A stretch of 63,973 nt of DNA, counting the filler, from Klebsormidium nitens (taxonomy: Eukaryota; Plantae; Klebsormidiophyceae), in the NCBI GenBank assembly GCA_000708835.1. It is 7 parts of 7 records of this genome, joined end to end, with 100 filler letters (N's around TTAATTAATTAA, not from the genome) between each part and the next. Parts side by side here need not be neighbours in the genome. Positions count along the whole stretch, not along the records: positions 1 to 29,944 come from DF237535.1; 6 more parts are not named here. The stretch is one strand, 5' to 3'. Under the pieces are notes generated by a model that was given only the letters and a program-made list of their open reading frames with translations, was not told where the DNA came from and ran no database searches. The position numbers and the translations under genes are program-made. Of this stretch, positions 1-63,973 are shown piece by piece. How positions within the stretch are numbered: position 1 is the first letter of the stretch; each line of letters begins with the position of its first letter.

Positions 1-1349
1 GGCTTAACCAGTCGTAATCGTTACAGTGGGTTGCTCGAAGTTTGAACCTCCAGAGCGTAAAGGGAAGCTTGCCCGTAAAAGCTTGAAAGGTAGGCACTTT
101 GCAGGATTCAAGTGGGCGCTTTGGAATCCAACCGTTCTATCTTCGCTGTCGCCTTTTGAAGTTGTCCGATGTATCGTGAGCCACGGGTGAGCGACGTTCC
201 CTGTTACCCTTCTGAAACTTAGAATCTGGTTTTGGTCACGCCCTTTATTGCACATGTTCTCATGCATGGTTGGCCTTGAGGAGCCATTGAGGCTCTTATT
301 GGTATGGATTAGTTTCGACAAGGCAATTGGCATCTCTTATCTGTCAGACGATATGATCGTGCGTCTTCTTTTTGCGTACGATTACCGCAACCCTTAGCTT
401 GGTGTCGAGCTGGCGCCTTTCTCTTGGACCTTTCAAGACTTCTGTAACATGTCGCAGGCTGGTTTTCAACTCAAAAGCTGTCCGAGTATGTAGCTTGACT
501 TGCCGCGATTGACGGTTTTGCATGTATACGGAGCCACAGTGCGGTCGACGGCTAGAGGCGCAAAGCCAGCGTATTTGCGCGGATAAAAATCATACAATTG
601 CAGCTTAACGACCCTTCCGAACGACCAAGTGCTGTCGTCTACATGCGCTCGTCGCTGACTACTTGCTGTCTGTTTCGCGTCCGTTGTCTGTTTCCAGGAT
701 TGGCCCTTTGAAGTGCTAATGCTTGTGCTTTTCTGCGTGAACGGGTCGACTCGTCTCCTCTGTGTGCTTGTATCTGTCTAAAAGCAAATGTGAGTTGAAC
801 ATAAACATATATCGTCTTTGAGGACCTTGAAGGGCCCTCATATCAGATTGTTGTCGTCATTGCTTGGATCCCTAACAACCAATCCAGCGACCTCAGAGTT
901 AATCGCGGAGCCCCGCCGGCCGCTTCTCCGCACTGATCTTAAAGAAAGTGCTCAATTCTGGATGAACCACCGCCCTTCCTTGAGTTTGAGAACCAGTCGC
1001 CCCTTATCATCTGCATCCATTCCGCGGGCTTCGTCGAAGTGTCATGCGTGCGAAGTTTGAACCGCTTCCGCGAGCAAAGTTTAGGTTATTCCCCGACCGT
1101 CTCTACGTGAGTCTCCAGATACAAGGCCTTGATGGATTGCCCCTCGAGCTGCGCCGCCCGTTCAAACAGCGCAATCATGACAGTCTCGTTGAAATATGGG
1201 CAACGGACGCCATCAAGCCTGCCTGCATCATCCTGCATGCTACTTTCTTGTCTCTGTATGCCCCGCTTCGTGCGCCGCTCTTGCGCAGCGGAGCAGCGAG
1301 ATGCTCAGTCAAGGCCTCGCTAGTCTGACCACGTGTACGGTCGCCCTCT

Positions 1350-3330
1350 GTGTATCTCAGATCGCCACCGACAATACGCATGCCACGTGGTCTCTTTCTT
1401 GGGGGTTTTGCATGCAGAATCAAAAAGCCACTGGCTGGGACTTCATTGTAATCTTCCTTAGCTCTCAGTCGTAGATTTCGTGCCCATTAATCTAGCCACA
1501 CTGTCTCTCAAATACCATTGATTGAAACTTTTGCTGAGGTGGGTGGCTGGGACTCGATCTCCACGGGCTCCTCGAGTGCCCACTCATCATCATTCTGACC
1601 AGCATCTGACGCCACCATCAGTCGGGCCCGTTCGTTGATCCCCTGCTGGAAACTATCCAAGCTTTGTACGTTAGGCTGCTAGAGAATCGTAATCCTGCTT
1701 TTGGCCCGGGTCGTTGAACAATTGCGCTGGTACATTCTCGGGGAACTCGAATGCACGGTCTTCGTAGAGCTCGGACAGCCAGCCCCATGTGTTACAAGTG
1801 TAGTTGCTTCCAACGGAAGGACGCGTTACGGCATGCGTTGTTCATCCCGATTCCATTTGCCGTGCGCCGTTTGTATGAGGCCACTGAAGTGCTTCTCTGG
1901 TAGTGCTTATCTGAGCCGGATTCACGTGTACATCTGTTAGTGACTTTTCATGACTTCGATTGAACTGCTTGTTCCTAAGGAAGTTCTTATTGGTTTGAAG
2001 CCGTTCGCGAAAGTCAAGTAGCCAGGTAACGCCTGGATAATTTCGATCCTTGTACTTTGTACGTTCTTTGGAACGTAGCCTGGCAGTGAGTCGGGGCCCC
2101 TTGCAAACGAGAACTAGCTAGAGGTCGTGTCTCAGTCAGTCTCGTGGTCCCCTCGTGGTGATTGCCCTCCGAAGCCCGACTTAGCGGGCCGAATGCCGTG
2201 CAGCTCTCTAAGTTCTGGATGGTCATAGGTTACATTTGAGGTCCATATTCACGTCCTGACTACCTGAGACACTCAATTGCGGGGTTACCTATGGGAGGAT
2301 GCTTTCTCCATCTCAAATCTGTCTTTTAAGGGGCACCGGCCGGCTGTGAAGATTCCAATCCGTGTGGGCTTTCCCGAAAGAATGGCGTAGCCCACCGGTA
2401 TTGGTCGAAGGAAAAGTCTGAAGCCATGTATCTTTGTAAAAGATATCCAAGCATCCATTAGCACGGTGGACTCAAGCGCTTGCCTTGTGCTTTTCTCGGC
2501 TCAACGGACTCTAGCTACGTACTCAATTCAAAGGCGGGCATCAGTGGCAGATTATGCAACAAAATGTCGGGCCGTTCGGGCAAACGGCTTTCCATGAGCC
2601 TGATCTTGCTGAGACCGTCTATTCCTGATTTGGCTTGTCCGCTTGCGTCCTCGCTCTGCTTCCTGCTGGTCTTCTCCGACCAATCAAGTCCGTCAAAGCA
2701 GGGCTAGCTCCGGCTTTCCGCCACAATATTTGGAGGTTGGAATACTTGGCCCAGAGACACAGTTGGTCCTCAAACCCGTTTCGTGTTGGAGCCGAGGCGT
2801 TCTATGCAGGATTCCGCCCCTGCGTGCCTGGTCAAGAAACAGCTCACTTGGTTGATAATGCCACCTACTATTAAAAATCGAGATATTTACCCGTTTCAAC
2901 AAGGCACGTAATCCGTGAGTCGCGATTCTGAAACATCTCGTTGTTGCATCTGGACGTAGTCTGTTCTCCATCCTGTTCTCAACCCTGTTCTAGCCAAATA
3001 TTATTTGTACAAGTTGCTCGTGGCCTTGATCGACTTGCCACAAAACGAGCAATGTCTCAATGGACAGAAGCTCCGGGCCGACCTGATGCCACCAGGGTTG
3101 GACCAGTACGGCCCTGTATTGCGTATTTGCGCTTTCAGAAGCTTCAATGAATCATATCGTTTCGTGCGACGTGTGCTTCCTAGGTGCTGGTCTCAAACCT
3201 CGAATCAAACTCTTCCGGTTACGATTAAAAGCCGTCCTGATTTGAGGAACCTAGGCCCACCGGATATGGCGCGGCCGTCCGCTTCTCCACTTGACTGTTC
3301 GTCCGGAGTTTTGTCTATGATGACTTGACA
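1350..3330. repeat. Copy I of a decayed multi-kb paralogous repeat family (probably a pseudogenised gene family)
   Basis: Shares anchors with the other copies: GGCGTAGCCCAC at 2384 (also 8329, 11398), CCTGGTCAAGAA near 2827 and 8777, and an exact 17-mer CCGACCTGATGCCACCA at 3078 and 8979. No long ORF in any frame. Boundaries approximate. Confidence 0.55.
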
Positions 3331-6300
3331 TGGCGGGGGCACTCTCTTGCCATGGTTTTTCGAGGAAGTGGATTGGATGTCAGAGGCAACTCAAGAAACT
3401 TTGATGGTTTTGCATCCTTCCTAATGTGAGTGCTTGATAGAGAGAGCGGGGCTTCAGATTCGTCACAATTCTGGATTTCTCATCTCTCCACGTTTACGAC
3501 CTGACCTGTACAGTTCTGCTTCCGGTAGCTTTGTTTGGGGCGTGCAGCGCAGATTGTAATACTTTCAGCCCGCAAAGCCTCTGCTTTGGAACTGCCTATG
3601 GAAGGGTCGCGTGATCTTTGAAAAGCCTGGCCGGCCCAGCCAAAACGTGACGCTTGTCAACGTTCATGACCGCCCCTCCTTGCTTCTTAATAAGCATTTC
3701 TTTGTTTTCAACTGCGGGGAAGAAAGCGTGTTGAGGTAGGCAATAAATATCCGCACCAAGTGTGGTACGTAGCCTCCGGCGGCCACTTGCTCGGCGCCGG
3801 TCCAGTCTCAGCACGTGTAAAGTGGACCGTGAAGTGACGTCGAATGTACACTTCGGTTCTGATTTCCATCTAAGCCCCCCAGATCCGAACTTGCAGTCGC
3901 AGGCAGCTCGGAGTCGGACACCTTTGCAAATCACCCGGCGTGTGTTTCTTATACTTGGAATTTGACGTGGGCGAACCCCTCCTTCGCGGCGACCTCAGGC
4001 CTGATGTGCCACCTTAGCAGTCGCCGCTGGCATGCACTGGCAAGACCACGTTGGTTGACGCACGAATGTGAAAGTTTGGATCTCTTCCCGCATCCTACTT
4101 CGCGATCTGAAATGCGACGAGCGCATTGAAGGTCATTGCAATCGGCCCCTTTAAAATCTGAATCTGCGTAGTGGAGCTTCTTGTACGGCTGACCTGGCTC
4201 TTAGGCTGGATCGATTCGATGAAAGCCTGACGACTTTGGTGCACAGCCCGTCACTGTGACGTGATACCACTCCCTTGCTGGGCTTCTAGATCGATTTGAC
4301 TGCGGGCATCACGTTAGCCTGTTCTTTGACTCGCTTTCATGTACCGTGTGAATGGCTCCTATTTCTGAGAATATTGCCCAGACAAAGTAAGAAGGCTCCT
4401 TGTACAAATCTTGCTTTGCTTGCTTGTATTGATGCACTTTTCTGAAACACTTCGCTTCTCGAACTGGCTATGAGCAGCGCGAGGTTAATTCCTCATTGGT
4501 ACTCCTGGTCTTCGTCGATGTGATGCCAACAAGAACGTCGAAGCGCTCTGGACAAGGCAATCAACAAAAGACCACACTTGCCATACAACCGCTTGGCGGT
4601 AAGGAGTCGGCAATCAAGGCTCTGCTTGTGCTTTTCACCACCACCCGTTCCTTTGGTGCTTTCTGCCCAGGGCCGGGGGTGCCCGGCCGCCTTATTGCAC
4701 GATTGCCTCCCCAACCTACCCAAATTTGTCTCAGATTGGCGACACTGCATGGCACTTTCGGTGGAAAGCTTCAGCTTGATCGTGGAACTTCAGCTTCAAT
4801 GCCTTGCATTCATTTTTGCCTTGGCAAAAGACAGGAAACAACTGGACAGCGTTCAGCCACAGTTTTCAGTCTGAGCAGCATCCGGTGCATATGTGGGCGC
4901 GGTAGTTCGTTCCATTCGTTATCGTTCGCTGGGGTCCCTTTAAAAGTTTCAAGGCCTGAATGATTCGCGAGAAAGTTTTGACGGTTGCTTAAAAAGACTG
5001 CTTGGAAAGTTGAGTCAGCCGAAGCAGTGCAAACCGTTTAGGTTTACGGTGATTCGTGGCCCAAGTGCCTGACCAGAAACTCAAGTTTGTGTGTGATTTC
5101 GGCCTTTGACTTGAAAGAATCGAGTTGACTTTGCAATGTCAATTCAACTTTGTGTTGACGACTCCTCCACTTAATGGAACGGCGTGTCTCACATTTAACA
5201 CTATAGATGCCAGCGGCAGTTTTGCGGCAATGACGCTCAACAGGTTGGCCGCTTCTAGCTGGCATTGATCACCGGTCCTCAAGTTGATCTTTATTCGGAA
5301 GCTGCCGTTCGATGTCACGCATCTTTCTGGCCGCATTCTTCTACGTGCCCGGAAAGCGTTGCTTGATTCATGGATCTCTTGATCAGACCGTACGACTTTC
5401 CGATACAATTTCTTGCGTGAGCTGAACCCTTTGCGTGTCGGATTTTGCTAGCTAGCCGCCAGTAATCAGGCGGGACTATCTTAGCGTATGTCGTCTTTAT
5501 GAAACCAGGCTGATGAGTAGTACTAAAGCTTTTAATCGGCCAAGATCAGATTGTCCGTGGAGTTGTTCTTCTCGTGGGCCTTCCGTTTCGGCCCACGAGA
5601 ATCGGAAGGCTCTAAGTCGGGTGTTGTGCGGAGAAGGTGAATGTCTCGTCGCATCTTGAGCAACTGGAGTCGAGCCCCGTCGTGCAGAGTGGTCGGCTCC
5701 GTCCTGCGTGATTCGTGCTTACAGTTGCATGCTAGAATTCTCATTGAATTCGATGACCCGCGTTCGGAGAGCTGGCGCTAGTTGCCTCTACGAAAGCTTG
5801 GGTGGCCGCAGAGCATCAGCCTCTACGGTTGTACCTCGTTCAAACCGGTGTCGTCCAACGGCAAACAAAGGGCAGACATTAAACAAGAATTGCCAGTGTG
5901 TGTCGGCTTGTTGTGACCATGCTCGGCAGCCGGATCAAGGGCCACGTGGTTTTTTCGAGACGCATTTGAGTCATTTAGACGGCCAGTGTTGTTAGCGGGA
6001 ATTTCCAGTGCAATCTTGGGAACTGCCCCACAGCACTATTGGCCTAGTGCGCCCGAACTTTCACTCGACGTCTTTGTCGACATATAGCCTGGCAGTGACG
6101 AACTCCTTCGAAACGGGAAATTAAGCCCCGACTCTCAATCCAGGGGAATTTCGCTCAGAGCCTTGCTTTCGCTTTCTGCAAACAGCCTGGTCTTTACTGA
6201 AGCAATGTTGGTGGATGAGTATATGTCGAGTCCCGCGGGTACATCGGGAAAGACAACTTGGCGGTCTGGCCCTGTGTTGTCGAATTTTGTTAGCTATTTA

Positions 6301-7259
6301 TCCATCAAACCCAGGTCTTGCTCCGGTGTTCTGGAGTCCCCCTCCGATCCAGAGCCGGGACTAATATCCCAGAGTCGTTTTCTAATCTAGCGTCAGAGCC
6401 CCAATCTTACGCTGTGCATTCTGACACTGTGGGGCTGGTTGACTGAAGGACACAGCCCAAACGATTGAGGAGCTCGCACCTTTTGAGTCTTGATAACTAT
6501 CTTTCCGAGCAGAACAGAAGTCCTTGATGTACCCTCTGACGGCGCCAGGCTTGCACGGACATGCGTACTCCAATCATTGACCGTTTCAAGTTCCTCGTGG
6601 ATGTTATTACTGCACGTACAAATTTCTTGGGTATGATTATATTTCCCTTGAGGAGTGTCTCACTAAAGACGCAAAAAAGACCGGACTGATCATGGAGCCA
6701 CGTCCACCCTCGACCGGTTTCTCTCAGTTCTGCCTAGGATCAATATGTGGGCTCCTCGAAGATTCTGCCCATATCTTGTCGGTGGGTGACGGCGTCATCA
6801 GCTTCGTCTAAACGGCGCCTTCGGATACTAATCTTGCAGTCATGATGCTGGACTTGATTACCAACTTGAGCTTCTCGATTGACAATTTCGATCAATGCTG
6901 CCTGCAAGATCCCGAACGTGCATGGTTATCCAGCGACCAGTAGCTGGCAGATGCTAAGTTGATACTTTGTGGGAACTTTGCTCCCGGACCCCCAACTGCA
7001 GATCAGATAGTAGAATGCGCAAACACCGGGGCACGAAGACGCGCGGGCTGCCATTTAAGGCAAATTTAAGGTGTAACTTTGGTTATCAAGTACTGAAAAC
7101 GTTCAGTGTAGTAGGTTGATCAGGAACGAACGGCTGGCGAACTATATGTGGGCTCCGGCATTATTAAACTTCGCCGAAACAATTCCTCAGTTTTGAGACC
7201 CAGCCTGAAGCTCAGTGCGAGCGCCCGCTCTCACAAACGTGTGTAAGTGCGCGACTCTG

Positions 7260-9000
7260 AACCTATCCTTTGTGCAAATGTGCTTTTCTCCTGCTGTCTT
7301 CAGAGATCACTGAGCGAAGTCTGTTTAAAAGGGATGTGCACTTGCGGCTACTTTAAGGCTACCTTACTTTTAGGAGAAAAGGCTCTGACGAGTCCCCATT
7401 GGCTGAATCGCGCACTTAAAAGCGCGACGCCAACCTTGGTGCCCACATCCACGGATGCCTTTAGAATCTGTCAATCTCCTGCGTACTTTTTTCCAATATT
7501 TTTCGTCCGCTGATTTGCGGAAGCGGACGAAAATGGCTCCACTCGGCTTCCGCAATGGAGTCGCAACGCCCGTCGGACGTACGATCGGAATTGCCGTCGG
7601 GGCTGCGTACGCCACACCGAGACGCTCTCGTTCTGCGATTCTTTGCTTGGAGCTTCTCAAATTACAATGGTCTCCATTCTCAGCTTTAAATGGTCTCAAT
7701 GGGGGACCGCTTGCCGTAGGACTAAAAAGCTCGACAGCCCTCTTGAGGTGCCGCCCATTTTGGACAAAAATCCAATTTTAGACTGCTTGCGTGAAAAACT
7801 TTTGAAGCCGCACGCTGAGATACTCATAAGCAGGTGCTCCGAGATCTTCCGTGTGCCCTTCACTAGTTGCTGGCTGTGATCGAAGAGCTCCTCGCAAAGA
7901 CTGAGAGTCAGAGCACCGTCTCTCAGACCTTCTGGTCGTTTTCGGAGCCTGAGCCATCCATCTGGGCGGCATGACGTGTGGCTGACGTTCATCCAGGCGG
8001 GCCACGCGCGTCGAGGCTTAGTAGCCTCCTTGCAATCCAACCAGTGTGTCACGTCGCGCTTCTTTTGAAGCTTGGGGTCAGGCATGTGTTTGGCATTTAT
8101 TTGTTCCTTTGAATGTAAGCAATGGCAGCTTACAGTCAATGACGGTCCAACCGCATGCCCTGACCTCCAGGCGTTTCTGCAAGAGCGCAAAGCGTGCAAG
8201 ATGTGGTGCCGGACTAGCGAAGCCAATTAATTAACGTCTGCTCCGATACGTAGATCCTTCATTCCCGGTTTTGCATGGGCTGTGAGGAGTCGCACCCGTG
8301 ATGTGATGGGCTGCCCTAGAAATTAACGGGCGTAGCCCACTTCTCGTGGAACGAGTCCATGATCCGGAAGCCCTCACACCTGTTCGTGTGAGGCAGCGGC
8401 AGTATAAAGTTGCATATGATGTAGCAAGGTGGATCCATTCAAGCGCCGGACGCTAGGACTTTCACCTCCATGATGATCAAAACTGTCTAGTTGCTCACTC
8501 AAACGCGCAGGAGAAACGCGGCAAATTAGGTACAGTCAATCACCTGAATGAAAAGCGCGTCGCTCTCGAAACGATACGGGGCCTAATATAGCCACTCTTT
8601 CTTGGAACCAAGTGATCATGATATGACGGTCGGCTCTCAGGCTCTGGTTCGGCCCCGGTTCGGGTACGTTGGAGTCGCGCCCTCACTGGCAGCTAGCACT
8701 GTTTATGCCCCAAGCTGTTGGTCTCCCTTTTCTGTCCGTCTGGAGCCCCGGCGTTCTGTGCAATTCTACTGCGGGCCTGGTCAAGAAGGAGTTCTCCTTC
8801 CTCTTAAACTTGATAATAGTTCAGACCCTAGCAGCCAAGTCCGATATATCGTACTATCTTCTGATTACATGGACGTACGCACTCTGGTTTTGACCGCAAA
8901 AAGACTTTCATGGTACCGAGGTACTCGGCTGTGATCAGATCACCTTGAGCAGTCTCATTTAGGCTTCGAGCGCTACTTCCGACCTGATGCCACCATGACT
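7260..9000. repeat. Copy II of the decayed repeat family
   Basis: Colinear with 13820-15480: CTGCTGTCTTCAGA start (GTGCTGTCTTCAGA in copy IV), GGGGGACCGCTTGCCGTAG (~7702), CCTGAGCCATCCATCTG (7948; also 13024, 14523), GCAGCCAAG...TGGACGTA (~8831 vs ~15421). Stops and frameshifts in all frames. Confidence 0.75.
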
Positions 9001-12000
9001 CAACGTGTCGGCTTGATTCCGGCCCAGGATTATGCGTGCTTCTGTGCATTTTGAGCGTACTAAATTTCTGATGTATGCGTGATGAAGGCCTCGGCACCAG
9101 CTTCTCTCAAACCGCACTTGAAGATTCTGCTTGCAAACTTGAGGCATAGCAGTCACATCGTCCTTCTAAGATGAATTCCTGGGTCGAGTTCACCCGATGA
9201 AGTGCTCATTAGTCTATTTTCTGACTTTTCTTGCCGACTTCGCACCTTTTTGCCAGCTCTGTATGATGTCGTGCCGTTGTGCAAGTAACTTGCGGATCTA
9301 CCACGTACCGCGAGGGCTGTCAGATGATCTGCGAGTGGATTTCTCTTGTGAAGCTTAAGTTAATGAAGGGCCAGGAATTGTTAGTATCGATACATCCAAC
9401 TTTATACCCGACTTCGTCACTAACGCAAATATTGCGTGTAATATGTTTCCACTTGGTCCCCTTCACCATAAGGTCGGTCAAACTTTTCAGCCCTCTTTGT
9501 GGGACTGCCAAGATTTCACGAAACAGCTTTTCCCACGGATCTTTTACCACGGATCTGTGTCCATGTGGGTGATCACTTGAAGTGACGGTGGGGCAGTTTC
9601 TCATCATCACTACAAAGCTATGGTTATCCGAGCAGACGTCAGAGACAGATAGAAAGAACAACACTGCTTTGTAAGCTTGCTTTGATTCATTGAAAGAGGC
9701 TTTGGAGGCTTGATTGTCTATCTGAATCGGCAGCAGAGATTTGAGGCCAGCCCTTAACCAGTTTTCCGTAAAACAGCGCGTTCTTGATCATGCCAACTGA
9801 TAAGTTCAAGAAGTCGTTTTAAAGCTTTCTGTAGGATTGAATCGTGAGTCGGGTTCAACCTTGGCTTTTAAAATACACTATCAGGGCTCTGCCTCATTAA
9901 AAGCTGGTGCTTTTATCCTTTTCTACAACCTCATCAAGATATTTGAATGTTGCCGCCTCATTGATCTGCTCCAAAAGTTTCTTAGGTTCGGCGCCGGATT
10001 CCAAAGTCAAACACCCGTGGCTTGATCCAGTAAGCTCTTGACATCGAGCTCGCAAGATCAAGTCTATCAATAAGGGTGAAGTATGACCGGAAAGCGGCCC
10101 AGTATGGCCATGAATGGCAGTGCTTACGGTTGTCCATCCGTTTCAGAAGTTCGCAGAGAAAATGTTTATTGACTCGGAATTCTCGACGCCTGTTGACTGT
10201 CTAAGCAAGCTTCTTTTGTTTGCTTGTGAAGATTGCTCGTATATTCAACCAAAGCTCGATCAGCAGTACCTGGTGCGATGAAAAGCTCTGTCTCCCGATG
10301 GGCCTGCCCAGAAACTGTACACGACTGTAAGGTTGTTGTTCTGGCCGGCGGCTGCGGCCAGGACGAAGCGCCTTCTGTGTTGCGAGGGGCCTTATATCGC
10401 GATACCATTTGATTTTCTTCTTAAGGAAGTCCTTTCAACCGGGTTCCAGCTTCCAACCGGTTGTGTGAGCCCCGTTTCCGTCTTATGAGATCGCCTGTAA
10501 GTTTTCGAAGCAGTGCAAACAGGACTGGTCTCTTACTTTAGCGCGTGAACCCGAATCTTTTGCCTTGCCGCCCACCATCGTTTTCTCTCAGCCTGCGAAA
10601 ACACTCTCCGTCTGTCCTAATCAATTTTAAAGTTTTGACACCCTCATGGAACCGTGGCCGGGATTGGAGGGCTTTGAACTGAGAAGCGCACTCACTGCGC
10701 CCTCTGCCAAAGATGATGAGCCACTTAGCGGAGGCAACACAATGGGTTCCAAAATAGACCCTACTATCTGGTAGCGCAGTGCGTCCTCTTTTCCACAAGT
10801 TGTTTTCGATCAGAGCAATTGTTCTTTCTCATGTACATGCCCAGCTTGTTGAAAATGATTCTGAATTGCCACGTCTGCTTCAAGTTGCATCCGGGTGTTA
10901 AGTTATAGGACGGTCATTCGGGCACTGTGGCAATGGCGAAGTCTTGCATGGCCATCTGGCCAATGGTCGGTGGCCACCCTTTGTTCCACAGACTGAGCCG
11001 TTGTAGCTTCTAGATAACAATTGCGTCCCCAAGATTCTGGCTTCCACTAGAGTGCCATTCCGACTGTTTTTCCTGATTGCCATGTCTAGGAGGCTACGAT
11101 GACGTGCGTGGTTCTGGTAACTCAAATATGTATCCAGTCAATTCGAGGAGCATTGAGGTCTAGATGCCAAACTGCATTCATTCATAATTACACGAATTAT
11201 GACGCTTTCCGTCCCGTTTTTTGGGAAGGGATTGAGTATTTGAACTTGTTCGTCGCTCGTCTCTCCGAATTGCCTCTATTTGATGCTTGATCAGCCACGT
11301 ACGCCGAATTCTGGTCCCCAGACTCTTGTTACACCCTTCTGCCTTCCTTGCGCACCGGCTGTGAGAAAGGGCCAGCAAGTGGGATGTCTAACGAAGGGGC
11401 GTAGCCCACTGGCTCAGATGAAATATTTTGATGCCATGTGTACGCGCATATTTCTCTGCTGTCACTGGCTCTGCGTGCGCTCGCCCACCAGTGATCACAT
11501 AGAAGACAAGTCCTGAGCTCAGCTGCTGCTGACTTGCGAGAATGCCTTCCGTACGAGCTGGAGGGCTCCTGTGATTAAACAAGCTTGAGGGTCTTCATCT
11601 TGGACGGAACGTCCTTGAAAGGGCGGATCCTGGGCGGAACGGAGTGACTTTTCACTGTAGTCTGAATCTAGTGCAGAGCAAGCCGGCCTGGCCGTCGATG
11701 GCTGCACTCTTTCCAGAGCGTCAAATTCCCATGAAATAGTCGGAGAGCTGGGCCGTTCTTGCCAGTCACTTCGCTTTTCACCATCCCGGCGGCTCGCTTT
11801 GTAATTTCACAGATTGGCACCGTTTTTTCCATCGTACCTCCAGTTGACACCTAGGTTTGTCTTTGAAGCGCAGATTCTCGTGACCTGGTGGGCGTCGAAG
11901 CGCCCTTATATCTGTGGACTCTGGCAGGCTCGCTCATGCGACGTCCAGCCTTCTCGCGGATGCGAATGGCCCGGCAATCCAGCCGTGCTAACGTTGTTAG

Positions 12001-12639
12001 CTGGAATTTGACCCTTCGCTCACTCGAGATGCAAGTGTGGTCCTTACTGCGGCTTGATATTTGATTGGAGCTGTGGATCCTTCAGATTGAGCTCAATCTG
12101 ACGAGCTACGAAATGCTCCACTGTGGCTGTGATTCAACCCTTAGGTGATGGCGGTTCCGCCACGGTTCATCTTGCAATTGGAAGTTTTGATGCCACTTGT
12201 ACGTCTGTTTGCGTTTTTCTGCTCAGGCAAATTTTGTTCCCAGACGGTAGGCATCAGTGTCTGCATTGCAAGCGGGTTTTAGTAAGGGTAGAGTTCTTCC
12301 ACCATTTTGAAGGTAGTCCACAACAACTTAAATTTGATTCGGTATACTCTAGTAGACCAGGCAATTCACTTCCGCTTGGCTCCGGTGAAGTAATTAAGGC
12401 TCAGTCGATGCAAGCTGGAACCTCGTTCGCTCTGCAAGGGACCTGCCATGTAGGGCGCAGATCGCTGTGGAGTTGTGCACACTTTTCCCGAGTCCGGTGT
12501 AGTTCGGCTGTGAAGAAGTGGAGCTCATCTGGGCAGAATCTCGCTCGAGCCTCCTGAGCGGGAGCCCAGTACCTCTAGGGACTGCTCTTACTGAGCCCTC
12601 GTCGTCTGTGATCCAGTTTCAGGGTTTAGAAGCCCGTCT

Positions 12640-13620
12640 TGCAGGTTATGAGTAATATGCAGGATAGATTTGCCGTCGGGATTGCGCACGCCACACGGTG
12701 ACAGTCTTGTTCTGAAAGATCTCTGCGTAGTTCTAAGTTCTCAATCTTGCGAGGTACTTCAACGGGGGGCCGCTTGCCGTAGGATTCGAAGCTCGACAGC
12801 CGTTTCGAGGTGCCACCCACTGTTGAACAGATGTTCCCCAGCTTTGGACGGCTTGTTATAAAGGAACGAAATACAAGATTTTTAGGCTGCACGCTGAGAA
12901 CCTTAGAAGCATGTGTCTTCACATCGTACTTGTGCTCTTTATTCCTTGTCGGCTTTGATCGAGGAGCTCCTTGCAAAGGCTGAGAGTTAAAGCACCGTCG
13001 CTCAGTCCTTGTCACGCTCGGTGCCTGAGCCATCCATCTGGGCGACATGACGAGTGGTCGACGTCCATTGCAGCGGGCCATGCACACGCGTCGGCGCTTA
13101 CCAGCTTCCTTGAAACTTGAATGTGTAACGCCGCGCTTCTGAAGCGCTCAGGAACGGCCTTGATATATCGTGCTTGTTGTTTTACCTTGAAAGCTCGTCG
13201 CTTGATTTCATGTAAGAACTAACAGCACGGCTTTACCCCGAGCTCGAGGGTTCATTTATGTCGAAGCGCAAGATGTAGGGCCTGCTACGTGCGAGGCTGA
13301 CTCTGTCCGTGTCCCACCTCTTCATCCCCTTTATGCATGGGTTGTGAGGATCGAGAGCCCGTATGGGCTGCTCCGAAAAGTGCGTAGCTCACAGCGGCTG
13401 TTAAATCTGAAGCCTTTACGTTTGTGGGCGCGAGTAGCGGCGGCAGCAAGTAGCAAATTGGGTGTGAGCGCTTTCGGTGTCGAGCTACCCGGATCCATGA
13501 TCAAAGCTTTTGCTCGCTTCGTGGTGGGCATTGGCGGCGGTCCCGCAACCTGCTGCAGACGCGAATATTGCTCTTTGAAGGCAATAACATTGTTCCCCCT
13601 AGCTTCACATAGCTTGCAGG
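12640..13620. repeat. Copy III (partial) of the decayed repeat family
   Basis: GGGGGCCGCTTGCCGTAG (~12765), CCTGAGCCATCCATCTG (13024), GGCATTGGCGGCGGTCCCGCAA (13527, identical at 15027). Confidence 0.8.
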
Positions 13621-13819
13621 TCCTTTTTGAACCGACATGGATAAAGTACTTCAGTTATGCTGAAGGCTTGTGTCGAGTACGGCTGGCGCAATGCAAAAGT
13701 AGCCGCATGTGGGCTTGGGTATAAGTTGGACTTTTCCGACATTCGCTGAGTTCGCAGCCCCAGCTCGAGGCTAAAACAAGCGCGCCGTCTCTAGCAAACG
13801 TCTGTAAGTGCGCTATTGC

Positions 13820-15480
13820 GAACCTTTTCTTTGTGCCGCTGTCTTTCTTCTCGTGCTGTCTTCAGAAAACAAAAGCAAATTCTGATCAGGTGAGATGTGC
13901 AATTGCGGCTACCTTGAGGCTGCCTAAGTTTCAGGAGAGAAGGCCCAGACGGTTCCCCGTTGGGCTAAACCGCTCATTCATGAAGGGGGACGCAAATTAA
14001 TCAGAGTGAAAATATGCCGGATGCCTTTAGACTCTGAAAGTCCTGCGTTTGTATTCCAACTATTATTTTTCCACTGAGTTTCGGAAGCGGACTAGAATGG
14101 GTCCCCTCGACTCCGCTGCGGCTTCCATTGGAGCCGCAAAGCCTTTCGTACGCACGAGCAGACTCGCCGTCGGGACTGCGCACACCTGCACACGGTGACG
14201 GTCTCGTTCGGAGGATCATTTGCTTGAAGCTTCTCAAATTGAAAAGGTACTACAACGGGGGGCCGCTTGCCGTAGAGATTTGCACGCTCAACAGCAGTAT
14301 CAAAGTGCCACTCATTTTGGAACAGACGTTCCCCAGCTTTGGACGGCTTGTGTGAAGGAACTTGGAACAAATATCAAGCTGCACGCTGAGATGCTCAGAA
14401 GCATGTGCCTTCAAATCGTAATTTAGCCCTTCATAAGTTGTCGGCTGTGCTTAAATAGCTCCTTGCAAAGACTGAGAGTCAAAGCACCGTCTCTCAGTTC
14501 TTGTCAAGTTTTTTGCTCGGAGCCTGAGCCATCCATCTGCGCGACATGACGTGTGACTTGACGTGCATTGCAGCGGGCCACACGCGTCGACGCTTAGCAG
14601 CTTTTCTGAGATTCACATGTGTAACGTCGCGCTTCTGATCACAGCTCGGGAACGGCCTTGGAAGATTCTGTGCTTGTTGTTCCGGCCTTGAAGGTTCGTT
14701 GCTTACGTTCAAAAGGATCTAACTGCACGTCCTGAGCTCGAAGGTTCAATTGTGTCGATGCGCAAGATCCAGAGCCTGCCTCGTGCGAGCTGACTCTGTC
14801 CGCGTCTTCCAATTGGTCCTCATTATGCACGGGTTCTGAAGATCTGGACCCGTGGCCTGCTCCAGAAGGGCGTAGCTCAGTCCGAAGCGGCTATTCGATC
14901 TGAAGCCCCTCACGTGCTTACGTTTGTAGGCGCGAATAGTGGTGGCACCAAGTAGCAAACTGGGTTTGAGCGCTTGTGATGTCGAGCTATCGAGATCCAT
15001 GCTCAAAGCAATACTTTTTCAAGGCGGGCATTGGCGGCGGTCCCGCAATCTGCAGAACGCAAAGGTTGCTCTTTGAGCGCCGTGATGTGCTCGCTTTGGT
15101 TTCAAGTAGCCAGGTCTCTTTAATCCAAAGCGCCCCGGTGAAAGGACGGTCTGCTCTGCTGAAGGCTTGTGATTCCGGTTGGCTCCTGATTACACTGTGC
15201 TTGCACTGGTTTCATCTGACTGATGGACCTCTTCAAGCGTTGTCTAGTACCGTTTTGTGCGAAATTTTCTGCCCCAAAAGTGAGTCCTACCGTGGATCGC
15301 CCTCAGTCTGTATCCGAGACGTCCTCTGCAATTCGTTACTGGGCGGCCTCGTCACGAAACAGCCCAATCGCGTTTCAGGCCCTTCTGCAATCAAAGACGT
15401 ACTGAGATTGCCCTTTTCGAGCAGCCAAGCCTTGCAAAGTACAATTTCTGCCAATTTGGCCTTGGACGTAGTATGGTCTT
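13820..15480. repeat. Copy IV of the decayed repeat family
   Basis: Same ordered anchors as copies II and III. Directly in tandem with copy III. Confidence 0.8.
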
Positions 15481-15969
15481 AATCATGTCTGGCAAAGAAT
15501 GTGGTACTACTTGTGGCCTTGCATGATTGACTCGCCAATGAATGTTGCAATGACGACAGCTGATACTAACTATACTAGCTTGGTTCGGCGAATAGCCCCA
15601 TCCCGGCCTAGATTGCGCTCGTGCCTCTAGCTTATATCGTATGTGCTAGCTCTGGTACCTATAGTGAGGGCCTACACTCTGCCGGCAACATTGGGAACAT
15701 GTATTTCGAACATGTGTCCGACTTTCGTACACCGCCGTTGCCGCCATCAGCCCCCACCGTCCAGAATCTCTGGCTTGTTGGGTCCCTTATCAATCGGTGC
15801 TGGCTTTCCTGGTTTTTTACTTCTCAGACGGTTTCGCTGCAAAGTACGTCTGTGTGCCAACTCTTCATGATCGAGTGAGCCAGAAACAATGTTGCGCAAG
15901 CGGGTCGCGCATCGACCACCGCAAGGGCTGCCAAATGGGTTGCAAGCTTTCGCAGTCCGTTCTTCCATT

Positions 15970-16310
15970 GGCTTCGTAACGGCTGGGGGCTTCTAGAATC
16001 TATGCGTGGGGTCCCGACATGGAGTCCCACTGGCAGCTGATGACTTTCTTGAGATCGGAGCCCAAGCCTGAAGGTTTGATCGTGGTGCCCAAACAACAAG
16101 ATTGACAAACAAATTCGTGATGTGTAGCGAAGTGTTTCGAGGATCTTTGGAAGGCTTCGCTCCTGCATGTGGTGCTGGAGAACGGCTATGAGCGACAGGA
16201 TCAGGCTGGGCTGCTTTTGGTAAAGGTCAAAAGCCCATGGGCTGATAGCGAGACCGGATCGTAGACTCCTGCCATCAGTGGAATGTATTGTAGGAATTGA
16301 TTTCGACACA
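15970..16310 (-). pseudogene. Degenerate relic related to the 265-aa viral-cluster ORF at 21146-21943
   Basis: Encodes GLAISPWAFDLY versus GVGLDPWAFDLY in the intact ORF. Across PWAFDLY the nucleotides differ only at third codon positions (ccatgggcttttgacctttac vs ccctgggcgttcgacctctat). Similarity outside the motif is weak. Confidence 0.45.
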
Positions 16311-16573
16311 CGTTGTTTTGGAGCACGTACTGTTTGTCTTCACGCTTGCATGCGAATTTTGCGCGTTTCTTAATTTGCGGGGCCGCTTACACTCGTGGGC
16401 GTGGCTCAATTTTTATCACCTGACTGCACGGAGTTGAGGTTCCTGCATTACTTGACGTGGCAAAATAGCTTGTCGTCAACCTCACCAACTCGCGGGGATC
16501 ACAGCAGAGACAGCTCCAGATTATCGACTATCGCACCTTTGCTTGGTTGCTTGAGCACGGCTCGGGAGGCCTC

Positions 16574-16657
16574 CTTTCCTTGACGTCTCGGGTATGAGCA
16601 TTGATAGTTAAGAGGCTTTCCTTAACGTCTCGGCTATAAGCATTGATAGTTGAGAGG
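16574..16657. repeat. 42-bp tandem duplication (2 copies)
   Basis: CTTTCCTTGACGTCTCGGGTATGAGCATTGATAGTTAAGAGG followed by CTTTCCTTAACGTCTCGGCTATAAGCATTGATAGTTGAGAGG. Reads LxTINAxxRDVKE twice on the minus strand. Confidence 0.9.
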
Positions 16658-18363
16658 CCAATCTTTCAAACGACGGTGCCGTCCAGCATCTGTGAATTTA
16701 ACTGAACTGTTCATTCGTTTACGAAGCCAATTGTCAATCCCGCTCCTAAGTTGGACCTTTAAAGCGAAGCGAGATTCAAGGCCCTCATTTTCAAGGTTCA
16801 AATACTCCTCACATGCACATCACGTGTGCCTTCGATTTTTTTCGTTGGATGGCCCGCTGGGATGCTTTTCGATCCGCGCCGTCGGATGTGTTCCAAGACC
16901 TTTATCCTCGTAGGTCGTTTAGAAAGTGAAACTCACACATGCAACTTTAGAATGATTAAGTCAGTCCCGGCTTCTAAATAGTCAACTCGAACCTCTGTGC
17001 CTGGACAAAAGATTGGAGAAAGGCGGACTCTGCAGATCTCTTTGCCGATGGCGGTAGGCAATCTCTTTCAGTCGTATGACTCCGATACGATAAAGAAGCT
17101 GGAGACCAGATGGCAACTGAGTTTCATTCCGTCAATGCTTCAGACAAGTGCTCGACATAGTCAAGAAGCACAGCAGATCTGAGCTGAGTGCCTCACCAAA
17201 ACATTTTGCGCGGGCATGGGTTTCTCACTTTGTTGCATAGATGTTCCCACTGAGTGCCGTCCAGTGAAGCTGTGCTCCAGTAAACAAAGACATCGTGTGC
17301 TACACTGGTGCACTTGGGGGCAGTCCTGGTGCACTCTAAGTTAAGCGGCTATGATGGGAGAACTTTCAATTTCGGCCGTATTCGGTCACTCCGGGCTTTA
17401 GGAGGACTCGCGGAGCCGCATTCCACGCGCATCCCTCTGGCAACAGCTGACTTAATACATCGTTGGTACCGGAGTGGGAATCCTCAAGCACAATTATTAT
17501 ACAATAGGCCTCAAGGGAAGCTTCCCTTAAGAGCCCAAGCTCGAGCGTAGAGGGTAAAAATCAGGATACACCGTAACTTGCTGGAGTGACTCGAGAATTG
17601 GAGTGAGTTGCGCTAACTTTCTGAAGCTGTCACCTTGGTACAAACCGCTTTCGATTTGCATGTTGTTGGCGGCAGTAAGAAGGGGGCACGCTACCAGTGG
17701 GTGGTCGTGTTTTGTCAAAGCACAAGAGTTCAGGCACGTGTGGAAGCAGAAAGGCCGTTATTTCATCATCAATCGGGTGCGACGCCGATTATGAAGTGTT
17801 TGCATTGTTCACCAGTGACGGGAGCATGGTTGTCCGCGCAGGGTCTTGCGTTTTATCCACGCTTAAGGACTGTGCGACCGGGCGTGCTTCTAATATTGAT
17901 TTTCCTGAATTGCCATGCGCTGCGATGTCCAAGCGACGGTCCCTTTTTGCTATCAAAATGTTTGGATATCTGCGGGCGTGAGCTTTTTCCACCGGACTTT
18001 ACTGCGTTTGAAGCTGTGTCCATGATGACTTGACGTGGCGAGATGCAATTTCGTCAAGAACTGCTTCATTGGAAAGCATCAGTAAGGCAGAGGCGGCTAG
18101 CTCACCAATTATCGAGATTTAGCAAGGCTTGCTTTGGTCGATCAAGTACAATTGGGAGGTGTCGACTTTTTTGTCTCGATCGGCTTTGAGCATCGAGAGT
18201 TGTGAGGCGAGTTCCGCAGTCCAACTTGAAGGTCGCGGCGAGCTACAGATGCAGCTTGCCAGGTCGAGTACGCGCTTGGCCTTAAAGTTTTAAGTGTGAA
18301 CCTGTGTGCCTCGACTAGAGATGGGAGTCCGTCGCCTGGAAGCGCCCAGCTGGCGGCCACTAA

Positions 18364-20883
18364 TCAATTAATTACGAGAGTGGGCTCATCTTTGAACTTG
18401 CTCTCGACCACCGCCATCTCCGCAACCCGGTCGAAGGTCTTGATCAGGTAGCCCAGGCGCTTCGTCTGGTTGAGGATGCAGCTGAACACTCGGATCTGTA
18501 AAAAGGGGATCAGACCGCGTAAAAGTTCGAGAGTGCCTTCTTGTAAGGCGACTCTTTGTGTGTCTTTCGCTTGACCTGCCGTTTCGCTGGTTCCAGCTTG
18601 ATGGTCTTACGCGAGATAGTAGGCTTCGGTATATATGGCATGTAATGCTTCGCCCCTGGGTCGAAATATAGATGGAATGCGTTCACTCGGCCCCTTGTGT
18701 TCGCGGTGTCGAACTCGCTCTCGCCCCCCGACTTTATGTGCACCACGATCTTAGCTTTGAGGAGCGCACTCAGAGCTATTAGTTCCGTGTTGCCTGCATA
18801 TGTGGTGGTCCTACTCATGACTCGCTTATAAGAGGGCCCGTCCTTGATGTTCGCCTCTCCGTCTACGTTGTTGCTCGCGTATTCGTTGAGAATGAGCTCG
18901 CCGCCGGTCAGGTTGCCTCTTATCCCCCCTAGAGGAGTTCTCATATGTCCGATGACGTAATCTACGGCAGCCTGTCTGAGCTTCTTGGAATTCCGGATGA
19001 TATACGTTCTGCTGAGCGTCGTCACGTCTACGCCCTTTGCCGCTAGAGATGCCAGGAGTATGCTGTGAAAGAGACAACTGCCGTCCCCAGGCACGTGCAT
19101 CAGTTTGAAAGTGGGTGGAACTTTGGAGCTGGACTTCCGCACGGGACCCCCTCTCTGATGCGACGCGCACCTATCTGAAGATGGAATCTTTACGCAGGCT
19201 GCACGCCTCTTGCAGTGTGCATCTTTGCGAGTCTTGCCCGTGCAACGTTCGCACGCCATGCTTCCTGTATTAAGCTCATGGAAATTTTCGGGCACTCGCC
19301 TGTTGGCCTCTGTGAAGCAGATAGTCGATGGGTACGAAGGTGGCCTTGGACATCTCGATCTGGTCGAAAAGGAGGTTGAGCTTGTCCGACAGGCGGAGCG
19401 GCAGCGCCGTGTCCTGGACGCAGTACCTCGCGATCTCTGCGATTCCTTCCGGCGTCCCCTGCTCGAACAGTTCGAAGAGCCGGCGGATGGGCATGTCGTT
19501 CTTGTGCTCGTTCAGGGTGACGGAGGCCACGTTTTCCAGGCTGTAACTGTCTAGCTTGTGCGACCGCTTCACGGCCTGCATGAGATCCAGGTCCAGGATC
19601 CCCTGCATGCTGACGAGGAGGAACTTGTTGAAGCCGAACGCTGCGGACTCCAGCTGTTTCTCGCTCAGCGTGCTGGGGACTCCTTTCAACCTGCCGACGT
19701 TAACAGGGACGCCGGCCCGCCGCGCAGACTTGTACAGAAAGTTCCAATCAAAGCCGTAGCCGTTCCAAGAGTAGATGACGTCCGGAGACTCATTCATCAG
19801 GAGGCGCTGCCAGGCCATGATGACCTCTCCTTCGGAGTCGTAATTCTCCACCACGACCCCTTCGATCGGAGCGCAGTCTTTGAGCGTGATCACGTGCCTC
19901 AGGTAGGGTTCTTTCTGGCCGTACACCTTGAAGGTGCTGCCGATGGTGATGGTCCGAGCTCCTTCGAAGGAACCCTCCGGAAATGAGCCGTCTGTGGTGT
20001 AGGCCTCTATGTCGAAGCTGCACTCCACCAGAGGCGGGATCTCAGCCCCTTGTCCTGCCTCCGTACGCTTGGCTCGGATGGCCGTCTGAGGGATGAGGAA
20101 CTCCAGGTCGCACGTGGACACCTGTCGAGCCTTGTCGACAGGTTTGCGTCCTCCGAGGTCGATGGTGTGCCAGCCGCATGGCAACGAGCCCGTCTCGTGA
20201 AAGAATTGGATGACTGGGGGCACGTTCGCTTCGTAGAGCGCGAATCGATGGGGGTCTCTCTTCAGCACCCACACGTTCAGTGGCTTCTTCTGTAGAGCGT
20301 ACTGGCACTGCTTCAGCGCCTTGTCCGAGGTGACTTGGAGCTTGTAGAAGAGGAAATCCTTGTCTCCATGGTAGCCTGCACGAAAAACGCACTCCTTTCA
20401 GTAATGCAAAGAGCAGGAGGGTATCTTTGATGACAACCAGGTATCGGCACCAGCACGCTAGCTTTGCCACTTTGCTCATGCGACTTCAGGCCTAGCATAG
20501 AACTTCTTGCTTCGCAGAGAGGTGACTCTTGCGATTCCTCCGTACGCCCGCCCGTTGATCGACAGGTAGATTCTTTCTGCAGTGGCGGTGGACTCCGCAT
20601 GGCCCCATCCTTCGGGAGCCTCCAGGTACAGTGCAGGGGCGAACGGTATGCGCAGGCACACGCTCTTGCCCTCCGCCGTCCGCCCGTACATGTAGATGAA
20701 GCACTGCTTAGCCGTGTCCTCCGCGTATGCAGCCCCGCCGTAATCATCAGGATGTTCGTCGTCTCGTTTCTTGTAAGATTGGATGAGGTCTATACAAGCT
20801 TTGAAGCGCTCGTGGTTGGCTGCTGCTTTGGTAGGGTCCATGTCTTCGTCTCGAGCATCGGTGGTGAGCATGAAAACCTCCAT
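18364..20883 (-). CDS. polB: Family-B DNA polymerase, viral type, spliced and 3'-truncated (N-terminal plus 3'-5' exonuclease region only; 531 aa if spliced)
   Basis: Exons 20883-20496, 20375-19300, 18495-18364. Motifs: YMYGRTAEGKSVC; KKFY-G|G-YHG across intron 1; ExoI SFDIEAY; ExoII WNGYGFDWNFL; YSLENVA; ExoIII YCVQDTALP; LHRGQQ|IRVFSCIL across intron 2. Homology ends at KFK (~18391), before the polymerase motifs. The intron 1 donor reads CT (G|CTAGGC); the intron 2 donor is GC (CAG|GCGAGT). Confidence 0.9.
18510..19259 (-). CDS. OTU-family cysteine protease/deubiquitinase with N-terminal C-x-C-x-C-x-H finger (249 aa), nested in polB intron 2
   Basis: ATG at 19259. VPGDGSCLFHSI carries the catalytic Asp/Cys, followed by YAGNTELIALS and C-terminal KHY (catalytic His). 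N-terminal CTGKTRKDAHCKRRAAC...CASHQ resembles fingers common in giant-virus proteins. The ORF lies wholly within 18496-19299. Confidence 0.9.
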   Translation of the reverse strand: MACERCTGKTRKDAHCKRRAACVKIPSSDRCASHQRGGPVRKSSSKVPPTFKLMHVPGDGSCLFHSILLASLAAKGVDVTTLSRTYIIRNSKKLRQAAVDYVIGHMRTPLGGIRGNLTGGELILNEYASNNVDGEANIKDGPSYKRVMSRTTTYAGNTELIALSALLKAKIVVHIKSGGESEFDTANTRGRVNAFHLYFDPGAKHYMPYIPKPTISRKTIKLEPAKRQVKRKTHKESPYKKALSNFYAV

Positions 20884-20920
20884 GGTCGAAATGATGGGAA
20901 TCGACGGCTCCGATCTCCTG

Positions 20921-20928
20921 TTTATATA
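20921..20928 (-). promoter_or_regulatory. TATA box of polB
   Basis: TATATAAA on the minus strand, about 38 nt upstream of the ATG at 20883. Confidence 0.5.
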
Positions 20929-20969
20929 CTGTGGTAAGATCGTCCGAAACTTTTGAACGCTTGAAGCTG

Positions 20970-21090
20970 CCCGTCTTAAATCGGACGGTAGCTAAACCTG
21001 CCCTCTGTCTTATTTCGGACGGGGGTCAGAAGTGCCCCTGTCGATTTTTCGGACAGGGATCCATGTGACCCTCGCGTAGTTTCGGACGGG
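20970..21090. repeat. Four ~34-bp tandem units, each an imperfect palindrome around TCGGACRG
   Basis: TCGGAC at 20981, 21015, 21049, 21082 (spacing 34, 34, 33). Stems CCGTC/GACGG, CCCTCTGTC/GACGGGGG and CCCTGTC/GACAGGG; the fourth is weak. An inverted half-site TCGTCCGAAA is at 20940. Confidence 0.85.
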
Positions 21091-21095
21091 TGGTG

Positions 21096-21103
21096 TATAA
21101 ATA
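21096..21103 (+). promoter_or_regulatory. TATA box of the 265-aa ORF
   Basis: TATAAATA about 43 nt upstream of the ATG at 21146. Confidence 0.5.
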
Positions 21104-21145
21104 GGATCACAGTCTCGGCACTTTCCTAAATGGAAGACTCCAAAG

Positions 21146-21943
21146 ATGGACCCCGACGCAGTAGCTTCTCTGCTAGACGTGCTGACTGCGCGCATCAGCG
21201 AACTCGAGGTTCAGACGAGGATTCTCTGCGAATTCCATACTCTCCAAGAGTGCCAGAAGCAGGGTTGCTTATTTCCTCAGCTCTTGGGGTCGAAAGCAAA
21301 GGCAGTCCGAAAGCACTATGCCGGGTCCACCAAGCAGCACGTCTTGGTGAGTTTCGATCATGGGGGCGTCGGGCTGGACCCCTGGGCGTTCGACCTCTAT
21401 GTCAGGTTCCTGAATGGCGAGTTTTTGGAAGTGACTACGATGGCGGTCAGGAATATGATATTGGCGTTGGAGGCCATGACTTCCGACGCTGGTGATAGGC
21501 CGCATTGGTACGATGTGCATAGCGGCGAGTTCAGCCCGCACACCTACGTGAGGAACGAGATAGTGTCCAGGATCGTGACGTTTCCGTTCCCTGAAGTGGT
21601 CGCTTTCGATGGTCTGCTGAGGAAATTCGTGCTCAGCTTCGATGAGGCGACTGACGTACGAGAGATTTGCTTCATGATTGAGCACATCCTGGAGTTTCTG
21701 GGCGAGCGCGTCGAAGAAGATGCTCTGGATATTTTCGAAATCGCTCCGGAGGTGGCGCGCGTGGCAAACATGCTTCTTGCGGGCGATTTCGTGAGAGGGG
21801 AGGAAGAGGACCAAATCTGGGACGAGGTGGCGTTCCAGATGCGGTTCAGAAGCTCCTCGAGCCGCCGTAGGCTGAGGGAAGAGATAGAGAGTGTGTTGAA
21901 AGCAGACTGCGGGGTAGCCTCGCATTCGGGCGGACCCGACTGA
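21146..21943 (+). CDS. Hypothetical acidic protein (265 aa) in the viral cluster
   Basis: Long intact intronless ORF with a TATA box and protein-like composition. No family recognised. Confidence 0.75.
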   Translation: MDPDAVASLLDVLTARISELEVQTRILCEFHTLQECQKQGCLFPQLLGSKAKAVRKHYAGSTKQHVLVSFDHGGVGLDPWAFDLYVRFLNGEFLEVTTMAVRNMILALEAMTSDAGDRPHWYDVHSGEFSPHTYVRNEIVSRIVTFPFPEVVAFDGLLRKFVLSFDEATDVREICFMIEHILEFLGERVEEDALDIFEIAPEVARVANMLLAGDFVRGEEEDQIWDEVAFQMRFRSSSSRRRLREEIESVLKADCGVASHSGGPD

Positions 21944-21975
21944 AGAAGCTTCTTAGGGTAGTCGCCCAACAGGAA

Positions 21976-22185
21976 TCATCGCAGAACTCTGTCCATAGCT
22001 GCTCTTAGGTCAGCCAACTCCAGCATATGAGCGTTCCCAGTACGTTGGATGGCCTGTTGCCTTGCACTTTGTATGACTTTAGTGAGATAACAAACGATGG
22101 AATCGTCCAGAGCCTTGTATTGAGCCTGGTTCAGCTTTTGACCGACCAATCCCTCCACCGCACGTTTCGAGATCTTTGCAGGCAT
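21976..22185 (-). CDS. Tail-less histone H4-like histone-fold protein (69 aa)
   Basis: Aligns by eye to the H4 core: ISKRAVEGLV ~ ITKPAIRRLA; YKALDDSIVCYLTKVIQSA ~ YEETRGVLKVFLENVIRDA; LADLRAAMDR ~ AMDVVYALKR. Confidence 0.75.
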   Translation of the reverse strand: MPAKISKRAVEGLVGQKLNQAQYKALDDSIVCYLTKVIQSARQQAIQRTGNAHMLELADLRAAMDRVLR

Positions 22186-22232
22186 CTATCGAGATATATA
22201 TGTTTCATAGAATATTTGTGTGCCTAGGGCGG
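22186..22232. promoter_or_regulatory. 47-bp bidirectional promoter between the H4-like and H3-like genes
   Basis: Divergent ATGs at 22185 (-) and 22233 (+). Contains a symmetric TATA-like run, GATATATATG (22193-22202). Confidence 0.55.
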
Positions 22233-23576
22233 ATGGCTCTGTCGCAAACTACTTTCAATAAGATCGTAAAGAGTTACGTCCCGCAGAATACGCACGTTGC
22301 GAATGGATTCTATCAGGTGCTCAGGAATCGCTTGGACGACCGCATATCGAGGACTTTGGAAGGAGCAAAGACCCTCGCTATCTATGCACATGAGGCAAAG
22401 AATGAGTCATTCACTCCTACCGACGCGTCTATGGTCGACTATCTGGCCGGAATCCAGACGCGCGAAGATCTACAACTGCGTCCCATGCACGATCCAGCCT
22501 ACAACAACTTCTTCGATCGCATTCGTCGTCGGCGAGCGAAAGCCGTTCCCAAACAGGTCCCAGCCGAGGATGCCGGGATGAAGCTCGTACCGGACGTCGA
22601 TTGGGGAGGTGGAGGTGGAGGTGGAGGTGGGGACTCCGACGGTTGGGGTGGGGGCGGTGACAATTACAATAATCACCACAATCCTGCAAAGACCGTGTCG
22701 AAAGGCGCCGGTCATGCAAAGAGCGGCTCGAGGCAGAGCACAAAGAGCGTGTCGAAAGGCGCCGGTCATGCAAAGAGCGCCTCGAGGGAGAGCACAAAGA
22801 GCGTGTCGAAAGGAGCCGGTCTTGCAAAGAGTGGATCGAGGCAGAGTGCAAAGAGCGTGTCGAAAGGCGCCAGTCATGCAAAGAGCGGCTCGAGGGAGAG
22901 CACAAAGAGCGCTTCAAAAGGAGCCGGTCTTTCAAAAGGCGCCAGTCATGCAAGGAGTGGCTCCAGAGATATCGCTACTAAACGCGCGGTCAAGAGCGTC
23001 GTCGAGATCCAGGAGCCTAGGACGCCGATCCAACGCGCACGCAAGACGGTCGTCGGCGCGATTGCGCCTGAGACTCCTCGACGCCAGACACCGGCCAGAA
23101 AGAGAACGCAGCCGGTGTGGGCCCGCGACTACGTCGATAATGGGACGATAGATCTTCGGAGGATCAAGCGGGATTTCGTGAGAGTCAGCGTACCGGAAAC
23201 TTACAACAACCTGTTCCACGCCGTCCGTATAGCTACCGGTGAACAGAAGACGGTCCAAAAACTTCGCGACCAGTGTGCGTTGCTGGCTAGCCGAGAGAAC
23301 ACATTCGAGCCCATATACTTGCAGCATATGTCAGAAGATGATCTGAAGGAACACGTCGCATCGCTGAAGAAGAGAGAGAAGGGTGGGGAGTTGGAGTTAC
23401 GGGTGTTGGCGTTCATCACTAAATTCACGTTGTTCGTCAAGGAGGGTCATGTGCTCAAAAAGTACATCCCGGAGATCTTCCCTGATATGGCCGGTCCCAG
23501 CCAGCAGAATTACCCTCAAGCGGTTCTGGAAGTCAAGAGATATTACGACGTGTTGCGACCAAAGACGAATGCTTGA
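22233..23576 (+). CDS. Histone H3-like fold - Gly linker - basic 18-aa repeats - inactive OTU-fold fusion protein (447 aa)
   Basis: H3 core similarity: TTFNKIVKSY ~ LPFQRLVREI; LEGAKTLAIYA ~ FEDTNLCAIHA; SFTPTDASMVDYLAG ~ TIMPKDIQLARRIRG. C-terminal ~130 aa follow the OTU pattern VPETYNNLFHAV...KLRDQC...GGELELRVLA...RYYDVL, with catalytic Cys replaced by Asn and His by Tyr. Confidence 0.8.
   Translation: MALSQTTFNKIVKSYVPQNTHVANGFYQVLRNRLDDRISRTLEGAKTLAIYAHEAKNESFTPTDASMVDYLAGIQTREDLQLRPMHDPAYNNFFDRIRRRRAKAVPKQVPAEDAGMKLVPDVDWGGGGGGGGGDSDGWGGGGDNYNNHHNPAKTVSKGAGHAKSGSRQSTKSVSKGAGHAKSASRESTKSVSKGAGLAKSGSRQSAKSVSKGASHAKSGSRESTKSASKGAGLSKGASHARSGSRDIATKRAVKSVVEIQEPRTPIQRARKTVVGAIAPETPRRQTPARKRTQPVWARDYVDNGTIDLRRIKRDFVRVSVPETYNNLFHAVRIATGEQKTVQKLRDQCALLASRENTFEPIYLQHMSEDDLKEHVASLKKREKGGELELRVLAFITKFTLFVKEGHVLKKYIPEIFPDMAGPSQQNYPQAVLEVKRYYDVLRPKTNA
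22689..22967 (+). repeat. 54-bp (18-aa) coding tandem repeat, 4 full plus 2 partial copies
   Basis: KTVSKGAGHAKSGSRQST / KSVSKGAGHAKSASREST / KSVSKGAGLAKSGSRQSA / KSVSKGASHAKSGSREST / KSASKGAGL / SKGASHARSGSR. Confidence 0.95.
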
Positions 23577-23787
23577 GTCGGTTCCATGGCTGAGCACTCA
23601 TTCGCGTCCACAAGCGTATCATGTTCGTCTTTCTGAGATGCCAGTACGACATGGAGCATCAGAATGCTATGGAGAATATCAGGTGGGGATGGTATTCGGC
23701 ACGGAGGACGATTCACATCATCTGGGAGTACATCAATCATTTTAGAGCTTGAGCTCGTGTCCCTTCCACTAACTACCCTTCTGCTTG

Positions 23788-24954
23788 CTAAATCTCGAGA
23801 CGCTTGAGTCTCTTAAGCCTGCTCAGCTGCGAGGAAAGACATTCTTTCCACGAGCTGTCAACATCGTTGTCGACATTGTTCGACAGATCTAGGCGGGTGA
23901 GCCGAGTAAGCGTGCTGATTGCTGGGGCTAAAACTGTCATGCCTGTCTCTCCTATCTCATTCTCACTCAGGTTCAAATCAAAAAGCCTCGTAAGAGTGCT
24001 CAACGATGGTACGAGAGCTGTGATACCCGCGCTCCCGATCCCGTTGACTGCCAGGCCCAAACAAGTGAGCCCCTTCAACGTACCAAGTACCGGTCCTATG
24101 ATGGTCATGCCCGCCTCCAGTAGTTCGTTATCGTCTAGGTACAGAGTGGAGAGCCTGGTCAGTCTGGTCAAGGTTGGCACCAGAGCGGCTGCGCCCCTAA
24201 TACCAATCTTATTACCGGTTAAGTCAAGGTGTGTTAGCTTAGCTAGCATGTTGAATGAAGGGGCCAGAGCTACCATGCCTGTCCCGTGTATTCTATTGTA
24301 ACCCAGACACATAGTGGAGAGCCCGGTCATCCTGCTTAAGGCTGAGTGGAGAGCCGCTGCCCCAAAACTTCCGATTTTGTTGAACGACATGTCTAAAGTT
24401 TCGAGCCTCGTTAATCTCCTCATCTCCAGTGCAAGTGCGGCAGCTACCTCATAACCAATACCATTGCTGCCTAAGCCCAGCTCTCTAAGGTTCGTGAGTT
24501 TTCCCAGCTCTTGCGCCAGGGCCTTGGCGCTACTGTCACGGAGCGTGTTGCACCCCAATCGGAGACGATTGAGCCCCGTCAACTTCCCCAACTGCGGCCC
24601 TAGAGCGGCAGCGCCCGCACGTTCGATCTTGCCGTATGGAGAAACGACCCTTTCGATGGAGTGGAATGGAAGCTCCAAGGTTGTCAGACGAGTCATACTT
24701 CCCAACCCAGAGCTCAGGACTGCAACGCCCTCCTCGTCGACCCTCGCACCTCTCAGCCTCATAAAGGTGAGATCCTGGTAAGAGCATACGCATCTGAGGA
24801 GCTCATGCCCCAGATCTCCACCCACTGTCAGATCAAGCCTTTCCACGTATCCCTCTGCTCCAGATAGGTACTGGCGTAGAGCTCTTCCATCTACCTGCTG
24901 AAGCATGTTTGCAGACATTTTCGCGGCACTTATACCTGCACATTGCAATAACAT
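23788..24954 (-). CDS. Ribonuclease-inhibitor-like (28-residue) leucine-rich-repeat protein, intronless (388 aa)
   Basis: About ten repeats of LxxLxxLxLxxNxIGxxGxxAL, e.g. LTNLRELGLGSNGIGYEVAAAL and LTRLETLDMSFNKIGSFGAAAL. Confidence 0.92.
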   Translation of the reverse strand: MLLQCAGISAAKMSANMLQQVDGRALRQYLSGAEGYVERLDLTVGGDLGHELLRCVCSYQDLTFMRLRGARVDEEGVAVLSSGLGSMTRLTTLELPFHSIERVVSPYGKIERAGAAALGPQLGKLTGLNRLRLGCNTLRDSSAKALAQELGKLTNLRELGLGSNGIGYEVAAALALEMRRLTRLETLDMSFNKIGSFGAAALHSALSRMTGLSTMCLGYNRIHGTGMVALAPSFNMLAKLTHLDLTGNKIGIRGAAALVPTLTRLTRLSTLYLDDNELLEAGMTIIGPVLGTLKGLTCLGLAVNGIGSAGITALVPSLSTLTRLFDLNLSENEIGETGMTVLAPAISTLTRLTRLDLSNNVDNDVDSSWKECLSSQLSRLKRLKRLEI

Positions 24955-25422
24955 GCTACTTTAGCCTTAAAGCAGGGCATGTGACTCTGAGCATGGTCTT
25001 GGCCCACATGCTCGGTTCCAGCATCTCACGCAACATGGATATATGACACATTCCAGTCACGCTCGGTTTGATTCTGACATTGATTCAAAGATGACCGTGA
25101 CAATGTTGAAACTGGCGGACGGATGTCAACAACTTCTGAAAAGTTTCCATCCTACACACCGCTACATGCAGCTATTTCCTATCCCTGTCAAATCCGTTGT
25201 CTTGGCTAGATCTCCTATGGCTTCTCTTAGGTTGTTTGGCATCTCTCTCAACTGCTTGACTTCCGCTTTTGATGCCTGTAATGCGTAAGATAAAGCTCCT
25301 ACTAATGGAGAAATATGAGAAATCATCATAGACATAACAATCCTTCCTTCCTTTTTTTTGTCTCTGCATGTGACATCAGAGTCTCGTGACGTTTGCATGA
25401 GAGCAGCAGGATCCTTGTTCGA

Positions 25423-28400
25423 TTAGACTACATCCCCCCCGCAGCACCGGAAGCACCTTTTCCAGGAAGACCCAGACGTCCCGGAAGAGTTGTTGGCAGC
25501 GGGCTCCCCGTCATCCTTCTCTGGGCCAGGTTCGCCAGGGAACCCCCTCGGGGCAGCATGAACCGGCAATCGCTTTTCCACACACTTCTGGCAGATCCAC
25601 ACCGTGGCCGGGCTCCCCTGCACGGCGTTAGGCGCGGTAGGCGCGCTGCTTGCTGAGGGCCCGCTGTCGGGGACTGCGCACGCGTGCGCCTCGTACAGGG
25701 TGAGGAGTTTGGTCCAGCCCTTGTCTTTGTCGTTCTCCTGGAGGAACTGCAGCAGCTCAGCGGCCTCGAGGCCCTCCTTGCTGACGTGGTGCAGGTCGCG
25801 GGATGCGCCCTCAGCGGCCGTTGGGAGCGCAGTGTTGGGCTGAGGGGGCAACGGAGAGGAAGGCGGGTGAGTTCACAGTCGCCTGCTCAGAATCAATGGG
25901 AAACGAGACTTTGGGCGACAAGTCATGTCTTGGGTCGCCCTCGCCCATGTGAGCACCAAGGGTAGACGTCACTTTCGTCTGCAAGCAACACGTGAAGCTG
26001 GCGATTCCTAGCAGGATCCGAGCCAGCGAAGAGGAGCTGGACAGTCGTTTGAAGCGGTTCACGAGGAAGCGATGGGCATGAAATGCCATTAAGGTTCGCG
26101 TCTTGCCGAAGGATCCTGACGAGTCAACTGCAACAAACATTGCGTGAACTAAAGGCTGCATGCTTGACGTGGATCCCATGTTTCAAAAATCCACCCTGCA
26201 GATTCGGAAGGGATTTTCCAGCGGCGAAATATGTGCAAGGAGACAGCATCGTATGTACACTCCAAGATGCTTGGGGGAGGGCTCGGCTGCGGCCTGACCC
26301 CTAAGCCCTTCTTTCCTGCAGCAACGAGGCAGTTTCGAACTGCGTCACAGTCCGCATCCTCGCATCCAAAGAATCAATTCCAATACTCGGGGGTCCGGAG
26401 TCTGCGCACTTGAAAATCGAGACAAGACACCAAAGAAAGTGATCTGCAGGGCGCTCGAATACCATACCTGGCGAAATACGGGACGAAGCAGTACGTAAAA
26501 GTACGATAGATCGGGGTCCGATTTGAATTTAGGGTACCCAAAGGGTCACAGGACGCTAAGCTCGGTGGATCGTCAGAGATCTTGACAACGACGGAAGTGT
26601 ACATTATTAACGGGGAAAGAAGGGTTGCAGCGGACTGGTCACCTGCTGCAACGGGGCTTTCAAGGCCTCTATAGCCTTGACCAGGCCGTCGGCCACCTTG
26701 TCCAGTCCTGCCATGGGCGCGCACAGGCTGCCCAGCTTGCCCAGGAGCAGCAGCACGCCCAGGCCAGCTGCCAACCTCTCGGCCCACTTGGACATCTGGA
26801 TCTTGTACCCGCTTCCCTGCACGAGAGGCGCAGAGGCATGGTGAACGATTCTGGTACACGGAGACGGTTGTAATGAAGCAGAGCCGCATGTAAGAGATCG
26901 TTGTCAGGAGCGAAACGAAATCGTAGTTTCAAGCTGATGAAGAAAGCTAGATTGACAAAGCCGGGACCTCGTTGTACGAGTGCTTCACGGGCGCCCACGT
27001 CAAGGTTGAAAGCATCCGGCTGGGAAATGGAATTTGCAGTACGATCCAAATCCGTGTACTGTTGCGCGGCAATGGAGAAGCCGTGGGCGCCGGTCACCTG
27101 AAGGGCGAAGCATTCCTCGCAGCAGAGGTACAGCGTCGCATCATGGCGAAACAGCTTCTGGACGAAACCGTTGTACACAACGGAGAAGGCCAGGCGCGCC
27201 TGATCTTCTGCCGAGGAGGTGCCCTTCACGACCTTGACCGCGGCCTTCCCAACTTCTTCAGAGATATTCTCCATAATGGACCGTGCCGTGGCGCTGGTGT
27301 CGCCATGGCGTTGAATCACAAACACGCGGGGGGCTCTATTCCGTTCCACCTCGACAATAAGCCTCCCAAGGGCATGCTGCGCTTTTTCGATGAGCTCCGG
27401 AAAGACCTTCTGGGCCCTCTCGATCCGCTGCAGTCCCGCTTTCACCTCCAACTTGAAGATGGTATTCTTCAATTCACCAGAGGCCGATTTCAAATCAGCA
27501 ACCGCCGGGGCAATCTTCAAATAGGGGACGAATTCAAGGTTCACTCCTGGCGCTCCGCACGAGGCCTCCAGGTCGCCGGCTGAGAACCCCCCACTCATCA
27601 CCTGCTTGAGGACCTCGGGGGTCATGGGAAGGAAGTGGTTGGGGTAGTGGTTCGGGCAAGCAGCGGAATATTGCAGCCTCTGGTACCCGCGGAAGTCGAC
27701 CATGTGCGCGTTATAGACAGAGGTGATGACGGGAGACAGACGCTCCCACAGTAGTCTGTTCGTGTCGTCTCCTACCCCCGTGGGTGCGTTCGCCTTTGCG
27801 AGGATGTCAAAGTCGACCCCGCCGTCGCGGCGCGTCCGGGACTCCACCAGCAGTGACCCGCCATCCGACAATAGCATCAGCGCCCCCCGCCGCCACCGCT
27901 GCTGGTGAGGGTACGCGGTGCACACCCCGGACCGCACCAACACGGTCTCGAAGAAGCCCGCCGGCAGGCGACCCGTGCTCATGAGCCGCCACCCTCGGAA
28001 GACAGTGCCCCCTGACTCAGAACTCCAGGACTCAACATCCGGCGGCCGCCCCTCTGTCCACAGCCCTGGGAGGAAGTACTCTCCCTGGATCGAGTACGCC
28101 AGCTCGAAGTGCTCCAGGATCTGGAGCAGGCGCGGGACATCGATTTCCCGGTTCCTCTCGCGCAGCTTGGGCAGCTCGGGGATGAGCTCCTTGTGCAGGA
28201 GGCCACGCTTGGTGAGGTCCTTGACCTTCTCCATCAAATGCGGCTTCCAGAGCGTCTTGTCATCCAGCGTGTGGCTGAAGATGCTCCCAAGCACCAGAGC
28301 CAACCACGATGGCTGCAGGAAAACGACCTCCTTCAGTTCCCGGACCTCTGAGAACCACAACACGTAGCCCAACGCGCTCCAATAGCTCAGGGCCTCTTCG

Positions 28401-29944
28401 AACTCCGTGACGCTCTGAAAACCTAGCTCGGCGGCTTCGACCCGCTCCCAGACCCGATCCTTACGAGCCTCCAACAGTGCTCCTGACTCCAGCACCGGTT
28501 CTTGCCCCTCGCCCTTCACGCCCTTATTGGCCTTGCCATCCAAGGACCGCTGGAACTCTGCAATCTTCTCGAACAGGCCGACCCACGACCGCGGGAGCAC
28601 CCGCTCAAAACGGCTGCGGTTGCCCCTCACGAGCTTGACCAGCGCTTGTTGCAGGGCGGCAACGGCGTGATACTCGGTCGAGGAGACGCAAAAGTACTGG
28701 CTCAGCAGCTCCGGTGGCTGCTGCACATAGCCGAGGTCGTCATACTCCTCGCTCTCCACAACAAGGTCAGCGTCACGCTTCAGGGAGGTCAAGAGGGAAT
28801 CATGCAGCGCCGCCAGGGTCTGATCTGCTTCTCCCACAGCTTTGTCGCGCTTTGTCCCCACCAGGATGAACGTCGCTCCCGGCGCAACAGCTTGGATCGA
28901 GTCCAGCCGATCCTGCATAGGAGTATAAAGCTGAAAGTCTTGGAAAGAAATAGTTTCATTGCTCCTTGATTTATGTTTCCTTCTAAGCAACCTGCCACAT
29001 TCGGTCAGACAGAGAAGCCTAGGACTTTAGACTAGGATCTGCAATGTTGAGAAGCGGCCGTATCTAAGTTTTAGCCCTGTTCCCGCCCTGTCTAATCTGG
29101 CGCGCTGCTCGATAGCAGCTGTATATGACTCTGAGTTTCAAAAGTTTACGTGATGAATTAGGAGGCACCACAAAAAGGGCCCAAAAGACACAGGAAGGAC
29201 AATTATCCGAGTATCTTCAAGCTGATTCACATGATCGAATTGTAGCTCAACCTTGAAATTGCTTCTAGTCATGCGCAGGGGTCAACCTCACTGTAAAGGA
29301 GACCGTTCACCACCTTTAGAGCGAAGTTGCTTAGGAAAACAAGAGCTAGGTTCGAAGGACTCGTATTCTAGGACGGGCTGAGAGATGCGGAAAGGGACGT
29401 TGACATCACGAACGTATCAGACGCATGCACAGTGCGTCTGTTTTTTCGACTAGTCATGACTTCACCTTCAAAATGCCAACGTCAATTTCCGCACTAAGGT
29501 CCACCACCAGGATGTAGAGGCACTGGTCCACGGTGAAGAAGAGGCGCTGCATCATCCCGTACTGCTCCTGGCCAGCGCAGTCAAATACCCGGAAGGTCAG
29601 CGGGACATCGCCTCCGCCCACGTCCACTGGCCACTCCAGAAACCCAACGTCAATGCCGACGGTGGTTTCAGTGCTGCCTTCCGCCACACGTTCTCCGCTC
29701 CGCAGGGCCGCAAACAAGCTCGACTTGCCCACCCCGCCAGGTCCGATAAACATGAGCTTAGCAATGGCCCTCTTGCCAGATCCCTTTGCTAGTTGCCGCA
29801 AAAAACTGAGAACTTCGGCAGTCCCCTTTTCCACTATTTCTGATGGGGGGACCTCCAGTCGGTTGCCCATCAGTCCCAATGTTCGCAAAGCAGGAAATGA
29901 CACAAGCTCTCCAGGAACGTTCACAATCTCGTTGTAGTCCAGTT
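25423..29944 (-). CDS. Roco protein (LRR-ROC-COR, TORNADO1-like C-terminus), spliced, 5'-truncated by gap
   Basis: Exons >29944-29466, 28912-27098, 26816-26643, 25839-25423 with in-phase GT-AG junctions. Last LRR, then P-loop GPGGVGKSS, TVGID, FDCAGQ, LVGTKRD; COR region WSALGYVLWF...FLQPSWL; C-terminal GYKIQMSKWAERLA and WICQKC. An extra exon in 25840-26642 cannot be excluded. Confidence 0.88.
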
Positions 29945-30044
29945 NNNNNNNNNNNNNNNNNNNNNNNNNNNNNNNNNNNNNNNNNNNNTTAATTAATTAA
30001 NNNNNNNNNNNNNNNNNNNNNNNNNNNNNNNNNNNNNNNNNNNN
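29945..30044. other. Artificial contig spacer (44 N + TTAATTAATTAA + 44 N)
   Basis: The same six-frame-stop linker occurs at 29989, 39677, 44194, 52854, 55807 and 62035, each flanked by 44 N. Confidence 0.97.
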
Positions 30045-30330
30045 TCTGCTTCAGGAGCAGCATCAAGACTCTGCAAGGACTTTGTGTGCCTCTGCTGCAC
30101 AGGAAAAAGCTGTCACAGCATTCTGCAGAACTGTTGTGAATTGAGACTCTCCCGAGCTAGGTTCTTACAGTAATCATGTTTTTGAGCAGATAACAGCAAT
30201 TCAGAAGGCACGTCAGTCAGCGACCGATCTCCTGTCTTTCTTTTCTCCTCGTGAACGGAAAGAGGGGCTCTGGTTCAACGATTATTATCAATGATTGAAA
30301 GAGCCGTAGTCATTTCTCTGCAGCAGCCCG

Positions 30331-31144
30331 ATGAAAAGGGGTCTACTGTTGACACGGGAGCAGGCAGAAAGGGCGGTGGTCGACTACCGCACGAGTCAGG
30401 AGGTTCAACCGGCCATGTTGGAGGAGCTGCGCAAGAGGGTAGCGGCTTTCAGCGAGCGGGGTTCGGTCAAAGTAATCTTCGTGGACCCGTACCTGAAAAG
30501 CCATGAACTGGTGGACGCCAGAGTTTCTCTGGACTCTGAAAGCGGGGAGGGGGAGACGATCCTCACCATCAACAAGGCCTGGGTGGAGGAAACCCTGAAC
30601 ACAAGGTTGGCCAGCCGGACGTTCGGTCGGGAAATTGAGTGGGCGCAGGTGATGGTAGTCAGGTCGGAAGCGGGCCGGCCAGGGATGCTCGCCTACGTGT
30701 GGGAAAGCACATCCGTTCGAAGGGGAAGAGCTGGAGGCGCCTGGGTGGCAGTGCAAGTGGCCCCCCGACTTCACCACCCCCACTTTCAGAGGGAAGGGTA
30801 TTCTTGCAAAGTTCCAAACTGGATTCTGCGGGGCTGAGTACGTGGCCACAGTCGGCAACATTAACACACCAGAGACGTGCACGTTTTTCGGCAGGTCGAA
30901 AGCGGGGAAGAAGGTGGACGAGGAGTCGGAAGAGCCGTTTCCTGATTCCGTGGAAGGGGTCGCAGACTTCGTCGAACAGCGAAGGAGCGTGCCTGTGCGG
31001 TGCGCTGTGTGCGGGAAGAAGTCAACGTCGGACGAGGCTTTGGAGCGGTGCAGCGTGTGCCGCGCAGTATGCTACTGTTCAAAGGAGCATCAAAAAAGTG
31101 ACTGGAAGGAGCACAAGAAGGTCTGCAAGAAGGCGACTGATTAG
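30331..31144 (+). pseudogene. MYND zinc-finger protein gene with one frameshift (or a sequencing error)
   Basis: The 30331 frame reads to ...AYVWEST; the +1 frame continues PFEGEELEAPGWQCKW...CAVCGK...RCSVCRAVCYCSKEHQKSDWKEHKKVC (MYND). Shift at ~30705-30712 with no usable intron. Confidence 0.7.
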
Positions 31145-31901
31145 GATAGAGTTCTAAGCGAGCAGCCTTGTGTACAGATGGGTATGGAAGACAAGTCTGC
31201 AAATAGGAGCGGTCAGACTGTCTTGGTGCGTGTGGTGTAAAGCGAGAATGGGCAGAAGACGTACTCGTTGGTGTGATAGGGTCGACGACCTTAATCGAAT
31301 CTTGGTGTGTAAATGAGCATCGGGTATTTAAACAGTAGTTGGTTTTTTCACGAGTAGTTTCCACGTCGCGGATTGCAGTGCGACTCCCAGAGTAGGTCAT
31401 GTGCTGGCAGGGAAGCTTGGACCATCAAGCCCGTAACTTGGTTCCTTATCGTTCTTTGACAGCCCACCTAATAGCATAACAACACTCTATGACTCAGCTT
31501 GGACCGATTGAAACTGACGGTAGAGAAGGGGCAAATGTTGCTTCCTCAACAAGTCTAGCAAATTTAGTGTCTCTGTTCTAGAAACTGGGGCTGGGGCTTG
31601 ATCCACGTCAGGCTCAGTCTGCCTTATCGATGGTGTGTCATGCTTCCCACCTCTCTCAGTATCTAATGCATGCTCCACAGAATCTGATGCAGGCTCCACA
31701 TTATAATAAGATCGGGCACCATTGGCGGTGTACTTTAATTCTTTCAAATTCACAGTATGATGACACGCGGTCGCTGATCAACGATGTCGAGACATATGTA
31801 GCTTACTAGGTCTGTCTAATAGATCTCCTACCAAACAGTGCTGAAGCTCAGACTAATCTTAGGCCCACGCACTCTGTCTCCCTCATCGGGCTACCAGCCT
31901 A

Positions 31902-33032
31902 CTAATTATGCAAAGTGGCTCCAAAGTCAGCCTCCATCTCTCGACAGAGGAATGGCAGATTGTAGTTGCCGAGGAAATCTCTTGTCTGTGATGGCTGGGG
32001 ATGGACCACAACACGCTCCTTTTGCTCGGTTGCCGGCGCCATCGGTGGTGTGCTCACGTTCATCCGTTTAAGTTGCTCCATCCTGTACTCATGGTCGTAT
32101 GTTGCCTGCTGCATCTTTAGCTTCTCTTGCTCAAGATTGAGATCCAATTGCCTCGTCTTATAGCCCAGCTCCGTCTGCTTCGTCTTCTCCCGTTCGATCT
32201 CTAAGCTATTGTCGTGAACATCTGACATCACGACCTCCATCGAGGTTGATAGCCTGACCGCCTTGCGCATATTGTACAAAATCTTCTCGTCGGTGAGGCT
32301 GGCTGGTGCCACAAAGATCTCGGGGTGCGTAGTGTCACCGATTGTGAGCCGCGAGAGGTTGTCCTTGATATCTCCCATGTTTCGAAAGAGCTCCTCGGCC
32401 TTTCTGTCGTCCTCAGCCTCCACCACGTGCAGCAGCTCAAAGAACAACGGCTCCTTGAAAGAAGCCTTGTGCTCCTTGTACCGTCTCCCCAGATTGGTCG
32501 TGCGCCCGAACTTGAAGAGCTTGGTCGGCCGCTGCTGGACAGCGCCGACGTAGATACACTTTTTGTTCTTGTGCAGGAGCAGCATGACCTTCTCTCTCGG
32601 GCCGATGGGTACATGGTCACGCGTGAGGGCGATGTGCGCATCCCGAATGGCAATGAAGAACCCTCGGACTGCCTTGCCACGCTCGCCCGGCGCGCACATG
32701 GCAGAGTTCTCGAATGCGTTCGTGCTCAGATAGTATTTGTCGGGCATCGAGCCTCTTTGAGCCGACCGATTTTCCCCCGTGATAAATGGTTGACCCTTCT
32801 TGTGAATGTAGTCAACATCCAGCTGAAATTGCTCCTTTAACCTGCGTGACCCATTCCCTTTTGTACTATAACCACAAAATTCCCATACAAGGTCAAAGTC
32901 GATTGGATACTTGCTCCCCTCATCGTCAAAGGCTTTGATGAAGACTCTAGCGAGATTCGCTTGGTCTGCCGAATCGAAGTTGGTGGCGACAACACGTGGG
33001 TGCGCCAAGATGGTGGCGGTCAGCTGATCCAT
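31902..33032 (-). CDS. AntA/MSV199-like DNA-binding plus T5orf172 (GIY-YIG-like) domain protein, giant-virus type (376 aa), copy 1, intact
   Basis: PIDFDLVWEFCGYSTKGNG...DY...YYLSTNAF...KAVRGFFIAI, then CIYVGAV...LFKFGRTTNLGRRYKEH, then a coiled coil EIEREKTKQ. Intronless. Confidence 0.8.
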   Translation of the reverse strand: MDQLTATILAHPRVVATNFDSADQANLARVFIKAFDDEGSKYPIDFDLVWEFCGYSTKGNGSRRLKEQFQLDVDYIHKKGQPFITGENRSAQRGSMPDKYYLSTNAFENSAMCAPGERGKAVRGFFIAIRDAHIALTRDHVPIGPREKVMLLLHKNKKCIYVGAVQQRPTKLFKFGRTTNLGRRYKEHKASFKEPLFFELLHVVEAEDDRKAEELFRNMGDIKDNLSRLTIGDTTHPEIFVAPASLTDEKILYNMRKAVRLSTSMEVVMSDVHDNSLEIEREKTKQTELGYKTRQLDLNLEQEKLKMQQATYDHEYRMEQLKRMNVSTPPMAPATEQKERVVVHPQPSQTRDFLGNYNLPFLCREMEADFGATLHN

Positions 33033-33682
33033 CTTCTGAAATTGGCGAGCGGAACTTTTCTAAGATGGGGGACGCAGATGCGTTTGAATCAATGACGGCA
33101 ACCGGCGGGCAGAAAGGAGCGTACGGCCGAATGGATCCTCGGATCAACGGGTGCGTGCGGATGGTAGTAGTCAGATTCGTGCCATTCTGAGCAATCCATG
33201 CTCGTAATGGCCCCCACAGAGCTTCCTTATACGTCGCAATTCCCCTCGAACATCACTGCAGCAATATTCGGGTGGCTTAAAACAGCATTAAAATCCATTG
33301 TGATGGAAGGCGCTCTTGGCATTGAAGTTAAGCCCTATAACAGCTCCAAATACTCCGCGTGTAGCGCGCGCATTTTTTTGTATAGCCCCGGCAGAGGCAC
33401 GTGCGCGCAAAATCATATTGGTGGTGACGTAACTCAAATCGAGTATTTGAAACCACGCGCGCGGCCTGACATGTGCGCGCGCATCGGGCGCACAAGAGCA
33501 ATAAAGGCGACCCCGGCGTGCAATCTCAACACCGCTTTGCTGACGCCTCCATCCACCGTTGTCAGTGCATAGTGTACGGTAATGCAAACGGTCTACTACT
33601 GAAGCTTCGTTCGCTCCCGCCCTACAAGGAGGTCTAATGAGCTTCTGCGTTCTGGTGGACTTTTTTTCTTCCCTTGTTGAAA

Positions 33683-35378
33683 ATGGCTACAGATGTTCCC
33701 GAGCTGCTTCGCAACATGGACAGTCTTGCAAGTTTGATCCGGGATACCGTGAAACAGGAGTTGAACCCCATGAAGAACGACCTCAAATCCGTCATGGACG
33801 ACAGGTGAGCACTGTAAAGAAAGGCTTAAACGTTGCAGAAGAAGAGCGGAGGACAATGACCAATCGTTTGATCTCACAGGAAGGACAGATTGCGGATATT
33901 GCTGCACAGCTCAAAATAAACACTGCCAGGTATGTTTACTAACTTTGAGTAGGCTGAATGCCCACCCAGACTGTGTTATGCTTGTATTCTGCAAGTCTCC
34001 TGTATGTATGGGGTTTTTTGAGAATTGCCGGTTCTGATAACATTCTGCCTTCCCTTATTAAAGATGATCGTCTAGGACAGCGTGTTTTCTTGTATGTATC
34101 ATAAGTGTTTGAGGCTTCCCACCAGTTTGCAGCATAAAGGCTATGCTTTTTAAGCCCATTTGCAGAGTTCTGAGAACTGAAATAGTGTGAATGAAACAAC
34201 GGTAGTGTTAGGAAGCTTCAGATGGCATTTGTTCGACCTTGTTGGACGGCTGGTGCCCATTAGGGTTGTAAGCGTCAGAGTACGCCAGGTGGTCACAAAG
34301 CGACTTTTACTTGTTCTATTCTGTTGAAGCTTCTGCCTTCCCCTCTTGAAAATGTATCTTGTGAAGCAAGAAGGTGATGCAGGTGCAAGAGAAATTGTAA
34401 TAGAGGGATGGAATTGAAACCCGAGCAGATTCTGTAGTCAAGTAGAACAGAAAATACAGAATGTTTCGTCTGAGGTGATATATTGCCGAGATTATTGCTC
34501 AGATTAAACAATGCATGGCTTTTCACTGGCATTTAGCATTTTGACTTGTTGCTGAGTCTTTTCTGCATACATGACTTTTCTGCATGCATGCATAGGTATT
34601 TCGACCACCATCTTTGACTCTTCTTTGTAGGCCAACGCAAGAGGATATTGTGGAGGCAACAAACGATGTTTGAGAGTACATCAGGGAGATTCGGAACAGG
34701 AACCCTGATACTATGAGTCGGGTACAACTGGCCAACATCTTCTTCAACTTCGGTGCAATGCTAGAAGATGTTTGGAACATCTTAACGTGCACGGCAACCG
34801 AACAGCCGCCTTCAGCTTTCACAAAGAAGGGCGCAACTGGGGAATCGTTTGTTCTGGTCGTGTTACAACGCCATGAGGATCAATATAATCCAAAATCACC
34901 TCTGAATAGATTATCACAGGTTGCGCCAGAAGCACACAAGGCATTCAAGTCCGCAATGGAGAAATGGATGCCACACTACGGCTCCAACAAGGACTCCATA
35001 GTGTATAGCAAGGTTGGGTTTTGGTTGCATGCGGCTCGTTTCATCCGCAACTACTCAAGCCATCGCAATCTGCGGTTAGTGCGGTCGCCGCCACCTAGGG
35101 CGATTGGAGAAGAGCCCGGAGAGGACGACGTGATGCGATTAATGGTTCCTGTGAATCCGGCTGCGTCAGCTTTTGAAGAGCGAGATATGCACACGTTCTA
35201 CCCATTCAGTGCCGGGACTTCCCCGTTTGCAAAGTATTGTACTCTTACTGGTAGGGGTTATATCACAATGTCATTGAGAGAGGTTGTGAACGAGGTAGTT
35301 GAGGTAGTAGTTGCAATAGAACCAGATTTAATGAACTGTCTGGAGGGTTGCTTACCTCCTTCAAATCTGCCTTCATAA
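33683..35378 (+). pseudogene. Coiled-coil plus possible HEPN-like (R-x4-H) protein, two exons, disrupted
   Basis: Exons 33683-33929 and 34631-35378 with an in-phase AG|GTATGT...TTGTAG|G intron. Frameshift at ~33798 and in-frame TGA at 34671. Exon 2 contains WLHAARFIRNYSSH. Confidence 0.6.
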
Positions 35379-35675
35379 TCAGATTGAAGGGTGTGAATTT
35401 GTTTCGTCCGAGTTACGAAAATCCAAGCAAACTCTCACATAGAACATGTCTCGTGCTTCTTCACAACCTAGAGACAAGTCTTCACGTATTTTTAGTCATA
35501 CGCACCATCAAGCTTAACACAGCCTTGCTATGTAGCGACAAGTAGTGACAGCTGGTTACTGTGCTTGATTGATGCAGTAACATGTTAGTCCAGAAGATCT
35601 CCTCTCAAATAGTGCTAAAGCTCATACTGATCTTAGGCCCACGCATTCGGTCTCCCGCTACGGGTCACCAGCCTA

Positions 35676-35966
35676 CTAATCAGACAACGTGGATCGAAAG
35701 TCAGCCTCCATTTCTCGACAAAGGAACGGCAGATTATATCTGCTGAGGAAATCTCTTGTCTGTGGTGGCTGAGAATGGACCACAACACGCTCTTTTTGCT
35801 CGGTTGCCGGCGCTACTAACGGTGATGTGCTCATGTGGCTCCGTTTGAGTTGTTCCATCCTGTACTCATGGTCGTATGCTGCTTGCCTAAGATTAAGCTT
35901 CAACTCCATCTGCTTCGTCTTCTCCCGCTCGATCTCTAAGCTATCGTCGTGAGCATCTGACATCAT
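35676..35966 (-). pseudogene. AntA/T5orf172 paralog, copy 3 (3' fragment)
   Basis: HDDSLEIEREKTKQ...AYDHEYRMEQLKR...QTRDFL...LCREMEADF closely matches the C-terminus of copy 1. The 3' flank (35612-35655 vs 31838-31881) is also shared. Confidence 0.85.
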
Positions 35967-37339
35967 GATATCCGTTGAACGCCTTGATAAACACAGTTGC
36001 CAGCTTCTGATCCCCCTCGAATCTCACTGCCGTAACATTCGGGTGGGTTAAAACAGCGTCCACGTCCATTGTGATGGAATATCGAGTACTACCTTTTGAT
36101 CTGAAGTAGACCTTGAGAATCTCATGGCGGAATAAAACGCACAGTGCGTTTGTTTCGGGTTCACTGTCTATGCCGTTCTCTCATCTATTGCTGCTCTTGA
36201 AGTGTGTTTGAACCACTAAATTTATTTTCTTTGCAGCATCAGCAAAACAATGACTGTACCTTCCTCCTCCAGAGAACCCCTTTACACTGAGGCTAAGATG
36301 GAGGCGACTGTTAAAAAGAAGGAGGATGAGATGCAGGCTAAGTTGGATGATTTGCAGAAGCAGCTCGACAAGGCTAGGTATGATATATTGGCAGCAGAAC
36401 GAAAGATTCTTGCCTTGGATAGGCGCACATGCAGAGACAGTTCTCTAGAGCCCCCTCTAAGCTTTTCTTGCTGATTGTAACTCCGCGTGTCGCGCGCGCA
36501 TTTTTTCTTACTACAAGATGCCCTAGTAAAGGCACGTGCACTCAACTTTACACCAGTGATCACGTAACATGTACGCGCGCGCGACTGGCGACTGGGTTTG
36601 ACTTTTCACTCCAGGACTTAAGGCGAAAAGTTACGTAACCGGCGCGTAACTTTTAAGTACCCTCCGGAGTATACGGTATTTAAGGCCTAGGGACCGGGAC
36701 CGAGTCGCTCTCTTTTAAGTGGCTACCGAATTGATGTGGCACTACCGGGCTGGCTGGAACTTGCATCTGGAGGCTGGGGGTCCGACCCCGCCTGGGTCCT
36801 ACCCCCAGACTCCCATCTAGAACAATGCTGCAATCCTATTGGCCCTCCTAAAAGTGCCCGGTAGCTACCCTAGAGGTCTAGAAACTGTACTTAAAGAAGA
36901 GGGCCTTAAGTAGTAGGGAAATGCCTCATGACTTAAGGCCTAGGACCTTACCTCTAGCACATAAGCATATGGACTAGGCGCGAGCATGCGCGCGCGCAAT
37001 CTAGCCTCACATGCTTCAACCTAACATATCCTCTCGACCACATGGCTAATGATGAGGTGCAAACAATAGGAACCAATCACAAAAACCATCTGATGTTATA
37101 TGATAAAATGAAGCACTGTTTTTAGTCACAAGGAGAAATCGTCTATAACATCGCAACTAGTGCCTACATTATACACGTGTCTTCAAATAAAAAGATTCAG
37201 CTAGCTAAGCCACACTACCTGGTTATTGAGATGTTATGCATGTATATTAATTCCACCTGTTGAACGACGCTGAACTGTAGCAGAGAGCGGGTAACCTGCA
37301 CTTGTCGTTGAAGAGATCCAACAGTGAAGGTGCCTCTGG

Positions 37340-38418
37340 TTATTGAGGGGCTAGAACGCTCCTATATTGCTCCTGCTCAAAGTTGAGGTGAGGCACCGAT
37401 ATTGGTGTGCTCAGGCTCATCCGCTTGAGTTGCTCCATTCTGTACTCGTGATCCAATTTCGCTATCTCGGCGTCGTGGTTTAGTCTTGCCATTTCCGCAT
37501 CGTGGTCCAATGTCGCTCTCTTGGCATCATGATCCATCTTCAGTTGTTTTGCTTTCTCTTGCTCGACGGCCAACGTGTTGTCGTGCGCATCCAAGATCAC
37601 CGCCTCCGTCAAGGTCGACAGCCTAACCGCCTTGCGCATATCGTACAAGATCTTCTCTTCAGTGAGGCTGGCAGGTGCCACAATTAAAGATCTCGGTGTG
37701 AGTAGTGTCCCCGACCTTGAGCGGCGAAAGGTTGTCCTTGATGTCTCCCATGTTCCGAAAGAGCCTCGGCCTTTCTGTCGTCCTCGGCCTCCACCACGTG
37801 CAGCAGCTCAAAAAACGACGGCTCCTTGAAAGAAGCTTTATGCTATTGGTACCGTCTCCCTAGGTTGATGGTGCGCCCAAACTTGAAGAGCTTGGTCGGC
37901 CGCTGCTGAACAGCACCGACGTAGATACATTTCTTGTTGTCGTGCAGGAGCAGCATGGCCTTCTCTTTGGGGCCGATGGGGTCTCGGACACGTGTGAGGG
38001 CAATGTACGCGTCCCTGATTGCGTTGAAGAAACCTCGCACGGATCTGCCACGCTTGCCCGGCGCGCACATAGCAAAGTTCTCAAATGCATTTTGTGTTAG
38101 CATGTACCTGTCCAGTGCGCCTGACAGCTTTTCACCAGGGTTAACAGCAGGGTTAACAGCAATGTTAACCCCATGTTCATCGACTTGAATGTAGTCAGCA
38201 CCGTACTGAACTTGACAACCTTTGAGTTTGCTTAACCCACTTCCCTTTGTGCTATAACCGCAGAATCTCCAAGCGTCGTCAAAGTCGATCGCGTACTTGT
38301 TTTCCGTGTCGTCAAAAGCCTTGCCAATGAAGACCTTAGCTAATCTGGCGCGATTTGCCGGATCGAAGCTGTTAGCAAGGACATGTGGATGTGCCAAGAT
38401 GGTGTTGGTCAAATCCAT
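37340..38418 (-). pseudogene. AntA/T5orf172 paralog, copy 2 (premature stop and frameshifts)
   Basis: MDLTNTILAHPHV...AIDFDDAWRFCGYSTKG...CIYVGAVQQRPTKLFKFGRTINLGRRYQ then TAG (Glu in copy 1). The remainder continues in shifted frames to 37340. Confidence 0.88.
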
Positions 38419-39732
38419 CTTTCGAGGGTAGCGGAATTTTTCAAAGACAAGAGACGCGGATGCATATCACCGCAACCAGCTGGCCGAAAGTAGCAAATGC
38501 CAGGACGAATATTCGTCCTGGCATTGGGACCGTGCCACTGCCAACAACCCATGCTCAATAGTGTCCCCAAGGAGCTTTCTTATATGTCGCACCCTCCCCG
38601 AAGACGGATCACAGGATCCACTCGAGCGCGAGCTGCCCGCGCACTTTACATAGCCCTACATTATTAAAGTGCTACCATATTGTGCCGGTGAACGGTTCAC
38701 CGGGCACTTCTTGCCCCTAAATGCAGCGTATAAAGAACCCGGTTTAAACACAGGACCGACCGAGCCCCTCTACCTAACCAGCGGAAATCTGCCCCGTACA
38801 GAGAGCCCGGTACATTACCGATAACTCTAGAATGCCAGGTGTTGCCGCTCCGAGTCTGGCATGATTCGAGTCGGTGGCCGGATTCCGGCGCGCGCCGCGC
38901 CCGGCCGACCGAGCAGGGCCCGGTCCTTATCGCGGGTGCGCGCGTAGGCTTTGCTTCTCGACACGGTCATCCAATCCTTGTTTTCAAGAACCCGGCCGTG
39001 TCGGATGTCCACGTTGGTACTAAGGCTAAGCTGACGCGTCTTTCGACGGTGTTCGCACTAGCCGAAAAACTCCCATTCTGGCCCATTCTCGCCAGTTGTC
39101 CGGCGAGTCCTGGCCGTTTCCAGCGAATCCGGCCGCAAGAAAATTGACTAGGAAAATATTTCCGTGGGTCCCATTCCCATCCAGTCTCGCCGAGATCCAT
39201 ACCTGAACAGCAAGCAGGGTACGTGACTGCGCAGGAACGACAGAGCGGGAAAAAGGCAGCTCGTCTTGCTTCAAGTTCATCCCAGACTGTGAAGGTTCAG
39301 ATCAAAAGGCAGCCGCCATGGCTGATGTACCTGCTGTTGCTGCTTAGTTTGGCGAGGAGAGTGGTCAGAAAGGGACTGACTGGGAGCTTGAATGCGAACA
39401 CCGTATGAGTCATGAGGGCCGGGCCGGGTTCTGGAGGCTTCCGATAATTTGAAACCCCCCGGCCGGTCAGTATTTTTTGGCGGGCTGTTCGTATAGGACC
39501 GGCTGAATGCTAGCATGCGCCTCTGCCGACTGATCACCCGGTAGGTTAGTAAGTTTCCCCCGACCGACATAGACCCTGGGCGAACTCTAGAAGCGAACTT
39601 TACAGTGTACAGTACCTATACTGGTCTTTTGGNNNNNNNNNNNNNNNNNNNNNNNNNNNNNNNNNNNNNNNNNNNNTTAATTAATTAANNNNNNNNNNNN
39701 NNNNNNNNNNNNNNNNNNNNNNNNNNNNNNNN

Positions 39733-40290
39733 GCCTGCCATTGGATGATCTGCAGATTGTCCAGCGTCGTCAAGCCACCTCCTGCAGACACGGCAGGATG
39801 TATGTCTCTCACCCAACCAGCTCTTTGAGCTACCAATAGATGCTTGAGGAGTTACATGGCAGCAGGAGGACAGCGGAGCACAGAAACACTCACTCGCAAC
39901 TGGGTAGTAGTGGTCGATGCATCCCGCTAGGATGGTGTTGGGAGCAGCTTGTCTGTGTATGACATTGCCAAACTTGTCCACCCTGAGATAGCTGGGATCG
40001 AATCCGAGGCAGGGCTTCAGTCTGGACCAGAGGACACTCTCAAATCCCGCCACAGAGATCCTATCCCTGTGAATTTCCTCAACTATGGGGAACCACCGCT
40101 CAAACCTCTGAGCATTCCCGACCGAAACGAAGTCATCGATGGGGGTCCAATTGTTAGGGGGGCCCCGTGGAGGGAAATGACCGTCAGCTCCCGTGTGCAA
40201 TGCCGCTAGCCTCGACAGCTTCTCGTAACCTAGCGGGTAACCTCGGACGGGATCCACCAGGAGCTCCTCCTGCGTCACCAGGTGGTCCAT
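39733..40290 (-). CDS. Plant-type HNH endonuclease-domain protein, spliced, 3'-truncated by gap
   Basis: Exons 40290-39894 and 39781-<39733 (A|GTGAGT...CTGCAG|GA). Spliced motif RVDKFGNVI...IDHYYPVA-RGGLTTLDNLQIIQWQ matches the land-plant HNH family pattern; N-terminal DPVRGYPLGYEKL. Confidence 0.8.
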
Positions 40291-40479
40291 CTCGGACGCA
40301 TGAGAAAAGTGACTTTGAAGCGAGAGTTTCCGCGCGACGGATTAGGGTTTGGTATTCGGAATTAATTTTCCACCGTCGATACGAGTCAAACGGTCGGATT
40401 TTCGAAAATACTCGGGATAAAAGAGTTTACGAAAAGTAGCCTACCTACTCGACAGAATCAAGGAAGAAGGGAGGAGGTC

Positions 40480-41260
40480 ATGGCCGCGATCGCAACTTCG
40501 GAGGAGGCGGGCTTCGTCAGGAAAGGCAACTATTGGATCTGTAAGCTGTCGTCGGAAGATGGCACCATCTGCGATCAGAGCTTCTTGCGTTCCAAGAAGG
40601 AACCTTTCCGAGAGCACAGGGTCAATGTCCACTCTGAGGAGGGGCCACTCCCTGCTCTCAAGCCAGGCCGCGTCTCTACCAAAACGAAGGCCGAACACGA
40701 TGCTGATCATGCAGCAAGACAGGCGAGATACGCAGCTAGGAACGGAAGCGAAGTCATGAAGGAGCAGAGGGATGCATGCAAGCTCAAGAAGCAGCTCGAA
40801 ATCCATAGGAACAGTTTCAAGAAGCAGTTCCCATTCCAGTCGGACATCTCTAAGCCTCAGCTCCGCCTCCCCGGCATCATGACTTTCCTGAGCAATGGAA
40901 TCTCTCACACCCCTGGGGAGCTGGATGAAAGCTCTTTCTGCGCGCATACAATGTGGGAATTGGCGAGGCACAAGCTCTGTCTGGTCAGCCTTTCTCAGCT
41001 CTGCACAAAGGCGAATCATCCCAACCACATCGCGCAATCTGCGTTGCGTGCCTATGTGGAACACGCAGGGTTGGACTTTGGGCAGGATTCACTGAGCTGG
41101 TGAGTTGCAAAGGAGAGATCTGAAGTCAGTGCAGTCATATATGTCAAGATATGTTGTCAGAAGCCTGCTGTCTCATCCTAGCTGCCTGTTCATTGAGCTC
41201 TCCTGTGCCTTTTTCCAGGTATGAGGCAGCGGTGTGGAACCCAATGATGAAGAAGATAGT
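40480..41260 (+). CDS. Hypothetical protein with N-terminal C2H2-like finger, multi-exon, truncated by gap (copy 1)
   Basis: CKLSSEDGTIC...F...FREHRVNVH. Donor TG|GTGAGT at ~41101 and acceptor TTCCAG|G at ~41219 give W-YEAAVWNPMMKKI. Confidence 0.6.
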
Positions 41261-41424
41261 NNNNNNNNNNNNNNNNNNNNGCTACGGATTAGGGTTTGGT
41301 ATTCGGAATTAATTTTCCGCCGTCGATACGAGTCAAACGGTCGGATTTTCCAAACACGCGGGAAATAGACTTTACGAAAAGGAGTCTACCTACTCGATAG
41401 AATCAAGGAAGAAGGGAGGAGGTC

Positions 41425-42205
41425 ATGGCCGCGATCGCAACTTCGGAGGAGGCGGGCTTCGTCAGGAAAGGCAACTATTGGATCTGTAAGCTGTCGTCGG
41501 AAGATGGCACCATCTGCGATCAGAGCTTCTTGCGTTCCAAGAAGGAACCTTTCCGAGAGCACAGGATCAATGTCCACTCTGAGGCAGGGCCACTCCCTGC
41601 TCTCAAGCCAGGCCGAGTCTCAACCAAAACGAAGGCCGAACACGATGCTGATCATGCAGCAAAACAGGCGAGATACGCAGCTAGGAAGGGAAGCGAAGTC
41701 ATGAAGGAGCAGAGGGATGCATGCAAGCTCAAGAAGCAGCTCGAAATTCATAGGAACAGTTTCAAGAAGCAGTTCCCATTCCAGTCAGACATCTCTAAGC
41801 CTCAGCTCCGACTCCCCGGCATCATGACTTTCCTGAGCAATGGAATCTCTCACACCCCTGGGGAGCTGGATGAAAGCCCTGTTTGCGTGCATACCATGTG
41901 GGAACTGGCGAGGCATAAGCTCTGTGTGGTCAGCCTGGCTCAGCTCTGCACGAAGGCGAATCATCCCGATCACATCGCGCAATCTGCGTTGCGTGCCTAT
42001 GTGGAACACGCAGGGTTGGACTTTGGGGAGGATTCTCTGAGCTGGTGAGTTGCAAAGGAGAATTCTAAAGTCAGTGCAGTCATACATGTCACGATATGTC
42101 GTCAGAAGCCTGCTGTCTCATCCTAGCTTCCTGTTCATTGAGCTCTCCTGTGCCTTTTTGCAGGTATGAGGCAGTAGTGTGGAACCCAATGATGAAGAAG
42201 ATAGC
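41425..42205 (+). CDS. Near-identical second copy of the C2H2-like finger gene
   Basis: 41281-42205 repeats 40333-41260 with scattered substitutions and is flanked by N gaps on both sides. Confidence 0.55.
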
Positions 42206-42666
42206 NNNNNNNNNNNNNNNNNNNNNNNNNNNNNNNNNNNNNNNNNNNNNNNNNNNNNNNNNNNNNNNNNNNNNNNNNNNNNNNNNNNNNNNNNNNNNNN
42301 NNNNNNNNNNNNNNNNNNNNNNNNNNNNNNNNNNNNNNNNNNNNNNNNNNNNNNNNNNNNNNNNNNNNNNNNNNNNNNNNNNNNNNNNNNNNNNNNNNNN
42401 NNNNNNNNNNNNNNNNNNNNNNNNNNNNNNNNNNNNNNNNNNNNNNNNNNNNNNNNNNNNNNNNNNNNNNNNNNNNNNNNNNNNNNNNNNNNNNNNNNNN
42501 NNNNNNNNNNNNNNNNNNNNNNNNNNNNNNNNNNNNNNNNNNNNNNNNNNNNNNNNNNNNNNNNNNNNNNNNNNNNNNNNNNNNNNNNNNNNNNNNNNNN
42601 NNNNNNNNNNNNNNNNNNNNNNNNNNNNNNNNNNNNNNNNNNNNNNNNNNNNNNNNNNNNNNNNNN

Positions 42667-42794
42667 ATTTCGGATACTTGCTTTCGGATGCTTCCGCTGC
42701 TATGTGGCTTTCGGATGCTCCCACTGTGATATGCCTTTCGGATGCTCCCAAGCTCTCGGACGAGACCTTCGGACGCCGATTTCTCGTGTGCCAT
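42667..42794 (-). CDS. Start of a basic repeat protein (GSIRK x3), truncated by the 461-N gap
   Basis: AATAAA-ATG start; MAHEKSASEGLVRELGSIRKAYHSGSIRKPHSSGSIRKQVSE with 27-bp repeats (TCGGA at 42684, 42711, 42738). Confidence 0.4.
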
Positions 42795-42972
42795 TTTATT
42801 CTGGACAAACTGTAAGTCAGTCTAGGAACCTGACAACCCTAAAAACCCCCCTCGCAGTAGGGATGACCATTGCCACTCATACCGTTACCACATGACTCCC
42901 TACCGTTTTCGCCAACCGTGACTCCCAGTTCGGACGCTTTTGTTATATACGCCAGGCAGAGCTGGAGAGACC

Positions 42973-44112
42973 TCAGGGAGAAATTAGAGAACTCGCTACA
43001 GTGACCCCCGCGAGGAGTCCCATCATCCATTCTACGAACTCGGGATTAGGAATCTTCCAAGCACGCTGCTCTATCGGTGTATTCCTTTCGAACTGAAGCT
43101 GCGTGGCAAGATCACCAGTCGCCCTCAACGTCAGTGCCAGAGATGCTCTGCTTCCTCCGCTACACCTAGGAGTAGCCCACCTCTTCTTGATTATATTTCG
43201 ACCCACGATTATGTCGGCCGTGCGAGAGCTGTGCACTTTCAGAGAAAGCGTCTCGTGGCCCTCGATTACTAGCTGAAGATCGATTTCATCAGATGCGAGT
43301 CCTCTTCTATCGATGGCCCATGCCCCACTATCGCTCAGCATGCCAGTACGTGGCCATGACTCTGGTTCGATGATCGCGATTATCATGCCCTCGTCGACTT
43401 CCTGCGTAGAATGTTCCGCGCATTCGATATCTACCGGCCTGAAACCACCGCTGAGATACATGAAAGCGGTGCGTACTGCATCAGGCACCACGGAGTTGCC
43501 GAGCATGTGCAACCTATGCGTGGCACTCGGGGCATCCGGTCCTTGCAGTCGCTGAGGCTCGTTACTCCAAACGAAACGCTCGTAAGCGAGCGTTGTCCAA
43601 TGATGTTCGAATCCGGGGGCCACCGCTATGCAGAACCACCTATCTCTATCATGTGGCGCTCCACACTCGGACGCTTTCAGACAAGTCCACCGTAGCTCAT
43701 ACATGCGCTTGAAGTGAAACTCGTCTGCTACTGCATCCATCGCCAGGTGAATGACTCTGGAGACGTTCTCCAAGAAGACCACTTTGGGTCTCAGTTCATC
43801 GACCAGACGGATCATCTCGTAGAAGAGTCCACTCCTGGAGTCTGCCAAGCCTTTCCTCAGTCCTGCCGATGAGAGACCCTGACAGGGGAACGAACTCAGT
43901 ATGACGTCTATGGTTCCGAGGGAACTCCCTTGCAGCTCGCAGATATCTCCATAAATAGGGCCCGTAGGAAGCTCTCCGTCCTTCATCTGTTGAGTCACCA
44001 CCGAGTGGCAATGCTTCGATATCTCGCAATACGCAACGGTCTCCACCAGTCCCGTCAATGCTCTGGTCATGCCCCCGATACCGCAGAATAAGTCGACGGC
44101 TCTCAGAACCAT
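42973..44112 (-). CDS. C5 cytosine DNA methyltransferase, prokaryotic/chlorovirus type, intronless (379 aa)
   Basis: Motif I DLFCGIGG, motif IV SFPCQG (catalytic Cys), motif VI FLENV, motif VIII PHDRDRWF, and C-terminal RWATPR...LATQLQFE...NPEFVEWMMG. Confidence 0.93.
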   Translation of the reverse strand: MVLRAVDLFCGIGGMTRALTGLVETVAYCEISKHCHSVVTQQMKDGELPTGPIYGDICELQGSSLGTIDVILSSFPCQGLSSAGLRKGLADSRSGLFYEMIRLVDELRPKVVFLENVSRVIHLAMDAVADEFHFKRMYELRWTCLKASECGAPHDRDRWFCIAVAPGFEHHWTTLAYERFVWSNEPQRLQGPDAPSATHRLHMLGNSVVPDAVRTAFMYLSGGFRPVDIECAEHSTQEVDEGMIIAIIEPESWPRTGMLSDSGAWAIDRRGLASDEIDLQLVIEGHETLSLKVHSSRTADIIVGRNIIKKRWATPRCSGGSRASLALTLRATGDLATQLQFERNTPIEQRAWKIPNPEFVEWMMGLLAGVTVASSLISP

Positions 44113-44249
44113 CGCACCCTACTTGACGGCATCGACAATATGCCCGATGNNNNNNNNNNNNNNNNNNNNNNNNNNNNNNNNNNNNNNNNNNNNTTAATTA
44201 ATTAANNNNNNNNNNNNNNNNNNNNNNNNNNNNNNNNNNNNNNNNNNNN

Positions 44250-46554
44250 GAGAAACGGTGGTCTAGTATACAATCGACCTCATATTCCAGATGACCTTCC
44301 AACTCAATTGGAATAGGTGGGGGTTGGGTTCGCCCATCATAGCGATAAGGCTCCAGAAGAGAGACGTGGAACACGGGGTGAATACGCCATCCCGGATTCA
44401 TCTCCAATTTATAAGCCAGAGAACCCACCTTTTGCACGACAGTGAAGGGACCCACCCAACGGGGCGTCAGCTTGCGGCTTCGCTCTGCGTGCTTCAGAAT
44501 CAGATTCTTGGTACTCAGAAGTACCTTGTCCCCGACAACGTACGTCATTTCGACGCGCTTTTTATCCGCGAATGCTTTTTGTCTCTGTCGAGCTGCAATC
44601 AGAGTTTTGCGTGCACGGTCATGTAAGTATTGCAGGCGCTCAACAAAAGCAGAGGCGTCAGAAGGGCGTTTATCAAGAGTCGACACACCCAAGGGAGTGC
44701 GAGGATGACGACCAAGGACCAGATGAAACGGTGTGTCACGGATGCCTTTCTGGTAGGAGTTATTATAGGCGAATTGGGCTCTTGACAGCCATTCGTCCCA
44801 GTCAGTCATTGTCGGCGCAATGAAGTAACGCAGATAAGCCTCCAACTTTGATTGGCAATTTCCGTTTGACCATCAGTTTGTGCGTGAAAGGCAGATGACA
44901 TACACAGTCTTGTGCCAAGAAGCGCAGTGACTTCCTGCCAAAACGCACTCGTAAAGCGGGTATCACGATCAAAAACGAAGGTCTTACTCAGTCCTTGAGC
45001 AGCCTGGACGTGATCCATGTACAGCTTGGCGAAGCCCTTGGCTGTAATGGTTTCTGTACAGGGCACGAAGATCGCCATCTTCGAGAACCTGACAACAAAA
45101 ACACAGATAGTGTCATTACCCCGAGGAGTTAACGGCAGCTTAGTGATAAAAGCATAACTGATCGAATCAAAAGGCCCGTCAGGTAACTCCAGCGGTTGCA
45201 TCAGCCCATACGGTCGGTGACGACGATGCTTATTGCGCTGACACGTGGTACAACTCAGAACAAACGAGGCAACATCCGCCGACAAAGATGGCCACCAAAA
45301 CAGTTTACCCACTGCCCGCAAGGTTTTGCCTGTCCCATAGTGTCCGGAATAAGGGGTGTCGTGACACTCCTGCAGAATCAGAGATCGAAGATCGGGGTTA
45401 TCCGGAACCACTTACATGACTCTCTGTTAACAAAACCTTGAGAGTTGAAACTCAGGAGACGATTTTTTGCACTGTTTACTTCTCGCAGCACAGAATCTCG
45501 CAGCGACTGGCTTTCCCGAAGGATTGCATTCCCTAAGAGTTCGGGAATGTCAAACGACAGATCAGAATTGTCCAAGGTGTTGCTCGTCGCAGGGGCAGTC
45601 CGGCTAGACTGTTCCGCGCTAGGCGTAGTTCCCCTCCTTGTCACAGCTACCGTGAGCATAGCAGGAGTTCCTGAAAAGGGATCACAGAGCGTACCTGCCT
45701 TCCTTCCAAGATTTGTCCCGGGTTCATTGGAAGACAGAACGACCAGAGTGTCGAGTGGATACCTACTAAGAGGATCCGCGACGTTGTTCTTCCCGGCCCG
45801 GATTACCCAGTTAATCGGGCCGAAGCGCTGAAGGAACTCAGACCACCTTGCTTGACGTCTCGACAGAGTCGGCTGAGTCTGAAAGAATGTATTGGAGACA
45901 TGGTCAGTGACTACCGTGAACGTAGCACCCTCCAAATAACATCGCCACGTCTTCAGAGCGTGAACCACAGCAAGCATCTCGCTTTCAGTTGTGTGGTAAT
46001 TCTTTTCCGCGTCATTGAGTTTTCTGGACTCGAAGGCAACAGGTTGACCTTCTTGCAGCAGAACAGCACCCAGACCAACAGCAGACGCGTCAGTGACTAC
46101 TTCATACGGAACTTGAAGTTTTTCATTGGGCGTACGGAGGAGTGGCGCTTTTGTCAGACAGTGTTTCAGTGCAAGAAAAGACTGTCGACAGCGGTCAGTC
46201 CAAGCCCACGGGTTCTTAGCCCGAGTCAGATTGGTCAGTGGTTCAGCCAGAGAAGCGAAGTACTTAATGAACTTACGGAAGTAGTTAACCAAACCCAGAA
46301 ATGAGCGTAGGTCATGAAATTTTAGCAGTTCCGGCCAGTCAACAACAGCAGCGACTTTCTTAGGATCAGGACGGATTCTTTTCCCTTTTCCCGCACGCCG
46401 CGCAGATCGGGCCCACACCGGTTTTCGGAGATGTCACGCGGGCAAACTCGCCGTGCGATCGAAATTCACCGTACGCGGCTGACGTCAGGGGGACCGGTCC
46501 CCCCGACGCCCTCTTCAACAAGTATTTCACCATAGCAGTCGCCATATTATGCAT
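44250..46554 (-). mobile_element. pol: Ty3/Gypsy (chromovirus-type) pol fragment: RT thumb, RNase H, integrase, start of chromodomain; frameshifted and internally deleted
   Basis: IRPDPKKVAAVVDWP; FLGLVNYFRKFI; VVTDASAVGLGAVL; YHTTESEMLAVV; integrase H-H-C-C (HDTPYSGH...CTTC), DTRFTSAFW, QTDGQTE; GPF/Y-type WVGPFTV...HPVFHVSLL; EYEVDCILDH. The RT catalytic core is missing. Confidence 0.93.
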
Positions 46555-47214
46555 TCATAGGGTCCAATATAGCAGTTTTGCAATTATGCAGATGTGACGC
46601 TCAAGCATGGAATCATTTTAAGAATGGACATGCCATGCACAAAGAGCATGATCACATGCAGAATATTTAAGGAGCGTATGGCGTGTATTAGTTGGTGCTT
46701 TTTAGTTTACTACAATCGGGATGGCCTCGCCTCTGAAATGTTTTGTGACGGGGACGTCATTGATGCATGGCATTGGTAGGAAAGAACGGTGACGAAATTT
46801 GAAGCTGTTGGCGGCGGATTTGCAGGCATGTTTCAGGGATGCTTCCTCAACTTGGTCCCCAGCCGACCCTGCAATTGTTCGAATGAAAATATCAAAACCC
46901 GAGGTGGCCGTCGCAATTCTTATTCAATTAGCCAAAGAAGTGAAGTGCTCAAGATGTGACCATCCCACTAATGGCTAGTGGTGGCTTTGAATTCCATTTT
47001 GAACCGTTCATTGAACGTTCCACACAACCCGTCCCTTGCAAATTTGGTAGTGTCGAGGCCGTCGGATGAGCAATCCGACAACCGAATTGTAACGGTTGCA
47101 CTCTTTCGGCTACTATCCCGACTCTCCCCCTAACTACCGAAATCGTTTGCTAGGCCGGTTCTATTCGTTGAACCAGCCGAACCTTATGCGATAGGGCGAC
47201 TTAGCCTTTCGGAC

Positions 47215-47960
47215 TAATCGGCCCTAGATCGCTTGAAGGTACTCTAATAGGCTTAAAACTTGTCGGCCCTAGATCGCTAGCGGCTCGCGCACATAGTCTA
47301 AGTCTGTCGGCGGTCGCACTCAAGACTTGTCGGCCCTTGTTCGCGAGCGGCTCGCGCACATAGTCTAAGTCTGTCGCCGGACCGCATACCGGCCGGACCG
47401 GAATGGACTGCGCCGAACCGCGGCCGGTCGCATCCCAACTCTTCCCGGATTATGCAAGCAAACGAACTCACCGAGTCCACGTATACAAAAGGTTCCTCGG
47501 ATTCTTCGAATAGAAGCTTCGCGACTTAGTAGAGTCTTAATAATTTAAGCGTACTAATACTACTAAGTAAAGCCCCGACTATAGGAAGTACTACTAATCA
47601 AAGGTCTCTTAATAGTAAGACTATATAGTAGTAGCAATACACTTCGGTAGTAATGCTACTAAGATAAGTCTTCTATTAAGATTCCCTAGTAGTATAATAC
47701 TATAGGGCCTATTAGGCCACGCGAACAAATGCCAATTAGTATAGTCTATCTACGTATAGTCTATATAGGAATGTATAGACTACATCTAAGATACTGACTA
47801 TAGACTGATAGCATTATGCCAATTAGTATTAGTCTATCGTAAGTATAGTCAATACCGACTGTATTGACTATACCTAAGAGTGAGATAGACTAATAGACTA
47901 AAGGCATCTAGGATTCAATAGAAAGCTGCGGCTTTTAACTAAGAATCCTATTACTTAAGG
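47215..47960. other. TpA-rich, CpA/TpG-depleted non-coding patch with short direct repeats
   Basis: Hand count for 47581-47700: about 25 TA, 4 CA+TG, 12 AT. A 29-bp repeat CGGCTCGCGCACATAGTCTAAGTCTGTCG is at 47281 and 47348. Confidence 0.7.
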
Positions 47961-48945
47961 AGCGCCCTTGCGTGGTCTGCTACAGTCTTAAAGAGGGCGT
48001 TCTGTGACCTGTAACGTCTGACGTCAGCACGGTACGGTGATTTTTGATCGCCCGGGAAGTCTACCCGCGTGACGTCGATTTTGAAAACCGGTGTAAGTTC
48101 CATCTGCGCGGCTTGCGGAGAAAGAAGAAAAGTTGCTCCTACCGAGTTTCGATCGCCCGATTTAACGGTCAATGTCGAGCGCACTTCCAATTGTGCTAGG
48201 AGTTTTTGTGTTCCCGAGTTGGTCCCAAAAACCTCGAGCCGGGACGGTATATATAGACTGACGCCCTCTTTGAGTAAGACTGCAGACTGCAGACTGCCAG
48301 CCTAAGTGAGGTGGCTGCAGCACTAGCCTGCAAATCTTCACTATAAATGGGTTGGATTGCGAAGTTGCGAACACAGTTCTAAATACTTCTCGCGTTCGAG
48401 CTTCCACCCACACGACCATTCCAAGCTTCCGCAAATAGTCGGCCCACTGTTCCGGGTTCCGGGTTGAGCCTGTTACACGAATATTTGCTTTCAAATTTCC
48501 TCGGCTGACACTGTGCACGCGAAAACCGTTCCAATGTCACGTCCAACTTTTTTAAGCAGCCCAACACAACGCTATCAAGATTACGGAGGCCGCAAACTCA
48601 AACAGCTCACCGAGCCGATTGCGCAGATGTCCACTGATTGTGCTAATTAGTGAAACGTTCTTACTCCTGGTGAGCATGGGAGAGGCGCGAAGGCGCCTGG
48701 TGATAAACTTCTCAGAGAGAAGGTGGTGTAAAGGTTACACCTTTGGTGGAATCTAGAGACTACATGTCTCATTCCCTCNNNNNNNNNNNNNNNNNNNNAG
48801 GAGCGAAACTCCGGAGAGCTGCAAAAGGTACAAGTCAATGAGAGGCGGGGCCCGGCGTTGAGTGAGGGCTGTAGCAGACTGCCGAGCCCATCACTCAGCA
48901 CCGGGCTTGCTTCTGGTCACCCTGTACCATGAAACAAGTCAGTAA

Positions 48946-50961
48946 ATTTTACCTTATAAACACTGGATCCAGCTTGGATATAATTTTTGTGGGTCGGATC
49001 GTACGGTGGACAGTGACCGCCGGTCTAATTCCGGTTCCGCGCGACGCATCGAGCGACGCAGACTTCACCGCGGAACTTAAAAGATCATAGACGGCAAAAA
49101 GTCAACCTCACGAGGTTTGAACTTTGCCGCATTGGTATCCAATGAAATCAAGCTGAGTTCAGCAGACTTGTGCAACGTCAGCTAGGGCATTGTTTGGCGG
49201 TGTAACCCTATTTTTAACTTAATTGGTTACGGACAAACAATACGAGTTAGACATAACAAACTTATGATGTCTGCAAAAAGAGTCGACGAACTCAGCGTTG
49301 AGCGGTTTGCCCAGAAGCTTTGTTACGCCGACCCTGACACTTGTCTCGTTAAAATAAACTTATAGATTAACGTTAGCAAAAGGGGCTACGTGGAGTGCGG
49401 GTGTCTGGTGCCTTGAGCATACTGCTCAGGCCACCCTTTAGTCCACATTTGCCCTGCCCCAAACGTTCCGAAATAAACTTATATTTCGTAACTGAAAGTT
49501 AGTTAAAAGGGGCACTACTTGCCGACCTCAGCAAAAGTTTGGCGTCATCGGTCAGGAAAAGGATGGCTTTAAACCATCCTTCTACTGACCGACGACGGGC
49601 AGGTTTTGTTCACAACAAACTTATAATCGGGAATCAACGTAGTCCCCTTACGACAGCAAAAGTGCAGGGCGTAGTTCATCCTGAACTTCGTCCTACGTCG
49701 AGGCTAATCAAGTTTAAACTTATAACTTGGAATCGACGATACTTAGCTGATTACAGACTGCATTATCACAGCCATGCACCCCTTGACGAACGCACATGCG
49801 TACGGAACAAAAGATTGGGTGCCCCGGGATTCGAACCCAGTAATCTGAGCCTAGATCCGAGTATCATCTTACACCCCGGTGGTCCCCCTTACGGCACGAA
49901 GCCCGCCGCAATACTCTGCGCCCTACTAGGCCAGCCCGTACAGNNNNNNNNNNNNNNNNNNNNTTTTACTTTATAAACACTGGATCCAGTGGATATAATC
50001 TTTTGTGGGTCCGATCGTACGGTGGACAGTGACCGCCGATCTAATTCCGGTTCCGCGCGACGCATCGAGCGACGCAGACTTCACCGCGGAACTTAAAAGA
50101 TCATCGACGGCAAAAAGTCAACCTCACGAGGTTTGAACTTTGCCGCACTGGTATCCGATGAAATCACGCTGAGTTCAGCAAACTTGTGCAACGTCAGCTA
50201 GGGCATTGTTTGGCGGTGTAACCCTATTTTTAACTTCATTGGTTACGGACAAACAATACGAGTTAGACATAACAAACTTATGATGTCTGCAAAAAAGAGT
50301 CCATGAACTCAGCGTTGAGCGGTCTGCCCAGACGCTTTGTTACGCCGACCCTGACACTTGTCTCTTTAAAATAAACTTATAGATTAATTAACGTTAGCAA
50401 AAGGCGCTGCGTGGAGTGCGGGTGTCTGGTGCGTTGAGCATACTGCTCAGGCCACCCTTTAGTCCACATTTGCCCTGCCCCAAACGTTCCGAAATAAACT
50501 TATATTTCGTAACTGAACGTCACTTAAAAGGGGCACTACTTGCCGACCTCAGCAAAAGTTTGGCACCATCGGTCAAGAGGATGGCTTTAAACCATCCTTC
50601 TACTGACCGACGACGGGCAGGTTTTGTTCACAACAAACTTATAATCGGGAATCAACGTAGTCCCCTTACGACAGCAAAAGTGCAGGGCGTAGTTCATCCT
50701 GATCTTCGTCCTACGTCGAGGCTAATCAAGTTTAAACTTATAACTTGGAATCGACGATACTTAGCTGATTACAGACTGCATTATCACAGCCATGCACCCC
50801 TTGACGAACGCACATGCGTACGGAACAAAAGATTGGGTGCTCCGGGATTCGAACCCGGTAATCTGAGCCTGGATCCGAGTATCATCTCACACCCCGGTGG
50901 TCCCCCTTACTGCACGAAGCCCGCCGCAATACTCTGCGCCCTACTAGGCCAGCCCGTACAG
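48946..50961. repeat. ~1-kb direct duplication across a 20-N gap (48946-49943 and 49964-50961)
   Basis: Both copies start TTTTAC(C/T)TTATAAACACTGGATCCAG and run to CCAGCCCGTACAG with few differences. Either a tandem repeat/LTR-like sequence or an unmerged contig overlap. Confidence 0.85.
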
Positions 50962-52029
50962 CTGGAGCCTTTCAGGTCGGCTTATGAGCGTCAGCGCGCG
51001 AGGGGGTATTAACCGATGATGCAAGCCGGAAGCCTGGTAACCCGCTAGGTCATCCGTACTGACCAACACCCTGGTCGATACCCTGATCCTTTTAAAATCT
51101 GGTATTTAAAGTCCGACAACCTCATCCAGAAGGTTTGTGGGTCCACTTGGAGTCTCCACCGTCGATTCTTTGACGGTTTCGACCTGGTTCCGCTTACGCT
51201 CCGCTCCGTTCCAAAAGGAATCGAGCTCAGATTGTCCCACTTGGGACATCGGAAGGTTGAGAGCAAGCTTCGAAGTCGCTGTCGCGGCGTTGCGGCAAAC
51301 CGGGCGATTTCCTGAATAACCGGGCAGCGCCGCCAGGTCGCCGCGGCGACCGACGCGAAAGCGTGAATGCCTTCGCAGCGACGCAAGGGCGTTACACACT
51401 TGCGCCGTCGCAGCCTGTCGACTCGCGCGCACGTGCGGCAAAATTTGCAAAATTTAAAATTTCACCGTCGATGAAAATTACGATCGAGAATCGGCGTCCA
51501 GAATTTTCCCCGCAGCTTTCGGGAAGAGCCTTCGCGGCGCTGGACACTTGAATTGTCGCAGCGCCTTGACGGCGCTGCGGTAGCCGGGGCTCACCCTTCC
51601 GATGGATTGTACGTAGTGGCTAGCAACTTCAAGTTGCCGGTGCTAGTTGTCTTCTTTGCCCGTGCTGGCTACGAAGCACTAACGCTAATAAATAAAGACA
51701 ACTTTCTGACTCCTGTGACACTGTGGGTCCAAGAACACAGCAGAGGAGCCCACCTGCTAATGACACGTGGCAGATCAACGGTGGTAGGCAGCTCGTAGAA
51801 GGTCGGCGGGACGGCTGACGCGGCCGCGCGAACTTCGTAGTCACAGAGCCTGCAAAACTTTAAACAATATTTCTGTCAGAAAACAGTTGAGAGTTGGTTT
51901 ACAAAAACTCTCAGGTCGTTCGTGCCGTCTTGGCAGCCTTACGAACTGACCTGGTGACAACCTTCTGCTTCGGCTTCTTAGCCTCAGGAGGCTTCGCCTG
52001 AGCTTGGGCGGGCTCGGGTACACCTTTCC

Positions 52030-52809
52030 GAAACTAACCCACATAAACCCAATACTCTTCGAGAATATCCTTACAGTTAGTAAGGTTCTTCTCTGGTTCC
52101 CAAAGTATTGTGCTCGGGCCCATACCCTAACCATTCGACCAGAAACTCTGTCTTGGTGCTTTTTCCGCGTTTAACCGTGCGGTTGTCGAGTACTCCTTCG
52201 ACCTCATACTCCAATGAGTCATCGATTTTGATGGGTGGTGGAGGCGGCAGCACTCTGCCATCATTCTGTAGGGCTTCACAAAATTAACGTGAAACACGTT
52301 ATGCATCTTGAGATTTGGTGGAAGCTTCAACTTATAAGCGACCTTGCCCACCGGTTCGATCACTTCGAACGGTCCGACCCACTTGGGCAGAAGCTTGCGA
52401 GTCCATGGATTCGCGAGCTTAAAGTTTTGCGTTGAGAGGAGCACTTTCCCCCTTCGCGAAAGAGACGTCCCGTCTCTTCTGATCAGCAAAAGACTTCATA
52501 CGCGATTGTGCCGCCAAGATACTTTGTTTCGCACGCGCGAGACTCATATCCATCTGTCGCACAAAGTGAGTGGCTTGGGGGACCCGAGTTTCCCTGCCCC
52601 CATCAAGAGGTGTACGTAGGTGCTGACCAGTGTTTATTGTAAACGGGGTTTCCTTAACCGACTCTTGCCAAGCATTGTTCACACTGAACTCTGCAAGATA
52701 CAGCCACTCATCCCAATCGTCATGCTGAGGACTGATGTAGTGACGCAACTAACCCTCCAGGATACGGTTAGCCCGCTCAGTTTGTCCATCAATCTGAGGG
52801 TGGAACGCT
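52030..52809 (-). mobile_element. pol: Second Ty3/Gypsy fragment: integrase C-terminus plus chromodomain, frameshifted
   Basis: LRHYISPQHDDWDEWLYLAEFSVNN; KWVGPFEV...HNVFHVNFVKPY; PPPPIKIDDSLEYEVEGVLDNR...FLVEWLGYGPEHNT(W)EPEKNL. Confidence 0.92.
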
Positions 52810-52909
52810 NNNNNNNNNNNNNNNNNNNNNNNNNNNNNNNNNNNNNNNNNNNNTTAATTAATTAANNNNNNNNNNNNNNNNNNNNNNNNNNNNNNNNNNN
52901 NNNNNNNNN

Positions 52910-55620
52910 CATGATATCGCATCGACATAAGACCGCATGACATTCTCCCTCTCTCAGTCCGAGCAGGCCGGCCTGCGCAATTGCAGCAATAGAGCCCGGA
53001 TTCCCTACAAGGGTAAAGCGGTGGGCATCGACGTGCGTGGAAGGGGCGGGATGTTGTACACCGCACCCAGCAGCTACACGGGTCTCGATGGCAGGCTCCG
53101 AAGCTACGTGTGGGACCACGAGATCTTGCCCGACCGTTCCAATCTCCGAGCCGTGCCGGACTGGCTGATCTCCATCTTGAACGACAGCAATGAAGCGTCA
53201 AGCGGGACTCGTCGGCAGGTGCCTCGGGATGGAGATGGGGCCCGGTATGTGTCACGGATTGCCTCGGTGCTCCATACTCCTTGTTGTCTTCGCTCTGTCT
53301 TTTTGCGCCTGGTGAATGTTTGATCTGAGAAGAATGTAATGCAATTAGTTCAAAGATGATTGGTTTGGCATGTGGTTCCAGTGGGTGCATGTCTAGTTGT
53401 CCAGACTTCAGCGCAACCTTGTTGTGACTGTAAGAAGTGACGTCAGCAAGAGCGAACGACAATCATCATTTATTTGGACTCTCTGCGTTTCCAGAGGTTT
53501 AACACTGTAAGCAAGTACACTGGACTGTTGTTCGGTTGCTGAAACGATGTGGATGATTCGTAGTGTCCCTATTGAAATGACAACACAAACGATTTGCTTT
53601 TGTGCAGCGAGCCGCAGGCTGTACCGTTCGGACCTCCTCGTCCGATCGAGGACCCTCAGCGCATTCCTCCACCAGTAGTTTTAGAGCGCGTCAAAGCCTG
53701 CGTGGCGGCCACCGGTGACGACGCCTCCTGCTTCGATCGCCTCAAGATGGGCGACAGGGGCCCAATGTACGTCTTTCGAGTGGCTGGCCCCCGACGTTGT
53801 CCGTACGGCAATCACCACGACGGTTCCAACAATTTCTCCGTGCTCGTGCGCAAGAGGGACCTGCTCTATTTTTGTAACAGCTCGGAGTGCCAGGGGGTCC
53901 GCCCCGTGCTCAAGATTGGAGAGCTCACGTGCTCGGAGGCGATGAGTGGGGGCGAGACTCGGGCTTTCAGTGCTGATGACGTTTGCGCGATCAACAGCTT
54001 GCACAAGAGATTCGTGGACGCTTGGGCCTTTGAGGGAGATGTCGGTGGCAGCAAGATTGTCGCTGAGATGTACGCAGGCTGCGGCAGGTGAGAATTTTGC
54101 GAGATACACAAGAAGTCGCTTCAGCAACACATTCAGAGGATCTTTCAAATCGTCGACGGCTTTTCTCAGACACTTGGAGTGGATACGGCATCCTTGGAGT
54201 GGATTTCAAGTAGTGCTCTGTTCGCGGTGAAGTGTGTTCTTGGCCGCTTGAAGCATTCACACTTAGCCGGGGAGCCTCGGACGCCTCTGCAATAATGTCT
54301 AGGGTGGTGAAAAATGCTCAGCAGAGGGTGGAAGCTGCTGACGTTATCAGACTTTAGCTCCCGTCTTGGCGCCTTTGTCTAGGGGTCCAAGGTCCATTGC
54401 AAACCTTTCCGTTGTCAGACAGATTCTAGCAATCTTCATGTCTGCTCGGATGCACAGGCTGCCATTTGAGAAGCTTCCGTTTTAGCTCGTGTGTCCAAGT
54501 GTCCAAGGTCTATCACCAACTTTTGTCGCGACAACCAATTGCTGACGTCATCAAATTCTGGGCCAGTCTTTGTGTGTCCAGGTGTCCAAGGTTAATTATT
54601 GACTTTGTATGGCCGCCAAACGCAGACGTCAGCATCGTGCTTTGCTCTGTTGAGATTACTTTCTACTGCCAACCTAAACAGCTTGGACACTAACCGGACG
54701 CTGATCCAGACTGTTGTGAATCAAATTTACTTCATTAGCACTCAGGCTCCAAGGGTGACGTCAGCAAAAAGGAGTTTAGATTTTTCATTGGAGAAAACTT
54801 GGACACTTGGCCAGCCAGCATCCATCTCCTCATGTTGTTGCCTTTGCAGGTTGTGCTTCGATGGTGAATTCTGGCACTATTGGGACGGGCGGCGCGTTGT
54901 AGCTGATGAGAAGAGTGCATTCTTTGTGAAGAACGTTCTCATCAATCAGCTAAGGATCGTCGACAAGCGAGTCCGGGACGAATGGAGTGCAACGATTGAG
55001 ACCACCCGGGATGAGGAACATCGGGAGGTGCTAAAACAGCAGCTGAAGCGCCTGCGCACGTACGACAACAGCCGAGAGATGGGCAGTACTCTGGAGCTCG
55101 CCCCGGGGGAGCTATTTGTCCCCAATTTCATCCAACAGCTGGATGCAAACCCAGATATACTGAACGTCAGAAATGGCGTGCTCAATCTGAGAACGGGCAT
55201 GCTCGATGCACACAGACCCGAGTACATGTGCTCAAAGATTGCAGAGACAGATTCCATGGTGAGCCCCCACTTTTGCTCAGATCGACAACCAAGCCCTTGA
55301 CAGAGCACGCTCGGATTTATAAGGTTTTACAACTCTTTCAAGCGCCGAGCAGGTTCGCTGCAATTGTCTTGTGGAAACAGCAATTGAAACTTCGTCTCAA
55401 AATTGATTGGCATCCTGAATTGCCAATTCTACCTCACTATGTTGCACATTGTCTTTTAGAGATTATCTGTTGTTGTTGGCGTTGGAGTCGTTTCTTTGTT
55501 TGCTAACGCAACACCCAAGAAGCTGGAGTGGTCGCATTATAGAATGCAGCTCTCTTTCTGCAGGGGATCGAATACCCAACGCCGCTCGTTTGTAACGATT
55601 ACGACTGGTTAAGCCTAACC
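52910..55620 (+). CDS. Spliced PrimPol (bifunctional primase-polymerase) - Zn-binding - D5_N primase/helicase gene, partial
   Basis: Exons ~52937-53244, 53608-54087, 54850-55258, 55564-... joined by in-phase GT-AG introns (GTATGT, GTGAGA, GTGAGC donors). Motifs IDVRGRGGMLYTAPS...YVW...VPDWL; RCPYGNHH...NNF...YFCNSSEC; LDANPDILNVRNGVLNLRTG...HRPEY..SKI. Both ends degrade near the gaps. Confidence 0.82.
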
Positions 55621-55862
55621 TCGTTCTCGACAGGATTTCGTTGACCGCGAGTTAGCGAAACGGCGGTGGTTACGTCTTAACGACGCACTGCGTAGCTGTC
55701 TGCAAGACGGCGTAATATCCCGGATGGATCGGCTTCAGTGAGCCGATGTTACCGTTCAGGATNNNNNNNNNNNNNNNNNNNNNNNNNNNNNNNNNNNNNN
55801 NNNNNNTTAATTAATTAANNNNNNNNNNNNNNNNNNNNNNNNNNNNNNNNNNNNNNNNNNNN

Positions 55863-57184
55863 TTGGACATCGTAATGTACGCTTTGTACACGTCCGTACT
55901 GAGTTTGTTGCGGAGGTCAACCCCACCGACGCACTCTTCCCAACGATGCCCGCTGAACTTGTACCATGTAGTGTTGTTTTTCTGGTCTTTTGTACTGACG
56001 TAGTCAAACTTGTACATAGAGTACACAACCTGCGCCACGTCATAATGACTGCCAGATAGTGACGTCATCAGAGCGGTTTGTAGGCTGGTCTCGTTGTACT
56101 TCTTGTACGCGTCAGGACTGTCCAACTTAGCCCAATAGTGCAGACTGCGGATGGTGTTGCCCGGTTTGAAGTCGTACCACAACTTTTCACATTCGCCAGA
56201 CTTGTACTTCGATGAGAGTTGGCTGAATGTATCCCAGACTGGCAACAAACTTTCGTCGCCGCTCTTCAAGCTTGAACCGAGTGCAAGCCAGTCAGAGCGG
56301 TTGTCCGCACGTGAGGGAGAAAGCATAGCCACAAGCTGTTGTACCTCGCCAAGAAGTACCATGTTACACTTGGGCTTAGTTTCACAAACAACCTTGGCAG
56401 CTTCAGCCTTAGCCGCCTTCTTCTCGACAAATTCGGCAACCTCCGCCTTTTTCTCCTCAAGTACAGGCAGGGTGAGCGAAGAATACTTGTTTTGAATCGA
56501 AAGGCGGTCAGTCAGATCGGGTAGTTCATCTTCGCAGTCTTCTCTTTCGCCGTCCTGACCCCACAACTTGTACGTGCAAGTGTACGCTGGACCTTTGCCA
56601 TCTTTAGTACTACCGTACAAGAGCAGCGGGTTCTTCTCGATCACCTGCGAGTCGTACATATCCTCAAAACTGTTGCGGAACGTGACGTCAGCGAAAATGT
56701 CGGAGATCGTGCCAGATTTTAACAGGTTTGTACGGATGATGTGCTGGACAGCGGGACACGTGACCAGATCGGGGAAGTGCAGGTGGAAACCGTCTTTATA
56801 CGGGTGATTCTTGTCCTTCCTCGGGGCAGGCTTCTCGAGTACGTAACACACCAAGGCTCCCTCGTCAAACTTGACGTAATTAGAGGCTTCCTTGGTGACG
56901 GCGTCATACAATGCCTTGATGTGGTCGGTAGTGTAAATACGAGTAGCCGAGTCCTGCTTGAGATCGAAATCAATGAATATAGGGGACTGACCCAAGTGCT
57001 GTTCAGTTAACGACAGGTGCACCTTCTTCTTGAGAGCCGCGTTGTACAGTGCCATAAACTCATCATATTGTTCAGATTTGATGTAGTAACTTCCCAAGAA
57101 ATCACCAGCACAACCAGTGTGCGTGAATTCAGATCCTTTTGCCACTTGAAGGGGGGCGAGGAAGTTCAGAAGCTTTGTTGCCAT
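55863..57184 (-). CDS. NCLDV/PLV-type D5 primase-helicase (AEP + PriCT-2 + start of D5_N), 3'-truncated by gap
   Basis: ATG at 57184. KGSEFTHT...GSYYI...LSLTEQ...IFIDFDLK; KDGFHLHFP; LLYGSTK; PriCT-2 RADNRSDWLALGSSLK...WDTFSQLSSKY..GECEKLW...LHYWAKLDSPDAY; WYKFSGHRW. Confidence 0.92.
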
Positions 57185-57205
57185 TTTATATACCTGGCGA
57201 CATTT

Positions 57206-57217
57206 CTTTAAGTAGTT
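57206..57217 (-). promoter_or_regulatory. Conserved upstream motif AACTACTTAAAG (instance 1)
   Basis: Identical at 58078-58089, with variants at 58479-58490 and 60769-60779. Each is about 21-37 nt upstream of a minus-strand ATG. Confidence 0.65.
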
Positions 57218-57261
57218 TTCATTTTGATTGAAAATGAAATGAAAAAAAGGATGTTTTGCGA

Positions 57262-58041
57262 TTAAAGTGCAAACTTGGCTTTTAGGTAACCCAGTGAGAG
57301 TCCGACAATTGGAGTTTGCGGACGGATGGTTCGGACAGCCCATGTGGCATAATTCTCCTCAATCTCATGTACAAACCTGCCCTTGTACTTACCCATTGGC
57401 CAAATACAATTCGAGGCTTCTGGCACATATTTCGGACGTACATCAATCTCGTCGGGGTTTGTGTCGCGGTCGATTTTCCGCATATACTCACTAATGTTGA
57501 TCGGACGGCGGGCAATCTGCGCAATCTCCTTCATCCGATTCTCGAACATCCGACGGCCGAAAGCTGCCCGACAGTCGGGACAGTAGCCTATCTCGCTCTT
57601 CCTCTGTTTCTCGCCACACTCGTTACAGCGGCGACCGTCGCGCTTTTCGCGGCAGGGGGTACAATAGTTGTCTTTGCGATTCTTGTGCGGCATACGGCAG
57701 TCTGAACAGGTCTTACCCTGGTTGTCACGAGGCAGAAATTTTCGGATACAGCAGTTCCCTACCACAAACAGTTTGGGCGGTTTGCATCGCACGTCATCGG
57801 GCATATATTCCACGTAGCAGTTCTCTTTGATCCAGTGAGTGCATTCACACTCCTCCACAAAATCAGGCTGATCAGAGGAACTGCCAAACCGTTTCATGAA
57901 ATAGTCGAACCGACCTTCTTTGTTTCCCCCGGCGTAATAGAAGTAACGGAACGATTTTGCGCCAGTCTTTAAGAAGAGGTTCTCCTTCAAAAGTTGTGCA
58001 TACACTTGCCCGGGAGACAAAATAGTGCCCGGGGGATCCAT
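57262..58041 (-). CDS. Cys-rich putative multi-zinc-binding protein with C-terminal WPMGKYKG domain (259 aa)
   Basis: CECTHWIKENC...VGNCCIRKF, several CxxC pairs, and a C-terminal MGKYKG..V.EI...Y..W pattern seen in phage/viral proteins. Confidence 0.8.
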   Translation of the reverse strand: MDPPGTILSPGQVYAQLLKENLFLKTGAKSFRYFYYAGGNKEGRFDYFMKRFGSSSDQPDFVEECECTHWIKENCYVEYMPDDVRCKPPKLFVVGNCCIRKFLPRDNQGKTCSDCRMPHKNRKDNYCTPCREKRDGRRCNECGEKQRKSEIGYCPDCRAAFGRRMFENRMKEIAQIARRPINISEYMRKIDRDTNPDEIDVRPKYVPEASNCIWPMGKYKGRFVHEIEENYATWAVRTIRPQTPIVGLSLGYLKAKFAL

Positions 58042-58118
58042 ACAACGTTGTATGTGTGAACAAAAAAAATGAATTGTCTTTAAGTAGTTTGCCTTTTGTT
58101 CAAAAAAGGGAATGTAAA

Positions 58119-58451
58119 TTACTTTTGGGAAGCGGCTGCCTTTGCTGCCCTGCGTTCCTCACGAACCTTCGCTGATCTTTCCTTTGCCTTTTGTTTCTTT
58201 TTTTCACGGTATTCGGGGTCTGTCTTATAGCGTTCATTGCTTCGCTTATTGATCTGGTCACGCTCTTCTTTGCTGAGTTTGTGAAAACGCTCGCGAGCGG
58301 CAGTCCGAACTTTTTCTGCATACTCTGTGTCTTCCTTGTACTTCTTGGTTTGTTTCGATGCGGTCAGATTCTGTCCGACCTTCTCCATGTGTTCAGCAAT
58401 TTGGGTCAGCGCAAATGCTTTTATTGTAGCGGTCAACATTTCGATGTCCAT
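58119..58451 (-). CDS. Small basic helical protein (110 aa)
   Basis: ATG preceded by a promoter-motif variant. K/R/E-rich, with ERYKTDPEYREKKK. Confidence 0.7.
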   Translation of the reverse strand: MDIEMLTATIKAFALTQIAEHMEKVGQNLTASKQTKKYKEDTEYAEKVRTAARERFHKLSKEERDQINKRSNERYKTDPEYREKKKQKAKERSAKVREERRAAKAAASQK

Positions 58452-58530
58452 TCTTACTATTTATATTAGCTGTCATTTCTTTAAATGGTTTTCTTTTGTC
58501 ATAAAATTAAAAGTTTTTGGCGCGAGCACT

Positions 58531-58770
58531 TCACACGTCTGGCTCTGATGCGGATGCTGCTGCCTTCTTTTTAGCGTAGTAATTGTGCATGTAATTCTTG
58601 ACCCTCGCTCTACAGTCTGGGTCATTATGGTACTTTTCGCGATTCCGAGTTCGCTGCCTTTCGCGCATGATCTCTTTTCTCTCCTCAGGAATATTCTTAT
58701 AGTAGAACTTGCAACACAAAGCGTGCATAGCTTTGTATTCGTCAATAGAAATATCCTTCGTCTGTTCCAT
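58531..58770 (-). CDS. Small basic protein (79 aa)
   Basis: REKYHNDPDCRARVK resembles the motif of the neighbouring ORF. Tightly packed on the same strand. Confidence 0.6.
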   Translation of the reverse strand: MEQTKDISIDEYKAMHALCCKFYYKNIPEERKEIMRERQRTRNREKYHNDPDCRARVKNYMHNYYAKKKAAASASEPDV

Positions 58771-58844
58771 TTAGTTTTAATGAGATAATTTGTGCGGGAA
58801 ATGAACCACAACTTTATATATCTTCCATATAGTAAAGAGGAAAT

Positions 58845-60110
58845 ATGCCAAGGACACGCACGTCAAGAAATGCTGGTAAAGTTATCAATCTCGATGACGA
58901 ATCGGAACCTTCGAGTGCTGCGGCGGCGGTAGGTAGAGCGACGAGAAGCAAAGCACCCGCACCTGCTCCACCACCAGCACCACCACCTGCTGACCCGAAG
59001 GTAAACAAGCCTGCACCTAAACCCAGGAGAGCAAGTAAAGCTTCGAAAGGTAAAGAGAAGGTTGTGACGATTGAGGATACGACTCGGCAGATTGATGCAA
59101 ACGCCAACTTAGCTCCCGAAACGCAATCAGATTATGTGCGCAAGACTAATTTTATCAGTCGCTGTCTCAAGGAGAAGAACATTCAGAAGCTTGTAAATCA
59201 GCCAGACAAGGTGATTGAGTATATACGAAACAGGTACACGAACATGAATTCACGCACTGGTTATGCTACAGCGTTTTGCTCGCTTCTAAAACATACAACT
59301 TTGCAGGTGACAGATGCGGTGCAACAGAAGTTCTTTGATTTCATGATGGAATCAGCAAATGCCGTTCAGGAAATTAACAAAGACAACGTGCACAAGGTTG
59401 ATGAAATCATGCTGAACGGCAAACGGATTGTGTGGAAAGACATTCTTAATCTTGAGGCAAAGATGCGCAAAGAACAATATGCGAGCAAAGACCATCTATT
59501 AGTGGCAATGTTTTGCTTAATTAGCCCGAGGCGTTTGCGCGATTATTGCAAGATGGAGGTATTCAAAAGCAAGGCTGAATATGATCGAGCAGGCGATGTC
59601 AATAAGATGTGGGTCGATACTCGGAACAAATGTGCTCACATGAGCATCTCTGATTTCAAAACAGCAAAAGATTATGGAACCTACACTGCAAAAATCACTG
59701 GAGTCCTATATGAGATCATCAAAACTAGTTTAGCGGAGCACAAGCGTCGTTGGTTATTCCAAAACACAAACGCCGACCCCTATACAAGCGGGACTTTCTC
59801 TAAGTTACTAACTGATGCTTTCAAAAAGAACCTACATGTTTCTTGTGGCTGTAATTCAATTCGTCACTTGAAAATTACAGACTTCAACAAGTCTAATCCG
59901 TCGCTTAGAGAACGGGAAAAGCTAGCCTTGGAGATGGGGAACTCGGTCCAGATGCAAGGGTACTACAACCAGCCGGACACCGATGCAACCAGAGCTGCAA
60001 AAGAGGCAGAGAAGAACGCAAAGTTAGCTGAAATCAAAAAGCTGCGGGAGCAGATTGATTCTAGTATAAAAAAGATTAGTCAGTTGAGCCAGGAACTCGC
60101 TGAATTGTAA
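58845..60110 (+). CDS. Tyrosine recombinase/integrase, PLV/NCLDV type (421 aa)
   Basis: Catalytic pattern SPRRLRDY (R), FKTAKDYG (K), NSIRHLKIT (R-H), MGNSVQMQGYY (Y), with a Pro-rich basic N-terminal extension. Confidence 0.88.
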   Translation: MPRTRTSRNAGKVINLDDESEPSSAAAAVGRATRSKAPAPAPPPAPPPADPKVNKPAPKPRRASKASKGKEKVVTIEDTTRQIDANANLAPETQSDYVRKTNFISRCLKEKNIQKLVNQPDKVIEYIRNRYTNMNSRTGYATAFCSLLKHTTLQVTDAVQQKFFDFMMESANAVQEINKDNVHKVDEIMLNGKRIVWKDILNLEAKMRKEQYASKDHLLVAMFCLISPRRLRDYCKMEVFKSKAEYDRAGDVNKMWVDTRNKCAHMSISDFKTAKDYGTYTAKITGVLYEIIKTSLAEHKRRWLFQNTNADPYTSGTFSKLLTDAFKKNLHVSCGCNSIRHLKITDFNKSNPSLREREKLALEMGNSVQMQGYYNQPDTDATRAAKEAEKNAKLAEIKKLREQIDSSIKKISQLSQELAEL

Positions 60111-60738
60111 GCAGTTCTTTGTGAGCTCTTTTCATGTGACGTGGGATAGAACCTTTTCGAAGTTCTTTGTTACACTCTGGGCAATTTGCCAAAGGATTTT
60201 TGTGGACAATTTTCAAATGGTTGATGCACGAATCTCTGCGTAGTTCCTTATCACATTCGGGACACTTGACAATTTCTGCTCTTCTTGCTGCTACTCTTTC
60301 TTTATTTTTCTCATAATAAGCTTTTCCAGTTGTTTTTGCTTTTTCCAACTGATCTTCCCTGTTTTGTTGATACCATCTTTTCATGTTGGCAGATCTTTTC
60401 TCCTTGTTTTCCTCCCGATATTCTTTTTGTGTTCTACCAGGCACAACAATGTTTAATGTAGCATTTAACAGACGAATCCAATAAGCTTCACGCTGCCTCA
60501 GTTCATCAATAGAAGTACAAGGGAAGAATTCAACCAGTTCAAGTTTTATCCCTAGCCATTTTGTATCAAGCTGATTGATTGCTTGATATATCAGCCTGTT
60601 CATCTTTTCTGGTACTTTAGAAGCCTCTACGTGCCTACTTCTTCGTTGAGACAGAAAGGGTCTGGTCGTGCTTCCAACATAAACTCCGTGACCAGGCACA
60701 TCAATTCTGTAGATTTTCGACAGCTGATAGTCTGGCAT
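60076..60738 (-). CDS. GIY-YIG endonuclease with two C-terminal C2H2-like fingers (220 aa)
   Basis: KIYRI...YVGST...RRSRH...LVEFFPC...ELRQREAYWI...LN..PGRTQKEY; fingers CPECDKELRRDSCINHLKIVH and CPECNKELRKGSIPRHMKRAH. Confidence 0.9.
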   Translation of the reverse strand: MPDYQLSKIYRIDVPGHGVYVGSTTRPFLSQRRSRHVEASKVPEKMNRLIYQAINQLDTKWLGIKLELVEFFPCTSIDELRQREAYWIRLLNATLNIVVPGRTQKEYREENKEKRSANMKRWYQQNREDQLEKAKTTGKAYYEKNKERVAARRAEIVKCPECDKELRRDSCINHLKIVHKNPLANCPECNKELRKGSIPRHMKRAHKELLTIQRVPGSTD

Positions 60739-60793
60739 CTTGTCTTTTTATATCTTTTGTTGTCTTCCCTTTAAGTATTAACAAACGCTCACC

Positions 60794-61406
60794 TTATTTT
60801 TTGGTTCTCTTGGGGGTGACCTTAGTTTTCCCCTTGCCCTTGTCTGGGGACACCTCCTTGTCCTCCACGCGAGGCTCGGACGGTCCTGCTTCGTCCTCGA
60901 ATGTCTCACGAACAGGAGACATCTCCTGCATGCGCTGGTACTCCTCCTCCAAACGGCGGCGCTGGTACTCCTCCTCCTGTGCTGCGGGGTCTTCGATCTC
61001 GTCATTCCCTTCCTGCTGAGGTTGGGGGTCAGGGCTCACGCTGCGACGGATTCTGTTTACTGCCCTCTGGAAAATGGTTGGTTGGGGTTCGGGTTCAGGC
61101 TGGGGTTCAAGCTGGGGTTCAGGCTGGGGTTGAGGCTGGGGTTGGAGATCGGGCTGGGGTTCCGGAGACGCTGATGCCCTTCCACGTCCACCACGCCCTC
61201 CACCCCCGCCTCTGCCGCCACCGCCGCCTGGAGCAGGAGGATTCCCAGGAGCAGGAGGATTTTCGGGAGCAGGAGGATTCTTAGAGGAGCAAAGTGCATT
61301 ATATAGGGCTTCCAAACCACTTTTTGACAGAAGAAGTGGCTGCTGTTGCAGTCAAAGCTGTACGCCTCAAACTTACGATCACGTTTAGAGATCCACGTGG
61401 AGGCAT
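60794..61406 (-). CDS. Disordered RGG / PQE-repeat / basic-tail protein, probably two exons (171 aa)
   Basis: Exon 1 61406-61377 (MPPRGSLNVI), donor GTAAGT, 97-nt intron, acceptor CTTTGCTCCTCTAAG, exon 2 61279-60794 in phase 0. Contains NPPAP x3, GGRGGRGR, (Q/E)P repeats and KGKGKTKVTPKRTKK. Confidence 0.6.
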
Positions 61407-61480
61407 TGCCGACGGTTTCGGTAGTTACGATACTCTACCCGCTGTTACCGTCATAAATTGCAAGAAAGTCCGTCGACGCT

Positions 61481-61834
61481 CTACCAGTCAACCGAGATTG
61501 GATGCCTCCCTTCTGTTACTTTTATTTTTCGCGTAATAGTTGCATATGACTGATTCGGATTCTCAGGTATTGACGTAATAGAGATATTGAGACATAACCA
61601 ATTATCACTTTCTTTGGTTATGTCATATTTCCAATCAAAAAGAGATAGATCTTCTGAATCGTAGTACACAACCCCAGTCATCGATTTGTGAGATCCGTTA
61701 TCACTGTTCATATATTCAACCAAATCCCCATAGAGTATTATGAGACGATCGCAATCTACTGAACCCAGAAGTTTTGCTTCGGCATACGCCGTTAAAAGAA
61801 TAATGTCGCTCATGAGTTTCTCATAATCTATCAT
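61481..61834 (-). CDS. Hypothetical protein (117 aa)
   Basis: ATG-initiated ORF on the same strand as its neighbours in the dense element. No family recognised. Confidence 0.55.
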   Translation of the reverse strand: MIDYEKLMSDIILLTAYAEAKLLGSVDCDRLIILYGDLVEYMNSDNGSHKSMTGVVYYDSEDLSLFDWKYDITKESDNWLCLNISITSIPENPNQSYATITRKIKVTEGRHPISVDW

Positions 61835-61939
61835 TTTTCTATGTAATGAGAAAAAAAAAGAGTAAAGAATCCGCGAAAGATAAAAGGGAGCCGTAGAATA
61901 TGATGTAATTTAATGTATTATTTCTTATTATTTTTGAGT

Positions 61940-61990
61940 AAGTGGGGAGAGAGAAGTGGGGAGAGAGAAGTGGGGAGGGAGAAGTGGGGA
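61940..61990. repeat. 14-bp G-rich tandem repeat (AAGTGGGGAGAGAG)x3.6, running into the gap
   Basis: Units start at 61940, 61954, 61968 and 61982. Four GGGG tracts. Confidence 0.9.
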
Positions 61991-63973
61991 NNNNNNNNNN
62001 NNNNNNNNNNNNNNNNNNNNNNNNNNNNNNNNNNTTAATTAATTAANNNNNNNNNNNNNNNNNNNNNNNNNNNNNNNNNNNNNNNNNNNNACTTGTACGA
62101 CACAGTACGAGGTAAGTAGCTGACAATCTTGTAGGTACGTACGTCGCAATTTTCCGGTACCGGTATGCTTGCTCAGAGCTGTACATAGGTACAGAGCACA
62201 CCGGGGCCCGGCTTTGACCACGTGGTCGCTCAGAATTCCTCGAAGATTCTACCGAGGAAGCTGGAGGCGCCAGCTGGGGCTAGAAAGGCTGCAGCGCGCG
62301 ACGAACTCAAGCCCCTCGCCCGCGCATCATGCTCAATCTGGCAACAGCGCCGATGCGCACCCCACTTAACTCGCGCAACTGACAAAATAATTCTGACATT
62401 AATTCCAAGTCGAGCGGTTTTGAACCGAGTAACTGCAACTAACCATCTGAAATCCGGCATAAAATCTGTCAATCTCAGGGTGCCACGTGTCCCCCCTTCC
62501 GTCTCTGCCGGTGGCCTTAAAATTCCGCTCGGGGTCTGTTCGACCGGGGGCTGTTCCCGAGTGGGACATTTTGAGGGCAAGAATGTGCGCCTCGCACACG
62601 TATGCTGCGTAGGGCCCGTTACGTATCGCAGTATTTGGCCATACGTGCACGCATTTCTGACCACCTAAACCAGATTCAGCCTCGACTGCAAGCAAAATAA
62701 CAACGGACTGCGGGCCAATATGAAATCTAAGTCGGCGATGTCGAATTCTCAATTCCAGCATCCATAGCATACCTTCAGCAGCAGCCAGGGCGGCCCGAGT
62801 TGCACCGCTCAAAGCTTGGACGCATGGCTTTTGAGTAGAATCTCAATTAAGTGCATGGTCGGTTGATCTATGGATTGAACCGGCAGCGTGTTACTATTCC
62901 AGCTGTTAGATATTGTTTTGACGGACCCTCATGTGCCTTCTGACGGAAACCCCTGCGAAAAGAGCAGATGTACTTGATAACGTGAAACATGCTTTTTCAA
63001 TCACTGCGCTTTCTCCGTTGAGACGTTTTGGAGGATACATGTCCATTCCATGCCGGGAAACAGACACGTTTAGACACATTTTCTTAGTGAAGAGTTTGAT
63101 TGGGTAGTGTACCACATGTGGACTTGCATGAATCTCCTTCAAGATTGGATTTGCTACTGAGGGGACGGACATGAGATGCTATCAATCCATGCCATATTCC
63201 TATGATTGTGAAGCCGTTTGGGCGCAGATGCGCCATGTTGAGTAGCAAATGAATACTTCCAGTTTGAAAGCCAACATGCAACGCTTTGCAATCGGGACAT
63301 TGAAAGGAGTGATTGGCAAATGTTTCTCGGTCGTAGCGCGAAAAGTTGGGTCATGGAGCAGCGTCAAGTCGCATTTCGCAAAACTTGTCACAATGCCGAG
63401 GCCACTCTTCTTCGCTCGTCATGCAATATCGCATAGGTGCAGGCCTATTTTGGGTGCGTACTTGTGGATGCAAAGATGGTACAAATACAACATTCGAAAT
63501 GCTGCGAACTTTCGTAGTCTTTGATTACGAGGTTCAATCTCCAATCGGCTCCCTTCTATGTCTGCACATGAAGCGCTCGGATGGCATACTTAAGAATGTT
63601 GAAGCATGCTCCTCTTGTTGGTCCAAGTGCACGAGCCTCACATGTGGCACCAGACTTGAGAATTTTCCAAACAGCCAACGGTCCTCTTGAATCCATCCGT
63701 ACCTTCTTTACTTTCCACTTGCAACGGACCCTGTTGCAGCCAAAACCCTTGCGAAATTACACATTGCACTGCGCTAACAAACGTCCTTGAGGCAGTCTAG
63801 GTGATGCCGCTCATCAGCCGTCAAGTAGTGCTCCGCATTCGACCTTGAGATGCACAGCTGCACAATTTCGAACTCGTTCCCCTCCAGTGCTTGGAGCCGC
63901 TCGGAGTGCCTCAGCATGGATTGGGCATAGCTGGCCGCGTTGACCTCTGCCGGGTACGCTAGAAGAATTCGTA

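What the first reader, a model, noticed from the sequence alone, without database searches (positions are those of the whole stretch)
18496..19299. An intact OTU deubiquitinase gene fills a GC-AG intron of the DNA polymerase gene
Seen: PolB stops at ...LHRGQQ (CAG|GCGAGT, 19300/19299) and resumes in phase 804 nt later as IRVFSCILNQ (TTTTACAG|ATC, 18496/18495), restoring the conserved RGQQI(K/R)VFS motif. 750 of the 804 nt are a same-strand OTU ORF whose TGA stop overlaps a branch-point-like CTGAT about 13 nt before the acceptor. Established: viral PolB genes host inteins and endonuclease-bearing introns. Inference: a spliceosomal intron acting as a cargo cassette for a non-nuclease gene, or a splicing switch between full PolB and exonuclease-fragment + OTU outputs. 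I know of no precedent with a deubiquitinase cargo.
Basis: partly seen in the sequence, partly recalled or inferred. Interest (0 to 1): 0.88.

Follow-up and report, generated by a model that had tools for sequence, protein, structure and literature searches.

The report
Deubiquitinase gene nested in viral intron
A giant-virus DNA polymerase gene, likely integrated in a green alga's genome, holds a complete, conserved gene for a predicted ubiquitin-removing enzyme inside what is likely a host-type intron, where related viruses have a short empty intron or none; the copy seen here is a broken relic.

Summary
The anatomy is real. An 804-nt phase-0 insert (CAG|GC...AG|ATC) splits PolB at RGQQ|IRVFS, and a 249-codon same-strand OTU gene fills 750 nt of it. 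172 of 195 PolB relatives run straight through this site. The host named by the protein database is Klebsormidium nitens. The arrangement recurs in at least three further loci: a second copy in the same DNA sample and two read from gene-call tails. OTU is under purifying selection (dN/dS about 0.1-0.16). Relatives have cargo-free introns of 65-154 nt at the same site, or none.

Two corrections. 'GC-AG' is peculiar to this copy: 7 of 7 relatives that break here start with GT. This PolB is also dead: it is cut off at 18383 without the palm motifs, and its first intron's donor reads CT.

Best reading: a nested viral gene in a spliceosomal intron, probably with its own start site. The splicing-switch idea is weakly opposed. 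Non-nuclease genes in viral spliceosomal introns are published (mirusvirus MING-1). A deubiquitinase cargo in a nucleocytovirus PolB intron was not found in my searches. Splicing, expression and enzyme activity are untested.

The parts
20921..20950 (-). Promoter-like pair upstream of PolB (GTTTCGGACG, then a TATA-like word). The divergent neighbour gene at 21146 has the same pair.
   Evidence: function inferred
20496..20883 (-). PolB exon 1 (ATG 20883 to KKFY-G)
   Evidence: G-F/Y motif of homologues
20376..20495 (-). PolB intron 1, 120 nt, phase 1. The acceptor GCAG is intact; the donor reads CT in this copy (probably dead). The second copy has an unrelated, longer sequence at the same place, and P0048/P0049 break at the same acceptor.
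   Evidence: (267 vs 100 letters)
19300..20375 (-). PolB exon 2, 3'-5' exonuclease domain, ends ...LHRGQQ
   Evidence: Pfam DNA_pol_B_exo1 E 2.4e-39; PDB Pol delta alignment ends at RGQQ
18496..19299 (-). Intron 2, 804 nt, phase 0, GC...AG in this copy (GT in relatives)
19260..19299 (-). 40-nt leader between donor and OTU start; candidate place of the OTU start site. The same 40-nt spacing is seen at the P0047 locus.
   Evidence: promoter role inferred
18510..19259 (-). Nested OTU gene, 249 aa: Cys/His-rich N-terminus (residues 1-34), OTU domain with Asp59, Cys62 (19076-19074) and His205 (18647-18645), basic C-terminal tail
18496..18513 (-). Branch-point-like CTGAT overlapping the OTU stop, pyrimidine tract and AG acceptor. 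The second copy keeps GTCTGATC and TACAG and differs between them.
18383..18495 (-). PolB exon 3 remnant (IRVFSCIL...KDEP); the second copy continues in frame beyond 18383, this copy does not
1..18382 (.). ORF-poor sequence that replaces the rest of PolB (edge of the insertion or a rearrangement)
   Evidence: 0 Pfam hits in 31 of 48 open frames tested; one 19,277-nt contig in run X1 crosses the junction

Best explanation
This is likely a nested viral gene: an OTU gene, predicted to encode a deubiquitinase, that lies inside a likely spliceosomal intron of the DNA polymerase B gene of a Klebsormidium-associated giant-virus lineage, so that host splicing would remove the whole gene from the polymerase message. 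OTU would be made from a separate transcript starting in or just before the 40 nt after the donor; lacking a donor, that transcript would not be spliced and would run on into PolB exon 3 as its 3' end (inferred). The intron gives the gene a landing place that costs the essential polymerase nothing. There is no nuclease, so it is inherited with the virus rather than homing. The copy in the window is a decayed, truncated integrant, and its GC donor is a derived change.
For: Shown: the junction restores a motif that is continuous in 172 of 195 relatives. A second copy in the same DNA sample has OTU at the same site, keeps the acceptor and the CTGAT, and continues PolB in frame past 18383. Gene-call tails of P0047 and P0059 are off-frame readings of the OTU start (runs of 12 and 16 residues, 0 of 200 shuffles each). 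OTU differs from the second copy by 23 of 176 residues but 80 of 526 bases, a rough dN/dS of 0.09-0.16. Cargo-free introns sit at the same site: 154 nt (P0056; exon 3 re-entry run of 16, 0 of 200 shuffles), 119 nt (P0148) and 65 nt GT-AG in DNA (L005). P0062 (62% identical) has no break. The OTU-bearing loci form one clade (99/96; 100/99; 100/98). OTU fold: best PDB match OTUD3, E 5.4e-6; Cys and His are invariant in 10 of 10 family members. No group I/II or other RNA family reached its threshold, and no terminal repeats were found. Established: chlorovirus PolB has a spliceosomal intron (PMC7019647, section 19); K. flaccidum (=nitens) has five viral DNA polymerase contigs (PMC5294986, section 8).
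Against: Splicing and the OTU start site are not shown. The intron leader has no exact copy of the GTTTCGGACG-plus-TATA pair that precedes PolB and its neighbour, and its AT-rich word lies only about 10 nt before the ATG, close for a Pol II TATA box (recalled spacing). The public gene models do not use the junction: one stops at ASARKFP, the other splices from inside OTU to the same acceptor and loses His205 (P0057, P0002). The residue two after the catalytic His is Met, not the usual Asp/Asn (recalled feature). The order of events is open: intron-less P0062 is sister to the OTU clade (97/85, 89/87, 93/85), and the site was also hit in the unrelated L005 lineage, so shared position does not prove one ancestral intron (AU test p 0.335). 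Relatives other than the second copy and L005 are read from protein gene calls, not DNA.
Confidence: 0.68

Rival explanations
1. Splicing switch: one PolB promoter; the spliced RNA gives PolB, and the intron-retained RNA gives a truncated exonuclease protein plus OTU by re-initiation or leaky scanning.
For: Same strand; in the window, P0046 and P0058 the PolB frame stops 7 codons into the intron, 17 nt before the OTU ATG in the window. No clear promoter lies in the leader.
Against: In P0047 and P0059 the PolB frame runs 29 and 87 codons, past the OTU start and out of frame, so the layout is not conserved. Donors in relatives are canonical GT. Re-initiation after an ORF of about 500 codons is poor in eukaryotes (own knowledge).
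Confidence: 0.12
2. A mobile cassette: intron and OTU arrived together in an intron-free PolB allele and spread as a unit, with the protein helping its own splicing or spread, like the role proposed for MING-1.
For: The nearest relative of the OTU clade is intron-less. The ORF fills 93% of the intron and its stop overlaps the branch point. The site is a repeated target (L005, P0077), and a relative's PolB carries a GIY-YIG gene in another intron.
Against: No nuclease or reverse transcriptase domain; no terminal repeats or target duplication. All OTU-bearing loci form one clade, which fits plain descent. No OTU intron was seen at any other site or in any other lineage.
Confidence: 0.12
3. Not an intron: the OTU gene inserted into and broke PolB, and the flanking splice signals are incidental.
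For: This copy's PolB is dead anyway. The public annotation does not splice here (P0057).
Against: The insertion is precise at a phase-0 CAG|AT site in at least 4 loci whose exon 2 proteins stay 90-95% identical. Acceptor and branch-like word are conserved while the letters between them change. Short GT-AG introns occur at the same site in relatives.
Confidence: 0.05
4. Assembly artefact or chimera.
For: The window is a string of pieces joined by artificial spacers.
Against: The locus lies more than 10 kb from the nearest spacer. One contig of run X1 matches 16500-19275 with 0 differences (it may be the source data). Diverged copies show the same layout.
Confidence: 0.01

Closest known systems
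Intron-harboured genes of mirusviruses: MING-1 introns and 'shintrons' (PMC12768974; read: abstract, section 9, passages, supplement file 2 part 1 of 9, term search of the readable supplements)
   Same: A whole gene of about 250 codons fills a spliceosomal intron of a core viral gene, at a fixed site, with no group I/II structure; MING-1 is likewise not a nuclease.
   Different: Here the virus is a nucleocytovirus-type integrant, the host gene is PolB (not terminase or capsid genes), and the cargo is a recognisable enzyme family (OTU). It is confined to one small clade, not spread across orders.
Chlorovirus PBCV-1/NY-2A DNA polymerase (a185r) spliceosomal intron (PMC7019647; read: passages and section 19 part 1; PMC6247863 passages)
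   Same: Spliceosomal intron in the PolB gene of an alga-infecting large DNA virus; present in some lineages and absent in others.
   Different: 86-101 nt with no cargo. Its position was not checked here; from memory it lies further downstream, in the polymerase domain.
Giant endogenous viral elements of green algae: K. flaccidum/nitens viral contigs (PMC5294986, sections 8 and 9) and punuivirus of Chlamydomonas (bioRxiv 10.64898/2026.10.09.758095, passages)
   Same: Integrated giant-virus DNA in an alga, several divergent PolB copies, spliceosomal introns in viral genes (61 of 506 genes in punuivirus).
   Different: In the passages read, neither describes a gene inside an intron; 'nested' and 'OTU' occur 0 times in the punuivirus text and 'OTU' 0 times in PMC5294986.
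Viral and cellular OTU deubiquitinases (OTUD3, OTUD1, OTU1/OTUD2; OTU proteins of iridoviruses, pandoraviruses, mimiviruses)
   Same: OTU fold and the D-G-x-C...H-Y motifs.
   Different: At most 22% identity; no Asp/Asn two residues after His; extra Cys/His-rich N-terminus; the family found has only 6 clusters.

Membership tests
U2-type spliceosomal intron | GT-AG or GC-AG ends whose removal restores the frame | tested here: met
   CAG|GCGAGT ... TACAG|ATC, 804 nt, restores RGQQIRVFS; GT in 7 of 7 breaking relatives
U2-type spliceosomal intron | Branch point and pyrimidine tract before the acceptor | tested here: inconclusive
   CTGAT and TACAG are kept in the second copy while the letters between differ, but CTGAT also encodes the OTU's last codon and stop
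U2-type spliceosomal intron | Removed from the RNA | not testable with these tools
   No transcript data could be laid on the junction; see Tried and rejected
Shintron (spliceosomal homing intron) | Nested HNH, GIY-YIG, VSR or PD-(D/E)XK endonuclease | tested here: not met
   Only Pfam OTU matches, even at E up to 5; the fold is OTU
Shintron (spliceosomal homing intron) | Spliceosomal ends and no group I/II signature | tested here: met
MING-1 intron | Non-nuclease gene at one fixed intron site | tested here: met
   Same site in at least 4 loci
MING-1 intron | MING-1 family protein in a mirusvirus terminase gene | tested here: not met
   The cargo is OTU and the host gene is PolB; MING-1 sequences themselves were not compared
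OTU deubiquitinase | OTU profile above the curated cut-off, and OTU fold | tested here: met
   36 bits vs 23.3; model pLDDT 76.7, best PDB match OTUD3, E 5.4e-6
OTU deubiquitinase | Catalytic Cys and His | tested here: met
   Cys62 and His205, invariant in 10 of 10
OTU deubiquitinase | Third catalytic Asp/Asn two residues after His (usual, not universal; recalled) | tested here: not met
   Met, Arg, Thr or Lys at that place in the family; Asp in OTUD3 and OTU1
OTU deubiquitinase | Cleaves ubiquitin or ubiquitin-like conjugates | not testable with these tools
   needs an assay
Intein | In-frame insert translated with the host protein | tested here: not met
   The PolB frame stops at 19278-19276; the OTU ATG is out of frame
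Introner or DNA transposon insertion | Terminal inverted repeats or target-site duplication | tested here: not met
   No repeat pairs the two ends
Giant endogenous viral element | Viral core gene in several divergent copies within one algal DNA sample | tested here: met
   A second copy about 85-90% alike and traces of a third in runs X1 and X3; host name
Giant endogenous viral element | Junction with bona fide host genes | tested here: inconclusive
   PolB is joined to 18 kb of ORF-poor DNA with no identified host gene; no whole genome is held

The most novel reading that the evidence does not exclude
The RGQQ|I intron of algal giant-virus PolB is a reusable cargo slot, found empty, absent or loaded, and in this lineage it carries a deubiquitinase that acts on the nuclear step it depends on (ubiquitin-controlled splicing, or PCNA/histone ubiquitination during viral replication). 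Enzyme and polymerase output would then be tied to one locus: the first host-manipulating enzyme carried by a viral spliceosomal intron, possibly moving with it.
Probability: 0.15. Interest if true: 0.82.

Novelty: new variant of a known kind. Interest (0 to 1): 0.56.

Why it matters
It extends gene-carrying viral spliceosomal introns, described in 2025 for mirusviruses, to the polymerase gene of a nucleocytovirus lineage tied to a streptophyte alga. The cargo is an enzyme family that viruses use against host ubiquitin signalling, not a selfish nuclease. Absent, empty and loaded states of one site are all in hand, which makes the origin of such introns testable. It also implies that this virus needs the host spliceosome to make its polymerase, and it shows the two public gene models at this locus to be probably wrong: a truncated 'Pol delta' and an OTU-PolB chimera.

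Tried and rejected
RNA: no RNA holder listed; RNA-labelled runs X5 and X12 laid 0 contigs at 80% likeness. This is no evidence on expression either way. No joint skipping 18496-19299 was seen in DNA contigs of X1 or X3; an intron-less copy under 80% alike would be missed. No whole genome is held, so the rest of this PolB and the other copies could not be read as DNA. Locus searches: OTU in viral contigs found nothing relevant (two weak motif hits, L001 and L002, not followed), nor in GTDB genomes (one weak hit, L008, not followed). PolB exon 2, P0056 and P0062 found nothing in viral contigs. The single metagenome scan returned only two loci at 40% identity, so the contigs behind P0056, P0148, P0062 and the distant OTU relatives P0004-P0006 were never seen as DNA; whether those distant OTUs are free-standing genes is unknown. 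The ESM Atlas gave no answer, so the Cys/His-rich N-terminus has no assignment (0 Pfam hits; its likeness to zinc-finger motifs of giant-virus proteins is recalled only). An AG just before the OTU ATG could in principle splice exon 1 in frame to OTU, but the tails of P0047 and P0059 do not suggest that it is kept; dropped. The neighbouring OTU-like domain at 23130-23573 is not a close paralogue (probability 1.9%). My first count scored P0056 as continuous; one search corrected it. Of its 14 'not continuous' rows, 8 break at the site (one is the window's own model), 1 breaks two to three residues later (P0172), 2 are continuous on inspection and 3 are mislocated motifs; in 9 rows the motif was not located. 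Literature: 0 papers for OTU + deubiquitinase + intron + Nucleocytoviricota, 0 for Klebsormidium + ovarian tumor + virus, and 'shintron' in 1 relevant paper; searches listed no report of this locus in titles or abstract starts. Three supplement files of PMC12768974 were too large to read, two were cut and one was a scan; the full table of its more than 2,000 intron-harboured genes may be among them, so an OTU there is not excluded.

Full report
1. What is in the sequence. On the minus strand a B-family DNA polymerase gene starts at 20883. Exon 2 (20375-19300) matches the exonuclease domain (Pfam E 2.4e-39), and its alignment to yeast Pol delta ends exactly at RGQQ. An 804-nt insert follows, CAG|GCGAGT to TTTTACAG|ATC, and the frame resumes as IRVFSCILNQ. 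Of 7 frame-keeping donor/acceptor pairs near the ends, only this one restores the motif without adding or losing residues. Of 195 PolB relatives from three searches, 172 read straight through, most often as IKVFS (23 of these rows are near-identical). The insert holds one same-strand ORF, 19259-18510, 249 aa, above the Pfam OTU cut-off. Its ATG lies 40 nt after the donor, and its stop lies inside CTGAT, 13 nt before the AG.

2. After 113 nt of exon 3 the gene runs into about 18 kb of ORF-poor DNA (0 Pfam hits in 31 of 48 open frames of 85 or more codons), and the palm motifs are absent from the window. A 19,277-nt contig of run X1 crosses this junction with 0 differences; it may be the source data, so it shows only that the assembly is faithful. 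The first intron (20495-20376) has a good acceptor, but the donor that keeps the conserved K-x-F-Y-G|Y-H-G-D alignment reads CT; a contig with 0 differences covers it. Other GT or GC donors keep the frame only by changing conserved residues; the public model uses one of them (P0057).

3. Where it comes from. The OTU search hit a K. nitens gene model at 98% (P0002), and the PolB fragment is the next model (P0057). PMC5294986 (section 8, read in full) reports five contigs with viral DNA polymerases, 40-92% alike, in this alga and argues that they are distinct insertions. The window itself is a string of pieces joined by spacers. Both public models look wrong: P0057 stops at ASARKFP, and P0002 splices from a GT inside OTU to the same acceptor at 18496, dropping the catalytic His. 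That a predictor picked this acceptor is mild support for it; I do not know whether RNA backed that model.

4. The arrangement is conserved. DNA runs X1-X3 (one sample) hold a second copy. It has OTU at the same site with 80 differences in 526 nt, a different and longer intron 1 (267 letters for 100), and PolB continuing in frame, with 1,313 more letters on the contig beyond 18383. Its acceptor keeps GTCTGATC and TACAG but changes the letters between. Its OTU end matches P0001, which shares a 4,498-nt longest contig with P0046, whose call ends RGQQ-VSARNFP; I infer that these are the second copy, with a GT donor. P0047 and P0059 run on into the intron, and their tails are off-frame readings of the OTU start: 12 and 16 consecutive compatible residues, 0 of 200 shuffles each. 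P0059 shares a 3,567-nt longest contig with OTU P0003 (65% identical). P0058 starts the intron the same way, but its contig is too short to show the cargo. That makes at least 4 loaded loci. All 7 relatives that break at the site begin the intron with a Val codon, hence GT; the window alone has GC. OTU is under purifying selection: 23 of 176 residues differ, a rough dN/dS of 0.09-0.16 (assuming P0001 is the second copy).

5. Empty and absent states. P0056 and P0148 (66-67% identical, JGI contigs of 125 and 19.6 kb) break at the same site and re-enter exon 3 after 154 and 119 nt, with no sign of OTU. P0062 (62%) reads through. L005, in another clade, has a 65-nt GT-AG intron here while its sister L003 has none, so the site is gained independently; P0077 also breaks here. 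In three trees on 150-205 residues, the OTU loci form a strong clade with intron-less P0062 as sister (97/85, 89/87, 93/85), and the short-intron pair lies outside. A clade of all intron-bearers is not rejected (p-AU 0.335). Rows were chosen by hand from the best hits; the roots are midpoints. So 'OTU entered an existing intron' and 'intron and OTU arrived together' both stand. I lean to the first, about 60:40, because intron 1 is also shared.

6. The cargo. The predicted structure (pLDDT 76.7, pTM 0.70) matches OTUD3, OTUD1 and OTU1 and OTU proteins of several large DNA viruses. Asp59, Cys62 and His205 are invariant in 10 of 10 family members. The usual third residue after His is missing (recalled feature), so activity is likely but unproven. 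There is no nuclease, no RNA family and no terminal repeat.

7. How it most likely works. Shown: layout, conservation, selection, alternative states. Inferred: the host spliceosome removes the 804 nt, so PolB is made whole. Inferred, less firmly: OTU has its own transcript, starting at or just after the donor, unspliced, with its 3' end in PolB exon 3. Against a one-transcript switch, the PolB frame stops 7, 7, 7, 29 or 87 codons into the intron in different loci and overlaps OTU out of frame in two. Against the separate promoter, the leader lacks the GTTTCGGACG-plus-TATA pair found before PolB and its divergent neighbour. An excised lariat has no cap and is an unlikely message (own knowledge). 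In the window's copy the GC donor sits in an otherwise strong consensus and may still splice, but the product would be a truncated polymerase.

8. Comparison with what is known. PMC12768974 (section 9, read in full) describes more than 2,000 genes in mirusvirus spliceosomal introns: 334 endonucleases ('shintrons') and 271 non-nuclease MING-1 genes at one fixed site. This locus works like a MING-1 intron but is not a member, and it fails the shintron test. Chlorovirus PolB has an empty 86-101-nt spliceosomal intron (PMC7019647, section 19 part 1). Nested genes in introns are ordinary in cellular genomes (own knowledge). Searches found no report of a deubiquitinase in a viral intron; supplements I could not read may bear on this. 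Earlier unchecked notes of this scan describe gene-carrying introns in other large viruses, which makes the class look widespread.

9. Verdict. A real, conserved, unreported variant of a recently described kind: interest 0.56. The GC donor and the switch are not the story. The loaded, empty and absent states of one intron site, with an enzyme as cargo, are.

Noticed in passing
L005 8695-9468: The PolB of this viral contig has a 757-nt GT-AG intron inside the DFAS-LYP motif that is filled by an antisense 253-aa GIY-YIG endonuclease gene (Pfam E 5.7e-10; ends read): a shintron-like element in a nucleocytovirus polymerase. Several other short introns in the same gene look like copies of each other.
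   Followed up: partly
proteins P0050, P0051, P0054, P0061: Four further PolB gene calls break right after DFAS, suggesting a second intron hot spot.
   Followed up: no
window 22200-23576 (+) and 21976-22185 (-): The long ORF has a tandem 54-nt repeat in the middle and a C-terminal OTU-like domain without the catalytic Cys (Pfam E 0.058). Its N-terminus and the small opposite ORF look histone-fold-like by eye, but no Pfam or PDB hit supports that.
   Followed up: partly
window 20921-21100: Divergent promoter region between PolB and the 21146 gene: TTTCGGAC occurs four times in 130 nt, and each gene has GTTTCGGACG followed by a TATA-like word.
   Followed up: partly
window 1-18382: ORF-poor, apparently single-copy DNA with three diverged copies of a block near 7.7, 12.8 and 14.3 kb; nature unknown.
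   Followed up: partly
window 19409-19652: Loose ends in run X1 show a third, more distant viral PolB copy resembling intron-less P0062; its state at the RGQQ site was not seen.
   Followed up: no
window 23788-28918, 31902-33032, 42973-45977, 55811-57343: LRR and COR-domain ORFs, repeated T5orf172-type genes, a cytosine methylase, Ty3/gypsy-like remnants and a C962R-type primase, the last four on other pieces of the concatenated window.
   Followed up: no

Follow-up and report, generated by a model that had tools for sequence, protein, structure and literature searches.

Scaffold DF237535.1 of Klebsormidium nitens (55 kb), whose record coordinates are also those of the window (the whole analysed stretch of 63,973 nt, filler included), carries a virus-like block of about 5.2 kb (~18376-23576) to which viral homology is limited. 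Comparison with relatives places the ends of homology at approximately 18376 and at 23576. On the right the block is flanked by a host-type Roc-COR/LRR gene, and on the left by 18 kb of non-viral, gene-free DNA with repeats. The features of the block are listed in Table 1; all five genes are under purifying selection, with dN/dS values between 0.04 and 0.23. The GenBank gene models over the block are chimeric and cut through conserved domains.

Table 1. Genes and promoters of the virus-like block on DF237535.1.
Feature	Coordinates	Strand	Basis
PolB gene, 5' part only (N-terminal region, exonuclease domain and 40-codon third exon)	18376..20883	-	Pfam, PDB and library matches
OTU-family cysteine protease gene, 249 aa, intact, nested in second PolB intron	18510..19259	-	Pfam OTU
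Bidirectional promoter, PolB / 265-aa gene	20884..21145	.	Repeat search, motif count, conservation
Acidic 265-aa protein gene, frameshifted	21146..21943	+	Homologues in relatives
69-aa basic minimal histone-fold protein gene, intact	21976..22185	-	AF2, Foldseek
Divergent promoter, 69-aa / 447-aa genes, 47 bp	22186..22232	.	Four-lineage alignment
447-aa basic protein gene, intact	22233..23576	+	Two homologues; repeat and composition analysis

The DNA polymerase and the protease gene in its intron

The viral type assigned to PolB in the initial annotation is correct: the exonuclease domain matches Pfam DNA_pol_B_exo1 (1.8e-39) and the protein aligns with Pol delta in PDB (8e-46), but its best library matches are metagenomic PolBs, 150 of which give 179-280 bits versus 160 bits for solved Pol delta. 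The gene is a truncated 5' stump that retains about 45% of a full viral family B DNA polymerase, and tblastn found no polymerase domain of PolB anywhere in the window. It is split by two spliceosomal-type introns, and is broken both by the truncation and by two splice donors unlike the canonical ones of its relatives. The introns and their junctions are common to four relatives (L001, L003, L006, L007), in which they are GT-AG. The PolB of L003 goes on into polymerase-domain exons with further interruptions and an intein. At the site of the second intron, PolB is contiguous in one relative (P0005) and reads as if it had a short intron in another (P0090). The earlier proposal that spliceosomal introns and TATA boxes point to a nucleus-dependent virus agrees with their conservation in relatives, where strong purifying selection acts on PolB, a pattern that fits a need for the host nucleus.

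The second PolB intron (804 nt) is filled by the OTU gene in the orientation of PolB, leaving just 54 nt of intron. The ORF scores 35.8 bits against Pfam OTU (cut-off 23.3 bits) and encodes a complete catalytic set, with an Asp/Cys box and a His box that are invariant across six homologues; the OTU protease first annotated is thereby confirmed. An OTU gene at the matching intron position is present in L003 and L006/L007 and is begun in L002, and dN/dS of the OTU gene relative to L003 is 0.10. The intron contains no group I or group II signature and matched no Rfam intron family; the OTU protein is presumably made from intron-retaining transcripts. OTU homologues with 36-42% identity are free-standing genes that adjoin a UvrD helicase gene, with no neighbouring PolB or histone-fold gene called. 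The OTU protein belongs to a protease family that recent work regards as shared within Nucleocytoviricota (Pimascovirales and some Algavirales) and ties tentatively to capsid maturation, not to ubiquitin (bioRxiv 10.64898/2026.08.29.747986). The product of the nested gene is most likely the OTU-type thiol protease of this lineage, for virion protein maturation and/or deubiquitination.

Promoters and proteins of the histone-fold region

Between PolB and the 265-aa gene, a repeat array (20941-21090) comprises four direct copies of an 11-nt motif, at intervals of 33-34 bp, plus one copy in inverted orientation. A TATA box lies on either side of the array, the two in mirrored arrangement (20916-20929 and 21093-21106), and L001 and L005 share both boxes as well as the motif. 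The array, described initially as an origin- or enhancer-like palindrome array, is a genuine set of repeats within a bidirectional promoter, and nothing indicates a replication origin. The 265-aa protein (pI 4.8) is 61-86% identical to homologues in L001, L005 and L006, relative to which one frameshift has altered its C-terminal tail, and dN/dS of its gene is 0.20; searches of Pfam and PDB, with the single sequence or with a profile, gave no match.

The 69-aa protein (pI 9.9) has a helix-loop-long helix-loop-helix layout in an AF2 model with pLDDT of 84, and the best 50 matches of this model in PDB (Foldseek) are all histone-fold proteins, with TM scores of 0.63-0.81. Among viral structures the best match is medusavirus H4, and a TAF12-like protein of TetV-1 and the histones of marseillevirus and clandestinovirus are also matched. 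The protein is thus confidently modelled as a histone fold, and this part of the H4-like fold first proposed is upheld. The H4 specificity is not: TAF, CENP-T/W, NF-Y and archaeal histone fit equally well, and the sequence matches none of the histone sequence models. Just three homologues were found among 5.8 billion proteins, and dN/dS is 0.04-0.08. In the 47-bp promoter that this gene shares with the 447-aa gene, two TATA-like elements are conserved in an alignment of four lineages.

The 447-aa protein (pI 10.1) is 100% identical to K. nitens KFL_005860030 and has two other homologues among those found; dN/dS of its gene is 0.10-0.23. Its N-terminal domain, about 100 aa long, is helical; the linker that follows is rich in Gly, Ser, Ala and Lys (pI 11) and contains 4.6 copies of an 18-aa repeat, encoded by a 54-nt repeat array (22687-22936); and the C-terminal domain, about 155 aa long, is faintly OTU-like and has neither the catalytic Cys nor the catalytic His. 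The H3-like fold formerly read into the N-terminus comes down to low-confidence helices (pLDDT ~50) in a poor AF2 model (pLDDT 36 overall), and this domain is a possible histone-fold partner. Nor is the C-terminus established as a dead OTU: Pfam OTU is the top match in all three homologues, each time below threshold (best E 0.011), and the hhalign match to OTU is confined to the Cys box, where 21 columns align (E 0.036, probability 1.4%). Outside that one motif, the two OTU-like sequences of the block have no detectable kinship.

Origin of the block

A search for the same gene order, proposed in the initial annotation, recovered the order of the block in at least four related lineages. The order PolB / 265-aa / 69-aa / 447-aa is found in L001/L002, where it runs on into DUF5764, DUF5759, expansin and Pox_VLTF3 (3.3e-50); the arrangement PolB-OTU-PolB is found in L003 and L006/L007; and the two genes of the histone-fold pair stand side by side in divergent orientation in the window and likewise in L001/L002, L004 and L005. 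One relative is a 55.9-kb contig with VLTF3 and expansin, in which no capsid gene was seen within the 13.8 kb read. The relatives, too, may be inserts, carried by other algae. The gene order shared with a VLTF3-bearing relative, together with the viral PolB, bears out the first reading of this DNA as virus-derived. The block is very probably a truncated remnant of a phycodnavirus-like giant virus (Nucleocytoviricota) that became endogenous in the nuclear genome of K. nitens, and its genes are adjacent because the donor virus had them in that order. As no PolB of a named giant virus was recovered, the placement with phycodnaviruses rests on five PolB-bearing NCLDV contigs of Klebsormidium flaccidum that group with Phycodnaviridae and in which expansin adjoins VLTF3 (Gallot-Lavallee and Blanc 2017, PMC5294986).

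In the donor, PolB would have replicated the viral genome, and dependence of its mRNA on the host spliceosome would imply a nuclear phase. The 69-aa protein would most likely pair with the N-terminus of the 447-aa protein in a DNA-binding histone-fold heterodimer; the basic repeat linker would increase the affinity for DNA, and the catalytically silent C-terminal domain would act as a binding module. With the polymerase domain lost and decay in two genes, the copy in the alga cannot carry out any replication.

The block was initially interpreted as one functional viral module in which replication and H3/H4-like chromatin are linked to proteins that read host ubiquitin marks and remove them. 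The genes do remain adjacent across several lineages, the histone-fold gene and the gene with the OTU-like tail have a common promoter, and less than 3 kb away there is an OTU gene whose catalytic set is complete; but adjacency is expected at a coding density of ~90%, PolB is a stump, the H3/H4 identity is without support, the two OTU-like sequences are detectably related by one motif at most, the distant OTU homologues adjoin UvrD helicase instead, and the OTU family has its tentative place in capsid maturation. Such a module is improbable, and the genes are better regarded as neighbours in a densely packed viral genome. A mirusvirus donor is more improbable still: mirusviruses are rich in introns, with more than 2,000 genes reported inside them, and count histones among their core functions, and nucleocytoviruses are generally without spliceosomal introns (PMC12768974), but the syntenic L001 has Pox_VLTF3, described as specific to Nucleocytoviricota, the OTU protease is described as shared by orders of that phylum (bioRxiv 10.64898/2026.08.29.747986), and L001 has the expansin-VLTF3 adjacency of the Phycodnaviridae-grouping contigs.

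This truncated insert retains three of its five genes intact, which host co-option could also explain. According to that explanation the OTU, 69-aa and 447-aa genes survived, despite the truncated PolB and the frameshifted 265-aa gene beside them, because the alga put them to use, as their low dN/dS and the GenBank models that cover them would suggest. Pairwise dN/dS, however, mostly records evolution in the viral lineages and not after insertion, the models are the chimeric ones described above, repressive methylation is reportedly enriched over viral genes of K. nitens (PMC12344493), and recent insertion accounts equally well for intact ORFs, so that co-option is unlikely. That the block is not integrated at all, but is a scaffold misassembly or free viral DNA contaminating the culture, is the most improbable explanation considered. 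Most Klebsormidium NCLDV contigs are without a clear virus-host junction (PMC5294986), but here the viral homology occupies 5.2 kb of a 55-kb scaffold and is bordered by the Roc-COR/LRR gene and by 18 kb of non-viral DNA, PolB shows both truncation and decay, and the existence of several divergent PolB copies argues against contamination (PMC5294986).

Comparison with known systems

There are precedents for giant-virus inserts in Klebsormidium, for viral histones and for viral OTU proteases; what may be new is the nesting of an OTU gene within an intron of PolB, together with the candidate fusion of a histone fold to an OTU-like domain. The NCLDV inserts of Klebsormidium flaccidum/nitens (PMC5294986) come from the same host genome, and their expansin-VLTF3 adjacency recurs in L001, but most of them are virus-dominated contigs, whereas the block is a short stump of 5.2 kb that has a junction with host DNA; DF237535.1 is not named in the text of that paper, and neither a nested OTU gene nor a histone-fold pair is described there.

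As in the "shintrons" of mirusviruses with MING-1 (Medvedeva et al. 2025, PMC12768974), a coding gene fills a GT-AG intron of a core viral gene at a site that is stable across diverged lineages. The gene interrupted here is the PolB of a VLTF3-bearing, Nucleocytoviricota-like lineage rather than a morphogenesis gene of a mirusvirus, the intron carries an OTU protease in place of a homing endonuclease or MING-1, and a related PolB reads as having a short, empty intron at the same site. Chloroviruses and pandoraviruses have a nuclear phase and introns processed by the host spliceosome (summarised in PMC12768974); by comparison, the lineage of the block has at least two introns in the 5' part of PolB, one of them carrying a gene, and L003 has more interruptions in the polymerase domain as well as the intein.

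The viral histones of Marseilleviridae, medusaviruses, clandestinovirus and NCLDV metagenome genomes (Talbert et al. 2022, PMC9145170) are likewise giant-virus histone-fold proteins with paired genes, some fused to domains of unknown function, and medusavirus H4 is the closest of them structurally to the 69-aa protein. In contrast to these, the 69-aa protein has no tails and no sequence similarity to H2A, H2B, H3 or H4 models, one histone fold is demonstrated, the pair consists of two divergent genes instead of a fused doublet, and the 447-aa partner has a basic repeat linker and an OTU-like tail. The protease of the block resembles the OTU thiol protease of Nucleocytoviricota (bioRxiv 10.64898/2026.08.29.747986) in being a giant-virus-encoded, papain-like OTU domain with Cys and His boxes, and differs from its free-standing homologues in its location inside a PolB intron.

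The insert and its relatives

The viral block lies on scaffold DF237535.1 (55,443 bp) of assembly GCA_000708835.1, where record coordinates are the same as window coordinates. It contains, in order, a stump of the PolB gene with an OTU protease gene nested in it and the genes of a 265-aa, a 69-aa and a 447-aa protein. The same five genes are found in the same order and orientation on L001, which is part of a 55.9-kb contig from a related lineage (SRR16630550_33259); beyond the shared genes, L001 encodes DUF5764, DUF5759, expansin and Pox_VLTF3 (3.3e-50), with a coding density of roughly 90%. This synteny with a Pox_VLTF3-bearing contig, together with the confinement of homology between approximately 18376 and 23576, bears out the virus-derived origin proposed in the initial annotation. 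The gene order recurs in L001 and, as PolB-OTU-PolB, in the related contigs L003 and L006/L007. VLTF3 is described as specific to Nucleocytoviricota (bioRxiv 10.64898/2026.08.29.747986), and the combination of PolB in the window with Pox_VLTF3 on its syntenic relative points to that phylum. The expansin gene of L001 adjoins Pox_VLTF3 (L001:9137-11313); the same adjacency has been reported in two K. flaccidum NCLDV contigs (PMC5294986), which ties L001, a Logan contig, to the viruses of Klebsormidium-type algae. Five PolB-bearing NCLDV contigs were reported in the present genome by Gallot-Lavallee and Blanc (PMC5294986), the supplement of which does not mention scaffold DF237535.1, and subsequent work mentions both the endogenization of giant viruses in Klebsormidium and the methylation of viral genes in this alga (PMC12344493 for methylation).

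Junctions with host DNA mark the block as an endogenous viral element. On one side, homology to the relatives ends precisely with the stop codon of the 447-aa gene; on the other, it ends with the third PolB exon, where the PolB gene also ends. The right flank encodes a leucine-rich-repeat (LRR) ORF and COR and Roc domains, all on one strand; the LRR ORF is intact, begins about 210 bp from the viral block, is not listed as a gene model, and may be the unannotated 3' part of the Roc-COR gene upstream of it. The left flank is devoid of genes and contains a dispersed repeat in three copies: no gene model was listed to the left of the block in the range looked up (from 8364), and the larger ORFs of the left 18 kb have no Pfam match. 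No tRNA integration site was found. The four gene models within 10 kb of the OTU gene are annotated as Roc/COR, a 685-aa protein, a 491-aa "DNA-directed DNA polymerase" and a 181-aa OTU protein, and the GenBank models across the block appear chimeric. In the 181-aa model (KFL_005860010, 18364-19100), the OTU core is fused with the third exon of PolB and the OTU His box is lost; in the 685-aa model (KFL_005860030, 21146-23576), the 265-aa and 447-aa genes are fused over the intervening 69-aa gene, which is on the opposite strand.

Coordinates of features of the block and its flanks
Feature	Coordinates	Strand	Remarks
Dispersed repeat, ~350 bp	7792-8007, 12738-13083, 14231-14582		65-85% identity; overlapping ORFs without Pfam match
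Tandem repeat, left flank	16574-16658		42-bp unit twice, 90% match
Third PolB exon, 40 codons	18495-18376	-	after 804-nt interruption; 87% protein identity to L007
OTU protease ORF, 249 aa	19259-18510	-	Pfam OTU (PF02338) above threshold
PolB N-terminal region and exonuclease domain	20883-19300	-	Pfam DNA_pol_B_exo1
447-aa ORF	22233-23576		100% identity to K. nitens hypothetical protein KFL_005860030
LRR ORF, 388 aa	23788-24954		same strand as the Roc-COR gene

The OTU, 69-aa and 447-aa genes are intact, the 265-aa gene has one frameshift, and decay of PolB amounts to one truncation plus two splice donors unlike those in the relatives. Pairwise comparison with the relatives gave dN/dS values of 0.04-0.23 for all five genes (0.06-0.08 for PolB), which indicates that the viral genes that carried the introns and the nested gene were functional. 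The block was inherited from a viral genome as a stretch and is now a truncated insert. The functional module of replication, histone and ubiquitin genes that the initial annotation envisaged is not supported: the genes are neighbours inherited in viral gene order, and the copy is truncated.

The PolB stump

The 3'-5' exonuclease domain of PolB was identified with Pfam PF03104 (DNA_pol_B_exo1) at 1.8e-39. The best match among solved structures is Pol delta (8e-46, 160 bits), spanning residues 185-492 of the yeast protein, and the polymerases of herpesviruses and archaea score far lower. In a library of 1.84 billion proteins, 150 proteins match at 179-721 bits, and the range for the metagenomic PolB sequences set against the 160 bits of solved Pol delta is 179-280 bits. 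The best full-length matches (40-42% identity) come from metagenomic contigs that lack introns and have very large ORFs; one of them adjoins a weak match to PBCV_P4. Cluster look-ups of the PolB relatives recovered no named giant-virus PolB, only generic names or none. The polymerase domain PF00136 (palm, fingers and thumb) is absent from the whole window, as tblastn with six PolB proteins gave no match beyond the exonuclease domain; it is present in L003. The window PolB is a truncated gene, not a polymerase. The earlier description of a viral-type PolB probably holds for the exonuclease domain, the metagenomic relatives of which outscore Pol delta; the polymerase domain is missing. In L003, a 95%-identical PolB (L003:2784-4444) continues into polymerase-domain exons that are split by further interruptions, and an intein of about 300 aa (weak Pfam Intein_splicing match) is inserted in the region of the polymerase active site. 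The first PolB interruption of L003 (L003:50-421) is longer than that of the window, and its read-through shows a zinc-finger-like segment of paired cysteines that the window lacks.

An OTU protease gene within a PolB intron

The OTU gene occupies the gap that separates the exonuclease exon from the third exon, on the PolB strand but in a different frame. Its ORF scores 35.8 bits against a curated Pfam threshold of 23.3, the Pfam OTU domain is precomputed in six of six homologues, and D59, C62 and H205 of the Asp/Cys and His boxes are invariant in the alignment of six sequences. These features agree with the initial annotation of an apparently active OTU protease, activity itself being a prediction. 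OTU proteases are described as common to Pimascovirales and some Algavirales, and capsid maturation has been put forward as a tentative role, alternative to that of a deubiquitinase (bioRxiv 10.64898/2026.08.29.747986).

The interruption that contains the OTU gene has the features of a spliceosomal intron. Canonical GT donors are found at this site in four related contigs (L002, L003, L006 and L007), and a pyrimidine-rich AG acceptor is found in L003 and L007, the relatives that reach the 3' end of the intron; the length is 804-835 nt where it could be measured. L001 and L006 share the first PolB intron, which separates the N-terminal exon from the exonuclease exon, and in these two relatives its ends are canonical. 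Judged by the GT-AG ends in the relatives, a motif resembling a branch site and the conserved protein motif that is recovered where the exons join, the second interruption is predicted to be removed by the spliceosome, and a group I or group II intron was rejected, as no such model matches it. The OTU stop codon is located 14 nt from the 3' end of the intron, where it overlaps the branch-site-like sequence (18510-18520), so that nearly the whole intron is taken up by the ORF.

The order PolB-OTU-PolB is kept in L003 (OTU 84% identical) and in L006/L007 (OTU 66% identical); in L002, homology extends about 70 nt into the intron, where the contig ends. A PolB of 62% identity (P0005) is uninterrupted across the site of the second intron, and another related PolB (P0090) reads as if it had a short intron at the same site. 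More distant OTU homologues (36-42% identity) are free-standing genes on virus-like contigs (L008:8152-8694, L009:488-1030 and L010:765-1349). Next to the OTU gene of L009 and of L010, in convergent orientation, is a gene for a UvrD-type helicase of 813-815 aa; the convergent neighbour on L008 is truncated where the contig stops. L008 also encodes DUF5901, and L010 also encodes a patatin and a 3019-aa Big_12 protein. These comparisons are read as the probable entry of a viral protease gene, in one sub-lineage, into a spliceosomal intron that was already there.

The spacer between PolB and the 265-aa gene

The 262 bp that separate PolB from the 265-aa gene contain two mirrored TATA boxes and an 11-nt motif in four direct copies about 33-34 bp apart plus one inverted copy. 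L001 and another related contig (L005) conserve this motif together with both of the TATA boxes, and within the 13.8 kb of L001 that were examined the motif is found only in the equivalent spacer. The array is enclosed by the TATA boxes at a distance of 40-50 bp from two start codons, and is best read as part of a putative bidirectional promoter with a gene-specific regulatory element. The initial annotation regarded it as origin- or enhancer-like; a replication origin, to which no feature pointed, is less likely than the simpler reading as a promoter element, given the TATA-flanked position of the array and the restriction of its motif to this spacer in the examined part of L001.

The 265-aa, 69-aa and 447-aa proteins

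The acidic 265-aa protein has homologues only in the relatives, and sequence and profile searches with the protein and its family gave no Pfam or PDB match. For the basic 69-aa protein, a search of 5.8 billion proteins gave three homologues; it matches no Pfam histone model at E-values up to 10, and has no PDB match by single-sequence or profile search. Its AlphaFold2 model (pLDDT 84) consists of helices at residues 7-14, 20-49 (30 residues) and 57-68, with only six residues ahead of the first helix. The best 50 PDB matches of the model are all histone-fold proteins (TM 0.63-0.81, probability 0.82-1.00), by which a histone fold is supported as the predicted structure. These matches are spread over TAFs, CENP-T/W, NF-Y, MHF, H3, H4 and archaeal histones, and the best viral structural matches are the H4 of medusavirus, a TAF12-like protein of TetV-1, and the histones of marseillevirus and clandestinovirus. 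Thus, the fold that had been called H4-like is retained as a histone fold, and its identity as H4 is unsupported, since no histone sequence model matches and the structural matches span many histone-fold families.

The 69-aa and 447-aa genes share a 47-bp spacer with two conserved TATA-like elements, and the divergent pair is found in all four of the other loci that cover it. The N-terminus of the 447-aa protein is predicted to form helices at residues 5-13, 20-38/42-54 and 62-72 that parallel those of the 69-aa protein, at an AlphaFold2 pLDDT of about 50; it has no significant Pfam match and no profile match to PDB or, by hhalign, to the 69-aa family. The middle of the protein is a basic linker (pI 11) that contains 4.6 copies of a 54-nt repeat. 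For the C-terminus, OTU is the top Pfam match in three of three homologues, below threshold (best E-value 0.011, 14 versus 23.3 bits), and alignment to the OTU family by hhalign covers 21 columns, the Cys box only, at a probability of 1.4%. This match places Asn at the Cys-box position in all three homologues; the catalytic His is absent from the alignment by eye, and no tool alignment places it. If the domain has an OTU fold, the absence of the catalytic Cys and His makes it inactive. A PDB profile search with the C-terminus gave no OTU protein, BLASTP gave no relation between the active-type OTU protease and the OTU-like tail, and a scan of IMG/VR with the 447-aa protein gave no relative. 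The full-length AlphaFold2 model, built from an alignment of three rows, has a pLDDT of 36, and Foldseek matches to the whole model are noise. Of the H3-like domain fused to a dead OTU that was first proposed, what may be kept is the parallel arrangement of low-confidence helices and a sub-threshold OTU match with Asn in place of Cys.

Comparison with known viruses

Green and streptophyte algae are already known to harbour giant-virus inserts, and the block, taken as a whole, is therefore nothing unusual. Two of its features merit modest follow-up, the nested OTU gene and the histone-fold gene pair. It is possible, on a tentative estimate that falls clearly short of even, that an uncultured phycodnavirus-like lineage infecting Klebsormidium-type streptophyte algae has a functional PolB with several spliceosomal introns, one of which contains an OTU gene, and a histone-fold heterodimer, one partner of which is joined by a basic repeat linker to an OTU-like binding domain that has been inactivated. 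A literature search found no paper in which a histone fold, a giant virus and OTU are brought together. Histones of viruses have been catalogued as singlets, as doublets and as fusions to unknown domains (PMC9145170), and a tiny histone-fold protein paired with a basic protein bearing an OTU-like tail would widen the little-understood diversity of viral histone folds.

Spliceosomal introns among nucleocytoviruses are known from chloroviruses, pandoraviruses and decaying inserts; a survey concluded that nucleocytoviruses are generally without them and that intron-nested genes are a peculiarity of mirusviruses (PMC12768974). If the nested arrangement described here is real, it would be the first intron-harboured gene outside mirusviruses, as far as the literature found shows. 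Confirmation would mean that nuclear, spliceosome-dependent expression and intron-nested genes also exist in Nucleocytoviricota of the algal relatives of land plants, a host group from which, according to the cited literature, no virus has been isolated. Unlike the intron-nested genes reported in mirusviruses, the nested gene of this lineage is located in PolB of a VLTF3-bearing lineage, in a conserved intron, and this PolB is under strong purifying selection.

Follow-up and report, generated by a model that had tools for sequence, protein, structure and literature searches.

What does a short word that is repeated at nearly even intervals do between two divergent genes of a viral insert? In the Klebsormidium nitens insert studied here, an array of TCGGAC words filled the spacer that separated an orphan gene from a broken polB of giant-virus type. 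The word was found on the + strand at 20981, 21015, 21049 and 21082 (spacing 34, 34 and 33), as an earlier note on this DNA had claimed. The inverted copy named in that note was TCGGAC on the − strand at 20942-20947, which made a fifth copy of the array. The whole stretch analysed (63,973 nt, hereafter the window) consisted of pieces joined by N44-TTAATTAATTAA-N44 linkers at 29945, 39633, 44150, 52810, 55763 and 61991, and neighbours across a linker need not be genomic neighbours. The array lay in the first piece (1-29944). The spacer contained the following features:

20884..21145, no strand: spacer between the divergent genes, 262 bp between the two ATGs, 50% GC
20921..20928, − strand: left TATA box TATATAAA, 45 nt ahead of the ATG of polB
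20941..20951, − strand: AGTTTCGGACG, the outer core copy oriented towards polB, with the TATA box 12 nt on
20971..20988, + strand: unit 1, core TCGGAC at 20981, arms CCGTC/GACGG of 5 bp, 8-nt loop
21005..21022, + strand: unit 2, core at 21015, CTGTC/GACGG with 3 bp Watson-Crick, 8-nt loop
21036..21058, + strand: unit 3, core at 21049, arms CCCTGTC/GACAGGG of 7 bp, 9-nt loop
21078..21088, + strand: unit 4, which is also the other outer core copy, AGTTTCGGACG, with the right TATA box 7 nt on
21096..21103, + strand: right TATA box TATAAATA, 50 nt before the orphan-gene ATG

The array was real. Fifteen hexamer chains with at least four copies at a period of 20-60 (±1) were found in the window; the other 14 all lay inside a coding 54-bp repeat, and the array was the sole non-coding one. 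No such chain was obtained in 100 order-2 Markov simulations of the window. In addition, DNA contigs of the same sample spanned 20656-22723 with 0 differences (the window itself may derive from these runs), which indicated that the array was not an assembly slip. Equal frequency of the word elsewhere, which the earlier note had named as fatal to its reading, was not observed across the rest of the window.

The true core was longer than the hexamer, a point overlooked earlier. It extended over about 9-11 bp, WTTCGGACG, and the copies in order were AATCGGACGG, TTTCGGACGG, TTTCGGACAG and TTTCGGACGG, with TTTCGGACGA as the inverted copy. The two outer copies were mirror images with 11/11 bp identical, which had also been overlooked. 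All 3 occurrences of TTCGGAYG in the 29.9-kb first contig were within the array. TTTCGGACGG itself may be an abundant host repeat. The 6-bp core was perfect in all four units; outside it, the units had 6-14 of 28 letters in common (13-14 of 28 for neighbouring units). The core contained two CpGs, and CpG was not depleted in the spacer (o/e 1.17). Among the literature matches listed for the word itself, only primer-type ones were obtained, and the Rfam search gave no family, with a single match at E 0.73. The plant motifs KnRAV (CCTG) and RY were rejected because they did not match the core (PMC10272232). The SAND protein DEAF1 is reported to bind TTCG half-sites 6-11 nt apart (PMC4274154); this was a resemblance only.

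The description of the array as four phased palindromes was overstated. When arms were counted as Watson-Crick pairs anchored on GAC, the perfect arms were 5, 3, 7 and 2 bp and the loops were 8, 8, 9 and 11 nt, so the claim that each unit is a hairpin was not confirmed. The pairing of unit 2 was uncompensated (CTGTC/GACGG) and exceeded 3 bp only via G-T pairs, and unit 4 was not a real palindrome (2-bp arms, loop of 11). Arms of at least 5 bp were present at 2 of the 47 TCGGAC sites in the window, units 1 and 3 only. The pair of changes between these units that had been read as compensatory, CCGTC/GACGG versus CTGTC/GACAG, was indeed present. However, both changes were CpG transitions (CpG to TpG and CpG to CpA), and such transitions can arise without selection on pairing. 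The array folded somewhat better than shuffled sequences (z −2.0; 4/200), so the arms carry some weight; the same held for the whole spacer (z −3.1; 3/200). In the case of the phasing, 34 bp corresponded to 3.24 helical turns, which placed the sites at offsets of 86, 171 and 223 degrees, and the last spacing was 33. The TCGGAC sites were periodic and helical phasing was absent. The proposal of nucleosome or tetrasome positioning found no support in the A/T content, where no 10.5-bp periodicity was observed and 40% of shuffles reached the same value.

A different symmetry, not described before, was found in the spacer as a whole. Its score against its own reverse complement was 102, compared to 63.9 ± 13.7 for shuffles (1/200). 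This symmetry was restricted to the ends and short arms, without a long near-perfect palindrome. Both ends were mirror images of each other, in which a gap of 12 or 7 nt separated AGTTTCGGACG from a TATA box, with AGGA and then the ATG coming next, and the three inner units occupied the middle. The TATA boxes said to flank the array were confirmed on the − and + strands, and they were 2 of just 19 TATAWAW in the window. Judged by its frequency in the window, TATAWAW would lie no more than 25 nt beyond both of the outer cores with a probability of about 1e-5, a post hoc value. An initiator-type TCATTTC lay 36 nt past the first base of the left TATA box. After the right TATA box, no initiator of the strict TCATTTC-type form was found, and an out-of-frame ATG lay 34 nt from this box, ahead of the orphan-gene start. 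The richest A/T 20-mer in the spacer was the TATA box itself (15/20), and there was no other AT-rich tract. The spacer was thus better described as two mirror-image promoters with five shared copies of a word than as four palindromes. The part of the earlier reading that placed activator sites between divergent TATA boxes fitted this anatomy, whereas the part that invoked an origin, an hr element or iterons rested on weak palindromes and phasing.

The genes around the spacer were as follows:

18390..20883, − strand: broken giant-virus-type family B DNA polymerase gene (polB), first exon starting at 20883
18510..19259, − strand: OTU-family protease ORF of 249 aa (Pfam PF02338, E 1.2e-8), inside the second polB intron
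21146..21943, + strand: orphan ORF of 265 aa, with a frameshift close to the 3' end when compared with its relatives
22233..23576, + strand: downstream gene, also in the insert, of about 447 aa and with its own TATA at 22195

In polB, the first intron was broken: the splice donor was absent at about 20495, the acceptor lay before 20375, and the site held 100 letters here compared to 267 in a diverged copy. The exonuclease exon ended at 19300 and was followed by an 804-nt GC-AG intron (19299-18496). A short third exon began at 18495, and its start matched what comes after RGQ in the relatives that lack introns; the gene stopped soon after, and the polymerase domain was missing. The exon ends that matched intron-free relatives bore AG acceptors and a GC donor. 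These spliceosomal-type signals indicated that polB was a nuclear polymerase II gene. The closest full-length relatives were about 40% identical. The best named viral structure matches of the predicted fold were Heterosigma akashiwo virus, klosneuvirus and EhV-86, and polB is Nucleocytoviricota-like as judged by this model.

The OTU protease ORF was complete and took up 750 of the 804 nt of the GC-AG intron on the same strand as polB. Its ATG was 40 nt past the intron donor, and its stop was 14 nt short of the intron end. A diverged contig of the same sample likewise continued from the third polB exon through the OTU gene, which indicated that the nesting was not unique to this copy. An ORF nested in a polB intron in this way is possibly more unusual than the array.

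On the spacer's far side, the orphan gene belonged to a family of 4-5 known proteins, with four clear relatives at 61-88% identity. The 265-aa protein gave no Pfam or PHROGs match, its Atlas scores were under 0.9, and the AlphaFold pLDDT was 38. No initiator gene was identified in family searches of the insert, in which the 265-aa protein had no family match, and no recombinase was found in the contig of the array. The downstream gene had no TCGGAC/T upstream. It encoded a conserved N-terminal domain of 100 aa that was histone-fold-like by eye and a basic repeat region (the 54-bp tandem), and its C-terminal domain matched OTU weakly (E 0.069). The histone-fold pair assumed earlier received no confirmation from Pfam or PDB sequence searches. 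A K. nitens protein record, KFL_005860030, was identical to both ORFs right of the array. This gene model fused the orphan ORF and the downstream gene, whose relatives were separate proteins, and in the model of the paralogue KFL_005560010 the fusion was to a RING domain instead; the two fusions may both be artefacts of annotation.

The spacer was then compared with other loci. We take the K. flaccidum of the report on viral inserts to be K. nitens. Phycodnavirus-like inserts were reported there for the genus Klebsormidium (PMC5294986). A diverged contig of the same sample carried the same head-to-head pair of polB and orphan gene, with letters that matched the record KFL_005560010 (P0124). 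Between the anchors there were 327 letters in the diverged copy and 347 here. The spacers were nearly equal in length, with about 242 bp predicted for the diverged one, and the difference of 20 bp was not a multiple of 34. The diverged spacer gave no alignment at 80%, and neither did a 295-nt coding stretch. Scans of viral contigs, whether by polB alone, by the orphan family, by the downstream gene or by a degenerate pattern, found no homologous locus, and the single metagenome match, L023, was rejected as one because it was a 25-residue match in a bacterial contig. We also collected 80 distant algal-virus polB loci at 34-39% identity, many of them near-duplicates, and excluded 4 without an upstream ORF. 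In 49 of the remaining 76, polB was head-to-head with its neighbour, and all divergent gaps were at most 115 bp. None of the 76 had at least three TCGGAY or a periodic hexamer upstream of polB. From these comparisons, the head-to-head layout is common and the array lineage-specific.

The word also recurred in one other place in the window:

42668..42950, + strand: second word cluster, no palindromes, adjoining an assembly gap 3' of a C5 methylase gene

This cluster, 22 kb from the array along the joined stretch and in a different piece, contained six TCGGAY within 105 bp (42668-42780; spacing 14, 27, 27, 18 and 13), and at 42928-42950 TTCGGACG was followed by 7 nt and TATATA. No arm was longer than 2 bp. 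The core and TATA pointed into the methylase gene in the antisense direction, and no ORF followed them. The window thus held 2 clusters of at least five TCGGAY in 160 bp; in 300 simulations one cluster was obtained once and two never, a result that overstates the independence of the clusters because three copies of the second form a 27-bp tandem. Upstream of the other genes of the polB insert (22233, 19259), no TCGGAY core was found, which indicated that the core was not a general promoter word of the virus.

The C5 methylase (42668-44112 region) was a stand-alone enzyme of bacterial/viral type with 379 aa, and its relatives in viral contigs reached just 25-39% identity over most of the match. 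Together with the second cluster at the assembly gap, the methylase could mark where an element ends. We rejected the idea that the cluster was an enhancer in the LTR of a methylase-bearing Gypsy element. The known K. nitens Gypsy element is reported to have Dnmt3 inside Pol (PMC5890265), and the enzyme here was not of that type; a linker separated it from the Gypsy piece, and there was no second LTR copy.

Periodic TCGGAC was also searched for in viral contigs, where at least 120 loci were found. Among the 120 listed, 15 were uncovered by an ORF of 100 codons. Of these, 1 had TATA on both sides, in an AT-rich 12-bp tandem, and none of the loci listed was related to the proteins of the insert. 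In 6 of 20 hand-picked loci, phage TCGGAC arrays lay at the 3' end of a primase-helicase gene or in initiator genes. In L154, L176, L209, L198, L002 and L021, the arrays came directly after a primase-helicase gene (AAA_25, D5_N) or lay inside initiator genes. These phage arrays are likely origin iterons, although the loci were chosen by the motif itself with no control word.

Other pieces of the window had features of their own. The separate piece at 55863-61990 resembled a Polinton-like virus or small DNA virus, with an AEP-PriCT-2 primase, a GIY-YIG nuclease and a 421-aa ORF with tyrosine-recombinase-like motifs by eye and no family match. Its genes had a different promoter word, (C/T)TTAAAG, 12-16 nt before the TATA box. 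One piece carried three diverged copies of a T5orf172-containing gene family (31902-33032, about 35588-36080 and 37400-38418). The AT-rich region at 47540-47930 adjoined Gypsy remains; short TAGT/ACTA repeats were numerous in it, and it contained an imperfect inverted repeat of 45 nt.

The element is a cis-regulatory one in a decaying viral insert. We consider it probable, at roughly 60%, that the spacer is a two-way promoter for RNA polymerase II in which activator sites are clustered, similar to a chlorovirus early promoter. Host TBP and polymerase II would start outward transcription at both TATA boxes, and one activator common to polB and the orphan gene would bind the five copies of WTTCGGACG, so that both genes might be turned on jointly at an early stage of infection. 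Each TATA box would have an outer core acting beside it, and the three inner units would supply extra sites. The inner units probably arose by local duplication of 34 bp, and in their weak left arms a dimer may have degenerate second half-sites. The putative activator is slightly more likely to come from the host than from the virus, because phycodnaviruses except coccolithoviruses are described as using the host polymerase for early genes (PMC5294985). With two CpGs in the core, silencing by host methylation would be expected. In K. nitens, enrichment for methylation is reported for viral genes (10.1101/2025.04.15.648976). The mirror symmetry and the core-TATA-ATG geometry at both spacer ends argued for the promoter, and in the second cluster the core recurred without a palindrome, freely spaced and armless. 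Regular spacing and partial palindromes, which are unneeded in a simple promoter, argued against it.

These two features are what would be expected if the array were also, or mainly, a replication origin, where an initiator dimer would bind imperfect palindromes between divergent promoters by polB. The position resembled that of HSV oriL between UL29 and UL30 (PMC10541914). The regular period, the arms in units 1 and 3, the spacer fold (z −3.1; 3/200) and the six phage arrays by primase-helicase or initiator genes pointed in the same direction. However, 2 of the 4 units were not palindromes, the loops were unequal and the units had diverged. In addition, the spacer was 50% GC with no AT-rich tract besides the TATA box (15/20), the second cluster was armless, and no initiator gene was identified in the family searches; the phage loci had been picked by the motif itself with no control word and had no protein in common with the insert. 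We regard an origin as unlikely on balance. A combination is quite unlikely, in which the spacer would serve as both origin and two-way early promoter, similar to oriL or hrs, in a giant virus of streptophyte algae that depends on the nucleus and is as yet undescribed. The CpG half-sites would then be bound by an initiator of the virus, perhaps the orphan protein, and host methylation would stop both polymerase expression and replication.

An explanation with less function is that each gene has a single core in a TATA promoter of the ordinary two-way kind, and that the inner units are a neutral, decaying 34-bp tandem duplication. Neighbouring units agreed in their flanks beyond the core (13-14/28 letters), the diverged copy differed in length and sequence, and the insert was decaying, as seen from the broken polB and the frameshifted orphan gene. 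On the other hand, the core was perfect in four units while the flanks were at 6-14/28, which pointed to selection on the core, and a CpG-rich core should decay first, yet the CpG o/e of the spacer was 1.17. We consider this explanation decidedly unlikely. Sites of the lox/FRT family are 34 bp long, with 13-bp arms and 8-nt spacers. The length of 34 bp and the 8-nt spacers in units 1 and 2 would suit recombinase sites of this type, and a possible histone-like gene 1 kb away would suit nucleosome or tetrasome positioning signals. However, the arms were far below 13 bp, the spacers were unequal and the contig had no recombinase, while the 10.5-bp periodicity was missing and the histone fold was unconfirmed in the Pfam/PDB sequence search. 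The arm and periodicity counts largely refuted both variants, and they are very improbable.

Streptophyte algae are related to land plants. Streptophyte-algal viruses have been reported from genome inserts (PMC5294986), and among the literature matches listed no description of their control signals was found. As a promoter, the polB/orphan spacer follows a known design, and its word and layout are new. The 262-bp spacer and the 9-bp word would provide a test piece for the factor that starts infection, host or viral, and for silencing by methylation. The finding would matter more if the spacer also started replication.

Several known systems were compared with the spacer. In yeast GAL1-GAL10, divergent polymerase II promoters have a common activating array. 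The spacer was similar in having several sites for one putative factor between two outward TATA promoters, and each of the two start codons had an outward TATA/initiator core at a suitable distance; the spacer differed in its viral origin and in the regular spacing of the sites. Plasmid and phage iteron origins consist of near-identical direct repeats in helical phase, with an adjacent initiator gene and an AT-rich unwinding element. The array, in contrast, had a period of 3.24 turns, and only a core of 6-10 bp was common to its units. Herpes oriL has a long near-perfect palindrome with an AT-rich centre. Unlike it, the spacer had no such palindrome and no identified origin-binding protein, and its partner gene was an orphan. 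The likeness to HSV oriL was a symmetric element between divergent genes, one of which is a family B polymerase (PMC10541914). Baculovirus hrs are bound by a viral transactivator. They are both origin and enhancer, and highly conserved, AT-rich and dispersed units with imperfect palindromes of at least 24 bp (about 24-30 bp) are described (PMC4535591). Like the hrs, the array was a short run of evenly spaced, partly palindromic units, and its word recurred at a second place. However, its units were diverged, with arms of 2-7 bp and 50% GC, and were tied to two TATA boxes; of dispersed arrays of the hr type, the window held one further core cluster, which was palindrome-free.

By analogy, the chlorovirus immediate-early promoter is the closest described system, one that the spacer may work like without being a member. 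Chlorovirus immediate-early genes are described with ATGACAA/AATGACA and TATAAAT within 150 bp of the ATG and use the host polymerase (PMC5294985). Here too, a gene of an algal giant virus had a short upstream word and a TATA box less than 150 bp from the ATG, and this was found on both sides, with TATA 45 and 50 nt from the ATG and the core 7-12 nt further up. Unlike in chlorovirus promoters, the word was GC-richer and contained CpG, ATGACAA was absent from the spacer, and a five-copy periodic array was common to two mirror-image promoters.

What the first reader, a model, noticed from the sequence alone, without database searches (positions are those of the whole stretch)
21976..22460. Head-to-head H4-like / H3-like genes only 47 bp apart, both lacking N-terminal tails
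Seen: divergent ATGs at 22185 and 22233 with a symmetric TATATA between them. Both proteins begin directly at helix 1 of the fold and are highly diverged from canonical histones. No H2A/H2B-like gene is nearby. Established: eukaryotic H3/H4 genes are often divergent pairs, and described viral histones are often fused doublets. Inference: stoichiometric co-expression of an (H3-H4)-like dimer or tetramer forming archaeal-like or tetrasome chromatin, or titrating host ASF1/CAF-1.
Basis: partly seen in the sequence, partly recalled or inferred. Interest (0 to 1): 0.85.

Follow-up and report, generated by a model that had tools for sequence, protein, structure and literature searches.

The report
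Viral histone-fold pair with OTU tail
In a virus-like stretch of a green alga's genome, two back-to-back genes encode a tiny predicted histone-fold protein and a much larger protein whose likely histone fold is joined to a basic tail and a probably inactive deubiquitinase-like domain, so the pair likely formed an unusual viral DNA-packaging module rather than ordinary histones H3 and H4.

Summary
The divergent layout is real: ATGs at 22185(-) and 22233(+), 47 bp apart. The left gene is a 69-aa protein modelled as a histone fold (pLDDT 84), with TAF12, H2B, TAF11, CENP-W, H3.V and H4 as tied matches. The right gene was misread. It is not a tailless H3 but a 447-aa protein: a likely N-terminal histone fold, a basic linker (net +27) and a C-terminal OTU-like domain with no catalytic Cys/His. 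Nine relatives share the N-terminal domain, and three add OTU domains with a catalytic Cys motif. Two homologue pairs share contig lengths, suggesting conserved linkage. The heterodimer prediction gave weak support (0.57, controls 0.00). H3/H4 hallmarks fail: no alphaN helix, and the RxTxxxxD arginine is present in 1 of 10 and 0 of 4 sequences. The pair lies beside a truncated PolB and an OTU gene, in what looks like a giant-virus insertion in Klebsormidium nitens. Best reading: a viral histone-fold heterodimer carrying its own DNA-condensing tail and a ubiquitin-related domain. An H3-H4 tetrasome or ASF1 sink is poorly supported. I found no histone-fold/OTU fusion in print (3 searches).

The parts
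21976..22185 (-). 69-aa minimal histone-fold protein (three helices, residues 7-14, 20-49, 57-68), net charge +5, no tails
   Evidence: ORF; AF2 pLDDT 84; histone folds fill nearly all top rows in PDB searches; 3 homologues at 80-97% identity; Atlas 0.90 to a CENP-W/CBFD cluster
22186..22232 (.). 47-bp intergenic spacer, 38% GC; likely shared bidirectional promoter (inferred)
22194..22201 (.). Self-complementary ATATATAT, 8 bp from the left ATG and 31 bp from the right ATG
   Evidence: single copy in the window; 0.3% of shuffled spacers
22233..23576 (+). 447-aa protein: likely histone fold + Gly-rich segment + basic linker + OTU-like domain
22233..22526 (+). N-terminal domain (residues 1-98): likely histone fold (about 5-72) plus two further helices; near-neutral charge
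   Evidence: Atlas 0.89, ten best family-bearing hits share one histone-fold clan, lead only; helix pattern in a low-confidence AF2 model; 9 true homologues; 79/83% identity in residues 1-75 to P0005/P0006
22605..22661 (+). Gly-rich segment; a Gly-Gly lies 55-68 residues after the alpha3 Asp in 6 of the 9 family members long enough (possible maturation site, lead only)
22689..23117 (+). Basic low-complexity linker (residues 153-295, net +27, pI 12), including 4.6 copies of a 54-bp repeat at 22687-22936
   Evidence: residues 101-295 only 32/33% identical to close homologues
23118..23573 (+). C-terminal OTU-like domain, Asn and Tyr at the positions of the catalytic Cys and His (predicted pseudo-deubiquitinase)
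   Evidence: 39% and 31% identical (E 2e-23, 2e-17) to the C-terminal domains of P0008 and P0014, which carry those proteins' best Pfam OTU stretches; hhalign to intact OTU domains weak, E 2e-4, probability 21%; no direct Pfam hit
18510..19259 (-). Context: stand-alone OTU protease gene with Cys and His motifs
   Evidence: Pfam OTU E 1.2e-8; alignment
19276..20883 (-). Context: family B DNA polymerase gene in two frames, ending after the exonuclease domain
   Evidence: DNA_pol_B_exo1 E 2.4e-39
21146..21943 (+). Context: 265-aa unknown ORF, convergent with the small gene (32 bp between stops)

Best explanation
The two genes, which lie head-to-head 47 bp apart, are likely relics of a giant DNA virus and likely encoded a histone-fold heterodimer in which the 69-aa protein would pair with the predicted N-terminal fold of the 447-aa protein, the basic linker would bind and condense viral DNA, and the predicted inactive OTU-like domain would act as a ubiquitin-binding or scaffold module. 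Shown: the layout, the domain order of the large protein, the charges, and conservation of both folds against a fast-changing linker. Predicted: the fold of the small protein (good), the fold of the large protein's N-terminus (moderate), and dimer formation (weak). Inferred: co-transcription from the spacer; a role in packaging or chromatinising the viral genome; DNA contact supplied mostly by the C-terminal basic tail, since the folds lack the usual loop-2 Arg/Thr; and, in relatives with intact OTU domains, removal of ubiquitin from viral or host chromatin or self-processing near the Gly-Gly segment. This copy sits beside a truncated polymerase and may no longer be used.
For: Small protein: AF2 pLDDT 84 with short-long-short helices. 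All listed Foldseek rows and all but 2 of 50 VIA rows (top Z 8.2, rmsd 1.5, 66 aligned) are entries of histone-fold complexes; the best viral match is Medusavirus H4 (TM 0.75, E 0.18). Large protein: Atlas leads are all histone-fold clusters (0.89), and the domain is N-terminal in 9 of 9 true homologues. Complex: score 0.57, best of 3 controls 0.00; runs agree in at least 65% of contacts, partner pLDDT at least 74 (weak, see against). Linkage: P0003/P0005 share a longest contig of 55,886 bp and P0002/P0006 one of 2,234 bp. Selection: residues 1-75 are 79/83% identical, residues 101-295 32/33%, the C-terminal domain 72/68%. Tail: net +27; P0008 has 10 S/T-P-x-K/R-type motifs, most in its linker. 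OTU: P0014 has 2 and P0008 1 OTU domains with Cys and His motifs, and P0009 has the Cys motif. Viral context: PolB exonuclease, OTU, AEP-PriCT2 primase, DNA methylase, T5orf172, weak GIY-YIG; a paper lists Phycodnaviridae-type core genes in this species' genome (PMC5294986, passages).
Against: The complex score is weak. The mark was reached by 51 of 78 solved complexes and 2 of 108 mismatched pairs, but at 0.60 or under by only 5 of the 78 and by all 4 mismatches that passed (of 180). It may also reflect memory of solved histone-fold dimers. The AF2 model of the large protein is uninformative (pLDDT 36), so its histone fold rests on an Atlas score under 0.9 and on helix pattern. No Pfam histone hit for either protein or for any of 12 true homologues. 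The C-terminal OTU assignment is indirect: the intact-OTU HMM scores the window's domain 3.0 bits, reached by 5 of 300 shuffles. P0016 (a P0006 cluster member) lies on a 7,228-bp contig that P0002 does not share. No small partner was seen for the 7 distant homologues. No virion, DNA-binding or expression data.
Confidence: 0.45

Rival explanations
1. The pair is a viral mimic of a non-nucleosomal histone-fold dimer (TAF pair, NC2, NF-YB/C or CENP-T/W type). It would dock on host TFIID/SAGA or promoter DNA and bring an OTU module to viral promoters.
For: Top structural rows include TAF12 (Z 8.2), TAF11, TAF6, CENP-W (TM 0.81), NC2 and NF-Y. The Atlas lists Nucleocytoviricota clusters named TAF-domain proteins, and BFVD a Tetraselmis virus TAF12-like protein. 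A minimal fold plus a fold with extra C-terminal helices and a long appendage fits these pairs (recalled). Neighbouring genes have TATA-like boxes about 40-50 bp upstream.
Against: Z values tie within 1 with H2B, H4 and H3.V. A +27 repeat linker fits bulk DNA binding better than a factor dock (inference).
Confidence: 0.2
2. One reading: true H3- and H4-derived proteins forming an (H3-H4)2 tetrasome or archaeal-like hypernucleosome.
For: H4 rows are among the tied best (Z 7.7, 19% identity), and Medusavirus H4 is first in BFVD. The small protein has three helices only. The alpha3 Asp and a Gly 9 residues later are conserved in 10 of 10 and 9 of 10 large-protein sequences, a spacing recalled from H3.
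Against: No alphaN helix. Arg at -7 from the Asp in 1 of 10 and 0 of 4 sequences, Thr at -5 in 0 of 10 and 0 of 4. His at -10 in 0 of 10. The large fold is near neutral (net -1) and carries 350 further residues.
Confidence: 0.12
3. Only the small protein is a histone fold (a homodimer like archaeal histones). The large protein's N-terminal domain is another helical domain or does not bind it, and the adjacency is ordinary viral gene packing.
For: Large-protein model pLDDT 36 with no fold match. Atlas score under 0.9. Complex only weak; 7 of 44 blind neighbours pass the mark. No profile similarity between the two domains (hhalign probability 0.2).
Against: The ten best family-bearing Atlas hits share one histone-fold clan. 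Controls scored 0.00, and chain-1 pLDDT was 56-59 with the partner against 46 with unrelated partners. Linkage is suggested in 2 homologue pairs.
Confidence: 0.15
4. The proteins act as a sink for host ASF1/CAF-1.
For: Histone-fold shape only.
Against: ASF1 needs the H3 alpha2-alpha3 surface and the H4 C-terminal strand (recalled). The small protein ends 10 residues (6 in P0003) after the alpha3 Asp, and identity to H3/H4 is about 20% or less.
Confidence: 0.04
5. The public gene model is right: one spliced host gene (KFL_005860030, P0004) joins ORF 21146 to residue 19 of the large ORF, and the small ORF is an antisense frame inside an intron.
For: P0004 matches 256 aa of the upstream ORF plus the last 429 aa of the large ORF, with GT/AG ends.
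Against: The model drops helix 1, which is present in 8 of 9 homologues (P0011 is short). The small ORF is conserved at 80% with the same start in other sources.
Confidence: 0.04

Closest known systems
Nucleocytoviricota histones (Marseillevirus H4-H3 and H2B-H2A doublets; Medusavirus singlets)
   Same: Viral, highly diverged histone folds. Marseillevirus doublet genes are divergently transcribed (PMC9145170, passages). Medusavirus H4 is the top viral fold match.
   Different: Those are found by histone HMMs, come as full four-histone sets and keep the R-D salt bridges. Here there are only two folds, on separate genes, invisible to Pfam, and one is fused to a basic linker and an OTU-like domain.
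Viral histones fused to unknown domains in NCLDV MAGs; viral KOW-histones
   Same: A histone fold with an appended non-histone domain (PMC9145170 section 15; 10.1101/2024.12.06.627149 parts 1-2 of 5).
   Different: The appended parts there are unknown regions or KOW. No OTU fusion appears in the text I read.
Non-nucleosomal histone-fold dimers (TAF4/12, TAF6/9, CENP-T/W, NF-YB/C, NC2)
   Same: Best or tied structural matches of the small protein; a small partner plus a larger partner with extra helices (recalled).
   Different: No sequence or Pfam match to any of them; viral setting; OTU-like domain.
Archaeal HMf-type histones
   Same: About 69 aa, tailless; Atlas neighbours are largely archaeal/CBFD clusters.
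   Different: Lacks the RxTxxxxD motif described for nucleosomal archaeal histones (PMC11390915, passages; tested); appears to be a heteropair.
Viral OTU domains of polintons and adenovirids
   Same: Active and inactivated viral OTU domains fused to DNA-associated proteins, proposed for self-processing or structural roles (PMC11161782, passages).
   Different: Those are fused to protein-primed polymerases or helicases, not to histone folds.

Membership tests
Histone-fold superfamily (69-aa protein) | Short alpha1 - long alpha2 - short alpha3 fold | tested here: met
   AF2 pLDDT 84; TM up to 0.81 and Z 8.2, rmsd 1.5 over 66 residues to histone folds; Z near 8 is middling by the tool's own note, Foldseek E-values not below 0.067
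Histone-fold superfamily (N-terminus of 447-aa protein) | Short alpha1 - long alpha2 - short alpha3 fold | tested here: inconclusive
   Atlas 0.89 with histone-fold neighbours; helix pattern fits but pLDDT 34-54; no fold match from that model
Histone-fold superfamily | Handshake dimer between the two proteins | tested here: inconclusive
   Weak support: 0.57 against 0.00
Histone H3 | Match to histone profile (PF00125) | tested here: not met
   No hit at E up to 1 for the window protein or 9 homologues
Histone H3 | alphaN helix before the fold (PMC9145170) | tested here: not met
   Helix 1 starts at about residue 5; the 2 close homologues and 3 distant ones start at the same place
Histone H3 | Loop-2 Arg-Asp salt bridge and DNA-contacting Thr (RxTxxxxD) | tested here: not met
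   Asp 10 of 10; Arg 1 of 10; Thr 0 of 10 (an Arg/Lys sits at the Thr position in 4 of 10)
Histone H3 | H3-H3' four-helix bundle (tetramer) | not tested
Histone H4 | Match to histone profile, or clear best structural match to H4 | tested here: inconclusive
   No profile hit; H4 ties with TAF12, H2B, TAF11, CENP-W, H3.V; Medusavirus H4 first in BFVD at E 0.18
Histone H4 | RxTxxxxD motif and a C-terminal tail after alpha3 | tested here: not met
   Asp 4 of 4, Arg 0 of 4, Thr 0 of 4; 6-10 residues after the Asp
Archaeal nucleosomal histones (HMf) | RxTxxxxD motif; PF00808 match | tested here: not met
TAF / NF-Y / CENP-T-W histone-fold pairs | Family profile match | tested here: not met
   No Pfam hit; structural likeness only
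OTU deubiquitinases (C-terminal domain) | OTU homology | tested here: inconclusive
   Indirect through P0014 (Pfam OTU E 1.3e-10 for the protein, best stretch 672-751) and BLAST E 2e-17; direct tests weak
OTU deubiquitinases (C-terminal domain) | Catalytic Cys and His | tested here: not met
   Absent in the 6 complete C-terminal domains aligned; present in the extra OTU domains of P0008 and P0014
Endogenous Nucleocytoviricota segment | Viral core genes embedded in host DNA | tested here: inconclusive
   PolB exonuclease and AEP-PriCT2 primase; DNA contigs join the block to both flanks (a run that may be the source of the window); no capsid, packaging ATPase or tree tested here; species-level report in PMC5294986

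The most novel reading that the evidence does not exclude
A giant-virus lineage of streptophyte algae uses a two-gene, non-nucleosomal chromatin unit. A minimal histone fold pairs with a second fold that carries its own protamine-like tail and up to two active OTU deubiquitinases plus a pseudo-OTU, making a histone-fold protein that edits ubiquitin on the chromatin it builds or invades. It is too diverged for the histone HMMs used in viral histone surveys.
Probability: 0.35. Interest if true: 0.82.

Novelty: new variant of a known kind. Interest (0 to 1): 0.6.

Why it matters
Viral histone surveys rely on HMMs of H2A/H2B/H3/H4 and prokaryotic histones. Pfam's histone-fold profiles miss this family altogether, so viral histone-fold diversity may be undercounted. 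A histone fold fused to OTU deubiquitinases would tie viral genome packaging directly to ubiquitin control of chromatin. It also gives a gene pair to test from a virus of streptophyte algae, a group for which the 2017 paper I read reported no isolated NCLDV. The locus also flags a likely mis-annotated host gene model (KFL_005860030).

Tried and rejected
Sequence and profile searches for histone identity gave nothing: Pfam, NCBIfam, PDB sequences. The full-length AF2 model of the large protein was low-confidence, and its Foldseek search gave only noise; a VIA search of it could not be run. No related locus was found in 8 of 8 IMG/VR scans, 2 of 2 JGI metagenome scans (25, 62) or 1 GTDB scan, so synteny could not be read directly. 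No longer (fused) form of the small protein among 1337 candidates (66; weak evidence). Own HMMs found no second copy of either fold in the window's six frames. No RNA holder was listed, and no contig of 3 guessed RNA runs lay on the region; this says nothing on expression. P0013 and P0015 were dropped as false hits (bacterial Ig-repeat proteins), leaving 9 of 11. No whole genome was held, so H2A/H2B-like genes elsewhere could not be sought. Earlier findings: nothing in 3 look-ups. Literature searches for a histone-fold/OTU fusion and for viral TAF-like folds (82) listed nothing on it by title or abstract start; I did not read the supplements of the viral histone surveys, which might list this family. 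A centred, symmetric TATA was rejected. No tree with reference histones could be built, as no tool returned those sequences.

Full report
Observation. The window has ATGs at 22185 (minus) and 22233 (plus), 47 bp apart. The left ORF is 69 aa. The right ORF does not stop near 22460 (codon 76) but runs to 23576, giving 447 aa. The spacer holds the window's only ATATATAT (22194-22201; 0.3% of shuffled spacers), 8 bp from the left start and 31 bp from the right. It is therefore self-complementary but not centred. That it drives both genes is inference.

Setting. The large ORF is 100% identical over 96% of its length to a Klebsormidium nitens model protein, KFL_005860030 (P0004). Next to the pair are an OTU protease gene and a family B polymerase gene that ends after its exonuclease domain. 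Further off are LRR and Roc-COR genes, a DNA methylase, T5orf172, an AEP-PriCT2 primase and a retroelement RNase H. In DNA run X1, which may be the source of the window, a 19-kb contig joins the ORF-poor left flank to the OTU gene and another joins the large gene to the LRR gene. A paper lists Phycodnaviridae-type core genes in this species' genome (PMC5294986, passages). I read the block as a decaying giant-virus insertion. This is an inference: no capsid gene or tree was tested.

The small protein. It has 3 homologues at 97, 80 and 80% identity, all with the same start. AF2 gives pLDDT 84 and helices 7-14, 20-49 and 57-68. Foldseek returns histone-fold entries in all listed rows, with prob up to 1.00 but E no better than 0.067. 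VIA ranks TAF12 (Z 8.2, rmsd 1.5, 66 aligned), H2B.W 8.1, H2B 8.0, then TAF11, H4 and CENP-W at 7.7, all tied. The top viral match is Medusavirus H4 (E 0.18, TM 0.75). The Atlas gives 0.90 to a CENP-W/CBFD-type cluster. So it is a histone fold, but which kind is unresolved.

The large protein. Residues 1-98 form a conserved domain. A profile search of 1.84 billion proteins gave 11 hits, of which 9 are true homologues and 2 were dropped as Ig-repeat proteins. The domain is N-terminal in all 9. Atlas neighbours are histone-fold clusters (archaeal, CBFD, TAF, CENP-S, two Nucleocytoviricota TAF-like clusters) at 0.89 or less, a lead only. The full-length AF2 model is poor (pLDDT 36), though its helices fall at 5-13, 20-54 (broken) and 62-72. 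After the fold come two more helices, a Gly-rich segment, a linker of net charge +27 with a 54-bp repeat, and a 152-aa C-terminal domain. Identity to the two close homologues is 79/83% in residues 1-75, 32/33% in residues 101-295 and 72/68% in the C-terminal domain.

OTU link. The C-terminal domain is 39% and 31% identical to those of P0008 and P0014, and those stretches are the best Pfam OTU matches of these proteins. Direct evidence is weak: hhalign to four intact OTU domains gives E 2e-4 and probability 21%, and HMM scores lie at the edge of shuffles. In that alignment Asn and Tyr/Phe replace the catalytic Cys and His. P0014 has two and P0008 one further OTU domain with both motifs between fold and C-terminal domain; P0009 has the Cys motif. 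The family plan is thus fold - linker - 0 to 2 intact OTU - pseudo-OTU.

Do they pair? ESMFold2, without alignments, scored the small protein with residues 1-95 at 0.57, best of 3 controls 0.00; contacts agree at least 65% between runs and partner pLDDT is at least 74. The tool rates this weak. The mark was reached by 51 of 78 solved and 2 of 108 mismatched pairs, but at 0.60 or under by only 5 of 78 solved and by all 4 passing mismatches (of 180), and likeness to solved histone dimers may drive it. Independently, 2 of the 3 small homologues share their longest-contig length with a large homologue (55,886 and 2,234 bp). Against this, P0016 lies on a 7,228-bp contig not shared by P0002, and no contig could be read.

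H3/H4 test. H3 is defined by an alphaN helix, and H3/H4 by Arg-Asp bridges and the H4R45-H3T118 pair (PMC9145170, passages). Nucleosomal archaeal histones share RxTxxxxD (PMC11390915, passages). Here the Asp is kept (10 of 10, 4 of 4), but the Arg is found in 1 of 10 and 0 of 4 and the Thr in none. There is no room for alphaN, and the small protein has no tail after alpha3. One feature favours H3: a Gly nine residues after the Asp in 9 of 10, a spacing I recall from H3. The labels H3 and H4 are therefore not earned, and a tetrasome or ASF1 sink is unlikely.

Mechanism. Most likely (0.45) the two folds formed a heterodimer that anchored a basic, H1/protamine-like tail and an OTU-type module on viral DNA, for packaging or for protecting the incoming genome. 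Relatives with intact OTUs could remove ubiquitin from chromatin or cut themselves. Viral OTUs are described as both processing proteases and deubiquitinases, and inactivated ones are kept as structural parts (PMC11161782, passages). A Gly-Gly 55-68 residues after the Asp in 6 of 9 long members recalls the Gly-Gly-X sites of ASFV core polyproteins (PMC8619059, passages); this is only a lead. The main rival (0.2) is a TAF/NF-Y/CENP-T-W-like cofactor mimic.

Gene model. P0004 splices 256 aa of ORF 21146 onto residue 19 of the large ORF, removing helix 1 and treating the small gene as intron. Conservation of both argues that the model is a prediction error; no RNA data were available to settle it.

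Novelty. Viral histones, divergent histone gene pairs and histones fused to unknown domains or KOW are known (PMC9145170 passages and section 15; PMC11222145 passages; 10.1101/2024.12.06.627149 parts 1-2 of 5; PMC10583209 passages). A histone-fold/OTU fusion did not appear in that text or in the listings of searches. Supplements were not read.

Noticed in passing
window 19276-20883 (-): PolB gene lies in two frames with a break near 20400-20490 and ends after the exonuclease domain, directly before the OTU gene; no polymerase domain follows.
   Followed up: partly
window 18383-20677: DNA run X1 holds contigs of diverged second copies of the OTU and PolB region, suggesting further related viral insertions; P0007 (KFL_014610030) is a 37%-identical paralogue of the large protein in the same species.
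   Followed up: partly
window 20884-21145: A second divergent pair (PolB and ORF 21146), each with a TATA-like box about 40-50 bp upstream of the ATG, suggesting host Pol II-type promoters.
   Followed up: no
window 21146-21943 (+): 265-aa ORF with no Pfam or NCBIfam match, merged with the large gene in the public model KFL_005860030.
   Followed up: partly
window 23788-29870 (-): LRR gene and Roc-COR gene pieces with few or no introns, next to the viral block; host or viral origin not tested.
   Followed up: no
window 31902-33032 and 37843-38418 (-): Two related genes, one with a T5orf172 domain.
   Followed up: no
window 40480-41103 and 41425-42048 (+); 49563-49976 and 50581-51012 (+): Two near-identical tandem ORF duplications beside assembly gaps; may be real duplications or assembly artefacts.
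   Followed up: no
window 42973-44112 (-): Intronless C5 cytosine DNA methylase (Pfam E 1e-36) beside retroelement fragments at 44.2-46 kb.
   Followed up: no
window 52900-60738: Second viral-type cluster: AEP-PriCT2 primase cut by a gap, a weak GIY-YIG/zinc-finger gene and a 421-aa gene of unknown function, in lower-GC DNA; may be a different element.
   Followed up: partly
P0008 (linker before the C-terminal domain): Ten S/T-P-x-K/R-type motifs, most in tandem, like the SPKK motifs of sperm H1 (recalled).
   Followed up: no

Follow-up and report, generated by a model that had tools for sequence, protein, structure and literature searches.

An intact open reading frame (ORF) of 447 amino acids plus stop (22233..23576, + strand; ATG at 22233, stop at 23574-23576), located in the 63,973-nucleotide stretch of Klebsormidium nitens DNA analysed here (the window), encodes a protein in which a predicted OTU fold that has very probably lost its catalytic activity is joined through a disordered basic region to a helical N-terminal domain with candidate histone-fold topology. 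This domain combination is rare and undescribed, and the architecture is a new arrangement of known folds. The best overall explanation, to which we give just short of an even chance, is that the protein would be a DNA- or chromatin-anchored, non-catalytic scaffold of the ubiquitin system that stems from a viral remnant.

The domain family itself is rare: a search of 1.84 billion representative proteins yields 16 clusters in which the N and C domains are conserved. Because of this conservation and of dN/dS values of 0.03-0.22, the features of the protein go beyond chance. Pattern scans of IMG/VR with profiles of the C domain and the N domain returned zero relatives. The full-length protein has no Pfam match at E ≤ 1 and, when compared with PDB sequences (phmmer/hmmsearch), yields only Gly-linker and chance matches, with no histone chain among them.

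The C-terminal domain and its OTU relatives

The C domain (aa 305-447; 23145..23573, + strand) almost certainly adopts an OTU fold, as judged from structure prediction. The AlphaFold2 (AF2) model has a pLDDT >90 over aa 310-447, and a Foldseek search of the PDB gave 56 matches at E ≤ 1e-3, the best 50 of which are all OTU deubiquitinases (probability 1.00, E down to 3.9e-6, target-normalised TM 0.5-0.74). The structural matches include OTUD1, OTUD3, OTUD5/DUBA, yeast Otu1/Otu2, a Wolbachia OTU, A20 and nairovirus OTU domains. The original prediction had described an OTU-pattern domain lacking Cys and His and had suggested structure prediction as a check; the model agrees with the fold, and the family alignment described below agrees with both losses. 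At the sequence level the relationship is distant. In Pfam searches with the C domain alone OTU (PF02338) is the best match (14.4 bits, E 0.057) without reaching the gathering cut-off of 23.3, its profile finds nothing beyond Gly-linker and chance matches among PDB sequences, and BLASTP against the live OTU encoded in the window gives E 5. The relative P0006 scores 42.3 bits with Pfam OTU, the best stretch lying inside its C-domain equivalent, and in P0005 and P0009 the best OTU stretch likewise falls within the dead-OTU domain.

At the catalytic positions Asn326 takes the place of the nucleophile Cys and Tyr437 that of the general-base His, while Asp439 is kept. With these two replacements the domain should be unable to act as a cysteine protease, and it is very probably catalytically dead. 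The same pattern runs through the family: the Cys column holds Asn in all 11 members, the His column Tyr or Phe in ten and Cys in one, and the column two places past His (acidic or amide) Asp in nine, Asn in one and His in one. Alignments with live OTUs by hhalign place Asn326 opposite Cys and Tyr437 opposite His, but are weak (P 0.027 and 0.013, the Tyr437 run being of low stringency) and were used solely to bring the catalytic residues into register. In the AF2 model the helix 326-335 begins at Asn326, and Tyr437 stands directly before the strand 438-443; the strings VPETYNNLFHAV and RYYDVL are both present in the region of the domain. The sole Cys of the whole protein, C348, is outside the catalytic place. 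An active site built on it was considered and rejected, as C348 appears to be part of helix 341-353 and has no conserved His close by. The domain evolves with a dN/dS of ~0.1, and this purifying selection marks it as a conserved pseudo-OTU.

Compared with the OTU deubiquitinases, the C domain thus shares the fold and the acidic residue two places past the His position, and live viral OTUs have a counterpart that aligns with its Gly-Glu-Leu-Glu-Leu helix segment. The family differs from them by Asn for Cys, Tyr/Phe for His, the sub-cut-off Pfam score and a conserved N-terminal extension of ~25 aa that precedes the core (two predicted helices, 296-314).

In several deeper relatives the chain itself also contains live OTU domains. 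Between the N domain and the dead OTU there is a single canonical OTU in P0005 and there are two in P0006; in P0007, P0011 and P0013 an OTU is followed by a dead OTU. Stand-alone live OTU genes are found near the homologues of the focus gene in the related loci L004 and L005 and also within the window. The latter gene (18510..19295, - strand; Pfam OTU E 1.3e-8) has intact Cys and His motifs and shares 43-47% identity with the corresponding genes of L005 and L004. Neither the live OTU domains in the chains of the relatives nor the live OTU gene in the window had been noticed in the original prediction.

The viral remnant and the state of the locus

We have little doubt that the gene sits in a remnant of ~5 kb from a phycodnavirus-like giant virus that is integrated in the K. 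nitens genome, for which NCLDV inserts were reported earlier (PMC5294986). As in an NCLDV insert, viral genes that are syntenic with a viral contig lie inside a eukaryotic scaffold. The order PolB, 265-aa ORF, 69-aa ORF and focus gene is kept in the gene-dense contig L001, and the remnant shares its order and 70-82% nucleotide identity with the related loci L001 and L002, which carry VLTF3 as well. The family B DNA polymerase (19276..20883, - strand) is a single broken gene of which only the N-terminal and exonuclease parts are left (Pfam DNA_pol_B_exo1 E 1.8e-39; 82% nucleotide identity to L001/L002). It is followed by a conserved ORF of 265 aa with no function assigned (21146..21943, + strand), by a 69-aa ORF that is divergent from the focus gene (21976..22185, - strand) and, between the two divergent starts, by an AT-rich spacer of 47 nt (22186..22232) that is partly conserved with L001 and L003. 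The remnant is flanked by LRR and COR-A genes and by repeat-rich DNA. The left flank is rich in repeats and devoid of long ORFs; it gave zero Pfam matches, and a scan for tRNA genes found none.

This state of the locus bears on whether the gene still has a role in the alga. According to one explanation, which we rate at nearly an even chance, the gene is a dead relic in K. nitens, its ORF open by chance or youth and silenced, and its function limited to the free virus. The element is short and rearranged, the polymerase domain of PolB is missing, homology to L001 ends at 23564 so that synteny stops directly past the focus gene, and the left flank has the repeat-rich character just described. 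This would further agree with the methylation and silencing that, according to two studies, are frequent for viral inserts in eukaryotes (PMC11244446, PMC12344493). On the other hand, all three adjoining ORFs (265, 69 and 447 aa) are intact, and the folded parts have a dN/dS of 0.04-0.22 in the comparison with the closest relative L013 (86% nucleotide identity), a signal that may stem from the viral phase. The focus gene in this rearranged remnant may have no expression at all. The relic explanation is, however, about the state of the locus, and it is compatible with the scaffold explanation of the protein family.

The N domain, its divergent neighbour and the gene model

The N domain (aa 1-98; 22233..22526, + strand) is predicted to contain helices at 5-13, 21-54, 62-71, 77-81 and 88-96 and is a candidate for a histone fold. 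It is conserved in P0002-6, P0009, P0012, P0014 and P0016 and evolves with a dN/dS of 0.03-0.22. The short-long-short pattern of the first three helices was predicted in two independent AF2 runs, with moderate model confidence (pLDDT 64, range 57-79). Helices of 9, 34 and 10 residues, which are separated by two 7-residue loops, give the helix-loop-long helix-loop-helix topology of ~65-70 aa that is characteristic of the histone fold, and two short C-terminal helices follow as in the H2B/NF-YB class, where short helices also lie past helix 3. In a Foldseek search of the PDB 33 of the best 50 matches are histone-fold chains, although all matches have E ≥ 0.36 (best histone-fold match E 0.56; TM 0.3-0.45). 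The weak histone-type matches are to CENP-T, NF-YB/NF-YC, Dpb4-Dpb3, H4 and H2A/H2B, and the best viral structural match is a TAF12-superfamily protein (E 0.49). On the basis of the models we regard a histone fold as fairly probable for this domain.

The originally predicted likeness to histone H3 finds no support. The helix pattern is histone-fold-like, but nothing in it is specific to H3 and no match is significant. Neither Pfam nor PDB sequence searches gave a histone sequence match to the N domain at E ≤ 10, and the H3 features that were looked for, namely an H3 match in these searches, an extra N-terminal helix and a basic N-terminal tail, were not found. As helix 1 begins at residue 5, there is no room for an N-terminal tail or for an extra helix in front of it. 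A word-indexed search with an N-domain profile of eight sequences returned family members only, none of which carries a Pfam domain. With a pI of 8.1 the N domain is almost neutral, in contrast to DNA-wrapping histones.

Histone folds pair as dimers. A candidate for the second chain is the product of the 69-aa ORF, which is unannotated in K. nitens and conserved in related loci: a small homologous ORF lies divergently upstream in 8 of the 8 related loci in which that flank was covered, and its dN/dS is 0.04-0.08. The 69-aa product is a likely partner because a second gene of this kind, small, divergent and strongly constrained, is what one would expect of an obligate two-chain fold, and we give the pairing of the 69-aa protein with the N domain somewhat better than an even chance. 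The 69-aa ORF and its homologues have no Pfam or PDB sequence match and belong to no histone family in these searches, a word-indexed search with its profile found close relatives only, and the 69-aa protein and the N domain match each other weakly in hhalign (P=0.077). The ORF had been overlooked in the original prediction.

The N and C domains are connected by a disordered basic middle (aa 99-304; 22527..23144, + strand) with pLDDT <50, a net charge of +25 and a pI of 11.1. It contains a Gly-rich stretch (aa 125-142; 22605..22658, + strand) containing Gly runs of nine (aa 125-133) and four residues (aa 139-142), encoded in part by 4.3 copies of GGAGGT (22605-22630). A tandem repeat of 18-aa K/S/G/A/R units follows (aa 152-235; 22687..22936, + strand), with a 54-nt period, 4.6 copies, 86% matches and a TRF score of 381; the letters SKGAGHAKSGSR are present in it, and its pI is 11.7. 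The remaining basic stretch (aa 237-304) has a net charge of +9 and three [ST]P sites at aa 264, 281 and 286. All three elements, the poly-Gly, the 18-aa repeats and the basic linker with S/T-P sites, are thus found as they had been described. Among relatives the composition of the middle is conserved and its sequence is not. The 18-aa repeats are not conserved in them, whereas the net charge of the linker stays at +13 to +27 in most relatives despite the sequence divergence. In P0005 the corresponding region has 14 [ST]P sites in 87 aa, seven of them with a basic residue two places later. From the composition, non-specific binding of nucleic acid is the most likely function of the middle, which may also contain nuclear-targeting signals.

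An alternative that we consider unlikely is a helical dimer of the N domain and the 69-aa protein that is unrelated to histones and would serve as an anchor unrelated to DNA or chromatin, for example as a component of the virion or of the virus factory, with the basic middle as a mere flexible spacer. The missing significant match to histone folds, structural or in sequence, and the almost neutral N domain are in line with this, as is the finding that the unrelated all-helical protein CnrX is the top Foldseek match and accounts for 14 of the best 50. However, histone-fold chains make up 33 of the 36 matches among these 50 that are not CnrX, and the lengths of the three helices and two loops suit the histone fold. 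The constrained divergent partner argues for an obligate two-chain arrangement, and the linker has conserved its basicity though not its sequence, which speaks against a mere spacer.

The extent of the N domain also depends on the gene model. The NCBI model P0001 (KFL_005860030), a K. nitens match of 100% identity, splices the upstream 265-aa ORF onto the focus ORF. If the true product were this spliced 685-aa protein, consisting of the upstream ORF and of the focus protein from residue 20 onward, the N domain as described here would be absent in the alga. KFL_005860030 has exactly that structure, and the second K. nitens copy P0004 is likewise modelled with a splice. We nevertheless find this improbable. 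The alleged intron holds an entire conserved gene, that of the 69-aa protein, on the opposite strand. In P0002, P0003 and L013 the two ORFs are separate, and the model drops a start Met that is the same in P0002 and P0003 together with 19 conserved residues. In the window and in L001 a stop codon closes the upstream ORF, and in L013 it is called as a complete gene by itself. On the question of whether splicing splits the domains, which the original prediction had raised, the NCBI model joins the two ORFs by a splice; in the relatives the ORFs are separate, and both begin and end independently. Two viral genes have probably been fused in KFL_005860030, which misses the conserved 69-aa gene between them. 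A longer form of the focus ORF with a TTG start at 22176 was also considered and rejected, since it overlaps the start of the 69-aa ORF and the DNA upstream is not conserved as coding.

Possible role of the protein

According to the scaffold explanation, the N domain (~95 aa, helical) would pair in histone-fold fashion with the 69-aa protein, the product of the divergent gene across the 47-nt spacer. The disordered basic middle, made up of the Gly run, the 4.6 copies of the 18-aa repeat and the T-P/Arg-rich stretch, would contact nucleic acid non-specifically, and the dead OTU would act non-catalytically: it would bind ubiquitin (or a ubiquitin-like protein), or it would be the partner or scaffold for the viral live OTU. 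This live OTU belongs to the same chain in deeper relatives and has a gene of its own at the K. nitens locus. Taken as a whole, the protein would serve viral ubiquitin handling as an arm anchored on DNA or chromatin and would not be a nucleosomal histone. Within this scheme the ubiquitin-related, non-catalytic role of the dead OTU is put forward tentatively, at less than an even chance.

It is highly improbable that the protein is instead an H3-type histone of a viral nucleosome, as originally predicted, with the repeats serving as additional tails for compaction or as decoys for modifying enzymes and the dead OTU as a built-in ubiquitin reader: the histone-like helix pattern, the prevalence of histone-fold chains among the weak Foldseek matches, the basic repeats, the OTU-fold domain without Cys or His and the conserved small candidate partner would fit, but the N domain is not basic, has neither core-histone or H3 similarity in Pfam and PDB sequence searches nor a tail, its best structural matches are of the CENP-T, NF-Y, Dpb4 and H4 types rather than H3 in particular, the repeats are not conserved, and one candidate histone-fold gene pair only is seen. 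In the 4-14 kb covered of each of the contigs L001, L004, L005, L007 and L009, the called genes of the flanks include no canonical histone gene and show no Pfam Histone match.

Known systems offer partial parallels to the scaffold explanation. Among pseudo-deubiquitinases, some of which act on chromatin, a protease fold is likewise selected without its catalytic residues; they act as scaffolds or allosteric partners, E2 blocking is a further precedent, and OTUB1 has a non-catalytic effect on chromatin ubiquitination (PMC10919355). Their likeness to the C domain is confined to the OTU fold, and a fusion to a histone-fold-like domain and basic repeats is not described for them. The non-nucleosomal pairs NF-YB/NF-YC, CENP-T/CENP-W and Dpb4/Dpb3 and the TAF pairs give the best, though weak, structural matches to the N domain; each consists of two chains, one of them small, and none of these pairs has a significant structural or sequence match to the N domain. 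We know of no member of the NF-Y, CENP-T/W, Dpb4/Dpb3 or TAF families with OTU domains. The basic tails of linker and sperm histones resemble the middle in composition only (K/R/S/T/G/A/P-rich, positive, repeated), and they are terminal while the basic stretch of the focus protein is internal. Virus-encoded histone folds of the Nucleocytoviricota, some of them fused multi-domain proteins, include the doublets of Marseilleviridae, the core and linker histones of Medusavirus and metagenomic histone repeats (PMC11222145, PMC9145170, PMC13681535). These are recognisable as H2A, H2B, H3 and H4 and form nucleosome-like particles, in contrast to the focus protein, which is recognisable as no core histone. 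None of the three papers mentions a fusion to an OTU or deubiquitinase domain. Literature searches on histone fold, OTU and giant virus and on OTU, deubiquitinase and Nucleocytoviricota found no described fusion either, in agreement with the original statement that no histone-OTU fusion was known.

A broader proposal, which we regard as rather doubtful at present, is that the algal giant viruses of this lineage carry a dedicated two-gene histone-fold module whose larger chain would bring ubiquitin-handling domains onto DNA or chromatin. In some viruses these domains would include live OTUs as erasers, and in the Klebsormidium-associated clade they would be reduced to a dead OTU that acts as reader or blocker. 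Such a module would be a chromatin-tethered ubiquitin eraser and reader of viral making, without a described counterpart.

For annotation, the KFL_005860030 locus shows that two viral genes were probably merged and that a conserved 69-aa gene was missed. The family offers a natural series from deubiquitinase to pseudoenzyme, with two live OTUs and a dead one, one live and a dead one, and the dead OTU alone. Should the N domain indeed form a histone-fold pair with the 69-aa protein, viral histone-fold proteins would reach past DNA packaging and anchor modules of the ubiquitin system, and this would open a concrete way to study how algal giant viruses treat ubiquitin marks on host or viral chromatin.

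The focus gene and its C-terminal domain

The focus gene runs on the + strand from an ATG at 22233 to a stop codon at 23574-23576 and encodes 447 aa. A longer ORF with a TTG start at 22176 is unlikely, as the same Met begins the relatives and the upstream DNA is the start of the gene on the other strand. All features listed in the original prediction (poly-Gly, 18-aa repeats, a basic S/T-P linker and two C-terminal strings) were found: Gly runs at aa 125-133 and aa 139-142, a tandem repeat at 22687-22936 (54 nt x 4.6 copies, 86% matches, score 381) encoding 18-aa units over aa 152-235, and a basic stretch at aa 237-304 that contains three [ST]P sites. In an AlphaFold2 model built on a 17-sequence alignment, aa 110-303 have a pLDDT below 50. 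The middle regions of the family members have no common sequence. With few exceptions they are basic (net +13 to +27), and they contain many S/T/G/P/A and few hydrophobic residues.

In contrast to aa 110-303, aa 310-447 are predicted with a pLDDT above 90 from the same alignment. Structure prediction had been proposed earlier as a check of the C domain, and it returns an OTU fold: a Foldseek comparison with the PDB gives 56 matches at E ≤ 1e-3, the best 50 of which are all OTU domains, and its matches comprise the Wolbachia OTU, OTUD1, OTUD3 (target-normalised TM 0.74), DUBA, yeast Otu1/Otu2, A20 and nairovirus OTUs. Pfam OTU is also the top match of the C domain alone, at E 0.057 and 14.4 bits and so short of the 23.3-bit cut-off, and the best Pfam OTU stretch of the homologous proteins P0006, P0005 and P0009 is within the C domain. 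When the C domain is aligned by hhalign with OTU domains from the search results, Asn326 falls opposite the nucleophile Cys and, at low stringency, Tyr437 opposite the catalytic His. The predicted model agrees, since helix 326-335 starts at Asn326 and Tyr437 directly precedes strand 438-443; the equivalences rest on the hhalign register together with secondary-structure position. In the family alignment all 11 sequences have Asn in the Cys column, 10 of 11 have Tyr or Phe in the His column and 9 of 11 have Asp in the His+2 column, which bears out the earlier description of an OTU domain lacking Cys and His. The dN/dS of the C domain is about 0.1; its synonymous sites are nearly saturated, and dS is saturated in distant comparisons. 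Based on the fold, the family-wide replacement of Cys and His and this dN/dS, the C domain is a conserved, selected pseudo-OTU, which has the same fold as active OTU enzymes but lacks their Cys/His pair. The sole Cys of the focus protein, C348 (codon 23274-23276), lies inside predicted helix 341-353 and is kept in 11 of the 12 family members covering this column.

Of 1.84 billion representatives searched exhaustively by HMMER with a profile of three sequences, only 16 proteins reach E ≤ 0.001, and in these the N and C domains are found both together and apart. The window protein, P0002, P0003 and P0004 share the order N domain, basic linker, C domain. In P0006 (locus L005, 6001-8340) two canonical, catalytically intact OTUs stand between the N and C domains, and in P0005 (locus L004, 1146-2918) one canonical OTU with Cys and His motifs is followed by Ser/Pro/Lys/Arg repeats and the C domain. 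The remaining arrangements are OTU and C domain (P0007, P0011, P0013), N domain and OTU (P0012), N domain only (P0014, P0016) and C domain only (P0008). The P0005 repeat holds 14 [ST]P sites in 87 aa.

A viral remnant in the Klebsormidium nitens genome

A word-indexed protein search finds a 100% identical protein, NCBI KFL_005860030 of Klebsormidium nitens (P0001), and phycodnavirus-type NCLDV core genes have previously been reported in this genome (PMC5294986). To the left of the focus gene (22233-23576, +) lie an unannotated 69-aa ORF (21976-22185, −), a conserved 265-aa ORF (21146-21943, +), a family B DNA polymerase remnant with N-terminal and exonuclease parts only (19276-20883, −) and, abutting it, a live OTU gene (18510-19295, −; Pfam OTU E 1.3e-8) with intact Cys and His motifs. 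The latter is 43-47% identical to the stand-alone OTUs of L005 and L004 (E 2e-42 and 2e-38), which sit two genes downstream of the focus homologues. This gene order is matched at 70-82% nucleotide identity on the Logan contigs L001/L002, and also appears on L003 and L013. L001 is a piece of a gene-dense 55.9-kb contig with VLTF3, expansin and virus-type DUFs, and its homology to the window stops with the focus gene, at 23564. The place of the next viral gene of L001 is taken in the window by an LRR protein gene (23788-24954, −; LRR_6 E 2.8e-17), followed by a COR-A-domain gene (26669-28990, −; E 3.4e-10); the two lie to the right of the viral remnant and look like host ROCO/LRR-type genes. The left 18.4 kb of the window contain no ORF ≥180 aa and no Pfam match in the eight longest ORFs; a dispersed repeat of ~300 nt in three copies (7792-8007, 12738-13083 and 14231-14582; 65-85% identity) is probably host repeat DNA. 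The common gene order, the synteny stop and the host-like flanks thus mark the focus gene as the right-hand end of a viral remnant of roughly 5 kb within host DNA.

The remnant includes one broken gene, the polymerase, with one truncation: its polymerase domain is absent among the window ORFs. Its N-terminal and exonuclease ORFs lie ~200 nt apart in the window, L001 and L002 alike; as all three have the split, an intron common to them seems likelier than a break or decay. That the focus gene is a silent relic in the K. nitens genome has a probability a little short of even, which does not conflict with the reading proposed for the family as a whole. Another copy in K. nitens, P0004, lies at 247-1498 of L006 (DF238410.1), is 37% identical, splice-annotated and adjoins VLTF3; inserts from at least two different viruses of the lineage are therefore present in K. 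nitens.

The N domain and its divergent 69-aa neighbour

Two AlphaFold2 runs predict the same N-domain helices (~5-13, 21-54, 62-71, 77-81 and 88-96; pLDDT 57-79), a pattern that is the histone fold's plus short helices after helix 3. Foldseek against solved structures gives no significant match (best E 0.36). Its best 50 matches comprise 33 histone-fold chains (CENP-T, NF-YB/NF-YC, Plasmodium ORP1/2, H4, H2A/H2B, Dpb4-Dpb3, TAFs), 14 of CnrX, a single unrelated protein, and 3 others; among viral proteins the best structural match (E 0.49) belongs to the TAF12 superfamily and comes from Tetraselmis virus 1. These predictions somewhat favour a histone fold, and the N domain would work like one. 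A helical dimer of the N domain and the 69-aa protein unrelated to histones, with which the CnrX matches are compatible, is the less likely reading given this helix pattern.

The 69-aa ORF starts 47 nt from the start of the focus gene. A homologous small ORF occupies the same divergent position in 8/8 related loci retaining the flank (window, L001/L002, L003, L004, L005, L007, L008, which is cut by the contig end, and L009), with 32-39% identity in distant cases. Basic (pI 9.9) and with no match in Pfam or PDB sequence searches, it is under stronger constraint than any other part of the locus (dN/dS 0.04 vs L013, 0.06-0.08 vs L001 and L003). A fold made obligatorily of two chains would be expected to have such a neighbour gene, small, co-transcribed and tightly constrained. 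The AT-rich spacer between the divergent starts has conserved blocks in the window (22186-22232), L001 (2588-2632) and L003 (365-405), is only 6-30 nt in distant relatives, and is a possible bidirectional promoter.

The NCBI model KFL_005860030 (21146-23576, 685 aa) fuses the 265-aa ORF to focus residue 20 onward, across the antisense 69-aa gene. As a real product it is improbable: its intron would swallow the whole 69-aa gene, 19 conserved residues including helix 1 would be thrown away, and the two ORFs, each searched by itself here, are separate in relatives, which makes the model a probable chimera.

That the focus protein is a genuine nucleosomal H3 bearing additional tails is likewise improbable. 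The N domain was linked to no histone family by Pfam, by single-sequence or profile searches of PDB sequences, or by a further profile search, and the predicted structure of this nearly neutral domain (pI 8.1) lacks both an N-terminal tail and an additional N-terminal helix, leaving the H3-like relationship of the original prediction unsupported.

Proposed function and novelty

We propose that the N domain and the 69-aa protein form a dimer of the histone-fold type, and that this pair and the basic middle may tether the focus protein to DNA or chromatin. The dead OTU would have a non-catalytic role, either binding ubiquitin or a ubiquitin-like protein, or serving the live OTU as partner or scaffold. 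As precedents, pseudo-DUBs are known to act in such non-catalytic ways, and OTUB1 needs no catalytic activity to block the ubiquitination of chromatin (PMC10919355). In relatives, dead and live units stand in tandem, which makes it plausible that they arose by duplication and function jointly; the sequence signal is too weak for proof.

Giant-virus histone papers describe recognisable core-histone homologues and multiplets (PMC11222145, PMC9145170, PMC13681535). While those proteins are recognisable as core histones, the N domain has no link to any histone family in the sequence searches run here. Two of these papers make no mention of OTU or deubiquitinase, and, as the original prediction had supposed, the literature searched holds no histone-OTU combination. 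What is new is an architecture that combines known folds, and the family that has it is rare.
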